From Takakia lepidozioides (Eukaryota; Plantae; Bryophyta): a stretch of 64,000 nt of DNA. The stretch lies in contig CM060732.1 in the NCBI GenBank assembly GCA_030704615.1, forward strand, positions 63,488,001 to 63,552,000. The letters run 5' to 3'. The notes under the pieces are model-generated. The model was not told where the DNA came from. It did no database searches and saw only the letters and a program-made list of their open reading frames with translations. Of the stretch, positions 1-64,000 are shown piece after piece. Position numbers and translations under genes: made by a program. Within the stretch, counting starts at the first letter, position 1. The number at the start of each line of letters is the position of its first letter.

Positions 1-429
1 AGAGCTAATTCTAGAGGAAGCACCCCAATCTAGCACACACGATCAGTAGACAAGGTAGACCAGTTTGTAGCACAAGAACAGTACTGAATCCCCAGCCCTT
101 CGTTGTTTAGGTTGCAATAGGAAATAGCTTGAAATCAAATGCCCAAACAGGATTCAAATTCAAATCTATCCTAGCCCAATGTTTTCCATGATGAGTGGGT
201 GAAAACCCCCATTGGATAAAACCTATTTACAAGGGAGAACTCAAGCTAGGGAAAACCCACTCCCATGTAGAAAATGAAATCTTCTTACTGGAAGACAACA
301 CTTCTCATGTTGATACAAATAAGATTGAACTCCAATTGAGAGTGAACAAGATCCGTCAAATGCACAGGATCAGGGGGGATCAGGGCATTGATCAGGAACT
401 CTCCGGCAGCATCAAAGCAAGTCTCTCAA

Positions 430-1470
430 GCAAGAGTTGACACAACAATAAAGCCCATCAAGCTTGCGATTGGACTTGCGAAATGACCATGCTGCATAAA
501 TTTGTGGCAAAGAGTTTGCTCCTCAAAGGACTTACCAGAATAATGCAACCGTCAAGTTTGTAATTGCCTCTAACTTATATGAACCTTTTGCAAGACTTTG
601 ATGCTATACTTCACCTCGTCTTCCATGACAACGCATCTAGCATGCAGCGTCTCTAAGAAACAAGTCTAAATCTACATGTTTTGTCACGTAAGAAGGTAAG
701 AAGATATCGCAATCAGCAACAGCAGGTCACTTGGGGTCGTATACAAATCGACTAATCCACGCCCTCATTGATGTTTGAGCTAAGGTCTACGTGAGTGAGC
801 ATATCTTCAATATCACCAAAACGGAGATAGTGAGACAAACCTAGTTGAGCCCACGTCAGTGGATCTCGATTTACTAAATGGAGTTTAATTTCGTGAGAGG
901 AGATCTGCGAGTGGAATCTTTCAATAGCTATCCATGTCACACTGTCCTATGCCACCCCTTCGCGGATATGCACGCATCTATTTGGGATTATGGCAGCCTC
1001 GCATCTCCACGCCCACGTAGCATGGGGTGCGTAGACCTCGAGCACACCTCCTCACTGCATTAGAGATTTAATTACGACCATGCAGTTGAAAGGTTCGGGG
1101 TTATAGAACTCATTAATGTGCTCTGCCAAAATAGATTCCTTCCCATCGATAAACGGGCGATCCACAATGTAGCTAGTCTAAGGATGATGAGTACAATTTA
1201 CATTTTTTAAGCAACCGACTTGGAATGATACCAGGCGAAGCAGGGCTTCTTAGAGGCGACAAAGACTGGCGTCACTCAGGCTTTGAAATGCCTATTTCGC
1301 CTCTACCAGGTATATATCCCTTTAAGAGGTCTTGGTGAGCTCACTGCACCACAGCTAGTGTTCGTCTCAGATTCTAAGAATCCAATGCACTTTCTCTCAG
1401 TGTTTCCGCATTGCCCACCCGCCAAGCCACGAGGACTTGGACTCTCGATATCCATTTCAAAATCGTAGTA
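430..1470 (-). pseudogene. Highly degraded Ty3/Gypsy pol-like relic (possible RNaseH end and integrase Zn-finger region)
   Basis: Minus-strand translation fragments such as RCVVMEDEVKYSIKVLQKVH...HYSG and YYDFEM resemble the integrase N-terminal and RNaseH C-terminal regions. There are many stops and the boundaries are vague. Confidence 0.25.
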
Positions 1471-2117
1471 ACACGCACACATGCTGCCTACTCTACTCCT
1501 TCCTCTCAACATTCTCACAATTTCTCATATTTAATCCAAAACTTGGATGAAAAAAACCACACATTTCCTGTTAAAAATATTGGTACTTGACGTCTCGACA
1601 AAATGTTTTGGCTTATCTCAGATGCTTTTGTTCTTCCGGGTGCAGTTTATAGAAATATGTAGAGCAGTTTCATTCGGGCCTGATTCTAGAGTGGTCCAGG
1701 AATAACTGTGGCCCAGGAATTAGAGTGGGACGCTTATGTAAGAAGGCCACGTGTATTAAGGAATGAGATGAGGGGGTCTAAAAACAGAAGGGAGGAATTG
1801 GCCAAATTTAGAATAGGGAGTCTTGTAAGGTTGACAAGTGTCCAGGGCCTTCTAGAAGGGTCCCAAGGTCGGCAGGCTTCTAGAAGGGTCCCACCGCCCT
1901 GAGACGGTATATAAGGGAGGCCCCCCCCCCTCTTACTACCTACTAATTTACTACTTACTAAATTAGTAAATAGTGGGCTCTGCAAAGGCAGGGCCCCCCA
2001 AAAAAATAGCAAACATGAATGAATTAAGTAAAACAAATTGGCCCAACAATGTGTGAATGGTTCCAATAATAGTTAACATACAATTGACTCCTATCGTGAG
2101 AGGGGATGGCTTCAAGC

Positions 2118-2220
2118 AGACGTTAATGTCATTCTTTTTTATTTTATTTTACAAGGGAAAGAAGACGTTAATGTCATTCTTTTTTATTTTATTTTACAAG
2201 GGAAAGAAGACGTTAATGTC
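2118..2220. repeat. ~45-bp tandem duplication (~2.3 copies)
   Basis: AGACGTTAATGTCATTCTTTTTTATTTTATTTTACAAGGGAAAGA is directly repeated. Confidence 0.9.
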
Positions 2221-5200
2221 TTTCAATGGTCCAGTAAAAGACAAGTTACCACATCCTTTTCAACTTGGCGCTACATTTCCACAAATTAAAGTTTTTTCTA
2301 CGTCCACCGATTTAAGTTACATCATAGCCTAGTCTCAACAGACTCGCAGTGATAGATAGTAGGTAGTAATATGGCAAGCAAGCGATAAGTAAAGTAAAGT
2401 AAAGTAAAGTTTGTTTAAACAGAAGTAATAAGGAGCTAGAGAGGCGCTGTGGGCAGAATCTGGTGATTCGTGAACTTTGTCCGTTGCCGTCGACGGGCCG
2501 CTCACGCACGTCAGCACTGGCGGCGGCGACGGCGACAAACGGAGCAGCGTGTACATCGAGGCCGCGTGGCTGGTGACGGCACGTTGGCGTCAAAAACTCC
2601 GTCAACGATCTTGTCGTTGGGGCACGTCAAATCTCAGTTACAATTCCCTACCTTGTACCTAGTGCATACCATTCCTGCCTTTTTGTCTTTGTGACCAGCC
2701 CACGCCCTTTCGTTTCCCCCCTCCAGTTCTTCATTTCCATGTTTAGCGAGCCTTCTTTTCAAGACAAACTTTGGTTTTGTCTTTTACAGCAAATTGGCTC
2801 TAGTGCGCGGTGATGATAGTTATGCGGGCAACACATTTGGTCTCGTGGGCTTCCAGGGTCTAGAAGGGGCCCATCAATCTGTCTGGCAGTGCGATTCAAA
2901 GCGTGCCTGGAACCCACTGGGATTCTGAGACCACTCCCTGGTAGGCTAGTAGCGATGCTTTTATGCTCCTTTTGGTAGCGCTGCACCTCCTCTGATACGC
3001 AGCTCTTATTATGGCCGTTATACAAAGACTTACACTGTACACAAGTTGAAATCAAAATGGTTGGCTTGTCGGGGTTGACAATCACTTGAAGCCGAGTTGC
3101 TGCTTTAGACACATAGATTAGGTAGGTCCACCTGTTATGCACTCTTCGTTATTAAAGAAAAAGAGAATTGGTCCATTGGTCTCATCTTTTCCTACATGTC
3201 AGATTGGCCTCATTCCGTTAGTGATTAACTTAGAGGTCGATTAAATTCTACAGGCAGTGGGCACAGTCCAGAATTTCACAAACACATTCCAATTCCATAA
3301 TGAGCCTGTAGAACAATTTAACGTAAGTGAATGCCACTCTGCTGGCTAGGCCTAGGAGCATTCCCTCATACAAAGATGTTCCCATTATGTGCAGTCGGGT
3401 GAAGTGGGGCCATACTGAGCTACATGATAAAGGCAAGGAGAGATGGTTGTTTGGGTCTGTGGTTCAACTCTTTGGTGTCGATAATGCAAGTGTACAAGGC
3501 ATATAATTGACAAACAAGTATCATCTTTTACAACACCTGCTGGAACTAAAACTTGCTAGAGTTTTATGCTGTTTATCATACCCACAAGGTGGGTACCACT
3601 GTTTGCCCTTGTTGTTAGTCATGAAGATGCATTCAGATTTCTTTTGTGGGGGGTTGTGGGGGATTAGTTTATTTCATCACATTAACAGATTCAGAATTTG
3701 ACTTGTATTGTACATTGTCACTGAATAACTGCAACACTCCTAGACCGGTATTGCAGTGTTGCAGTCACTGGGAAACAACACATTAAGAAAATCAAGAGTG
3801 CCAGATACTCTCTTTGGCACTCGCGGTAGTTTCACTCAAGGAATTTCCTTTCCTATTCTAAGCACTATGAAGGCTTTGCCATGCCCATGCTGAAACCTCC
3901 ATGTCAATTTCAGTTTGAAGCAGTCAATAGTGCTTCACAGTGATTGGTAGAGGGGGTGTAAGTTGGAGACTTTGGGTTGAGTGACTTAGGAGCTCTTCAC
4001 CGTCTCCTATATATGTCATGGTTTACTTGCAAGCCAGGAGCTTGCAACTTGTTTTTGTTTATTCAGAAGATCCTCTTGCTGATGGCACTCTTCTTGCTTA
4101 GGAGGTTCAAAGAATTATCTCACGGATATTATTTGTGAGAAGGCATGGATGGAGAATTGTAAGAGGAGGGAAGGGGAAGATGGGCGGTGTTGGATGCTTG
4201 CAACAGCAGGGAAGGGAGTGATTAGATTAGAGAAATGGACATGCAGGAGAAAACTCAAAGAGTTAAAGGGTTTAGAGGTTGCATGAGAAAGGATTGGCAC
4301 ACTACCAGTTACAGAGCAGCTTGCAGGATGAGGTCAAGTTCAAGATAGAGGTACAGGTTGTGCGATGCTTGTGGTCTCTATGCTGAGCCCCAGTGGAGAA
4401 CATCAGGCCTGTGTGCCATGGAAGCTTCATGCTACAAAAATCTTACCTGCAAGAGCTCAGGTTCGGAGGATCGTAGTGCGCAATCCATCATATCCGAGCA
4501 GGTTACCAACAAGCATCAGCATCAGCACCGGGTGGTACAGCAACGACATCTGTGCAACATTTGCAACATCAGCACGTAGTGGTTGGAGGACTGGAAAGAG
4601 AGAGAGAGGACTAGGGGGATTGACCCCAGAAGGCGGAAGCAGTGAATGCATGCGACAACATCCATTAATAGAAGTGAACGTTGACAAAGTTGAAATTGTG
4701 GTATGCCCAGAAAGGGTAGCCTTGTAACTAGCAGGGCCCTATTGTGGCCCCTCCTTGTCTAGTTACGCACTATCCAGCTAGCTTCTATAACCCCGCATAT
4801 CCCTCCAACAACCAATCACTTACCATTGTACATGGTCTGTCTTTCAAGTGTGTCCTATCTTTCCTCTAAAGAGTGGAGATAATGACCTCTGCATTTTAAG
4901 GGGAAGCAACGTGACTTCCAGGAACTGTGGTTTAGACAACCTTTCCCTCACCTTCCATATCTGCTCCCTTAGTAAAGAAAGCTGTACTGAAGGGAGATTA
5001 TACTAGTACTACCACCCTCCTCTGAAGGGTGCAATGGAAGGAACAGGAGTCTGAAGGAAGTTTCCCCCTTCTCCCCTAAGTTGTTCAAATTTCTGTCCCC
5101 TGATCAGCAAGGAGACAAAAGGACTGTTGTACAGGATCCTTTCCTTCCCTTTCCGCCCCTCTCAAAACCCCCAAAATGGTTGGGAAAGCTCTGTCAATGC

Positions 5201-5378
5201 CTACATCCCCATTGCAAGAGAGGTAAGAAAATTAGCTTTCTCCCTGTCCTCCCCAATTCGTCTTGCCCTTCCCTCATTCCCTCATTCCTACGTGTACAGG
5301 GGGAAAGGAATCTACATCTACAATTATTACTGTGGCCTTGTGAAAGGCAAGAAATCAGACTCTACTCCTTTCCCCTTC

Positions 5379-8300
5379 TTACGCTGTCCACGAAGCGGAT
5401 CTAGTGAGACCGGGCTTCATCTTCTTGTCTTCCTCCAGTCCGATCATGCCCAAGTGTGAGGGGTCCTCCAACATCATCTTGGACACCAAATAGCCAGCAA
5501 TGGACCAAGTCTGGAATTTCCGTGACTGTTTGCCAACATATCGCCCCAGCTTTCCATCATAATATTCTGGCCACCCATCCGCTGATAGCCTCTGTTCTAC
5601 CTGCTCAATTGCTCGCCTTGCCATTTGTGGCCTTCCTGCCTTGATGCATGCTGCCGTCATCATCCATAGCAGCACTGCACCCGAAAATATAAAAGCCAAA
5701 CCCTAGTATCAAAGTCTGCTGACTTAGGGAGGGAACATTTGACTTTCTCAAAAACAATATATACACATTAATATCTATAAACATATCACCAACTGAGATA
5801 CTTTGGTTGCACTTTCAAGGCATATCGGTGGCTGTTTCTCACTAGGATTGGGATCATAGTTGGAAAACACACTAGCAACACAAACATGGAATATCTTTCT
5901 AGGAATTGGAACTCCCATCCTTTGAGCACGACCACTGGAGCCTTTGAAGAGAGCTGTGCAGCATATCAGTTTCATTACAACCTGTCTCAATCTGGCAGCA
6001 GGCTCACTGCAAACAGTAATCCAGACGAGGGTGAAGTGAAGGGCTGTTTACTTGGCCAAGAGCCTCCATTGTGGTAGCTCCATCTGGTATTCTTTGGATC
6101 ACAGCCAGTCACAATTTGCCATTCGCTACCCTCCAGTGCAGGATAAGCCACCTTTAGTGGCATATCCCCTACGAGTTCGGGCCAGCGCTCTTCAAAGAGG
6201 TCCATAATGGCAGAGGCCTGCTCAGATGTCGCAAGGGATGAGAGAATTGCCCAACAATTACCAATAGCAAACCATCGGAAATCCATCCGGGCAGGGCTCA
6301 CATTTCCAATGAAGTAACCACCCTTCATGGGCATGAAGTCAAAAACCCAATCTGGAATGGAATCTGGAATCACGTTGAATTTATTCACAGCTGTATGTGA
6401 GTACTCTTCGGTCTTGTAGCGGTAGATGTTGTTGAGCTGGTTATGGTCTAGCCAGAAGTATTCACGCATGTGAAAGCTCAGAGCATGCAGCCGCTTATCA
6501 ATACGCTCGATAAACTCCTTCCCCTCCCCTTCTTGCTTAAGAAGACTTTTCGCAGACCGTAGTGCCATGTAGAAGAGGGCTTGAATTTCAATCGGATACC
6601 CATAGATTCCCTGTCATCCCAATCTATTACTATTAGCCCTCTTATCCACAGTAGCAATAACAAATGATCGTCATAAAAACACTTTGCAGTAAGGCATTGC
6701 AAAGGTATTACCCACAAGAACAACCTATTACTATTAGCCCTCTTATCCACAGTAGCAATAACAAATGATCGTCATAAAAACACTTTGCAGTAAGGCATTG
6801 CAAAGGTATTACCCACAAGAACAACCACTCCTGACTTGACATTAACAACTACAAGCAGCTAAGTAACTCCCCACAGCTGCCAGGGCCCCCATGCCAGGAT
6901 GTTACATGTATCATAATACTGGACCCCAAGTTTGAAATCAGAAGAACTGAGTGGAGTAGGTACATAACAGGTGTACCTCCCTCTTAAAGTCTCAAGCTTC
7001 GCAAAGAGCCATACAATTTTGTATGGCATGCACACACTTTGATAGTCACAGTCAAATGAAGCAACCGGATATTTTCAGGAATACATTAGGCATTGTTAGT
7101 GCCTTTTGAGTACACCTCTCATACTGACCAGAGTCGAAGCTCTGTACACTTACTAGAAACAGAGAAAAACTACTGGGTTCAAAAACTACTCACCATCCGG
7201 CGATCAGTCATACAACACCCATCAGCACAGAGAAGAGTCGGAAAAGTGTCAAAACCATCCGAGAGGCAGAGTGTCAAAATGAGCCTCATGCCTCTTTGGC
7301 AGTCTGGCATGTCTGCTAAGCCGTGGTCTCCTGTTGATTTCACATATGCTCTTAGAAGAATGATCCACCAAAACCCTGAATCAACTGGGGCAACCCTGCC
7401 AATTGCGCTCTCTCCAAAATCTGCTATCATGGTGTCCGTCTTGCGAACTTGGTCATGCAGCACCTAATCAGTGCAACAGGGATGGGGGAAAAGTTACAGA
7501 TAAAAGGACGCATGACAGTGCCATTGTACTACAAGATGTACAACACAAAGTACTTTGCAACTCCAAGATTATCAATTAGTATAAGGTTTGAGGAATCAAT
7601 ACGTAGGAGCATTTATGGAGACTATGCTGCAGATCAGTGGTCATTGGGAGCTACCTTGAAGCTGGCAGGCATTACACCCTCACCAAGCGTGAAACAATCA
7701 ATGCGCTTCTCAATACCCTGAAGCCGCAGGGTCTTCAGCAAAAAATTCTTCACAATCTCTGGCTCCCCATTCATAAGGAATGCCAATGCACTCGGCACAA
7801 AATCCCTCACAAAAACCTACACAGAACAAACCCACATTATTAAAGCCACAGTCACAATACCACTGAAATTCTTCCCACACTCGTAAGACGTGAAAACAAG
7901 ACTATATTCACACAGCGTGAGAAAAGCATCCCCTGAGAGCCCATTTATGGTACTGGAGCTTGCCATGAAAGTAGTGTGGGTTCTGGTCTTCCTGATTTGC
8001 TCTCAACTAGTGCATCTATTTCGTGTGGACACATACATACATGTATCAACCACAGGAGAACTCAAAGGGAAGGCCATAGCTTTTGGTTCCAACTGGAGCT
8101 TCTGGAATGTAGAGAGAAGCAGATTCAGTAACAACATACTTGATGCTTTCAAAGAGAACTACCATTGAGAGATATATTTTAGCTATCATGCATCAGAAAT
8201 GTGCACTGTCATCACCCTCAATCATATTACACACAAAGAACCTAGTGGACAGCAGCCTTCTCTCTCTAATTTTTCCTCCCTGGGAAGTGCATCAGATGGC

Positions 8301-9718
8301 CAATGACAATGGGCTCTAAGCAGAATTTTCCCCAATGATATATGGGCTTAGGTTAAAGGTCTACAATGTATTGAGTTTGGAATATTCTTTTATTCCCCCG
8401 GCCACAGCCACTATACCAAAGTACAGAGACAATGGCAATCAATTAGATCTTATTTGAGCAGGAAGGATAGTAAATGAGGTCAATGAACATTACAAGGACC
8501 ACACACATCATAGCAAGTCCTAAGCTCTGCAGCATTCTCAAATAAACAAAGTCTTTTAAGTACAGTTGCGAAGGATTCTTGAATGACCAGGTTGCTGTAG
8601 CACCAAGCAATCCAACTACCAAGAGTTGCTGCTCTTAGGGAAAAGGTTGCTGGGTTGCCGTTGACTCATTTACAGCACACCATAAAACGGACTCAAAAAA
8701 CAAAACAAGTGGCCGATAAATCTCTTTGTATAGTGAAACGTCTGTTTGACCAGGTCCTCACAGCAGTCCCGGCTTCATTCAAATACCCGTAAAATTTGTG
8801 TTTTACGAGACGTCACTTAATGAAAGCCAGTTTCGGCAAATCTGCGATAGTAAGTTCTTACAATCCTCTTATATAATTACCATGGTTACTTATGTTCTGG
8901 TTTAGCTCCTTCAGCTTCACATGTTGGTTGCAAAGCGGACAGCACGTTGTGAACCTATAAGTATCTTAAATCCCATGATGAAGCATGGAGACAGGAAGTT
9001 GTGCCATAAAGAAAGGCCTACCTGAAGGTCAGTCAGTGCCGATGCTCCTGAGAGCAGGTGTCAGGCCATTCCAGCCACACCTGCCGCCAGCAGGCCAGGG
9101 AAATGGGACCCTAGCAGGCACGCAGGCAGCAGGCTCTCAATTTGCCTACACGATATAACCTTAAGCATGCGAGTAACGACCGTGACCAGGGATCAGCAGG
9201 GCGAATGGAAGTGACAAAAACTATACCTGATTGTAATTGAGAGACTCCTCCGTTGGGTCCAGGGCAGCAATGGTCCCCACAGGCTTCGACCGAAAATACA
9301 CCAGAGATTTCCTGAGCCGGTCCCATGCGTCTGCGATCATTGGATGCGGTTCAAATGTATGCTTCTCCCGCGGTGTTCCCGCTGATACTGAGCGTATGCT
9401 TGGAGAGAGCAAGGCCTCCAGGCACTCTGTGGTCTTCGCAGGCTCTAACGACCTGGGGGGCCGAGGTGAAGAGAGGTCAGCAGCGATGATGTCGGTGAGA
9501 GACCTTTCATCATTGTCCGAGTTGAGGTCGTTGAAAGACCTTTCATCAAAGGACTTCTTGGCTCGGTGCGTATGTATGGGCCGAGGCTTCACCTCCAGCA
9601 ACTTTGCAAAGTCAATGCCATTGTCATTTGAATGGCAGTAGGCATCAAGGTTCCTTCCTAGAGCCTCTGGTGTGGTGTCCAAGGAGAGGGTGCTTAAGCT
9701 GAGCATATCGAAAGGCAT
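5379..9718 (-). CDS. CINV: Cytosolic alkaline/neutral invertase (GH100), 5 coding exons, ~592 aa
   Basis: Exons 9718-9227, 7816-7655, 7463-7194, 6610-6052 and 5674-5379 have GT-AG borders and consistent phase (1779 nt total). Hallmark motifs: [96 protein letters not shown] and C-terminal RSASWT. The start codon is uncertain; ATG 9718 is the first in-frame ATG after an in-frame stop. Confidence 0.95.
6624..6825. repeat. Perfect 101-bp tandem duplication in invertase intron 3
   Basis: 6624-6724 is identical to 6725-6825 and lies next to the exon-4 acceptor. Confidence 0.9.
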
Positions 9719-10903
9719 ATGGTCCCCTTCCACACTCTGTTAGTATGATGTGGTATGTCTCAACGAGAGTGACAGTCCCTTAGTCCTCCCTTTAGATTAT
9801 CGTCCGGAATTGCTGGTTTCAATGTGAGATCTGACCGTAATGGATACTATTCCAGGCAAACCTATTAATTAAGTTCAAGGGACTCTCTTGACTCTTTCAG
9901 AAAGGAGGCTTCAGATGCTACAGAAAGGAAGCTTACCGATGCTAAGTGTTCACTGGCTAGTGGATGTCACTCTTCTAGGAAAGTCGGGATCAAACTGCTT
10001 GCGGATGATACACGTCAAGCTACTTCCTATCCAGTTTCAGTTTCGTCGGGATTTTCAATCGGCATTCCTGAATGCGAACATACATAAACTCGGAATGATC
10101 GCACTGTGTTGGACAAGAATAGATGTAACTCAGACCAATTGTTTGCATCAAACTTTCCACTTCACTCTCCCTTTCCTTCCCTCCCCCAGCATACAAACAA
10201 TTCAACAACTCCGCTGTGTCCTTGGCGAGGTGAGACTCCTCAAGATCTAACCGACACTAAAATGTGCAAGCAAGAAAGAGCGAAACGATCTTCTTAAAAA
10301 TTGCTAGAGTCTCAGTAAAGGTGCACACAAAATACAACTGCAAGAACCGAATTCAATGGCTTACTACAGGCTCAAAACACCAAAACACAGTAATTACTGG
10401 AAAGTTGACCGGAGATTGGCTGATCCGCAGATAATACTGATGTCCCTTACAGGAACAAGTGGAAAGCAATTCGATCTTGGTCAACGCGGACACTGGGAGC
10501 AGTTACAAGAAGGTAGAAGCAGCCGCACTGAGCAGGACCTTCCCTTCCGATAATGTGAGAGAGAGTGTTGAGGCCAGCACGCAGATTAGTCTGCCAGCTT
10601 CGGATCCCTCTCTCTCTCGGACAAGCGCCGCAGAATCACGACTCGGGGAAGAATCTGTCAATCCAAATCGCAGCAGAACCTCCCCCCTCAGGAAGAACCA
10701 GAAGAAGCAGCAGCAGCAGGAAGACGAGAAACCAGCAGCGCCTCCACTCCGGGAATCCTAAGAAGAGAGAGAGGAGGGAAGAAAGGAAAAGCAGGAAGAG
10801 AAGAGGAAGAGGAAGCGGAAGGTGAAGGGGCAGAGCGAACGCAAGAGAGGCAATCGCTGGGCAAACGGAGACACGAAAGAGAAGAGGGCGTCGCGAGGGG
10901 CAC

Positions 10904-10910
10904 ATTTATA
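10904..10910 (-). promoter_or_regulatory. Probable TATA box of the invertase gene
   Basis: Minus-strand TATAAAT is followed ~30 bp later by a CT-rich 5'UTR-like tract (10760-10885), with a GC-rich region upstream. Confidence 0.6.
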
Positions 10911-13802
10911 GCGCCCCAGCCTGCGATGCGAGGCGACTGTGCCCGCCAGCTGGCCACCCGGCCCCGCCTGCCTGCCCCCCATTATTGCCGCTACCGCGCC
11001 GCACCCGTGCTCCCCCGCCCGTGCTCCCCCGCGGCCCCACTAATTGGCGGGCGCGGATCGTCACGTCCAATCCCCTTCCCTCTGCACTTATATTTTATTT
11101 ATCAAAACCAAATTAATAAAAGGCAACTTTTATTTTTAGCGTTATCATACTTACTATGCATTTCCAGGGAGAAATAAAGCGAAAATAAAGTGGGGTCGCT
11201 AAAATGCATATTTTGTCGCTGCAGTACGATGCACGCGCCACGGGATGCGACAAAAGGGCTCCAAACTATACTAAACCCCGCCCGACCTTGCAACCGCGCT
11301 GCGCCCGGGTGCCCGCGACTGCGACCGCGCCCGGCCGACTGGAGGAGGGGCGGGCGGGCAGCCGTTTTTACTTTTTCTTACATACGAGACCAAGGGGCGA
11401 GCTCTTGGCCCGGCGGGAATACGGCCACGCCCTTTCCTTTAATATAATGTATAGGTGCATTTGTCTTTTTTTATTTCGTGTATTTGTATATTGTATGGCA
11501 GAGGTTGCGGGGTAAAAAGTTTGGCCCGGGTAGGGGACTGGAGCTTTGGTTTCCAAGTCGAGTGTTGACTGTAATTTGCGGACATTAATATGCGGTTCGG
11601 GTGATTTGATTGCGGGGCAGCCATGTTGACTCTCACGGTTCAATAGCTTTGGAGTATAGCATCATGGTGGCCAATACGCAACTGCTATACGTACATTCTT
11701 TCACCTTCGCGCGACCTAGCCTTGGCATTTCGGCGAGGGTTATTATTCATATTAACCGCCGCTAGTTTAGCCAAACGGGCAGGAACCCGTTTGAACGACG
11801 GGCCTGCGGGCAGAACGTCGCACTGCGTCCCCCTGCCGTTTGGTCAGGTCGCCGGCCGTCACGGAACGTTTGTCACAATCGCCGACCGTAGGACGGCCTC
11901 AACAGTTTTTGGGCCGGTCCGTAGCCAACGTTTAGCCAGAACCCATTGTGCAGGATGACATCCGCTGGAGGTAGACGTGCTCGACTAAACCCTTACGGAT
12001 GGATGGATGAAAGTAGAACTATTGCGCAAGTGCCTAAATTCTGGCTCCACCTCTCCACACTTGTTTAAAAGAAAAATACTCCAATATAGTAGGTATGAAT
12101 TATATTAATTTCTCATATGGACGGTCACTAAGCTTCGTTGGTTCCAATTTTAAGTTAAGATTTGCCGAAGCTGCGCACAAGGATTGTGGAGTCGATAAAG
12201 ACGGAGCGTGTGAAAGTGTTATGGAAGGTCCAATGAAGAAACCGACGTCACCACATTGCCTGTTCCGTCACCAAGCTGGCCACACCTAGTTATGTACCCG
12301 CACCCAACTGCTAACTTACTTCCAAACCATGGGCTACCACTGATACAGTACCGTACGACTCTCTTGTGCACGGCCACTTGGGCAGATTAAAAAAAAACTT
12401 AAATCCGAAATAGCGAAAGAAAAAAAGAGGGAAAATCAGAAGCCTACGTGTGAAAAACGACATTTATGTATTGCCAGACTGGCGAGCAGGATAGCCAATC
12501 ACGTCCAACCGCGCAGTTTTATTGCGAGCCCCGCTGGCCTGACCGCGACGTGAGTAGCAGCCTCGCAGTAACCTGCGAGTGACCGCGCCGTAGCCGCGAC
12601 AACCAGTAGCCCGGTCGGAGTGGCGATAGAGGTAATGAGTGATAGCGCGGGTTGATAAGTGGTGGCACATGAAGGCGATGCATGACGCGGATTTGAGTGA
12701 TCTGCGGACTGTGCTTTATGTCAGCGCCCTATATTATATAATAGTACGGCTCGGAGTCTGAATAACTTATCATCGCTGCTAGGATAAGCAGAGCCGAAGC
12801 TAGGACCGAGCCGAGGCCTGAATACGGATCGGAGGTGGGACTCAGAAGTCACGGGCTTTCCCACCAGCAGCGTGCGCCGCGTGTTCCCTCCCCCGGGCGA
12901 CCGGTTACTGCCGGTGGCAGGGCTAAACCCTACCAACCAAAAAGGTGGTTGGTAGCCAACTTTCCCATCTTTCCCTCCGCCAAAGCCTTGTCTGTTCTTT
13001 ATTACGTTAAAATAAGTTAGGGATACTGATTGGTCGCTCAGGCCCGGCAGGTTCCCTTGTCAATATAATACCAACAAAATTCCTTTCAACCTCTCCAAGT
13101 TTTTACCTCTTGCTGTACTTAGGTGTTTGGATTGTGCCTCTTGGTATCTTCTTCTCTGCGGTCTTTTGGTGCTTCCATCTTTTCAAATCCCCCATCCATC
13201 CATCGCCTACCTTTTCATGTTCCTGTTCTGCCTTTTCAATTTTGGCTTTTCATCTTTCGAGTTCACTTCTTCAAATCTGCCCAAGTGGATGTATGTCAAC
13301 ATCCACCACCATGAAGTCTAAAACCGCATGGAAAGAGCCTCTCAACAGAATTTCAATCAAATAGGTAGGTATATTCCATGAGCACAAATACAATTTCTCA
13401 AGGGCTAATTAAATTCTCCTCTTTTTCAAAAGAAAAGAAAAACATTTATGCAAAGATTGGAAAATAACCCTCCCTCAGAAACATTTCAGATTATGTCACA
13501 TTAGAAGGAGAGTGGAAAAAATCACCCCCTATTTTCAATAATTAAAATAACAAATGTTATTTGTTATTTCCCTTCATTTGAGTTAAAACCACAATATTAG
13601 GCTGACAGGTATGTCCGGTCATACGGACCGGACAGGCCACAGCTGTACCTGCCTCGTACCCGATGCTTCCGCGACCTCTTTAACCATGGTTAGGTATCAG
13701 ACTCCCGGATAAGGATGACTAGGCTAGCACGTGCGAACGATATTTTAGTGCACGTTTTCACTCGGCGTCAGTCGGCGGCTTTCACCTACCTATGTAAAGT
13801 TA

Positions 13803-14645
13803 CAGTCGACCCTGGCTAAATGTACCCTCTTTATGTGTTCTAAGGGGTGTAATTGTTCTCTCTTTTTTACTCCCTAAAATTTTACACTATGCTGCAGTAG
13901 GGATGTTATATGTTAAACGTTACGAAAATGGTACTCCCTCCTTTGTAAAGTGACCCTTGATTTACGTTATGTCCATATTTGTTAGGAAAGTACCCCGCCT
14001 AAAGTAGGTTGAAACATAAATATTTCCATAATAAATAATGTGGAACCACCGATATGTGATGATTAAATTTCTGAATTAATATAGGGATGGATGTCGAGCA
14101 AATTGGCTCTATATAATGCAATGTAGTTACGTTTCCGACTATGGGGGTTCACGAATTTGTTCATTACGAGGAAGAACACGATCTGAACACTCCACTTGCA
14201 CCTACGGAAAGCTTAGGAACTCGTTGATCCATGTGCAAACGTTGAAACTGAAGATGACAAAGACGAACCTATTTTAGATCCAGTGGCACAAGTGACATTT
14301 TCCAATGTTCAGGAGGAATTCAAAGTGATTAATATGTTTCTAGAACAACAACCCTCGGTGGTTGGTTGAGAGACTTTCCAATAGGGTTAGATCTCTAGAA
14401 AATAGTCTAAGTTATCTACGTTGCAAGTTGCAAATTGTCGAAATGACACTATTGACATAATTTTCAGTCGATTTGACATGTAACTCTGTAAATGTTATAT
14501 TTTTGACATCATCCCTGGTTTACTGTTACATGGATAAATGTTAAGAAGAGTCTTGGCCGGCCTCTTTAATTAGTAATATGTTATCACTCTGTTATTGTTG
14601 TTTTTTTCTTACTCCCAAGGCGTAACAATAAAGGAGGGTGGACTG
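13803..14645. mobile_element. Degenerate Tc1/mariner (pogo-like) element remnant
   Basis: Imperfect TIRs CAGTCGACCCT / AGGGTGGACTG. TA is present only on the left, and the interior is AT-rich and decayed. Confidence 0.35.
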
Positions 14646-16192
14646 CCACGATTAATTAGTTGTCTTTTATTTACACGTGTTATTTAAACTATATTCAAGT
14701 TGTCGGTAACCAGTTCATGGATGGATGAATAAAGAACCATTCGTCCGGCTATCCCCTCACCTTTTGAAGGTAGTAAAAGTGAATTAGTAGAAAGCGAAGC
14801 GTAATTAGTAGACGCGTGCGGCCGACAGCAGGGCCCCACCGCGGTAACCCGAGGCAAGCGGAACCCGGCGCAGGATCCAGGGTCGCCTGATGGGAACAGG
14901 CGCGACGGTGATTACGAAACGCGTGGCGATTAGCCCTGAAGCTCTCTCCCTGGGAATGGCCGCACGCCCCATTGGGCGCAGCGTGGCACCCCTGCTGCTG
15001 TGGTTGGAGCCCTGTGGCGTCGTGGCAAGGGCGTGCCGCCTTATTGGCTGCCAACTGCAACACTCTCGATAAACGATGTCTCCAGTGGGTTGGATGCTTG
15101 GAAAATTCTCTTCGGCCTAAGAACGCCTAAGAACTCTTAGGCCTAAGAATCGTGTTGCAGCTCCCAACTTTGCTCAACCTGGGGTTTAAGAGTATGAATA
15201 CTTTTCCTTACTTTATTAATAAAATTTATCCGAGCAGTTCTCTAGATTTGTTTTTCTTAAAAGAAAAGAAACATGGGTGAAAAATCCGGTATGAGTACAG
15301 CCACTGCAAGCCTCCATAATTGTTACACAATTAGAAAACTCTTTATCTCTTTTTTTATTTTTATTTTTTAAAAAGTTTATAAATGGAAACACCCAAATCA
15401 GACCCCTTAATTATAGTGAGAGAAAATAACCAGTGCTGTTGGACTGGTATACATATAACAAACTGGAATCAATGATGATAATATACTGGTATGAAGTACC
15501 AGAGCAAGTCTGGTGTCAGCTAGCTCCACTCCCTAGCATATATTGGTATTGGCCTGGTATTGTTTTTATTGATTCTATGGGCTATACCTACCAGCCTCGT
15601 ATGTGGTTAAAAATTTGGTACCTGATACCAGTATCAGTATCAGATCCATTCTGTAAGGAATACCTAGTTATGAGTATTGACGGCACAACTCTATAAGTCT
15701 CCCTAAATAGCCTCAACAAAAAAGGTATTTTAGTACAATGGATGCTATTTAAGACCTATCTATTTTTTCGAAATACCTTTCTTGAAAATAGTGGACCGGC
15801 TGTAGTCAGTCATCCCATCAGCCGGTCATCCAAGTGTGTAGTCAAAGTTTCATAAATATTCAAAATACACGTATACACCAAAAATTCCAGTCCCAATATG
15901 TATGTGGCTTGATTTGATGGTGCTTGGCCATGAGATACAGCCGGAAACCCCCCTCCAGCAGCCCCCCTCCAGCAGCCTACTCGGATGTGCGAGTGCTCCA
16001 CGTCAAATGCTCCCCACCCCCCATCTCCCTCTACCCGGCCTGTGCAGCCTCAAGTGCCCCGCCCGCGTTCCCCCCCACAAACCCCGTCAATTCCCCCCTC
16101 ACTTGCACGGACCCCGCCCGCGTTCCCCCCCCTCCCCCCACAAACCCCGTCAATTCCCCCCTCACTTGCACGGACCCCGCCCGCGTTCCCCT

Positions 16193-16309
16193 AACCACTC
16201 CAGGGTTTAAATCTGCCTTGACCCCTGGATTGACACTTGGGCCAATCCCAATATGTAAAAGCTAGCTATTTCCTAGCTAGTTTCACACTAGTGGTAAAAT
16301 AACTTGACA
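16193..16309 (-). mobile_element. Truncated 5' terminus (117 bp) of a further DNMT-element copy, head-to-tail with copy 1
   Basis: Near-identical to 31090-31214 and 38970-39092. It is separated from the copy-1 3' end by only GC and is truncated at TAACCAC, which is shared with the flanking C-rich sequence. Confidence 0.85.
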
Positions 16310-16384
16310 GCTGTCGTGCGCATACATATCGCTATACAACTACATCGCTGTCCAAAACCACACAACACATATGCACACCACACA

Positions 16385-16520
16385 CAGTATATCACTAGTC
16401 CACCACTAGTCCAGCCACTAGTCCACCACTTGTCCAGCCACTAGTCCAACCACTAGGCTACAACTAGTCAGTCACTGGGCTGCCACTATGTTGCACACTA
16501 TGGCAGTCACTAGTCCACAC
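16385..16520. repeat. 11-12-bp CCACTAGT(CCA) subterminal tandem repeats
   Basis: About 8 degenerate copies of CACTAGTCCAC/CACTAGTCCAGC near the element 3' end. Confidence 0.85.
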
Positions 16521-16781
16521 AATCGCCCCCCTAGCTGGTGCTTAGGTCCCTTTAAGTCCAGGTAGCCACAAGATGTGATAGTGACCATAGCCTCACTAAG
16601 TCCTCCACCACTATCCCTACTACACTCAAACTCGATAGATCAAGAGGTCGGGTGCAAGAGTTGCCCCATCGTTAGTCGCCATCTTACAACCTGTGAACTT
16701 GAGCTTGGGATCTCATGTATTGACTCCTATGAGCTTGGCCTCCCATGTCTTGTTAGATGCCTCCAGTCATGTCCACTGCCA

Positions 16782-16931
16782 CTATCCCAAGCAGTGTGTA
16801 CACAACCAATCTCCGTTAGGAACCTTCTCAAGAGGTGGAGTCAAGCATCCCATATGCCAACCCCTTGAGCATCGATCACACACCAGTATGGTGGCTGCCC
16901 CTTTGGCAGACCCACAAAGCATGCACCTCAA
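16782..16931 (-). pseudogene. PHD finger at the C-terminus of the element polyprotein
   Basis: CMLC...LVCDRCSRGWHMGCLTPPLEKVPNGDWLCTHC has canonical C4-H-C3 spacing. Confidence 0.92.
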
Positions 16932-17029
16932 ACCTGCAGGTACCACTGCCAAGTTTTGGTCAACTCTGCCATCGACATTGGAAAGGTGACATGACGCACA
17001 ATTACGCACATGGTCCTTCCAAGTCATGC

Positions 17030-17800
17030 CATCCCGACCCCTGAGGGCAACACCTCTCGAACCCTCAGAATAACACGCCCTGCAGTAACATCCAGTGTCG
17101 TAGGAGCAGTCTGCTGCAAATAAACATAGTCACCACTAAACCTCCGAACCCTAGGACGATATCATCCACCACGTATAGTGGCATACCTCAACGTATCACG
17201 GTGCTGTACAATGACAAGGTTCTCAAAAGCCATGGGCATGACTTTCTTGAACAACTCTACACGCTGATCACATGCACGTACCCACACGTCCGGATCGTCA
17301 AGGTTAAGGACTTGAGCAGTGTCCCTACGAATGGCTGCAGGCAAATCTGGCTCTCGGCCAAAGAGAAGGAAATATGGTGAGAAGGAGGCAAGTGATGATT
17401 GTTTGCTGAACTTGTAGCCCATGGCTAGCCAAGGTACCTGAAGATCCCAATCTCCTAGGTGTCTTTTTGCAAGCCATACTTGCGCAAACCCCCCTTCACC
17501 GTCTGCACCACTCTCTCTGCCAAGCCATCGGCCTCAGGATGATCCCGAGAAGTGGTACAGTGGTCTATCAAGGCTTTATCACACAAAGCCTGAAAAGCGT
17601 TGAATGAAGCACGCACCCTGTCACACACCATGCACCTAGCCACGAACTGTTGCACCTCTGTGTGCATACCACGCCACCAATACTGCCCCTGCAGTAAACT
17701 ATGAGTGCGTCACACTCCAAAATGCCCCAACTCCTCATGGGCATGCCGCACTAACCGTGCACTGTGTTGGGTGAGGCACGATCCTCACCCGACCATCCTC
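17030..17800 (-). pseudogene. Gypsy-type integrase with in-frame deletion of most of the DDE core
   Basis: HHCC zinc finger (HEELGHFG...YWWRGM...CMVC) is joined directly to FQALCDKALIDHCTTSRDHPEADGLAERVVQTVK, then WDLQVP, FSPYFLLFGREP and GDYVYL. The segment carrying both catalytic Asp residues is absent. Confidence 0.88.
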
Positions 17801-18099
17801 CCACACTCGAAGCAGGTGTACCCCTCCCACTTGAACCTCTTGGCTCGTTGTAGGATCCGATCCCTCTCATTGGCAGTCACACTAGCTGTCGTGTCTCCAG
17901 TGCGGAGGTAGTCCAACACAACCGAATCCTCATGTATATCTCTGGCACCACCTGGCTCATCACTAGCCTCAGGGTCCTCAGACACTCCGTCTACAGTCAT
18001 CCCTGTTAAAGGTCCAACCTGACCTCCCGATGCCAAGATACACAAAAAGGCAGATGCATGTCATCCCGACACCATCTCCTCGTCCGTCTCACCATGCCA

Positions 18100-18270
18100 C
18101 CGAGCTCCAGTGTCATCCTGCTGGCTCATGCATGGATTGCGACTCAATCCATCCGCATCCCTATTGACCAAACCCGGTCGATGTACAACCTGAACATGTC
18201 TCTCATGCTCCTCCACCGTAGCACGAGAGGCAAAGCAATTCCTGTAAGCCTCAGGAACCGCCGTATACGT
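18100..18270 (-). pseudogene. Fused remnants of RT and RNaseH (almost entirely deleted)
   Basis: AYRNCFAS|RATVEEHERHV|QVVHRPGLVNRDADGLSR: the pre-RT helix, the segment after YxDD and the RNaseH C-terminal motif are abutted in one frame. Confidence 0.75.
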
Positions 18271-18669
18271 CGTCTCTCTCCTCTAGTGACAATAGGTCCA
18301 ATGTCAGGCTCCCAATTGCCCTTCGTAACTGCAACCTTAAGTCCAGCAGACTTAGAGGTAGAGGACGCGTCTCGTGGTTGCTATGCCGCAACCTCTTGAG
18401 CAGTACTCCATGCCTGCTCAGTCAATGACAAGGCCTCATCCTGCCCCATCATCTCATCCTTAAGGACCTCCTCAACCCGAGAAGAATCCCCAACCTCATC
18501 CATCACAGCCGCTTTGGCTGCCAACTCCCTCTGAACCTCGAGCACCTCCCACGTGTGCCATGGATGTCTACACCCTGTGGTCCTCACCGGCTCGCCCCCA
18601 CTCACTGCCTGTACCGTCTCGGTAGGCAGAAAGACCGTCAAGGGAAGTGCACTCCGCACTCTTCGTTGC

Positions 18670-19172
18670 TCAGCCATAGCCAAGCTGATAATCCAGGTCA
18701 AGCAATTTAGATTTATTGCTTGCCCCAACACCTGACGACGTGATGCCTCAGAAAGATAAGGCACCACCGTGGTCCCAGTGGAAAAACCCATAACCCGCTC
18801 TCGCTCGTCGGCATTAGGCTCCACTAATTGCTGCAACTGAGCATCCCACAGGAGGCCAGGTCCATTATCTCGGAAAGCATGCGATCCTGGGAAGTTGAGC
18901 ATTGTAGGTAGTGCTGCTCGTGGTTGACCCACCTTGTTGACCACTGCCAAAGGCGAACGGTCATCGTGTCTCACACGCTGAGACTGCCTCCCTGTGTCCA
19001 AAATACTATCCATTGTGAGGTGTGCTGGCCGCTGCACCCCATCAAATGCACGCTTAAGCAGTGCGGGTGGCATCAAGTTAGTCCACCATAACCGTGGACG
19101 ATGAGCCCGTGACCCCACTGTAGCTGCATCCAGCAACACTGCTGACCCAAGCCACGACCGGACTTGATGCAC
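18670..19172 (-). pseudogene. DNMT3-like C5 DNA methyltransferase, C-terminal half (motifs VIII-X), copy 1
   Basis: LLDAATVGSRAHRPRLWWTN (VIII), EPNADERERVMGFSTGTT (IX), RRQVLGQAINLNCLTWII (X). Confidence 0.88.
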
Positions 19173-19570
19173 TGGGGCTGTGATGGGCTGTGACAGGCTG
19201 TGGTGGGCTGTGCCCTGTGGCCTGTGGGGCTGTGATGGGCTGTGATGGGCTGTGACAGGCTGTGGCCTGTGGGGCTGTGACGGGCTGTGAGGGGCTGTGG
19301 CCGTTGGGCTGTGACCCCTGTGACCTGTGTAGGGCTGTGATAGGCTGTGCCATGTGGTCTGTGGGGCTGTGACAGGCTGTGGCGGGCTAGGACAAGCTGT
19401 GCCCTGTGGCCTATGGGGCTGTGAGGGGCTGTGACAGGCTGTGGCCTTTGGGGCTGTGACCCTGTGACCTTTGTAGGGCTGTGACAGGCTGCGGCCTGTG
19501 GGGCTGTGACCCTGTGACCTATGTAGGGCTGTGACAGGCTGTGGCCTGTGTGGGGCTGTGACGGCTGTGA
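19173..19570. repeat. GGCTGTGA / TCACAGCC minisatellite (part of element leader, moved by the inversion)
   Basis: Dense 9-11-bp units, same family as 29008-29510 and 36390-37235. Confidence 0.95.
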
Positions 19571-20316
19571 CCAGTGAGCTGTGTGGGCCTGTGCTGGTCT
19601 GTGGTGGCCCGTATTGACCTGTGGACGACTTGTGCTGACTCGTGGAGGCACTGGTGGACTGCCTAAGGACTGGCATGTGGTCTTGAAAGCCAAATTTTGA
19701 AGCTCGTGGAGGGCGGTTTGAGGAGTATCTTCATGATATTCCCATGGTTATGCAAGTGAGGGAAGAGAGGAAAGGAAGAGTGTTGGGATGAGGGCATGCT
19801 GGGGTTAGGCATTGCTTTAGCTTCTCTTCGTCGTAGTTTCCACCCTCTCATTAGGCCAAGACCTTTCCGTAGGTGGAGGCAAGAGTCAGTCCGGGTTTGG
19901 GTTGGGGTGTCCTTGGAGGAGCAACACCGTGGAGTTGTTTTTGGTATGGGGGAGTTGTCGTTCTGATTTCTTGTGTTTGGATCCCCTCCATACCTGCATG
20001 CTTGACTGTGCGCCATGCTAGTTTTGTGTGGGCGCTTGTTTTTATAGGTGATTGGTCCGGATTTGATCACCGGCCAGTCCTAGAGCATGCTGTCGATGGT
20101 GAGGCTGGGGTGATGACCAGTCAGACCATCATTGTTTCTCCTATGGTGAGGTTGGAGGTGATGACCAGCCAACCATAGGAGTGCTTGCGGTGGATACAGG
20201 TACAGGTGTAGGCTATGTTAGGAACCTAGTATTCCAAACCATAAGCCGCAACAGGTTCTCTACCCGGTTACCTTGTAGAGAGGGGGTTAGGGACATGTTC
20301 ATGACCGGTTGAGTGA

Positions 20317-21780
20317 TTGTTTGTCAACACAGAGGTGCCACTAGTTGCTGGGGACAGTGCCGGTTCGAGCAATAGCGATACTAGTGGGTACACGAGACGA
20401 GGTATGCGGTTTAGGCCACCTTCACCTCCTGTGTCTTTTACGGAAGGTTCTAATTCGGATTGTGAATCAAGAGGACTCATACCGGCGGTGCAAGTTGTTT
20501 CCTTGCCATTGTTGTGGGACACAATGGAGGAGATGTATGGAGCTACCAAGGGGCCACGAAGGTACTCTAGGGCGGTGGGCACCATCGAGTTGGATGATTT
20601 TATCCAAGAGTTGATAGTTGGTGTGATTTGCAGCAAATGCGCAATCCACAACTATTTACGCCTTTCATGGCATGGAAGGGGCTGTTTCAACACCTTGAGG
20701 GGCCGCCTATGGATGATTACCATGAGTTTAGGCGGGGGCATAAGGTTGAGATCAAGGAGTGGAGGATGTACTGGTCACCCGACTATGTCTCGATCACTAG
20801 GGGCACTAGAGCCACGAGGGCAGTGGCTACACCTGCCGCTGCACCGACAGCTTCAACAAGCAGCAGTGGGACTAGTGGAACTAGTGGTACAGTAGCTACG
20901 ACGTCCACCCAAGCCACTACCGCACCAGCACTAGTACCCGTGCGTACCTTCAATCCTGTTGTGGAGTTCTTCGAAGAGTTGAGAGGGAACTACCAAGGGG
21001 TGAGGACAGAGAAGTTGCGGAGTTTGCAAGAGTTCCAACGGAAGCCAACCGAGAGCATGAGGGAGGCTTTCACTCGCATGAGGTGCTTGATAAATGTAAC
21101 CCAAGGGGTTACGGAAGCTCAGGCAGTCCAATTCTGGTATGGGATATTAGACAAGGAGCTGAGGAGAAGGGTGCGGGATGCAACTCTTCTACAAGCGGCC
21201 CAACCCACCTTAGCAAATGTGTTTTTGCTGGCAGAGCGGATAGAGCTCAACATGGTGGAGGAACGAGTGGTCATGGTGGGATTTGCTAAGGAGACACCAC
21301 GGGGTAGTGGTGCTCCTAGCCAACCACTACCTCAATGTGCTCAAGGCAACAAGGGGGCTCAGATGAAGCTCAGGGAAGGCAGAGAGGACCTCAGATGCAG
21401 GGGTTTCTCCTTTCATTTGCTGGCCAACAACGGGCGGATGTGGTGTGCTGGACATGTGGAGGACCCCATGTCAAGAAGGATTGCCCAGAGGGAGGCAAAG
21501 GGCCGGCACATGCACAGCCTGCACAGTTGCAGTGTGGGCATTGTGGCAAGCACGGGCATGGAGAGGCCCAGTGTTATGGTTTGCATCTTGAGTTGGGCCC
21601 AAGCCAGTTCCAAGGGAACAATGGTGGCCGGGGGCGAGGTGGAGCAGCCCAGAGAGGACGAGGTGGCCAGGCACGAGGTGCAGGCCAAGGGCAAGCTCAA
21701 CATGGCCAAGGACGCGGAGGTCAGGGTATTGACCAAGGCATGGCCAACCGGCTTCAGCAGCTAGAGCAGAGGCTCACTGC
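20317..21780 (+). pseudogene. gag (capsid-like region plus two CCHC zinc knuckles), frameshifted, copy 1 (inside inversion)
   Basis: LQEFQRKPTESMREAFTRM (MHR-like), CWTCGGPHVKKDC, CGHCGKHGHGEAQC and RGG-rich tract. Frameshifts near 20612 and within 21320-21440. Confidence 0.85.
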
Positions 21781-23974
21781 CATAGCTACAGCTCAGGTGG
21801 TACCGGCTCCAAGGCCGGATGGTCCACCTCCTGCTCCTGAGGGAGGAGATATGGGAGGCATGGGATTCATGTGCGGAGCAGCATTACCACTACTGCAGGT
21901 GGAGTCTGCTGCAGCCGTGACTCGAGGAGCAGCACGAGTTCTTGAGCCACGAGGTGCAGAGATGGAGTTGGATCCACAGCGTGGGGAGGCAAGCCGTCAG
22001 GCTAGGCTTCCTCAGCCATTCACATTGGCGGAGACAGTGTCGACGCCATCCATGGCACCTAGTTCTCGCCCGACTATTACTGAGGCGGAGGTTACTATGC
22101 CATTGGGGAGAGCTACACGGGTAGCACCACTACCTAGTGTTGCCAATGCTACGGCAACTAGTGTGCTGCTAGGAGCGGCCACATCTGTGTGTCAGGCTCT
22201 ATTGTTCTCGGCTACCATGATTGCGACACCGGGGGTAAGACCAGCTGAGGTGTTCAGGCTGGCAGCTATACTCTGTGAGAGTGAGGAGGTTACACTACAA
22301 CAGATGAGCGTTTTTATGACTGCACATATGACTATTTTTTCAGTCCTATATACGTTCATGACTACATCACTCTGTAGTGAAAAAAACCATGTCATAGCGA
22401 CTAGTCTTTAGGACTGCGTTTTGCAAGTCATAGCCGTGACTGCGTGCGTGGCACCTGGAGTCATGCATAAGAGAGTGATGTAGTCACAACTCTATGACTT
22501 ACATATGACTAACTATAAGACTACATTGTCTGTTGAACGTTGCCTACATGGAGAGGCTCTAGAGAAACACGTGCACCACTGCGCAAGCGACACGTCACAA
22601 CACCTGTTGCACTCCAGATGTAACATGTGGCACTTAGACAGAATATATGACTAGCATATATGACTACTTATCTTTACACGTGGTGAAAATATGGATAAAA
22701 GAATGTCGTGTCATATAATGCCACGTATTCTAGTTCGAGCAGGGTTTATGCCGCGTGTCATCAAGAATGTTATTTGAAAATAACTTATTAGTTTATATTT
22801 TATAATTTTAAATTATTAAATTTATTTTTTATTTTTTAAAACAGGGATAGCAGCTTGGAAATTTTTATTAAATGGTATTATTGTTTAATTTAATAATGCT
22901 ATATAAAATAAAATAGATTAAATGATTTAAATTCTTCATTACATGGTGAAATTCCGATATAAAAACAGAATGGACCCCTTTTGCATACTAGCAACCACAA
23001 TGACAGTCAAAATAGACAAGTACAGGGGAATACACGCCCTGTAAATTATATTACAAAAATCCAAATGAGACCACTGTCCCAATGGATACCTCAAAGGCCA
23101 CAAGGTCCAAAAATCCATGCCTGAAAAGGCCCAGTAAGCAAAAAATAAGCAAGCCCACACACATGGGTTGTAGTACTAGTTTGTTCTGGTGCTACTAGAA
23201 TCAAAGACCCTGTTAATCAGTGCAATACTTCTTGATACGGTCGATTCTGATAAGAGAGAAAAACAGGGTGAAATGTGTTGAAGAAGGTGCCTTGATTAAC
23301 AGTGCCTGATTTGATCAATTGTGCCGCTATTGCTGCGGCTTCCAGTTGACCATCGACCCATGCAGGTTTCTTGTACCTATCCTTCCACAGGGAATCATAG
23401 GTAATCTGGAGCTTGAAATCCGGCCCTCTTGGATGAATCTGGACCCACACTCTATCCCTGCTCCTTCAGTTATCCATGCCCTGCACAAATCATGCATACA
23501 TCCTCGCCTTGCTGCTAGCAGCTGAGAATGATAGCCTAGAATTGCTTGAGCAAACACCCCAGCCCTACTTATCACACTAGTTCCTATGCTGACTTACGTC
23601 TGCTTCCAAAAAACATTCACCTTTTGCCTCGATTGTTCCACCATTGACTGAGGTCGGAAACGTATTCATACCAGAGCTTTCCTCGAGTCTCTGAGTCTCT
23701 GTTATCTATTTTTCGATACTTTCCTGTCGACCACATTGGCAGTAACATGTCAAAATCACTCCAAAACCACCATAGATCCATCAATGAGCTAACTTGCAGA
23801 ATTCAACATGAAAATTTAGGGACGACTCTGATAGCAGGGGAAAACAGGGTGAAATACGTTGAAGAAGGTACCTTCATTAGCAGCACCTTATTCTATGAAT
23901 TGTGTTGTTGCCGCTGCTGTTTTCAGTTGACCATCTACCCACTTGTAGCCGCTGTGCTATTGAAGAACGAGCCC

Positions 23975-24135
23975 CCTTCCCCCATCATTTGCTCATAGGT
24001 CTCCAAAGCCTCCATCCCGCACCCCCTACCCTGCAAGCATCACACTCCACGAAACCACATCTCGTTCAGCCACAGTGTTGAACACTCCCTTGGCATCCTC
24101 GATGCACCCACATTTGGCATACATGTCCACCAGGG
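23975..24135 (-). pseudogene. Captured PLS-class PPR gene fragment
   Basis: LVDMYAKCGCIEDA-(frameshift)-VFNTVAERDVVSWSVM...EALETYEQM is the classic PLS-PPR signature. Confidence 0.8.
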
Positions 24136-24225
24136 GCAGGGGCAGTGTTCAGAATCTAAACCGTGCACAAAGGTTCAGTATTCCAAGGAGGTTGGCAAAG
24201 TCTGAGTATAGGTAGGAACAGTACT

Positions 24226-24399
24226 GTGGGCTCTGCCAGTCTTCTCGCACAAGAAAACGTCACCAATTTGATGGTACGTACAGGTTCTACCAGAGCACCA
24301 ATGATCACCAGCATATACGTCAGTCATGCTTTGGCTGCGCTGCCATGCTGTCACTTGGTCTGCAACCGATGTATCCACCACCACAAGATCATCATGTAC
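24226..24399 (-). pseudogene. Captured exon of a SKIP31-like F-box protein gene
   Basis: After an AG acceptor: VHDDLVVVDTSVADQVTAWQRSQSMTDVYAGDHWCSGRTCTYHQIGDVFLCEKTGRAH. From memory this matches the conserved plant SKIP31 segment (HxCSGxTCxYxQIGDVFxCEKTG). Confidence 0.7.
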
Positions 24400-27300
24400 C
24401 TGAGAACCGAAAAAATCCACAAAACCATCTAGGTCTTTAGCTCTGTTGACCAGCAGAGGCAGCCGAGATCAGAAGCATAAATGCCATGATCATAGCCCTA
24501 GACAGCAAAACCAAGGGGACAAAATGCTTTGGAAGGAAAACTTACAGCCTGCACCAGAGGGCCTCATCAGATGCAATGCTTCGTAGGAACCGGCACACAC
24601 TTGAACATGTAGAAAGATCTTGCACAAAGATGCAATCCCAACCAGGTCACACAACCTCCAAAATATGAAAAGTTCATTACTTTTACAGCGGAAAGCCAGA
24701 CTTTCAGCACTGCCCTGACGCCCAAGACAACAGGGCCTCGGGTCGCAACATGACTGGTGATTAAAATCATGACAGACATTCACCTTTTTGGCTCGGTTGT
24801 CCCACCATTGACTGGGGTCAGAAAAGTATTCATTCCACAACTTCTCCTCATCTCTGTTACCTCTTTTTGGATACTTTCATGTTGTCACATTGGCAGTATC
24901 ATATCAAAGTCATTCCCAACTATCCCATGTTCACTCAACCAGCTAACTTGCAGAATTCAACATGAAAATTTAGGGCCGATTCTGATAAGAGGGGAAAACA
25001 GGGTGAAATGTGTTGAAGAAGGTGCCGTCATTAACAGACCATCTTCTCATTAGCAAATGTCTTGTAGCTGTTGATCCAGAGGGAATCAGAAGTAATCTTG
25101 TGTTTGAAATCCGGCCTTCTTGGATGAATCTGGACCTCTATCCCTGGTCCTTCAGCTATCCCTGCCTGTGTACAAATCATGAATACTTGATGTAAGCAGC
25201 TGACACTGACGGCGTGAAGTTCTTCCAGCAAACACCCCAACCCTAATTATTACAGTAGTTCCAATTCTGAATTGCATCTGCTTCTCTCTAGTATAGTCCA
25301 ACATGCATTCACCTTTTGGTCTCCATTGTCCCGCCATTGACTGGGGTCGGAAAAGTGTTCATTCCAAAGCTTCTCCTCATCTCTGTTACTTATTTTTGGA
25401 TACTTTCCTGCTGCTACATTGGCAGCAACTTGTCAAAGTCACTCTAAACCACCACAGATCCGCCCAACAAGCTAACTTACAGGATTCAATATGCATCTCA
25501 GGGCCGAGTCTGATGAGAGGGCAAAACAAGCTGAAATAGGTTGGTGCCCTCACCACATTGTTCTTGACCTTGTGTCATGACCCATGGAGGATTTGGCCGA
25601 CCATCAACCCAAAAAGACCTCTTGTGTGTGCTGCTTGTGTCCGTAGTCAGGTTATGTCGGATTGGTCTGTGAGAACCGCCACGGTGCAGCTGAGCAGGCA
25701 GAGATTGAAACACGGCATGCTAAGACCAAACTGACTCTCCCAAGAACCTTGTAAACATCAGGAAGAATACCAAATCATGGTACTAACAGGAGCCAAGAGC
25801 CCACATTTGCAGGATGGACAAACTTCTTCATATCGTACATTAAGAAAAAGCCAGACCTTGCGATTGCGGTTGTCCCACCATCATGAAGGATCTTTAAAAA
25901 ACTCATGTCAACTCTGCTCCATGCTCCAAGGTAGAGGTTTGTGCTCGAAAATCCGACAGCATGAACACTTTGACAAGGTCCTTTACTGAGGGATGCTAGT
26001 GAGTTTTCAACAACATTCATGCAACTTGTTTTGGGCTCCATTGGGCTCTAGACGATGAGGAACAACGAACATTTCCAGACTTACACAGATGCTAACCCAG
26101 CTTATGTTTGCAGTCTGGAGATTGTAGAGTAGTCTCTGAAAACGACTAGGGAGGATGGCGCTGAGCAGCCAGAGTCTTTTACCATAATAAGGTCGTTGCG
26201 GTAGGTCCCGATGAGCGGCTTCACCGCCAGACCAGGGCGGCTCTCGGCCCTATGTCCCAGACACCGTGTCTGTAGTCAGGTGATGTCAGATTGGTATGTG
26301 AGATCGAACCACCACGGTGCAGCTGAGCAGGCAGAGATTGAAACACGGCCTGCTAAGACCAAGCTGACTCTCCCAAGAACGGCGAGCTTCTCCTCGTCTC
26401 GTCTCTCTCCCAAAAACGGCGAGCTCGCAAGAATATTGGGAGCTTCTCCTCCTCGATGAGATGACGAGAGATGTCGGATGATGTCGGAGTTGTCTCGTCT
26501 CCTCCTCTTCTTCTCCTTCATTTGCTCAAGAGTGGGTAGGTCTGCAAAGCCTCCATCCCACGCTCCAGCATCATCACGTTCCATGATACAACATCTCTCG
26601 CAGGCGCAGAAGAAAAAAAAAAGCCCAAGTCCCAGGCCTTTGTTCAGGGAACCCTATAAGCAACTTTTTTATTTTTTTAAACCTTTTGCAAACCCTATAA
26701 GCAACTTTTTGAAAAAAAATTAACTTTTTGCACTTTGATTAATTCTAGTGGTCATAGGCTAAAATCCTACTACCATCATCATCCCTTCTATTGTTGCATC
26801 TGCCAAAACTCTCAGCCCGGACTTAAGCGAATTTGCTCATGAAGTTCGATATACCTAATCTTAAACCGTTAGATCTTATACAATCTATCGATTCAAAATA
26901 ATTTCCATGTACAACCATGACCATTGCGTATCTTAATCTCATATATTTTGTGATGCTTGTTAAGCCACGTCCATCCAGGTCCAATTTATTGAACAGATAT
27001 AAAATCCCCACACATATTCAAAGCTGATAGGAATTTGTGGTAAACATGGATGGATGAGCTCATCCAATGGATGGATCCATTCATGTATATGCCTTCAAAA
27101 TGACACGTGTAGTAATAGAATCATATAAATGCCTTTAAAATGACACGTGTAGTGATGTAGTCATATATATAGGGTTATGAAACAACCTGCACTTAGGCAG
27201 TCATAAGTTTACATGCCATGTCATGTTGTGGATGAACTCATCCAATGGATGAATACATTCGTGTATGTGGCTTCAAAATGACACGTGTATTGTTGTAGTC

Positions 27301-27779
27301 ATATAATTAGAGCTGTGAAACCATCTTCAGTCATGGAGTCATAAGATTCCATGAAACGTCGTCCACGTGTAGTCAAACATATCACACTAGTCATATAAAC
27401 CATCCCTGTCACGTGGTCAACAATGTTTGACCAATGCTCCCTAACTTTCCAGAGTCATGTAGTGATATCCATTACTACAGAGTGATAAAACTATGATTGC
27501 AACGCATTTCAGCGGTCTGTAGTCATATACCTAGTGCAGTTTTTATGACTCCGCCAAAGCCGTAGTCCTAAAAACGCTCATCTCTTGTAGTGGTACTTCA
27601 TCTTCTGCGGAGATAGTGGGAGGTGTAGTGCCGGAGGGATCCTCGGATTTGAGGGTCAAGACTGCCACGGCGGCGCCATGGCAAGCTGTAGCTGCCAGGT
27701 TGATGGAGTTACCAGCTAGGCCAGCCATTGAGCGCGCCATGGTTATACCTAGAGTTGTCATGTTAGACAACCAGGATGA

Positions 27780-28200
27780 CATTTTTCTGTTTGAGTGGAC
27801 CGGCAAGCAAGAGGTACCGGCCACTGCGGGTCTTGTAGGACTCGGGAGCTCAGCCATTGATGCTGGGCAGAGCTACTATTGCAGGCTTGGGCCTCACGGA
27901 GGCGGATATGGAGCCTTGTTCTTTCCAGATACAGACGTCTCTGGGAAGATCGGAGCAGGCTCGGGGCATGACACGGCGTGAGTTGGCTATCAGACTACGG
28001 CCGGATCATCCTACAGATAGCTCAGTGATGCGAGCCAAGGCCATTGTGACAGACGCGGTCTCATATGATGTCCTGGTTGGTGGGGCAGTGTTGTACCCCA
28101 TGGGCTTCACCCTGGATTTTTGGGAGGAGTCAGCTTCCTATAGGCCTGCATGGCTGTCAGGGGAGGGCCGACGTGTGCAGCTCCCTGTGACGTTCATAGG
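27780..28200 (+). pseudogene. Retropepsin-like aspartic protease, copy 1 (disrupted)
   Basis: LRVL*DSGAQPLMLG...YDVLVGGAVL. Copy 2 has the intact LLDSGA. Confidence 0.85.
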
Positions 28201-28539
28201 AGGAGTTGCGGTTGCCCAGCGAGGCAAGATGCCGACACTAGCAGTATTCACAGCGGTAGTGAGTTGGCCTGGAGAGTTGCTTGAGGGCAACGCTCATTCG
28301 GAGGATATGCCACCTCCGGTAGAGCAGGATGATATGTATGGTATGGCGGAGTTGCCTACCATGGTTGCTCAGACTCCATTGTGGGGCACGAGCAAGGATT
28401 TGGAGTGGGATGCTGATCGACGGGTGCAACAAGCCTGGGTGGAGGCTTTTGTACCGTCAGGAGAAGAGGAGAGTGCGGGGATTGCACCAGGACCACCTCA
28501 GTTGTCTCCATTAGACACCACACCTATTATGTGGTAGTA

Positions 28540-29007
28540 TCCGGATGAAGGCATAAGTCTTCTGGACTTGTTTGGCGGGATCAGCACCGGATTGGCTGTT
28601 GTGTTACAGGAAGATGTATGAGTTCGGCGTTACCTGTATGTGGAGAGGGATGAGACTGCACGACGCGTTTCACTTCGCCATGTTGCTGAGTTGGTGCAGC
28701 GGTACCCTGAGTTGTTGTCGGTGTCTGGCGTTCGTGGATATCAGCAGGCCTTGCCAGCAGACATCTCTTTGCTGGGGGCGCAGGATTTGGAGCGGGTTGG
28801 CTTCATTGATTTGGTAGTGGCAGGTTGGCCCTGCCAAGGGTATTCATCAGCCGGGCATGGCAATGGATTGCGAGACTCGAGGTCGGGTCTGTTTTGGGAA
28901 ATGATGCGGGTTTTGCGCCACTTGTAGCTTTATCAGGCTGTATCTCCAGCATACATCTTGGAGAATGTGCCACTGATGGGCGATTCTCGGGCCAGGGTGA
29001 TGGCCAG
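28540..29007 (+). pseudogene. DNMT3-like C5 DNA methyltransferase, N-terminal half (motifs I-VI), copy 1
   Basis: LLDLFGGISTG (I), YLYVERD (II), PADISLL (III), DLVVAGWPCQGYS (IV, catalytic PC), ILENV (VI). Premature TAG stops; cut by the inversion breakpoint at 29007. Confidence 0.9.
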
Positions 29008-29510
29008 ACAGGCCACAGGGCACAGCCTGTCACAGCCCGCCACAGCCCATCACAGCCCATCACAACCTGTCACAGCTCGCCACAGCTTGTCACAGCCCGT
29101 CACAGCCCCTCATAGCCCGTCACGGCCCCACAGGCCACAGGGCACAGCCTGCCATAGCCCGCCACAGCCCGTCACAGCCCCACAGGCCACTGGGCACAGC
29201 CTGTTACAGCCCCTCACAGCCCATCACAACTCGCCACAGCCCCACAGGCCACAAGGCACAGCCTGTCACAACCCCTCATAGCTCGTCACAGCCCCACATG
29301 CCACAGGACACAACCTGTCACAGCCCCTCACAGCCCGTCACAGCCCGCCACAGCCTGTCGCAGCCCCTCACAGCCCGTCACAACCCCACAGGCCACATGG
29401 CACAACCTGTCACAGCCCCTCATAGCCCCACAGGCCACAAGGCATAGCCTGTCACAGCCACCATAGCCAATCACAGCCTGTCACAGCCCGTCACAGCCCC
29501 ACAGGCCACT
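29008..29510. repeat. TCACAGCC minisatellite of element leader, copy 1
   Basis: Dense CACAGCCC/GTCACAGCC/CAGGCCAC units. Confidence 0.95.
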
Positions 29511-29999
29511 CATGACAGTTTAGCCATTTCTCCAAGGGGTTTAACCACGCCAAGCTAGGGTTTGTGTCTCTTGGACTCTCGCTTCTTTGCACCGAGCTAT
29601 GGCGGCTGTGAAGAAATCAGCAAGGTATTCTTGCTCTTTCGGCTCCCACACACCACCAATAATAGCCCTAAGCCATGAGGAAGATGGTTGCCACAAACCA
29701 AGCCTTCTTTCTCACTTGGACTCCCCAAACATGCCACTAAACTCAATGGCAAACAACCAAGCCTTGATGGTTTCCAGCACTTGTGAGCACTCATTCAAGC
29801 GTTTCCCTTGGCCATAGCATTTGTCTTAGAGCCTATTCCAGCCCCCTACACTTGCCACTTTAAGAGCCATGCTCTATCTAGGCTTGAGGTTGAAACCCCA
29901 ACTCAGAACACACTCTACAAGTGTCGGACTGTCACATAAGAGCAGATCAGCCCCTTACTTTCTCTTCTAGTTCTCTAAAGCTTGGAAACAAAAGCCCAA

Positions 30000-30330
30000 T
30001 GGACTGAAGGCATGCTCCACACATGCCCCACTCTCACCACCAGAGAATCAGCCCCTTTGCTTTCTTTCTTGCACCCACCAACCTGAAAATACACGCTTCA
30101 GCGGGCTGGAAGCATGCTCCACACATGCCCTACAGGGAAACCAGCTGCTTTCTTCCTTTCTTGCACTCCCAAACCTGAAAGTACAAGCCTTCAACAGGCT
30201 GAAAGCATGCTCCACACATGCATTGCTCTCACATAAGGAAGTCAGCCCTTCCCTCTTCCTTGCTTGCCCTCCAAGCTTGAAGATGGAAGCTTCAATGAGT
30301 TGATAACATGCTCCACACATGCAACCTCTT
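30000..30330. repeat. Four ~100-bp degenerate repeats with core CATGCTCCACACATGC in the element leader (also 37740-38060)
   Basis: Cores at ~30011, 30113, 30206 and 30307, with matching cores in copy 2. Confidence 0.85.
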
Positions 30331-32533
30331 CACACAAGAGGTATCAGCCCCCTATCTTGGCTCCTTACCTCCTTGATGCTCTCTAAGACAAGACTAAGCA
30401 CTCCGCAGCCCTTGCCAAGCTCCTGAAACCCTAAGGCTTACATTTCCAGCCACAAGACACTCCTCTTGTGTTGCAAGAGCTCTTCTTCCAAGCTCTGAAA
30501 CCCTAGGTGCACATTCCATGGCCTTGCCGCACCTCTTAGCTCCTGTTCCAGCCCTGCTCTTGCCATGACAAGAGCCCTCTCAATGCTGAAGCTCGAGATT
30601 GAAACCCAATCTCAACATACTCCACAAAGTGCACTGATTTGCCCCAAGCCAAATCAGCCTTTTCGCTTGGTCTTGCAATCCTGCAGCATGGTGCTTTCAT
30701 CTCTGAAGCTGAAGATCGAATGCCAAGGTCTACCACCTCGTAACCCACATCGCCTCCGCTTTTAACAACCAATAGCTCCACGGTGCTCCTTGCATAATAA
30801 CCTGGTTTCTCTCATTCTCAAGCAAAAACCACAAGTGCTACAACTAACTCGTATCTAGCACTCACAGATACGAGCTCATCTTTCTCGAGTGATAAAGAAG
30901 AAGAATACAAGCACAAGCTTATGCGAGCTCACAGCTGAAGCATAAACTCATGCATATATAACCTCATCACTCAAATACAAGTCAAGCCAAGTGCACCCCA
31001 CGCCATGGGGAATCCACACTACGGCGCCATAGCTAGAGGCGGTGAGGCTCAACTTGAGAAAGATGAGCCTCCCGCGCTTGCCGTGAAGATAACCACTCCA
31101 GGGCCTAAAGCTGCCTTGACCCCTGGATTGACACTTGGGCCAATACCAAATGTCAATATGTAAAAGCTAGCTATTTCATAGCTAGTTTCACACTAGTGGT
31201 AAAATAACTTGACACAGTAACAGTCCACAATGATGGTGTTCAAAAATCCATAGCGGAGACATTTCTTATCGGATTCATGATTGGAGAGTTGCTATGGGTG
31301 CGTATTGAAACTAGGAATCCAATGACATATATAGTTGTTGGTTTAAATGAGTTAATTCAATTTCAATTGATGACACCATCAATTGCAGTCATCTAAAACT
31401 GTGCTGGTAACGTCCATTTTGGTCCAGTCAACCCTGCATTCACCTAGATTTGAAGATGGTTGCACAACGGACAGCTGATAATGCATGCACTTCTAGGGAT
31501 TTTTTTTTGCTCTTTTGGATGATGTTTTCTTTTCCTACCCACCACAATCAATGTTTTTCTTTGGTGATCCCTTTTTGCCCCTGCATTGTTTTCTCCCACT
31601 TGTAGTTTCACATTTCCAAACCCCCTTCCCCCCGGGTCTTTTTTTTCTATATATTGATCCCATTTTGTCCGATCCCCCAAGTATCAGCTCTCGTTTAGGT
31701 CGATCCCCCAGGTGTCACCTCTATGTTGTTTGATCTCCCACGTGTCAATTCCCTTGATGTCCGATCCCCCAACATTTGTTCCCCCCTAATTTGCGAACCC
31801 CACGTGTGACCAGTTTCTCATCATCCTCCTCCACCTGGCCCTCCCGCTTGCCCGCGTACCCTCAGGTTCCTCGGCCACCCCCCCCCCCCAACCCGCTCGT
31901 CCGCCCCACCCTCGATTCTCCCCGATCCCCCACCATCAACGCCCCCTCCCTTCAACGGCACGATCCCCGCGCACCTCGCTATCTCGCCCCGCCCCATCAA
32001 TCCCCCCTCACTTGCATCCCTGATCCCACAACCCGTCCCCTCCGCCATGTGGCAGGGCCCCGCTGTCGATCCCCCCCCCCCGCCATCGAGGCCCCCTCAC
32101 TTGCACGGAGGCGATCCCACGCCCGACCCCCCGCCATCAGTCCCCCCTCCGTGCCCCCCTAACCACGGCTGTCGATGCCCCATCCGTAAACGGCACATCC
32201 CCCGGCAGCTGCTACTCTACTGCAGACCGTTTAGGCATGGCAGCTGCTATGACGACTTTAGTAGTACATGAAGTAAAGTGTCTTTCATGCAGTCCAGATT
32301 TGGGTGGGATCTTGGATGCAGATTTGCCGCCAGGCCAGATTGATGGCTCAATTAGGTATCAGATACGTGTACATGAATGGGGGCTTATTTGCGATTGTGA
32401 TCCTGCGATTCCAGCCCCTCTTTGCTTTCATTTTCATGCACTAAATTGTATCTTTCTTTGGTGTCAGCATTCTGATTATTTGGGGAGGGGTACTAGTATG
32501 TCATGTGTTTTTATGTGTTTAGGGCTTTGGTGG

Positions 32534-33165
32534 CTATCCACTGTGAGATGTGCTGGCCGCTGCACCCCATCAAATGCACGCTTGGAGCAATGCGGGTGGC
32601 ATCAAGTTAGTCCACCATAGCCGTGGACGATGAGCCCGTGACCCCACTGTAGCTGCATCTAGCAACACTGCTGACCCAAGCCATGACCGGACTTGATGCA
32701 CACTGGCCATCACCCTGGCCCGAGAATCGCCCATTAGTGGCACATTCTCCCAGATGAATGCTGGAGATACAGCTTGATGAAGCTGCAAGTGGCGCAAAAC
32801 CCGCACCATCTCCCAAAACAGACCCGACCTCGAGTCTCGCAATCCATTGCCATGCCCGGCTGATGAATGCCCTTGGCAGGGCCAACCTGCCACTACCAGA
32901 TCAATGGAGCCAACCCACTCCCAAATCCCGCGCCCCCAGCAACGAATGCTGTTGGCAAGGCCTGCTGATATCCACGAATTGCAGACACCGACAACAACTC
33001 AGGGTACCGCTGCACCAACTGAGCAACATGGCGAAGTGAAATGCATCGTGCAGTCTCATCCCTCTCCACATACAGGTAACGCCAAACTCGTACACCTGCC
33101 TGTAACACAGCAGCCAATCCAGTGCTGATCCCACCAAACAAGTCCAGAAGACAAATGCCTGTATC
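32534..33165 (-). pseudogene. DNMT3-like C5 DNA methyltransferase motifs I-VIII, copy 2
   Basis: ICLLDLFGGISTG, YLYVERD, AGWPCQGHS, IWENV and AHRPRLWWTN; frameshifted near 32900-32950. Confidence 0.9.
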
Positions 33166-33499
33166 CGGATACTGCCACACAATAGGTGTGGTGTCCAATG
33201 GAGACAACTGAGGTGGTCTTGGTGCAATCCCCGCACTCTCCTCCTCTCCTGACGGTACAAAAGCCTCCACCCAGGCTTGTTGCACCCGTTGATCAGCATC
33301 CCGCTGCAAATCCTTGCTCGTGCCCCACAATGGAGTCTGAGCAACCATGGTAGGCAACTCCGCCATACCATACATGTCATCCTGCTCTCCCGGAGGTGGC
33401 ACATCCTCTGAATGAGCGTTGCCCTCAAGCAACTCTCTAGGCCAACTCACTGCCGCTGTGAATGCTGCTAGTGTCGGCATCTTGCCTCGCTGGGCAACC

Positions 33500-36093
33500 G
33501 CAACTCCTCATATGAACGTCACAGGGAGCTGCACACGCCGACCCTCCCCTGACTGCCATGCAGGCCTATAGGAAGCTGATTCCTCCCAAAAATCCAGGGT
33601 GAAGCCCATGGGATACAACACTGCCCCACCAACCAGGACATCGTATGAGACCGCGTCTGTCACAATGGCCTTGGCTCGCATCACTGAGCTATCTGTAGGG
33701 TGATCCGGCCGTAGTCTGATAGCCAATTCACACCGTGTCATGCCCCGAGCCTGCTCCGATTCTCCCAGAGACGTATGTATCTAGAAAGGACAAGGCTCCA
33801 TATCCGCCTCCGTGATGCCCAAGCCTGCAATAGCAGCTCTGCCCAGCATCAATGCCTGAGCTCCCGAGTCCAGCAAGACCCGCAGTGGCTGGTACCTCTT
33901 GCCTGCCGATCCACTCAAACAAAAAATGCCATCCTGGTTGTCTAACATGACAACTCCAGGTATCACCATGGCGCGCTCAATAGCTGGCCTAGCTGGCAGC
34001 TCCATCAACCTGGCAGCTGCAGCTTGCCATGACGCCGCCGTGGCAGTCTTGACCCTCAAATCCGAGGATCCCTCCGGCACTACATCTCCCACTATCTCCG
34101 CAGAAGATGAAGTAACCTCCTCACTCTCACAGAGTGTAGCTGCCAGCCTGAACACCTCAGCTGGTCTTACCCCCGACGTCGCAATCATGGTAGCCGAGAA
34201 CAATGGAGCCTGACACACAGATGTGGCCGCTCCTAGCAGCACACTAGCTGCCGTAGCCTTGACAACACTAGGTAGTGGTGCTACCCGTGTAGCTCTCCCC
34301 AGTGGCATAATAACCTCCGCCTCGGTAACAGTCGGGCGAGAACTAGGTGCCATGGATGGCGTCGACACTGTCTCCGCCAATGTGAATGACTGAGGAAGCC
34401 TAGCCTGACGGCTTGCCTCCCCATGCTGTGGATCCAACTCCACCTCTGCACCTCGTGGCTCAGGAACTCGTGCTGCTCCTCGAATCACGGCTGCAGCAGA
34501 CTCCACCTGCACTAGTGGTAGTGCTGCTCCACACATGAATCCCATGCCTCCCATATCTCCTCCCTCAGGAGCAGGAGGTGGACCATCCGGCCTTAGAGCC
34601 GGTACAACCTCAGCTGTAGTCATGGCAGCGAGCCTCTGCTCTAGCTGCTGAAGCCGGTTGGCCATGCCTTGGTCAACACTCTGACCTCCGCGTCCTTGGC
34701 CATGTTGAGCTTGCCCTTGGCCTGCACCTCGTGGCTGGCCACCTCATCCTCTCCGGGCTGCTCCACCTCGCCCCCGGCCACCATTGTTCCCTTGGAACTG
34801 GCCTGGGCGCAACTCAGGATGCAAACCATAACACTGGGCCTCTCCATGCCCGTGCTTGCCACAATGCCCACACTGCAACTGTGCAGGCTGTGCATGTGCC
34901 GGCCCTTTGCCTCCCTCTGGGCAATCCTTCTGGACATGGGGTCCTCCACATGTCCAGCACACCACATCTGCCCGTTGTTGGCCAGCAAATGAAAGGAGAA
35001 ACCCCTGCATCTGAGGTCCTCTCTGCCTTCCCTGAGCTTCATCTGAGCCCCCTTGTTGCCTTGAGCACATTGAGGTAGTGGTTGGCTAGGAGCACCACTA
35101 CCCCGTGGTGTCTCCTTAGCAAATCCCACCATGACCACTCGTTCCTCCACCATGTTGAGCTCTATCCGCTCTGCCAGCAAAAACACATTTGCTAAGGTGG
35201 GTTGGGCCGCTTGTAGAAGAGTTGCATCCCGCACCCTTCTCCTCAGCTCCTTGTCCAATATCCCATACCAGAATTGGACTGCCTGAGCTTCCGTAACCCC
35301 TTGGGTTACATTTATCAAGCGCCTCATGCGAGTGAAAGCCTCCCTCAAGCTCTCGGTCGGCTTCCGTTGGAACTCTTGCAAGCTCCGCAACTTCTCTGTC
35401 CTCACCCCTTGGTAGTTCCCTCTAAACTCTTCGAAGAACTCCACAATAGGGTTGAAGGCAGGCACGGGTACTAGTGCCGGTGCGGTAGTGGCTTGGGTGG
35501 ACGTCGTAGCTACTGTACCACCAGTCCCACTAGTCCCACTGCTCTCTACTCGCTGAAGCTGCCGGTGCAGCGGCAGGTGTAGCCACTGCCCTCGTGGCTC
35601 TAGTGCCCCTAGTGATCGAGACATAGTCGGGTGACCAGTGCATCCTCCACTCCTCGATCTCAACCTCATGCCCCCGCCTGAACTCATGGTAATCATCCAT
35701 AAGCGGCCCCTCAAGGTGCTGAAACAGCCCCTTCCATGCCATGAAAGGCGTAAATAGTTGTGGATTGTGCATTTGTTGCAAATCACACCAACTATCAAAC
35801 TCTTGGATAAAATCATCCAACTCGATGGTGCCCACCGCCCCAGAGTACCTTCGTGGCCCCTTGGTAGCTCCATACATCTCCTCCATTGTGTCCCACAACA
35901 ATGGCAAAGAAACAACTTGCACCGCCGGTATGAGTCCTCCTGATTCACAATCCGAATCAGAACCTTCCGTAGAAGACACAGGAGGTGAAGGTGGCCTAAA
36001 CCGCACACCTTGTCTCATGTACCCACTAGTATCGCTAGTACTCGAACCGGCACTGTCCCCAGCAACTAGTGGCACCTCCGTGTTGACACTCAA
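33500..36093 (-). pseudogene. gag and protease, copy 2 (frameshifted)
   Basis: ORF pieces 35530-36093, 34641-36008, 34744-35070 (two CCHC knuckles), 33781-34665 (LRVLLDSGAQ) and 33508-33741. Confidence 0.88.
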
Positions 36094-36389
36094 CCGGTCA
36101 TGAACATGTCCCTAACCCCCTCTCCACAAGGTAACCGGGTAGAGAACCTGTTGCGGCTTATGGTTTGGAATACTAAGTTCCTAATATAGCCTACACCTGT
36201 ACTTGCATGACCATGGGAATCATGAAGATACTCCTCAAACCGCCCTCCACGAGCTTCAAAATTCGGCCTTCAAGACCACATGCCAGTCCTTAGGCAGTCC
36301 ACCAGTGCCTCCACGAGTCAGCACATGCCGTCCACAGGTCAACACGGGCCACCACAGACCAGCACAGGCCCACACAGCTCACTGGTCAT

Positions 36390-37235
36390 AGCCGTCACAG
36401 TCCCACAGGCCACTGGGCACAGCCTGTCACAGCCCCTCGCCCGTCACAGCTTGCCACAGCTCGTCACAGCCCCACAGGCCACAGAGCACAGCCCCGCACA
36501 GCCCGTCACAGCTCGCCACAGCCTGTCACAGCCCGTCACAGCCCCACAGGCCCATTGGGCACAGCCTATCACAGCCCCGCACAGCCCCCCGCAGCCCATC
36601 ACAGCCCCACAGGCCACTGGGCACAGCCTGTCACAGCCCCAAAGGCTTCAGGCACGGCCTGTCACAGCCCCTCACAGCCCATCACAGCCCCAAAGACCAC
36701 GGGCACAGCCTGTCACAGTCCCTCACAGCCCATCACAGCCCCCAAAGGCCTCAGGCACGGCCTGTCACAGCCCCTCACAGCCCCAAAGGCCACGGGCACA
36801 GCCTGTCACAGTCCCTCACAGCCCATCACAACCCCAAAGGCCTCAGGCACGGCCTGTCACAGCCCCTCACAGCCCCTCACAGCCCCAAAGGCCACGGGCA
36901 CAGCCTGTCACAGCCACAGCCCCACAGGCCACTGGGCACAGCCTGTCACAACCCCTCACAGCCCGTCACAGCCCGTCACAGCCCCCAAGGCCACTGGCGC
37001 AGCCCGTCACAGGCCCTCACAGCCCGTCACAACCCCGAAGGCCACCGCACAGGCCCTCACAGGCCCTCACAGCCCCAGCACCTGACAGCCCGTCACAGCC
37101 CGTCACAGCCCCGAAGGCCACCGGCGCAGCCCGGCACAGCCCGTCACAGCCCCAAAGGCTAGGGGCGCAGCCCGTCACAGCCCCTCATAGCCCGTCACAG
37201 CCCCAGAAGGCCACCGGCACAGCCCGTCACAGCCC
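36390..37235. repeat. TCACAGCC minisatellite of element leader, copy 2 (~850 bp, with higher-order units)
   Basis: Directly visible tandem array. Confidence 0.95.
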
Positions 37236-39092
37236 CATACATGGCCGCTCTGGCAGTTTAGCCATTTCTCCAAGGGGTTTAGCCACGCCAAGCTAGGGTT
37301 TGTGTCTCTTGGACTCTAGGCTTCTTTCCACCGAGCTATGGCGGCTGTGAGGAAATCAGCAAGGTATTCTTGCTCTTTCGGCTCCCACACACCACCATAG
37401 TAGCCCTAAGCCATGAGGTGGTTGCCACAAACCAAGCCTTCTTTCTCACTTAGCCTCCCCAAACACGCCACTAAACTCAATGACAAACAACCAAGCCCTA
37501 CTGGTTCCCAGCCCTTGTGAGCACTCATTCAAGCACTCTCCTTGGCCATAGCATCTATCTTAGAGCCTATTCCAGCCCCCTACACCTGCTGCTTCAAGAG
37601 TTGCGCTCCCTTCAAGCTTGAAGTTGAAACCCCAACTCACATAGGCCCTACAAGTGCTTTTCTTTCACTCCAAGTGGAAACCAGCCCTAGACCTTCCGTT
37701 CTAGCTCTCTAAAGCTTGAAAACAAGAGCCTCAATGGGCTGAAGGCATGCTCCACACATGCCCCCACTCTCACCATAAGAGAATCAGCTCATTTGCTTAA
37801 TTTCTTGCACCCACAAACCTGAAAATACAAGCTTCAGCAGGCTGAAAGCATGCTCCACATGCCCTACAGGGCCCCTTCCTTCTTTTCTTGCACTCCCACA
37901 CCTGAAAGTGCAAGCCTTCACCAGGCTGATAGCATGCTCCACACATGCATTGCCCTCACATAAGGGAAGTCAGCCCTTCCCTCTTCCTTGCTTGCCCTCC
38001 AAGCTTGAAGATGGAAGCTTCAATGAGCTGAATACATGCTCCACACATGCAACCTCTTCACACAAGAGATATAAGCCCCCTATCTTGGCTCCTTGGCTCC
38101 TTGATGCTCTCTAAGACAAGACTAAGCACTCCACAGCCTTTGCCAAGCTCTTGAAACCCTAAGGCTTACATTTCCAGCCACAAGACACTTCTCTTGTGGT
38201 GCAAGAGCTCTTCTTCCAAGCTCTGAAACCCTAGGTGCACATTCCATGGCCTTGCCGCACCTCTTAGCTCCTGTTCCAGCCCTGCTCTTGCCATGACAAG
38301 AGCCCTCTCAATGCTGAAGCTCGAGATTGAAACCCAATCTCATCATACTCCACAAAGTGCACTGATTTGCCCCAAGCCAAATCAGCCCTTTCGCTTGGTC
38401 TTGCAATTCTTCACACAATGAAAGCTCGCATTCCCAAGTCCAGTTCTCAGCTTTGCCACCAAAGCCACTATAACCTGCTCTTGACTGGTCCTCTTCCCAA
38501 TCGTGCTTGCTCATGCATGTACACAATCTGAAACCATCAAGGTGCCCTGGAATTACCTGTAGCATGGTGCTTTCATCTCTGAAGCTGAAGATCGAATGCC
38601 AAGGTTTACCACCTCGTAACCCACATCGCCTCTGCTTCTAACAACCAAGAGCTCCACGGTGCTCCTTGCATAACAACCTGGTTTCTCTCATTCTCAAGCA
38701 AAAACCACAAGTGCTACAACTAACTCGTATCTAGCACTCATAGATACGAGCTAATCTTTCTCGAGTGATAAAGAAGAAGAATACAAGCACAAACTCATGC
38801 GAGCTCACAAAGCTGAAGCATAAACTCATGCATATATAACCTCATCACTCAAATACAAGTCAAGCCAAGTGTACCCCACGCCATGGGGAATCCACACTAC
38901 GGCGCCATAGCTAGGCGCGGTGAGGCTCAACTTGAGAAAGATGAGCCTCCCGCGCTTGCCGTGAAGATAACCTTTCCAGGGCCTAAATCTGCCTTGACCC
39001 CTGGATTGACACTTGGGCCAATCCCAAATGTCAATATGTAAAAGCTAGCTATTTCCTAGCTAGTTTCACACTAGTGGTAAAATAACTTGACA

Positions 39093-40030
39093 CCAATATT
39101 GTGGGTAGACAATCCCAAGTGCATCCATGATGCTGTGGGCTGGAAAACGGGTCTCCAGCTCTCGAACCAAAGCCTTTGCAGCCTTGAACTCCCACAGACC
39201 ACCCCATCAGTAACCATTCCCCTATTACAAAACATGAAAATCAGAGCTTGCAAATACAATGCATGACTTGCAAGTTTCCACTCAGAAAAACATCAGGAAT
39301 TAAACGATTAGTACCTGCACACTCCTGCTTTACCAATCCATGACCTGTGAGAAAACATCTTCAGTCACAAAGGAAGAGACACCACTGGATAGGTTACGGT
39401 GCAAGGCCCATATGTGTTGTCCATTCACCTCAAAGACCAAATGCGTAACTCCAATAATATTCAGGTCCGTTATCCAACGCATGTGAATAGAGTCATGATT
39501 GCAACCAAGCAACATTTTGAATGCCCAAAAAGACATTGACATGATAAAAGGTTTGGTCACAATACATGCAACACACATCCCCTTGATACACCTTTATGGC
39601 AGCCACAAAGTCGCACACAAAAACATCTCTCATCTATGCAAACTTGATGAGAGGATGGACTGACTTAGGAGGTGCTTTTGCTCCACATCTTTGGACTCCC
39701 AACAAGGCATGTTCAAGCTCACAATGAAGAGCAATGCAACTGCAGCCATGGCCCCATATTTTGACACCAACCCCTTGACACATATGTGGCGAACTGTGAC
39801 TGCCTCGAGGGTCTTGGTGAAGAGTTTTTCAGAGTATATTAAATTAGTAGAGATTGCAATGGTGCAGGTGTTGGGAAGCGTTGAAGACAAGCGATGCTTT
39901 AGTGCCTCGCTTTCATGAAATCAAAGTTGCGGAACCGACTCACAACCCACTTGGTTTTGAAAATATTTGCACAACGGTTCTACATGTTGGAAATCTTTTT
40001 TGAATGCATTGACTAGTGGAAATCAGCTCG
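39093..40030 (+). pseudogene. hAT transposase C-terminal relic (dimerisation domain)
   Basis: KLVEIAMVQVLGSVEDKRCFS-(frameshift)-LAFMKSKLRNRLTTHL matches the hATC pattern SxxxERxFS...KxxLRNRL. Confidence 0.8.
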
Positions 40031-43000
40031 TGTGTGTTATGATTGTGATGCATAGTCTTTCTGATTCATGTTATGGTGTAGGACAGAAAACTTGGAGGTT
40101 TTTTCCACTTTCATGGTGCATGTTTCAGTGACAAGCGTGTCAGTGAGGCTGCATGATCACCCTTGGAATGAACTCCAATTCTGAGAACCTCTTTGTTCCA
40201 TGATCTTGGCAAGTTCTCTTTATTTTTATTGTGATTTGGAGTCTCACTACTTAGTTGGATTGTGTTTTGTGTATGTGTACAGGTTACTCGTGCTTCATTG
40301 GGCAATTTCAGGGGTTCAATTCCCCCACAAGTGTTTGTCCCTTCATGTGGTCTCTGGATGTGGTGTGCTTTGGCATGTTGCACTTGATTTGAGGTGTTAT
40401 GGTCCATTCGCAAGGGAGAAGGGAGTGGGGACAAGGGAGCAGAGGCACAGGTGGGGGGGGGGGGGATAGAGGGAATGAAGCAATGGGTTGCGAGACGGCG
40501 GAGCAGTGGAATGGGGGAGGAGAGTATGCCGTGGGGCGAGGCGGGGCCTAGGCAAGGGGCCCAGAGCCGAAGCCGAGCGCGGACATGGCGGGGGCAAGTT
40601 GGAGAGAGGGTGGGGAATTGACAGAAAGGCACCGCATGGGAGGGCTGTAGGCTCCTATGTGCAGGGCCCGCACGCATTCAACTCCCAGTCTAGTGTAAAC
40701 CCTTTGGTATCCAATTGGACAGATGTCTATATACCAGTACCAGTTGGGAATGTTCAATGTAGATACCAGTCCAGCACTGAAAATAACCTTGCCTTATGGC
40801 CCTATCGAGGTTTCCTCATTCATCTTTAAGTTCGGTAACAGGGCCTCCATCCCCTTCAATTTAAAAATAAAAAATAAAAACTTAAACCTCGCAATGAGCA
40901 GAAGGCTCATGGGTCACTGCCCATGCCATGGAAACGGGATAAAATTATACCACACTTGAGAATGTAGCAGGATCTGAACGCAGAATCACCTGGGTGGAGT
41001 GCTCTATCGAACTAAGCATACCGACTGGTGGTCCCTTTCAAAATACAAGGAATATTGAGCACATGTGTTATCATAACATGTTAAGTTAATTGCTGTGAGG
41101 AGCCTAACCCCCGCATCGATATTTTGTTTTCTTAAGACGGGAAAAAATAGCCTCGAGGGAAGCCAAGAAGGCCTTACAATTGGAAAAGCAACCATTTGAC
41201 ATCAATCAAGTTGAGACCCAACGGTGGGGATGTGAGATTACGCAGATGTATCTATTTTTCCTTGAGAAATGAAAAATAAAATACCCTCCTTTTTGTTTTT
41301 AGAGAAAGGGGAGGTAGCCGCTTCTGTAAAAGTAATATGTTTTACATTGCCAACCCACATTTTTAATAAACAATTTACCTACATTGTCATCACCATATAT
41401 CCAGCGTGACAGAATTAACTTAAGATTAAGATATACAATGCCTAGCTATTAAAGTTTTTTATAAAAATAATCCTTTCTGTTTTTTTAATTGGTTTATTCC
41501 CTTAATAATTTTTTTCCCCGAATAAGCTCTCCAATAAATGTAAGAGGCATGGCCTCCACCTTTATATAATAAAGTTAACCAGGGAAATAAACCCTGTTAA
41601 CCCAATATCATATATATATATATACTTTCTATATCCTTTTTATTTTCCCTGGGTAAGCAATTGAGTCAAAGTGGCTCACCTCATAACAAGTCCGGAAAAG
41701 CGCGGAGAACGGATGAAATCATCTCTAGCTGCGCGGGAATGAATGAAAGTGTGACAGCGTTCATCCCAGCCGAGGCAAAAAAAGCAGCATAGAATCAGTG
41801 TCGTTGGCCAAAGCCTAAAGGGGGGCGGCTCAGGACGAGCGCGAGTCAAGCCCATGTGACGGCGCCACGTGCAAGTGTCGTGGAAGTACCCACGTGTTCA
41901 TACACGGTAGATTCCTGGGACCAGGGATCACACGTGCGGTCCTATTCGGATATCCCCGAGCAATCGCAATCTCCGTCTTTACCGTCGGTGCAGCCACGCG
42001 TCACGTCTCAACACGTATTCGCCGTATCCCAAGGCCTGATCTCAACTGTTGGAGATTCTAGATCTGACGGTTTCTAGGTGACCACGAAATGCCCGCTTTT
42101 TATAGTAAAAAGTGAAGTAACCTCCGCCGAAAAACTTTCACCTCGTACATAAATACTTGTATACCGACGCCACAAGATTGGACAGATCGCATAATCCACA
42201 GAATATTCGGAGTAGGGTGAAATTTTGATTTTCTGTGGTAAAAAAAAAGTATTGACTGTATTAAGTAATTTTAGTAGTGATGCAGCCGAGGCTTTATATA
42301 CTGCAGAACCAAAGTTCGGACACGGTTCTGTTGATGCGGAGAGAGCTGCTTGGTTCATGTACCACGGAGACTTGCAGGACTAGTAATGCGAGGCTGTCCA
42401 TATAATCCAAAGATGCCATAGAACAGGCAAGGATCTCATGGTCCTGCAGGACTTGCACGCGGTCGAGCAACGAGCAAAGAATGGCTCTGGCAGGACTCGT
42501 TTGTGTCAGATCGTTCAGAGTGGTGGGAGGTACAGCTTGTCTTCATCAAGGGTTTGGAAGAGCACTGTTTCTGCATGCATTGGACGGAAGCCGCCCATAA
42601 TGATGTTTGTAGCGCGATTGTATTCAGTTTGCTTTCAGAACATTTTTGCTAGACTTCATGACTGCAAATCTTAATTAGTTCCGGTATCAAAAGGCTGCTC
42701 AAAAGTGTCACTCATAGCAGGTTGAAGCTGATCGGCCTGCTCAGTCAGTCCCCTATCACATAGATATGCAGGAGTACCAGTCTTCAGTCATCCTTCAGTC
42801 ATAAGCTGACAAACGAAGGTCTTTGGATCGATTTGAAGGTTGGTTCAATCCTCCTCAAGTGGGTGAGGTCACAGCCGGGGATGGGAGGCCCTCGAGCTCC
42901 TAGGAAGAATAAACTGAAAAAAACTATAAATATTTGATAATTCTCCAATAATAGACGGGCTTACCAGCTGTGGTAGTAGGTTAACCGGGTAGATACCAGA

Positions 43001-43314
43001 TACGTAGTTCGATTCCTGTCTACGGAGTACATGTTTGCTGGTAACTATTCTGGTCTTGTCTTTATGGTCTTGTCTTACTGTGGGTTGGTGAAATGAGGTG
43101 TGGATGAATGTTCTACGGTCCACATCTCAAGAGAACAATTGGGTATGTGGATGATGTAATGGGTGACAAGGATGATAAGTGGGAATGATAGTGAAAGCCT
43201 GGCGGCGGCGGCTTTGAGACGTGGTAGGGTAGGCACGATAAGGGAGTCAATAGACAGCTTATCATCACATTTAAAATGTGACTCGGCGACCTTTGACGTC
43301 TTCTCACTTGAGCA

Positions 43315-43400
43315 GGTAGCCCAGTGGTTCGGTATTTGTGGCTTGCCTGTGCATAACCTGGTGATCCTGGGTTCAATCCTTCAACATGTGCCTTCAAACC
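43315..43400 (+). mobile_element. tRNA-derived SINE-like head / pseudo-tRNA
   Basis: Box A TAGCCCAGTGG (43317) and box B GGTTCAATCC (43370) at tRNA-like spacing; no clean cloverleaf. Confidence 0.45.
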
Positions 43401-44306
43401 GGGCCCCTCTATGAGCTGTGTGTTGAGCAGTAAGCTCTGTAAATTCACTGGACGTTGAACAAACTTTACTTTTTAGTTTACATCTTTGCCATTTTTTTTT
43501 CGCTACCAATAAGTTGGGTTATTTGATGGTTAGTTGGATGTTGCGAACGAATGAGCGAAACATAACATATGTAGTGCATTAAGTCCAACGCAAATTTTGC
43601 CTAAGACTCAGTAAATATTTATGGGAACGGGGTTACATCGGCTTTGGCCGGAGTCCTCTCTCTCGCGCGGAAATGGGCCATTTAAAATTGCTACATTTGA
43701 TGTATAAACTAAGGTTCCCAATGTGGGGCAAGCTTTTGACTTCCATTAGTTTTGAATGGTCTTCAATTCGGTCCACCTAAGTTATATAAGTATTGGTTTT
43801 CCAGTCGTTCCAGATCTAACAGAGGGATTCAAGTGAACAGTCAGCTATACAAACTTTTTATTCCCCATAATATACATTTTTAGAATTTTATATCTTTTTC
43901 TTTCCATAAATGGAGGAAATGGCAACGACTAGGGACAACTGCATCCCATTGGATGTATAATCCGTCTATTCATCCCAGTCAAACAAGTTAGTCAATGCAT
44001 GAGCTACACAAGTCACTACTTGAATACCTGCAAATCTGACTGGTAGAGCTGACCAGCCTGCCAATGGTCTATGCCTTCTACTAATATTTAATATGTGTAA
44101 GGAAAAAACAAACTGCAAATAGCTAAAGTTAATGGGGTTTCCTTACAAACAAAAAACCAATACAAGTGGCGGCTTGTCGCGTGATGGTTCCTCCTACTAT
44201 TGTATGTTGGTAGAAATGGAATATAATTAGAAGCAACAAATACAGATTTATGGTCCGTCCAATATGCTCATGTAATATGGGATATGCAATGTCGGTGAGT
44301 CCAAAC

Positions 44307-45003
44307 CTGTGTTGGGAGGTTATTTGATTTTTTTGATATCAGGCGGTTACGGATGTTTCACTTTAACTTTGTATTCACATGCTCCAGTTCCGGAGTTTTG
44401 GAGCTTTCTCATTTTTGATATCCTGCCGATTAATAAATATAAAATTTAAGCCTATGCGGTTATGGACAAATGGACTTTCTCTCTAGATGGCATCCTGCGG
44501 TTCAGTATCCGGTTATCAAACAAGTCATGGTTTACTTTAATGATGTAAAATAAACCAAAAGTTAATCTAATGTAAAAATATTCATATGAAAATAATAAAT
44601 TTATTTGTATCGCATAGTTTCATTAGGAGCTGAACCATAATCTGATCTAAATTATATCACAGTTGAACATATTTGAGGTGTTCATCAACGTTTTCAATCC
44701 CACTATTCAATGGCCACATCGTTTATGTAACCATACAACCTGTTAGTAACCTCCGGTTAAAGGGCAGATATAAAGGTTCATAACCTGGCTCTTGTGGGCC
44801 ACTAGTTCTAGATCAAAACAAATTTAAAGAAATACCCCAAACCAAGGTTCTCAACGGGATCCGGTTATCCGAGCTATTCATATCCGGCGGTTCCTAACAG
44901 AGGCAGATTTTTAAATTTTTTACCTCCGGCAGATCCACATATATATATCCGGGTTGGGATCCGCCGAGGGTTTGAGGCAAAATCAAATATACGCCCAACA
45001 CTG
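44307..45003. mobile_element. Non-autonomous hAT MITE (697 bp)
   Basis: TIRs CTGTGTTGGGAGGTTATTTGATTTT / AAAATCAAATATACGCCCAACACTG. Perfect 8-bp TSD GTCCAAAC. Subterminal CGGTTA/ATCCGG motifs. Confidence 0.92.
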
Positions 45004-45084
45004 GTCCAAACGTAATCTAGTTGAGAGCCACAAATCGAAATACTTATAATTGTTAACTGGATTTTTTTTTTCCTTTTTAAAAAA

Positions 45085-45195
45085 GAAGCACCTGGGAGCG
45101 ACAGCTCACAAGTCAGGCCCCTTAATTACAGTGAGAGGAATCTTTCAGAGCAACCTAGCCCGGAAGGCTTTCGCATGGGACACCGCCCAAGGGCT
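45085..45195 (+). repeat. Short dispersed repeat; inverted copy at ~46660-46790 and a related copy split by the big hAT (15395-15430 / 40788-40800)
   Basis: Shared CAGGCCCCTTAATTA(C/T)AGTGAGAG...GAAGGCTTTCGCATGGGACACCGCCCAA. Confidence 0.75.
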
Positions 45196-45442
45196 GGAGT
45201 TGCATGTGAAAAGAAGTCAAGAATATTTGTTGATAGGGAATTGTTTATCTGAAAATCTCGTAATATTGTTGCCGGATAGAAGTACAGAAATTTTTTGTTT
45301 TTATTTTAGACAGGGGAGGGAGGAAGCCTAGAAATCTATTTAAAACATGAAGATTACAAAAAATAAAATAAAAAAATCTTTGTAATTAAGTATGGTTTAT
45401 GGTTTATACGACTGCAATAAATTAATTTGTTCTCCTTTAATG

Positions 45443-45826
45443 TGTCGTGCGCAGACATATCGTTACATAACTACATCGGTGTCCAAACCACACAACACAT
45501 ATGCACATCACAGATTAGTATGCCACAATCACTAGTATGCCACAATGGTAAAGAAGAAGACAACAAGCTCACAAACTTGCAGATAAAAAATCATCACTCA
45601 TGTACGATCGAGCCTAGTGCACCCCATGCCACGGGGATCTATACTACAGCGCCATGGCCAAACGCGGTGAGGCTCAACTCGAGAAAGATGAGCCACACCG
45701 CGCTTGCCGTGAAAATAACCCCTCAAGGGCCTAACATACTTTGATCCCTGGATTGACACTTGGGCCAATACATAAAAATTAATTATTAACTAGCTAGTTT
45801 CACACTAGTGGTAAATTAACTTGACA
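45443..45826 (-). mobile_element. 384-bp miniature derivative of the DNMT element (both termini only)
   Basis: 45443-~45535 matches 16312-16400 and ~45550-45826 matches ~30895-31214. Ends are TGTC...GACA, flanked by ATG/ATG. Confidence 0.88.
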
Positions 45827-46074
45827 ATGTAATCAAACTATGTTTGAGTTTTGATATTTAGATATAAAAAATTATATATTACATTATTCTAGGATAAATA
45901 TCAATATAAAATTAAATAATATTTGGTAAATTATAATATTAATAATAAATATAATTCTACAATTTCAATCTTAGTGGATATAAAAAAATAGAAATTGGTT
46001 TGTAGGGATTTGAAGGGACGTGAATTCAATGAGAAACTTGAAAGTTGAAAAATCGTGGATATTAATGCACCAAC

Positions 46075-46630
46075 CAACAGTTGGTAGCTCAGTTGGATAC
46101 CGTACTTATCTAGCTTATTAGGCAATAATTACTTCAAAAGAAAGTGCCTAATTAAATTTAGATTTTTTTTAAAAACCGTGCCTAAAACCTGGAAATTTTT
46201 CCGGAGAAGTGCCTAATTGCTTAAAAATTGTGAAAAAATACCAAAATATCCAAATATGTTGAGAAAAATACCTAAATTGTACTATTCAAAGTCCAAAAAA
46301 ATGGCACATCACCCATATGATGTGAATCTTCTCAAAAACAATTGGTGAGGTAATATCTATTCTGAAAACCATTATGTTTTTTTAAAAGAAAATTACCTCA
46401 ACAATAGGTTTTGAGGGAGGTTAAAAAAACAATTGTTCATTATTATCTAGGGTGGTAATACATGCCTAATGTTTGGGAAATTACGGTGAGGTGCCTAAAT
46501 AATAAAAACGAATCTGCCTAATAATATTCCATTTTTATTAATTGTTAGGCGCGGAAGTGCCTAATGAGCTAGGTAGTACGGTAGTGCACTCAGTGCCACC
46601 GAGATGATTCTGGGGTCAGATCCTGCTACC
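46075..46630 (+). mobile_element. tRNA-derived SINE-like sequence split by the Tc1/mariner MITE
   Basis: Removing 46100-46583 gives GGTAGCTCAGTTGGATAGTGCACTCAG...GGGGTCAGATCCTGCTACC, with box A and a degenerate box B. Confidence 0.55.
46100..46581. mobile_element. Tc1/mariner-type MITE (482 bp)
   Basis: TIRs CCGTACTTATCTAGCTTATTAGGCA / TGCCTAATGAGCTAGGTAGTACGG. TA TSD on both sides; internal TGCCTAA motifs. Confidence 0.9.
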
Positions 46631-47746
46631 TTGATGGATGTGGTATGTTCTTCTCCCCCTTCCTTTGGGCGGTGTCCCATGCGAAAGCCTTCACAGCAAG
46701 GTTACTGTGAAAGAGATTATTTTTCCCTCTCACTATAATTAAGGGGCCTGATTTGTCAGCTGTCGTTCCCAGGTATTTCCTTTTACAAAAAAATAAAAAA
46801 ATGCAACAACCCATATTATTTTTTGGTGAGCAAGGAAACCGGTTTTGGGATCATCTCCCAAAAGCAACAAAAAACATCTATTAGCCACATGGAGACACGT
46901 TTTGTGAATAACCAAAATGATTTAACGATGGAGTTGACATCGGAGAGTTATAGTTTGCACTAATATTAACCCCCTAGTGCCAGCATGACCGCAGCCTTGG
47001 ATAATTTGTCTTATCTATGATATGTAACTTGAAACAAAACGGCCACTACGGGAAGGTCAAAGTGCATCAACTGGATTTCTCGCAACGTTAGCCTTAGCCT
47101 TAGCCTTAGTTGATCGCTTTTCTCTCCTGGGCCTTACAGCCTCCCTTCTAGCTTCGTTTCCTTCCTGTCCAGCTCCTTAGCTCTTAGGCTCCTCCGTGTA
47201 CCTTTGACTCTTGGTTATGGGGTGGTACCCCCTTTGTATGCTTCACAGCGCTTTATAGGGTTAGTTTTTCGATGTCTTTTTTAATTTGATTAATGGACTT
47301 CTGACCCTTTCCTGGTATTTTAAAAACCAAAAAATGTTTGATATCAATGTAAACCCTAAACTCATGGTTATTTTTTCCACGATTTCTTAATATGACTTAA
47401 AGGGCTTCCTCCCCTTTTCTTATTGAAAAAAAAGAAACGTAAACTTTTGAGAACAGATTTCAAAAACATTTAGGGTCAGCTTGAGAGCCTATCATTATCT
47501 TTAAAGAAAAATATAATAATACAATTAGACATATGGCTCTTAGTTACTCCAGCTTTTCACAGGATCAGTTGGCTTGTATAAAAATGTCTTGCAGATCATT
47601 TGCAACTTCTATTGACCATGTATACCGACCAATCTGACAAAAACCCTCATGACCACTTTGGATCCCCTTATTTTGTTTGTATTTTATCTCTTTTCGGCGA
47701 AGGACTTGGGGACAGAGCCAGTTTGTGAATTTAACTTTGTAAAAGG

Positions 47747-47905
47747 CCGTAAGCCATATATACACAAGGGAACTCCCCTGGGACAAGGCTACACGGAGAC
47801 CGTAAGGCATATATACATGAGGGAACTTTCTTGGGACAAGGCTACACGGAGGCCGTAAGGCAAATATACACGAGGGAACTTCCCCGAGACAAAGCTACAC
47901 GGAGA
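47747..47905. repeat. ~54-bp tandem repeat, ~3 copies
   Basis: AGGGAACT...GGACAAGGCTACACGGAG.CCGTAAGGCA.ATATACA is repeated. Confidence 0.85.
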
Positions 47906-49070
47906 GCATAACAACCCTTCCATCTTTCATCAAAAGATAGGGTTGGATTATTCCTTTAGTAACTAGACGTGGCATGTTTCCAATATATTGCCATGATGTT
48001 CCAGTAACATAGTCTCATTTATTATTTTAGTTTTATTTTATTTGGTGTGGTGTGGGGGGCGCAAAGGGGACAATGGCCCAACTAAAATAGATAGGCATGG
48101 AAAAAATGATCGAGTGGGGCCATGAGGCTTACGCCTCCTCGTACCGAATTCTGATCTGTGGAAATTTTACACACATACTCCGATCTATCTAGATCACTCA
48201 ATCAATCCATCCTTAATTTTCTATGCAAGCGAATGGGATTTTCAGTGTCTTTTAAGGGGTTTTGATAAGAATTTGCTTAGAGCCATCTCTCTCTCTCTCT
48301 CTCTCTCTCCCTCATGGTGCCAACCGAAGTAGAATAAATAAGAGCCTCTTCCCCTTGCAGGTACTGTCTCCTTTTAGGGGTGGGCTCTATGATACTAGTT
48401 TTTTTTTTTAAAAGATTTTTTAAAAGTTCAAAAATGGGCAACGAACAAATGAATTCAAAACATCGGACAGAAGTAAATCCAGACGTATCATGGGTTCGAT
48501 TTGACATTGGGGGCAGCATCACGTGCATGCGTCTACTCTTTGGGGAATTTTGCACACCTACCTATGATTGCCTTCTTATTGCGGGCAATCAAAAGTAGGT
48601 GTGTGACGATTTTCTTTTTTCACCTCTCTCGTACCATTGCTTGCAAAATTATAAACCCTATCATTTTCCCCGACAAGGCCAGGCTAGGCGTCCTCACGGA
48701 GCAGTTAGGGGCACAACCTCATGACAAGTTGTTTGTTTTTATTAAAGCTGGTTGTGATTATACTCAATGGGTTGTGGCATAAGGGAAATGACACTTTGTA
48801 CATCAAGCAAAGGTTTGGTGGGATTCTTGATCTAGGGGTTTAGCACGCTCATCTGAGCACAATCCACCGTGATAGGTGGTACTCCACAACGATACCGCCC
48901 ACTCCTGAAAATGGGCAAGTACCCGCAAGGGTAGGAGGCTCTTATTTATCTAGCTCTTGCTGGCATCATATATATTTTCCATGACATTAGGTGTTTAGGC
49001 GTAAATAGGCTCCATTACTACTTTATTTATTCATTCATTTTCTTACTATTTCAATGTAGTATAAAAAGTA

Positions 49071-49180
49071 CTAGGGTAGCCTGTGCCGTTGGCCCAAGTG
49101 TAAGATCTTCTATGTATCCAGTGCGTTTCCTCATCTTTCATATTTACTACTGTACCTTCTGAAGTTAGGCAGCGGTGAGC
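49071..49180 (-). mobile_element. Helitron-like 3' end fragment
   Basis: Minus strand reads ...CTTGGGCCAACGGCACAGGCTACCCTAG|T. Confidence 0.5.
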
Positions 49181-49704
49181 ATAAGAAAATATTCCATATA
49201 GTTTGGGAATATTTAAAAAAAATACTATGGTGGAACAAAATAGTGCAGTAACAAACGTCACAACTAACACCGAAACTAATATTCCAAATCTCACAACAGA
49301 ACCCTATTACTGCAGATTAGTGGTAACATGATCATTGTTCACTCTGCTCACAGTGCCAGGTTCAGGATTTCAGTATCAGATCCCAGTAAATTTGTCGTTT
49401 GTAAAATTTATTTAGGAATTGATTGTACTCATAAAATTTTAGCCATACCCAAAAGCTTCTGTGGCTGGATACAATATCCCGGAGTTTCTCTAGTTACATT
49501 TGTGGATAATATTTTTTAGAATTTATTTTGATAAAATCAGAGATTGTTTCGCTGACAACCTTATTTGGAGATCTAATGTGTTCAGACAGAACCCAAGATG
49601 ATTTTGCCAATGAAACTTGCACAAATTGTCGAACTATGAAGAATTGTTTTTTTCTGTTTTATTTTATTTTATAATATTTCTTAAGAGGGACAAGGGCCTT
49701 GGAA

Positions 49705-50195
49705 TCTACTTATAGTATATTGGTAATGATGATATATCAAGAGACGGTTTATTTGTTTTGTTTTGTTTTGTTTTGTAGCCGATATACCAATAATGATTGG
49801 GTATTACTACTCAATAAATTCATGGAAAAAAATGAATTGGGCCTTGACATGGGAGACGTACTTGGATACATATGAGATAGCACTTGGGCTTAGATGACAT
49901 TGGACACTTGGGCCTCTACATGGGAGAGGCACTTTAGATACATGAATAGAAGATTGCACTTGGGCTTAGATGGGCCTCTACGGCTTGACATATGAGATAC
50001 ACTGGGATACATAAAAGATGTTACACTTGGGCTTACAGGACACTGGACACTTGGGCCGACGGCACAGGCTACACTAGAGGTCGCACATGGACCTCGACAT
50101 AGGAAATTGCACTTGGTCTTAGATTTCAACTCTTCACACATGGGCCAAAGGTACAGGCTATCCTAGAGGTCGCATTTGGGCCTCGATATAAGACA
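49705..50195 (+). mobile_element. Non-autonomous Helitron-like element with tandemly repeated 3' modules
   Basis: A|TCTACTTATAGTATAT 5' end; repeated CACTTGGGC and GGCACAGGCTA..CTAG modules. Confidence 0.5.
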
Positions 50196-50791
50196 GTAAG
50201 GGGACTTCTTGTATATACATAGGTGGGAGAGCTTTGGAAGAAGGGCCCACCTCCCCACCACAAACGGTTCTTATGAAGGTCATAAAATGGGAAAGCAATG
50301 GAGTATCCAATTTACGGGTACTTCTCGAGGCAATGCGAACGTTTCAATTAATAAATTGTAGAATGATCAGAAACATAAATGTATAAGTAATACAAGTTTT
50401 ATTGTAGATAATTAAAAGAATGTACGAACTGTTCCAAATAGTCACTTCGTTTAGCCTATGTATGCGTACAAGAAGAAAATTAGACAGTTTGATCGTGACT
50501 AGATCTGTTGCACGAAATACATGAAATTGGGATGACATTTAAAAGACAACAACCTCGTTGAAGTCCATGGTGAAAACCGTTGTGAAGCTGCCAGACAACC
50601 GCTCAAGATCGCATCCAGTACTGAAGTTGAATTATATGGTTATGTGAAAGAGATCTCCTACATGCATCTACAAAGCTGGTCACAATATGGCACTGGGAGA
50701 ATCTCCAAAAGGACCTCGTGAGACAACATTATACCACCACTGTCAGTAAAAAGAGCCATGTGACACCCAGGCCTCAATTATGACTTTCAAA

Positions 50792-51316
50792 TTATTGAGT
50801 TAACAATATGTGAAGCGACGTTTGTTTTGTCACATTGACATGTCCCAAACCGCAAGGCCCTAGCGCTGGTGCTTGGTACCGTTGGAAAGCCCTCGACGAG
50901 GAGAGGTGCACGGGCTTGGTCTCATGATTTTTGGATGTGCGGTGTGGGAGATGTGGAATTTCAAGTACTTTGGGTTGTTGGAAAATATTCACGAAAATAT
51001 CAAAGTGGGCATTCCTAGGACAATGGTTGGAGGCTCGACATGAGAGATATCAAGAGAAAGGTCTCCGGTTCAAATCTGGTCGTAGGCTCTGTGGAGAAAA
51101 AATGATGAAATATGGCTAAAACAAATTTCAAGTACTTTGGTTGCTGGACAATGATTGGAGCCTCGACAGGAGAGATACCAAGGGGAAGGTCTCCGGTTGA
51201 AATCAGGTCGTAGGCTCTGTGGAAAAAAAATGATTAGATATGGCTTGATTCATACATTGATGCATTTGGACTTAGATGACATTGGACACTTGGGTCAACG
51301 ACACATGCTATCCTAG
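50792..51316 (+). mobile_element. Non-autonomous Helitron-like element
   Basis: Ends ...GGGTCAACGACACATGCTATCCTAG|T; inverted homologue at 51385-51860. Confidence 0.55.
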
Positions 51317-51384
51317 TACTATGCAAATGAGAGCTATTTAGAAAGGATTATGATGCTTTCTTTAATTCTACATCTTAAAAAGTA

Positions 51385-51860
51385 CTAGGGTAGCCTGTGT
51401 CGTTGGCCCAAATGTCCAGTGTCATCTAAGTCCAAGTGCAATCCCTTATGTATCAAAGTGCGTCTCCTATGTCGAGGCCCAAATGCAACCTCTAGCCTTT
51501 GCCGTTGGCCCAAGTGTCCAATGTCATCTAAGTAAGTTTTTTTCCACAGAGCCTACGACCAGATTTGAACCGGAGACCTTTCCCTTGATATCTCTCCCCT
51601 CGAGGCTCCAACCATTGTCCCAAGAATGCCCACTTTGCCATTTTTTGCTATTTTTTGTGAATTTCCAGCTACCAAAAGTACTTGGAATTCCAGATCTCCC
51701 ACACCGCTGTTCCAAAAATCATGAGACCAAGCCGGTGCACCCCTCCTCATCGAGGGCTTTCCAACGCCACCCGCGCTGGGGCTCCGCGGTTTGGGAGATC
51801 TCAACGACGCTACAAAACAAAACAAACGTCTCGCTTCATATATTGATTCTTATTTATTTT
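51385..51860 (-). mobile_element. Non-autonomous Helitron-like element (inverted copy)
   Basis: Minus strand ends GGGCCAACGACACAGGCTACCCTAG|T; body homologous to 50792-51316. Confidence 0.55.
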
Positions 51861-52479
51861 ATTTAAAAAATTGACAGATTTGAATGTTCAATAAATCTGA
51901 AAATATTAGGGCATATGGAAAGCTCTTGAAATTCAAGCTATAACTCAAACACATATTCAGAAATATTTATCAACAAATTGTCAAAAAACATTTGAGGAAA
52001 TTTTGGTAACACCCCTTGAACATGCAACATGATGTCTTATTTTTGCTACTACCTTCGTAAAACAGTTTTTAACCTACACCTAATTGTCAAAATTGTTTGT
52101 TGAGAATTTCTAGTTGCAAATCGTGAAGTGCCTGTTTTGGGATGCTGCTGCAGTCGGCCGAAGGTGCGGCCGGTGGCACCTGTGGCACCTAGTTATTGTT
52201 AAAAGAATTTGAGACAGCCTAGGGCCCAACCTACACATCCTATCCCCCCTCTTTGACTCTCTCTCTCTCTTCCTTGCTTCACGTTGTCTCCTTGAATCCT
52301 TAAACCATAGAAGCAAGAAGGCATAATATTCTTTTGATCTTGGCCTTGAAGCACGTGATTACAACAATTCATTATAAACGAGCAATATGTTGGATTGTTG
52401 ATCATAACGAGGGAATGTTGTGCAGCGACTAGAAATTTTTTAAGACCCTTAGTTTTTGAGAAACCATCTTCAGCACGGA

Positions 52480-53040
52480 TAAAGGCAATTCAGCTGAATT
52501 TGAAGCCCTCCTAGATATACCCACATACTCGGAGCAATTGATGGAAGCCATATACCAATAATTGCACCTCCGGATGATCCCATTTCATATTACTGCCGTA
52601 AGGGGTTTTTATTTAGCATTGCTACAAGGGGTGGTGGATGCAAAATGCAAATTTTGGGATTATGACTTTGGTTGGGTTGGTAAAACTCATGATTGGGCTT
52701 TATTTCAAAAAACCAGCATAGGTAGAAGAATCATGAAGAGAGCATTCTTACCTTACAAGTTCGTTAGTGATGCCGCTTATCCAATCGCCCTTTACTTTAT
52801 TCTCCATTCAAGAGTGAGAAAGATGATTTGTCCCGAGAAAAAGCACACCGGAACTTCATTCAATCTAGTTTCCGCATAGCCGTGGAAAGAGCATTTGGAT
52901 AACTAAAAGGCATGTGGAGGATATTGTTGAAGAGGATTTGTATGCCATTGCGACATATCCCCGATGTTGTCACTACGTGCCTTTATTTACATAATCTATG
53001 TATAATTCATGGTGAAATTTCCGATATGGATTGGGCAAAG
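52480..53040 (+). pseudogene. PIF/Harbinger transposase (HARBI1-like DDE) relic
   Basis: IPHILGAIDGSHIPIIAP...YYCRKGFY...LQGVVDAKCKFWDYDFGWVGKTHD...SDAAYP...RIAVERAFG*LKGMWRIL...LHNLCI, with stops and frameshifts. TIRs not found. Confidence 0.88.
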
Positions 53041-54479
53041 GAACCTGAATTCAAAATGTAACCAGAAACCAATCAAAGACTCGGGGATTTTCAAAACAAA
53101 GACATGTTCCATATTGCAAAAGATGCAATAAAACAAATAAAACAACTACAGTGCCCAGTGGTACAAACTGAAATGACTAGACGTATTGATGAAGATAGAG
53201 ACTCAAGTGATGATACAATACGGAAGAAGGGCCACAAACTAGAAAAGACAAGGAAGAGAAGATAAAAAAAATGTTGGCTGAGGCTACGAGAGCTCATGAT
53301 CTGCTGGCCAAGTCATTTTACAATGCAAAATTGAAGAGCGACAGTAACTTTCCTAAAATCACCGATTCAGATTCTGAAATAAGCCATTGAATACTACATT
53401 TTGTTGATTAGGCGGTCCATTTTGTAGTCCACCCTCTTTCTAGCAAAGCATTTGTACGTACCAATTTTCTCACCATGATGGAGTTATTTCTCTACTACTT
53501 TAGCAAACATTTAAAGAGCTTGATCATGGAATTTTGCTTATCCTTTGGGTGGTGGTGTTACTTGTTCAATTTCAGTTTCTATCTCATTGTCACCAATTTC
53601 CATTCGCTATGTATTGCCTTGGCATGGTAAATTGGTGTCACTGGCTAAAGCTGTAACATGCTTAAAAATTGTTCCTATTTGGTGCTACCACTGATCCATT
53701 GAGTCATAAAATTTATAGTCATGACCATCATTGCCCGAGACCCCATGACCCCATTGGCCAATTTGTCCTCTTTATATTGTTTGAAGAGTATGTTGAATTT
53801 GTGAACTCTGTGGTAGATTATAAGAAACTGGAGTACTAAGCCAAACCTTCCAGTTCTCTACACAAGTTAGCTTACCAGCTGATGACTGTGGAACTCCGGC
53901 GCGTGCTTGCCACGAGGTGGCTATCGAGAGTCTCTCTACCTATGTACAACCCCATCTATGACCTGTTTCAATCCTGCGGCTGATAGGCTTTAAAAAATAT
54001 ATTCTAATGCTAAGTTTCTTGGGCCTAAGGGAAAGACTTGGGGCTCCGTCCCAAGAGCTTTCCTTTTGTTGGGCTGGGCCAAGAATTTGGCGCCATAAAT
54101 CATGTCATGTAGGCTTCATGTCATTTTCTTGGTCATAGGGCCCACCCATGAAAGGGGGCAATAGCCGAAAGGTGAAGTGGCTCTTAGTTACGCCGGCTTC
54201 GGCCATAGTCTTCACTCTCTCTCATTTTCTTGGTCTTACCTCGTGTAAGCTTGGGCCCAATTTGAGGATCTTGACCAATAGGATTTCTTGTTTCTAGCTT
54301 GATCTTGGGCCTGGCCCCTCGTGTAAACCGGCCCTTAGTTTGGGGGTTTGGGAGTGCGTGGATCTGCAATTTGGATGTTGCATGATTTTGTTGTGTTTGT
54401 TGCGGATGGCGTGGGCAGATATTACTGTGGTGTTGTTTTTGGATGGTAAGGTTTGTTTTACGGACGGAGGTTTTGAAGT

Positions 54480-55230
54480 GGAAGCGCTCTATAATCGGGA
54501 AAGTTATTCTTCGAGAAGCATATACGAGACAATGAGTGCTCCCATCTTCTTCTTTGATGATTTGTTTATCAAAATACCTCAGGCAGATGCGATGTCTGTC
54601 ATAGGATTTTCTGATGAGTGCAATACATGACTTCCAAAGTGCTGTCCGAGCAATACTTCACGGCTTGTATCGAGGATGAGACAACCACATTGATTTCTAC
54701 GAAAGCGTCTGGCAAGCCCCTAATGAATTTGGATATGGAAATTACACTCCGATTTTGCAAGGAGGAGATTGAATTCTGGAAGGATCAGTTCAGTGTGTTG
54801 AGAGATTTCAAGGGATTTGATCCCAAATTATTGGCGGCCTCTGATCTCATCACATGTTTGCAGTTGCTTTCTAACTGCATTCTGCGAAGATAAATCGTTC
54901 TTGATTCTTTGTATGAAGGATTGCTTGCCTGAGGATCAAAGTAGAGTATGCATGGTGGGAAGTATCTCTAGGATCTGCTTCATAAATGGTCCGAGCTTCC
55001 TGCCCAAAGCAATGGAGGGATTGAAGAGACACAATATTTCATGGGCAAGTTGAGATTTCTTTCTGCAACCATGATCCCTCAATGGCTGCTATACAATTGC
55101 CCTGTAGAATTTATACATTCATATGTTCACACCAGCAGTCGACAACTCTGGTCCTTTATTTGGCTTTGGTTTGGTTGGGGAGGACGCTAGAAAACTGGTC
55201 ATTAGGTTGCACTGCAGGTTGCCATGATTT
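54480..55230 (+). pseudogene. Possible degraded LINE ORF1-like relic
   Basis: Fragments INGPSFL and PQWLLYNCPVEF resemble plant LINE ORF1 motifs (GPxF, PxWxxLxNLPxE). Weak. Confidence 0.25.
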
Positions 55231-55755
55231 CCTTTGAGTCTCAGTTGATCAGTTGCAGCCTAGTTCGGCAAGAATGATATTTTTGGAGGATTTGACTCTA
55301 AGATAAACAATTGCACAAAGATGTCTGCATAACATCGTCCCCCAGATATAGACTGATATATCTATCCTAGGAGCATGAGATCATGGAGTGCCATCAGCAG
55401 AGAAAAGAGAAACACACAGAGAGTCCCTAGGACATGCACCTGATATGGAAAGTCGGGCAACTGTGACCAAGGGCTGCAAGAGATACGGAGGAGGACAACA
55501 TACAAAGTAGCTTACCCAGCATTTCGCATTTCCACCATTCAATAAGTTCAGTATTGGTAGTGTGGCTGCACCCAGAAAGAGTTGGTAAAAACCTGGGTTG
55601 CGACACATGGTTCTAACTTAATCAAAACAAACAAGGAAGTGGGTATATCAGTAACCCCATCATCCGTCAACCCCAGCTCACTAACTAAACTTATACACCT
55701 TAATCACCAACATTTTCCACACAGTATTAAAAAGAAAAATTACGTACTAGTAGAT

Positions 55756-58700
55756 CTACTCAGACACCATCATTTCCACCACAACTTCCTTCTCAGTGAA
55801 GGTTCGGTATACAACGCGCTCGTCTCGTGGAGACTTGTTACTTTCCATCACGGCACACCCTACCAGATCCTGCCATGGTCATCACATTGGCAATCTTAGC
55901 CAATCCCGCACCCTTCAACTTTCAAAACCAAACTTCTGTTGGATTGTAGACTTCCACAAATAAACCTTACTACATAATGTATGTATTACACGTTGGCTGG
56001 ATTTGCGGGTGAAACATACAGCTTATATTGGTTAGGATCTATCCTTGAGGTGAAGTCGCTGCCTGAGGCGGGTCCTCAGATTGTGGCAACTACAGCATAC
56101 TACTCCCAAAGCTAGTGTAGGGAATTGATCCACACACGGGGTTGCTCAAAGTGAAAGTCACACATGGGCATTTCAATGAATAGCAGAATAGTGAATTTCC
56201 ATAATAAACCTACTACAGTAAGCCTGACTATTCACAAAAAGACAGCTAAATTCAGTCATTTCTGGTCAACATACCTTGACATTTCTATGAGACAGGAATT
56301 TGCCCAGGCTGTGGAAGAGGCGCCGCAAATCCTCTGACTGCAGGCCAAAAATGACCAAAATCTTACATCAATACACACACCAACACCAATGAAGAAATGA
56401 CTGCACATGATTTGGAATGGCATTAACAGCAGCAGATTGCAAGAATGCCTGCGAGTACAGTTGCATTTGTGTTTCAAAAATCAAGACACGTCAGTGATGC
56501 TGAACCACCTTACTACTGGTCACAAATCATCTTTCAAGGTATCATCACCCAATAGACATTAATTAAAGTCAAACTGCATCTGCAGATTGCAGATATAAAC
56601 GCAAAGCATCAATATCTTCAAACAAACCTTCCAATGGACAGTGTAAAAGAAAACACACCTTGAGGTAACCGACTCTGTTCTTGTCAAAATAGCGATAAGC
56701 CTGCTTACACACAAAGGTCCTCTTTATAACCAATCACAAACACCAACTGAGTGCAACCCAGCACTCTGACTGTCTACTTCATGTGTTAGCTTGCTTGTCT
56801 CTATTATATATTGACACACTAGTATAATAGTCTGAGTGATATTCTGATGGGAGGATGATAGATAGTGCATATACTGGTTGTGGACACAAACGACACATAG
56901 TTGGACAAATAAGACTGTTTAAAGGTCCACAGAAGGACTCGAAGGGAAAGGACATGCACTTGGGGATGAGGTGCCAAGGGGACAAGACAGAGAATTGTTC
57001 AGGTACACATAACGATGCTGAACATGCAGGCTCTCTGTTGGAGATTGTTACCCGGAGCAGCTCCTGATCCAACACAAGCTTCTTCTCCACTCTCGCATGC
57101 TCTACCTTCTCTATCTATGAACCCACAAACACAACATTTCACCGGGTTAAAAGCAGCAGTCAGACTTCACCTTGCTAACCTCTGCTTGAGGTAGTAATTA
57201 TGAGCCTCCATCAGGCTACAAAGAAAGAAAGGCAGGGATTGAAAAACAAACTGAATCTCAAAGTGACATCATCCAGCCATATTCACTTCCACCTTAAATA
57301 TCTCACCTCCAGTTCGCAGATCTCTGATGCATCTCTCATCTCTGCATCCCCATCCTCCATCACTTTGGTTTCGCCTTTGGGCTCCTCTTCATCTTTACTT
57401 TCTTCAAACTTGACTTCCTTGATCTCTGTATTGTTCTCTATTGCTGCAAGTTGAAGGTCACCCACCTCCAGCTGATCTTTACTGGCCCCTTCTTCAATTT
57501 TCTCCTCAAGGATACCGTTCTCCTCAATCTTCTCCTTTGCTTTGATTGGCTCTTCTTCAATTTTTAAATCTGTTTCTACTACCACCTCAGTCTCTGATTT
57601 CCCCTCTACTGCCTCTGGCTTGTCTGAAAACTTACTGCGCTTCCGTTGAGAGGATGAACCCTCAGCATCAGTCTCTCTCTCAGTATCGTTCTTACGCTTC
57701 CGTTCCTCTCTCTGGTTGGCATAGCTTACCTCCCGCAACATCTGCAATATCCCCAAGTTACTATGTAACGTTCCCCAGGAGGAAATGTGACGAAGAAACA
57801 ACAACAGAAAAAGTGAGGGCATGATTTTGTAACATCCACAGAGGGCTAAGAGGGCCCATGGGGCAAGGAAGAACAAACCAAGAGAAACAAGCAGACAGAC
57901 AGACAGACAGACAGGAGGAAGAGAAATAGAGGGAGTGGGTCAGATAGAGGGGAAAGTGGTATTAAACAAAAAAACCGGTACCATGTGCATGAGAGAGCGA
58001 AGTAGATATTCAACTTTGCAGTGCACGGTTGAGGTTTAGAGCAAGAGCATACCTCTAAATTGGACAAAATTTGACTTCCCATTTTGAACTGTAGCAACTC
58101 TTGGAACAACTCGGCAAATAGAGAGAGCTGTTTGACACACAATTGACCCATCATCAAGAAGGATAATTTTTCAAAGCAAAATTAAAGATAATGATCACAA
58201 GCACCAACAATGCAATGACCTCTAACCAAGACAAGATGACCATAACAACTTGTCTTGAAAAGCAGTTGAAAAAGACCTGAAAAACAGACTCTGCTATGTC
58301 TTAAAGTCACAAGTGGGATTAGCAAGGGAGACACTACCATGGACCGCAGATGGCAATAAGTTTTAAAACAACAAAGTTAAACCCTGCTGTAACAATGTGA
58401 CAAATCTAGAATTACTGTACACAAGGCATTTCTTTAGTCGCGACCACAAAAAGAGGGTTCATCCCATTTTACCTCAAATGTGCAATCTTCTCTATCTTCC
58501 TCATCATAGTCAAGCAATCCATCTAAGGAAATAGTCATTGAACGCATCTGCAGAGTACAGCGCATTACATAAGTACATGAGTAAGAGCGAAAGGTGGTGT
58601 GAGGAGGTACATGTATATTTTGTCCAAAATTTTCATCTTTTCAGCAACACATTGCAATACATGTCAGCTAGGGATAAGAGCTCCTGGTGGGTAGCAGGTA

Positions 58701-61700
58701 GAATTTATTCCAACAGGATATCCCATATGGGGTTAAAAACGTGTCTTCAGGCTCCTACACGCACAGAAAGGAATGGCTACCCACACACTGCCGGCTAGGC
58801 TGTGTCTTCACAGAAACAACACTCAAGATCAGACATATCATGGGATGAGCATCCGATAAAGGAAATGTTCTCGAAGTGGATTGGCTAGTCATAAACTACG
58901 TCAACAACAGAAGCTGTTGAACTCTCTGCTGCATCAACATCCCTAGAGTGAAAACTCCAGGACGACACTACAGGGGCCCATACCTTGGTGGCTTTGGTGC
59001 ATTTGGTAGTGAGCACAAGACCAGGCAAAGGCAGAACCATATTTTCCACTTTCACTTGATCCCTACTATTCTCCAACCGAGGCTTATTTGCTGCATCCAC
59101 TAATTCATCTTTCTTGTCTTCTGGTATGTCATTATTCTCAGGCTTCTCATCATTCTCAGGCCTGGTGCCCTCTGCTGCCAGTTCCTGCCCCACGATAGTG
59201 TCCTTCACACCATTCGACTCCCCTGTGCCAATACCCAAGAATGCAACTTGCATGAGTTCTCTGCTACTATTATACACTTCATCACCACTTACAAAGTGCA
59301 GGACCAGTGCCATAGGAGAGAATTCTTGGAGTCAGCACTCACTTCTCCAATCAAGTCTCAATTAAAAAAAGAAGCTAAGAAAAGCTGCAATCGCAGATCG
59401 GACCAAAAGGAAGCCTTCATCTCAAATAGAAGCTTTCATTAGCCTCAGACCTTGTATGTGCACTTGTGTTTCAGCTTAGGCTCACTGTCTGCAAGACCTG
59501 ACACCTTGCAATACAGCCAATGGGCTAACAACTTACCACTGCTGGGTATATGAACACGTGAACAATCAACTTCTAATCACACTAAGACATGAGCCAAAAC
59601 AGAGCTACCTTCCTTAGGGTGCTCATCCTTCTCAGGTGATTTCTCCTCCTGGTAGCACAGAAGCCAACAGAAGCCATGTTAGCCCAGTGGAGGAATTTGC
59701 AGTATAATATTTGTCTATGTTTTGAAGGAATGGTACATCCTCATGCAATGATAAATAAATCTGGTTTCCTAACAAACAGCCTTGTCAAGCTTGAACTCTG
59801 CCAAAACTCAAGAGGAATCCATCACGTACATAATTCTCTCAAAACTCACGCAAATAGCACAGTGTTTACTCAACTAATTTCATTCACGTCCATAAATTTG
59901 CTGGTTAGCACCATACAAATCATGCTAGTATCATTTACTCTGAAAGGTGAAATCTGGAGCTTAAGAGCAGCTTAGACGATTCATGACCAATCCTATTACC
60001 TACATACAAAGGAAGAAAAATGGCTCGTCCGTCACCAAAGCTTTAGCGCGTTCATAATATCAAAGTTCAACAACTGTCAGAGTCAGCCTCCACTATTTTT
60101 GGGGTGTTTTCAAACCCTACCATGTGGCAGGAGATCGGGGAAGAGAGCACCTTTTCCTTGGTTGCAGCTTCATGATCTAGCTGAGCTTGCTGTCGCTCAG
60201 TCCACTGTATCTGCCAGTCCTCTAGTGATGGCACGCAGTCAGCCAGATGAGGAAGAAACATCACTGTAATCTCTCTGTGGCTGGGCAGGCCATCTTCCCC
60301 CAGCCTTTCATAGTGGACCTGCACACATCCATCTTAAAGCTGTCAGTCGCTCTGATAGGTACATCTTCCCCTGTTGTGCCCTGCCTGCCTCTCTCTGCAG
60401 CTCATTGTCTCTCTTCACTACACACACACCTCAACAACTGGAAAGGCAAACTCCACCTCTAAGAGGGAAGAACATAACAATTATTACTCCACGCCTGACA
60501 ACCTGGGCTACCAAGCAACTCACCAACCAGTGAACCTGTAGAAGACTGGCAAACCCAGCGGCTAAAACATACCCTGGAATCTTCTGATGTACAGTGAAGT
60601 CGTGCTGAGGGTTTTCATAGTGTGAAAGTACCTCTAGAAAACGAGTCCATTTCTTGCACCGACTTAGGTCAAGTTGACTCGACTCTTTAGTGCACCTGCA
60701 CCAACACAGACAATGGTTATAACTGCACACCCTACCATTTCTCTCCTACTAATAGCACAGAAGAAGCACTCAAACATGTTTAATGTATAATCAGTCAAGG
60801 AGACACTGTAATATACTATGGCACTCTGGTTCAAGGAGACTAAGAAAATAGAAAGCAAAAGATAACCTATTGAGCATCCCGTATGTGATGAGAATGACAC
60901 AAAAGCCACTACCGAGACCAAAAGCAATCAGCTGCTGGATCTAGTGGTGTTAAGTTGACAAATAAAAGCCCTTTCAATGATCAATCAGATAGCATACAAG
61001 TGATAGACAAGACAGAGACCAACGCAGAGCTAGAGTCATCAGCTGACCTGATTGCAGCACGAACCAAAGCATCCTCATCAGTGGCAGGATCCCCACCGTC
61101 AAGCTCCAAGTCCCAGGCACCTCCAGCAGCCATTATAGCGCTGCGATCCTTCCGAAGTGCAACAAACTTAAGCAGGTTATGAAGGTGAGCAGGCTTGTCT
61201 TCTGCACTCTTCTCGGACAGGAACTCAGCAAAAGCTTCATCAGTCAACCCACTCATCAGCATGACCTGCAGCAACCCAACCAGGGCTGACAGTCAGTAGC
61301 TATGTAAACAAACAGTTCTTCATAGACTGGAGGGTGAGAAATAGAGAGAGAGCTACTACCCTCAGTAACAACAGAACATATAGAATCAGGGAGCTTCGAC
61401 TGCTTTGTGCTGCTGACCAACAAGAGAGCCGGGATGGTAATGGCTGGAATCTCCCTTTATTGAGCCTGTTCACCACAAGTATCTCTGTAGCTTGGGTTGC
61501 AAAACCTCAGAGGCGTGCAGACACCTACTGATATTGAGCAATATATAACTCCCCTGTGATCTTGCAAAAATCCTAAGCAGCTGGCTCAGAGAGAGAGAGA
61601 TGAGACACCACAAGAAGGACAATCAGGGTCAAGTGATGGAGCGGCATGAGTCTTCAAAAGATACAGGGTTTCAGCGGGTCACCGTGACTCAGATGAGATA

Positions 61701-64000
61701 GCACACATATACATACACATACAGACCGACGAAGCGACAACCCTGCATTCATTCGTTGGAAGCAGCAAACTGGAAGCAAGGTGGGTGGGCGTATAGGAAG
61801 CCCCTTCCAAGACCACCTCCTTTCTTCCTCAAAATGCTCACATGGAATCGCAGGTATGGAGGATTTGAGGCCTGACAACTGCTCTCTGCTAGAACTGAGA
61901 GTTGGTATGTGCCTCTGTCAAATGGGGGGCCGGTTGTCAAAACGAACTTTCATTCTTCTCTTCACCAGTTTTACCTTTGCATTCCACGTGGTGCTTTGCA
62001 GCGCCGGCTTAGTAGTAGTAGTAGTAGGAGGACTGGTTGCTGAAGCCGAAGAAGGGAGCCCTTTGTCGGAGATCTTTGGTGGGGCCTCCTTAGTGGACTC
62101 GCCCTCATCCTCTATGTCTACAGCCTCGTGCTCAAAGCTGTGGAAAATCCCATTCCAGGACCACGGTTGATTTGTGTCATGAGAGATCAAGGGGGGGGGG
62201 GGGGGTGGGTTCAAAAATATGTGTACCGTGTCCCCTCTACATCGCAGCAGTAAAAGAGCGAAAGATTCCTTCTTTTCCTTCTTCTGAATGTTGAAGATTT
62301 CAATCCAACATCCCGGGCTATACTTCTGTGATAGCTAAGCGCTGAAGATTCTTTTAAAGGGGGAACTTCTTTTACCTCTTTCTGCAGGCTTCCATGAAGA
62401 GGCTCCCACAGTGGCACATTGCTGCAGGCCCCTCTGTGGAAGATGGGTAATGCATGGACCCGTAGAAAGAGTGGACAGGATATACTCTTCAATCAATGCT
62501 ATACTGGTGAAGCCCAACATGGAAGCCACATATTCACAGCATTCACTTTCCATACTTGGCACGATGATGTGATCGAGCTGCCACCCTATGAAAGCTAAAG
62601 CTATCTTAGCAGACATTGTAGGGTTTTTCCGTCTCTCGTAAATTGGGATGAGAAAGAGACAGTTTAGGACAGGCAGCAGTGCTTGAGAATGACCATCGTT
62701 CCACGTTCCCAGAAAACATCATTACACATGCAGTACCGTTGGTTATGCACAGAGTGAGACTAGGAATCTTGCCTTGAAGATATGACAGAATCGAAAAAAA
62801 AATTCCTTGCAGCCTTCACTTTTAAGTTGCCATTAGAGAGTCAACCAAAAAAACAGGCGGGCAAGAATGGACAACAGACCTGATTGGTTGGTTGATAGGA
62901 ACCTCCACATCCTTTCCCACCCAGCATGCTACGAGCTGCAGAATTAAAACTAATGGGTGAGCCGTGGGCCGATAAAAGAGAGGGGGAGAGAGAGAATGTA
63001 TTCATAAGACTTTGTTTGCCATAGCCTTGTGGCCATAGACCCCGCAAACAGGGAGCAGATACTACCTTTGTGAGGGGCTCCCTCCGGTAGTGTCTTACCT
63101 TGATAGAGACAATTAGTTTGGGTTTTCCAGATAGACGGAGAGAGAGAGAGAGAGAACGGATCAAAGCAATTTATCATGGCCACACTGCCAAACCTGCACT
63201 AATTTTGGCATACATATGCCCACCGAAACACAGCATTACCAAAAGAGACATACCTTGGAAAACTCAGGTACAACATAAAGCTTGGAATAGCGCTTGCAAA
63301 TAGACAGATAATCTCGTTCTGCCTCGACCACACTGTATGGCTCAATCTGCCATTCCATAGTACTCACTGTCATTCTTTGACAATACCTCTCTGGTCCTTC
63401 CCATGGCCCACATGGGCTGTAGCTGATATGGAATTCCCAAATATTGCAACACACAATCCTCTAGCTCCCACTGTCTTTGAAAACCCGTTCCCTTGCTACC
63501 CTCAGGAACACAGGAATGTAGGAACATGGATAAATGCTCATAATGACACACAACAACCATGACTGGTCACTCATTCAATGTCCACCAACATCCTTACTCC
63601 ACTATTCCCTCATCCTACACAGAATCATCCCTACCACACCGGAACAAAGCAAGGAGCTCAGATGCTGTGGTACAAAAATTGTAAACCTCCGAGATTAGAA
63701 AAACATGCAAGAGACCAGGAATGCACACACACCTTGCAAACATACTCTCTCCTCTTGTCTTTTGATGGGGACGTGTGCCTGAACATAGATGACAGAAAGA
63801 AGTCAGATGCTTTCCTCCCACTATTTTTCTTGTCTCTCTTCTAGATATTTGGTAAAAACTGGAAAAACACCACACAAAAAAGAAGACGAGAAAGGTAGAT
63901 ATATGTAGGTTAAGCCACAAGCACCCTTCACCTATAAGAACCATCCCGCCGAGGAGATTCCTTCCTGCTGCGGTCATCCCGATCACCAGCCGGTGACAAC
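55756..64000 (-). CDS. CCAR1: CCAR1/DBC1-domain nuclear protein (EMB1579 / SHORT ROOT IN SALT MEDIUM 1-like); 5' part lies outside the window
   Basis: Phase-consistent GT-AG exons: >64000-63932, 63778-63733, 63346-63254, 62935-62880, 62137-61975, 61265-61048, 60695-60632, 60318-60151, 59648-59609, 59222-58984, 58547-58473, 58127-58053, 57741-57307, 57114-57052, 56700-56659, 56337-56275, 55869-55756. Motifs: ERDYLSICKRY, WNAKVMLMSG, GGAWDLELDGGDP, LDLSRCKKWTRFLEVHY, ISLDGLLDYDEED..FELSLFAE and EF-hand-like AYRYFDKNRVGYL. Small exons in the acidic region may be missed. Confidence 0.9.

Follow-up and report, generated by a model that had tools for sequence, protein, structure and literature searches.

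We describe a Ty3/Gypsy retrotransposon family that encodes a DNMT3-like DNA methyltransferase (MTase) and a PHD finger. Based on sequence comparisons, we propose that the MTase methylates the element's own new cDNA, that the PHD finger steers insertion, and that integration proceeds by way of a two-LTR circle, a reading to which we assign a probability of roughly 0.65.

Self-comparison of the 64-kb stretch of DNA analyzed here (the window) revealed one element that is present twice, both times on the minus strand; copy 1 spans positions 31214 to 16192, and copy 2 spans 39092 to 32533 (Table 1). Both copies are dead, in agreement with the decay that an earlier note on this DNA had described. 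In copy 1, a 9.8-kb inversion with one breakpoint in the 10-bp leader array and the other in the middle of the MTase cuts the MTase in two and leaves its halves on opposite strands. The inverted block also holds a nested CACTA transposon, for which copy 2 represents the empty site. Measured against proteins of Marchantia and Sphagnum, copy 1 has lost the reverse transcriptase (RT), most of the RNase H (RH), and part of the integrase (INT) core, with deletions near 18228/18207-18195 (RT, about 1.25 kb) and at 17595 (integrase core). In copy 2, the MTase joint that is broken in copy 1 is intact; the sequence stops past motif VIII, after RLWWTNL at about 32533, and RT is absent from this copy as well. 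Thirty-nine contigs of the DNA run X1 continue from 19172 into the MTase N-half, and X1 contigs extend past the breaks of copy 1 into MTase, RNase H, integrase core, and repeat A; thus, this damage is peculiar to copy 1. Between the two copies, C-to-T differences in the coding parts affect 11 to 12% of CG, 8 to 11% of CHG, and 3 to 5% of CHH sites, as expected of dead copies methylated by the host. A candidate separate element, Y (29008-31215 and 36201-39093), was rejected, as it consists of A1 and the leader of the same element.

Table 1. Features of copy 1, copy 2, and the solo repeat unit in the window
Feature	Position	Strand	Remarks
Copy 1 repeat A1, 5' end of the element, 325 bp, TGTCA...CA	30890..31214	-	96.9% to A1 of copy 2
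Putative self-priming primer-binding site (PBS)	30874..30890	-	Pairs over 17 nt, one position mismatched, with a segment of A; proposed role
Copy 1 leader and first part of 10-bp tandem array	29008..30873	-	
Copy 1 inverted block, with the remainder of the array, gag, protease, and the N-terminal half of the MTase	19173..29007	+	
Copy 1 gag, two CCHC knuckles, frameshifted	20524..21600	+	
Nested CACTA transposon, foreign to the element	22293..27592	.	Bounded by CACTA...TAGTG; 3-bp duplication, one position mismatched
Copy 1 aspartic protease (LDSG), frameshifted	27770..28198	+	
Copy 1 MTase motifs I-VI (LDLFGG, VERD, GWPCQ, ENV), interrupted by two in-frame stops	28547..29005	+	
Copy 1 MTase motifs VIII-X (AHRPRLWWTN, ERERVMGF, RQVLGQ), frame open	18651..19172	-	
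Stop conserved at the boundary of the MTase and RT frames, GCA-TAG-CAA-CCA (TAG 18383-18381), likely readthrough site	18375..18386	-	
RT N-terminal stub, ~1.25-kb deletion, RNase H C-terminal remnant	18030..18374	-	
Integrase, with H2C2 finger and C-terminal part; core has a partial deletion at 17595	17030..17943	-	
C4HC3 PHD finger, end of integrase frame	16782..16946	-	
Polypurine tract (PPT)	16523..16532	-	Same motif in relatives
Repeat B1 (TGTG...GACA)	16312..16521	-	
GC spacer and repeat A2, truncated after 118 bp; B/A joint is the palindrome GACA-GC-TGTC	16192..16311	-	X1 contigs go on into A past 16192
Copy 2 repeat A1	38766..39092	-	
Copy 2 from leader through array, gag, and protease (33981-33511) into the MTase (motifs I-VIII, 33159-32533), where it is truncated	32533..38765	-	
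Solo A-B unit, older subfamily (~80% identity), A/B joint CA-T-TG	45443..45826	-	Flanks share just CAT

Six-frame translation placed the MTase motifs in unpermuted order downstream of the retropepsin LDSG motif. The motif order that had been read in both copies stands, but the MTase of copy 1 is not contiguous and copy 2 is without ERERVMGF and RQVLGQ. Pfam confirmed DNA_methylase (PF00145) in each copy (E = 9e-12 and 2e-13, respectively) and the PHD finger noted after the integrase of copy 1 (PF00628, 1e-10), along with Integrase_H2C2 (1e-15) and a weak Asp_protease_2; the gag ORFs and the MTase C-half alone had no Pfam match. By profile and modeled fold, the MTase domain is DNMT3-like, not DRM-type, as had been argued from its motifs. 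The family profile matched DNMT3A best (1e-16), then DNMT3B, above DRM-type (6e-8) and HhaI (4e-5) enzymes. A model of the open MTase domain from a relative, L019 (pLDDT 88), likewise placed DNMT3A/B on top in Foldseek (E = 2e-18; TM 0.68/0.80; 21% identity); the model of a whole protein, P0001 (pLDDT 36), was left unused. An Atlas search returned generic C5-MTase clusters only.

Relatives of the window family occur in Sphagnum, Marchantia, and Calypogeia, with the domain order Gag-PR-MTase-RT-RH-INT-PHD. A query with the MTase C-half found 52 proteins, among them named ones from these three genera with up to 71% identity, and a profile search with the MTase found 51. Scanning metagenomes yielded 70 loci of the family, some of which repeat one insertion; the full domain set is complete and in order at 7 of them, a PHD is present at 12, and a Sphagnum fallax gene model matches the integrase core of one locus at 100% identity. 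RT, absent from the window copies, is present in relatives and on an X12 contig. The MTase lies after the LDSG protease, as had been reported, and, in relatives, before RT, from which an in-frame TAG separates it. The RT of L019 matches Ty3 best (E = 3e-86), in support of the Gypsy origin first suggested, and the family's RT-RH-INT set includes an rve and H2C2 integrase. Among Pfam domains, no phage-integrase domain, and hence no tyrosine recombinase, was found in the family; nor was a chromodomain found after the integrase, where the PHD takes its place. The chlorophyte Hariotina and unnamed records show an alternative order, RT-RH-MTase-INT-PHD.

The host is likely a moss, since in a quick 36-row tree the invertase adjoining the elements groups with two Sphagnum proteins (five-row clade, SH-aLRT 99), which bears out the land-plant host assumed earlier. 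In a 61-row MTase tree that contained no host DNMT3 and excluded proteins with an MTase match of <250 or >450 amino acids, both window MTase halves fall into a 14-row clade with bryophyte proteins (support 98); both trees were quick searches with SH-aLRT support only. Word-seeded searches gave no matches in fern, lycophyte, or hornwort, which is weak as evidence of absence given sparse sampling beyond bryophytes. Within the host, 79,198 X1 contigs map on 6.4 kb of the element, and summed depth is 0.6 to 1.0 million on the element versus 57 to 80 on a host gene, a ratio that does not equal copy number but points to thousands of copies. One contig of a putatively RNA run covers the MTase end to the integrase; given how abundant the family is, it could also stem from traces of DNA.

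A TAG or TAA stands at the same codon between the MTase and RT frames in 45 of 46 loci (partly redundant) and in three subfamilies. Its context is GCA-TAG-CAA-CCA in the window and in L019, TAG-CAA-CTA in L060, and TAG-CAA-CCC in the Sphagnum type. The readthrough motif of the tobacco mosaic virus (TMV) type is given as UAG-CAR-YYA in the accessible part of PMC3159437; the Sphagnum-type context, UAG-CAA-CCC, is one base away from the YYA consensus. Most Gag-bearing homologues (1,200 to 1,800 amino acids) terminate shortly past the MTase, the exceptions being P0189 and P0201, in which MTase and RT share one frame. This stop likely closes the Gag-PR-MTase frame, and RT-INT-PHD would need readthrough. 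RNA would start inside A; with a leaky-type stop after it, the MTase would be made in bulk at the level of Gag, and RT-INT-PHD at a lower level through UAG-CAA-CC readthrough, so that particles would carry much MTase.

The ends of the element are unusual. Complete relatives (L036, L047, and L052) measure 9.1 to 9.2 kb and follow the plan A-coding-B-A-B, with A of ~339 bp (TGTCA...TTTTCA) and B of 112 bp (TGTGG...CGACA); A1/A2 and B1/B2 are similarly diverged (91 to 94%). The window holds A1, PBS, PPT, and B1-GC-A2 with A2 truncated, plus the solo A-B unit. TG...CA ends, a PPT, and a DDE integrase are present, but the element is not bounded by a pair of identical complete LTRs, and its ends fall mid-LTR. 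All five elements for which both ends are available are flanked by 4-bp target duplications; the duplication of the solo unit in the window is imperfect. The PPT lies before B1, and a stretch after A1 is complementary to one inside A, ~30 nt beyond a TATA motif. The sequence of this pair differs between the window and Sphagnum families while complementarity is kept, which suggests Tf1-like self-priming. Against this, matches reach at least 10 nt in only 8 of 13 loci (control maxima, 7 to 10). As a PBS candidate, a tRNA-like TGG motif in A was rejected, being unconserved between families and inside the repeat. With the PPT before B and the PBS after A, B+A corresponds to an ordinary LTR, and self-priming would yield a normal cDNA with such LTRs.

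This repeat layout likely reflects a two-LTR circle that was opened at a mid-LTR palindrome and then integrated. The ends of the cDNA would be joined, the joint persisting as A2/B2, and the DDE integrase would open the circle at CA^GC-TG to give CA ends with 2-nt overhangs for insertion; cutting the B/A palindrome that lies in the left LTR would produce precisely the A-coding-B-A-B layout. The B/A joint has the form CA-NN-TG, with a 2-nt spacer, in 8 of 8 cases and reads GACA-GC-TGTC in 4, including the window. The A2/B2 joint is clean in five of seven insertions, contains filler in L036, and retains the start of the PBS in L039 and L040, which is the variation that end-joined cDNA would give. 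A circle has two identical B/A palindromes, and the mirror form A-B-A-coding-B is nonetheless missing, both at the 14 independent 5' ends (0 of 14) and at the two ends of this kind in the window (0 of 2), which counts against the circle model. Some copies end at B1 (L008, L023, and L024); L024 and L055 have a common flank and different forms, which recombination or assembly collapse can produce. Counts of CAGCTG inside elements (1, 0, and 0 versus 1.5 expected) were uninformative.

An alternative origin of the split repeats is template switching of the DIRS/PAT type in place of an end-joined circle, with the MTase having some other job in the particle, such as nucleic-acid binding, a role on RNA, or choice of the cut site. 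The A-coding-B-A-B plan is that of SymbioDIRS as presented in the accessible text of PMC5890265, and a simple circle does not predict the missing mirror form. We nevertheless consider this alternative unlikely: the family has a DDE integrase and no tyrosine recombinase, its insertions carry 4-bp duplications, PPT and PBS are positioned as a B+A LTR requires, and the A/B joints vary like end-joining products.

The PHD finger is closest to those of CHD4, PHF12, KDM5 (PHD1), DPF, ATXR5, BAZ2A, PHF21A, and AIRE, most of which read unmethylated H3K4; it has G, not W, two residues ahead of the His. Slightly less probable than template switching is that PHD and MTase form a reader-writer module that jointly methylates the insertion site or host chromatin, comparable to the ADD and catalytic domains of DNMT3, a unit that the earlier note had envisaged. 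MTase and PHD do occur together in 12 of 70 loci and share one frame in the chlorophyte-type order, and the resemblance to H3K4me0-type readers would fit. However, ~1,000 codons with the RT-RH-INT domains and a conserved stop separate the PHD from the MTase, and retroviral-type proteases cleave polyproteins of this kind. Readers at the integrase C terminus serve targeting, according to the accessible part of a 2026 preprint on chromodomains. Thus, given its position at the integrase end, far from the MTase and behind a stop, the PHD more likely targets integration; it would bias insertion toward chromatin without H3K4 methylation.

Between families, the MTase is under purifying selection (dN/dS 0.10 to 0.19 for pairs with measurable dS, with between-family dS near saturation); the ratio is similar for integrase (0.14) and spans 0.15 to 0.32 for protease. 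Passive capture of a functionless host gene piece, a few-copy case that had been named as the contrary outcome, is largely refuted and very improbable: ratios within a family (0.57 to 0.89 between dead copies, 0.44 in the L019/L060 pair) would suit it, but the copies are many, between-family ratios are low, catalytic motifs IV-X are retained in 48 to 57 of 59 proteins (motif I, by regular expression, in 38 of 59), the MTase is intronless, the sequences closest to it are MTases of other elements, from mosses, liverworts, and a chlorophyte, and no named host DNMT is among the 52 and 51 matches of the C-half and profile searches. The putative activity of the MTase would be to methylate the element's own new cDNA. 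A bolder version, which we regard as doubtful, is that this is an old green-plant Gypsy lineage that has shifted its integration ends to a mid-LTR palindrome and integrates only through the two-LTR circle, usually seen as a dead end, with the DNMT3-like enzyme packaged at Gag levels and cDNA methylation both selecting between the two identical palindromes for the cut and premarking thousands of bryophyte insertions.

The closest known system is KnitGypsy-Dnmt3 of Klebsormidium nitens (de Mendoza et al. 2018; PMC5890265), for which a legend notes DIRS-like repeats and Gypsy domains. As far as the accessible text goes, both have Gypsy domains, an unpermuted intronless DNMT3-like domain, purifying selection, and a DIRS-like repeat plan, whereas the window family differs in its land-plant hosts and very high abundance. 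That text places the DNMT in the Pol ORF; in the window family, it ends the Gag-PR frame, in frame with RT behind the conserved stop. The accessible text does not mention a PHD, readthrough stop, self-priming PBS, or circle-opening route for KnitGypsy-Dnmt3, and the searched supplementary text mentions neither PHD nor Marchantia. The same source reports no methylation in yeast, inconclusive since DNMT3B failed too. No named K. nitens protein was among the MTase homologue matches. SymbioDIRS-Dnmt3, whose domain was shown to methylate CG in yeast, shares the A-coding-B-A-B repeats and the DNMT3-like domain, but it uses a tyrosine recombinase instead of a DDE integrase with 4-bp duplications (PMC5890265, accessible text). 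According to the available part of a preprint (bioRxiv 10.64898/2026.05.21.726589), the EpiLTRs of Cymbomonas and Euglena likewise combine a DNMT with a chromatin reader in an LTR element, but their DNMT is DNMT4-related, they carry DAM and a chromodomain, and they are held distinct from streptophyte Gypsy-DNMT3. The Tcn1/Tf1-Sushi chromoviruses (Neumann et al. 2019; PMC6317226) also have predicted self-priming, a histone reader at the integrase end, and moss hosts; in the accessible text, they have a chromodomain instead of a PHD and ordinary LTRs, and an MTase goes unmentioned. The foamy-virus integrase (PMC1180852, accessible part) similarly opens a palindrome in a two-LTR circle to give processed ends, but at the LTR-LTR joint, whereas the cut proposed here would be mid-LTR, leaving the LTR-LTR joint inside the insertion.

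The novelty claimed earlier holds in part. The open-access literature gave no account of a bryophyte Gypsy-DNMT3, its PHD, readthrough, or circle route, but the kind is known from Klebsormidium, and unnamed gene models of Marchantia, Sphagnum, and Calypogeia already contain it. What appears new here, as judged from sequence, is the land-plant range, the PHD, the conserved leaky-type stop, and the putative unusual integration route. In the accessible parts of later papers, Gypsy-DNMT3 is mentioned solely as streptophyte, and such elements are stated by Morozov et al. to be absent from land plants (PMC6338049, accessible text); contrary to that statement, our results show that land plants, among them the genetic model Marchantia, do have retrotransposons with a DNMT. 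For the split repeats of KnitGypsy, which the accessible text notes without a mechanism, the end structure suggests a concrete route of origin, and standard two-LTR finders likely miss elements with such ends. Unnamed "DNA methyltransferase" gene models of bryophytes may be such elements, and the role of retrotransposon DNMTs becomes testable in a tractable plant.

One of the two inversion breaks in copy 1 of the retrotransposon falls inside the C/A-rich leader array, a repeat that was looked for and not found in the Sphagnum-type loci, which are metagenome relatives of the element. The 444-bp leader stretch is present in copy 1 and missing from copy 2 and from some contigs of X1, a DNA sequencing run that matches the family; it is a length polymorphism within the family. 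The C-rich repeats that adjoin the truncated ends of the two copies are similar to one another.

Further features in the window
Feature	Position	Strand	Remark
Alkaline/neutral invertase gene	5382-9739	-	intact, five exons
C-rich repeats	15960-16191; 31700-32160		at truncated ends of copies 1 and 2
Element pieces in contigs	17820-17888; 21560-21625		
C/A-rich 10-bp tandem array	29008-29509; 19173-19600; 36385-37245		leader
444-bp stretch	19757-20203		leader
CACTA element	22293-27592		decayed WWDNR...PDF-type repeats
Nested inverted repeats	50821-51821; 45061-46802		

A Pfam search with the repeats of the CACTA element returned no match; their motif is similar to the organellar single-stranded DNA-binding PDF motif, and the element is possibly a gene-capturing CACTA. 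The nested inverted repeats are likely non-autonomous DNA transposons.

The invertase gene is present in spliced form in contigs from runs presumed to be RNA, and it served to place the host plant. In two such runs, short element pieces are fused to unrelated sequence, and these contigs are perhaps host transcripts containing element pieces.

Among the homologous proteins, P0045 (a eukprot gene model whose prefix, SM, we take to denote the zygnematophyte Spirogloea) carries the C-terminal half of the MTase followed by RT-like sequence, which is the bryophyte order. The chlorophyte-type protein P0043 has the domains RT-RH-DNMT-INT-PHD followed by a C-terminal DPW..G / TSPWF region (residues ~1740 to 1860); P0193, P0194, P0196, and P0197 have tails similar in length to its long tail. 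By eye, the DPW..G / TSPWF region looks like an amino-methyltransferase, and the P0043 element could be a dual-methylase element with a PHD finger.
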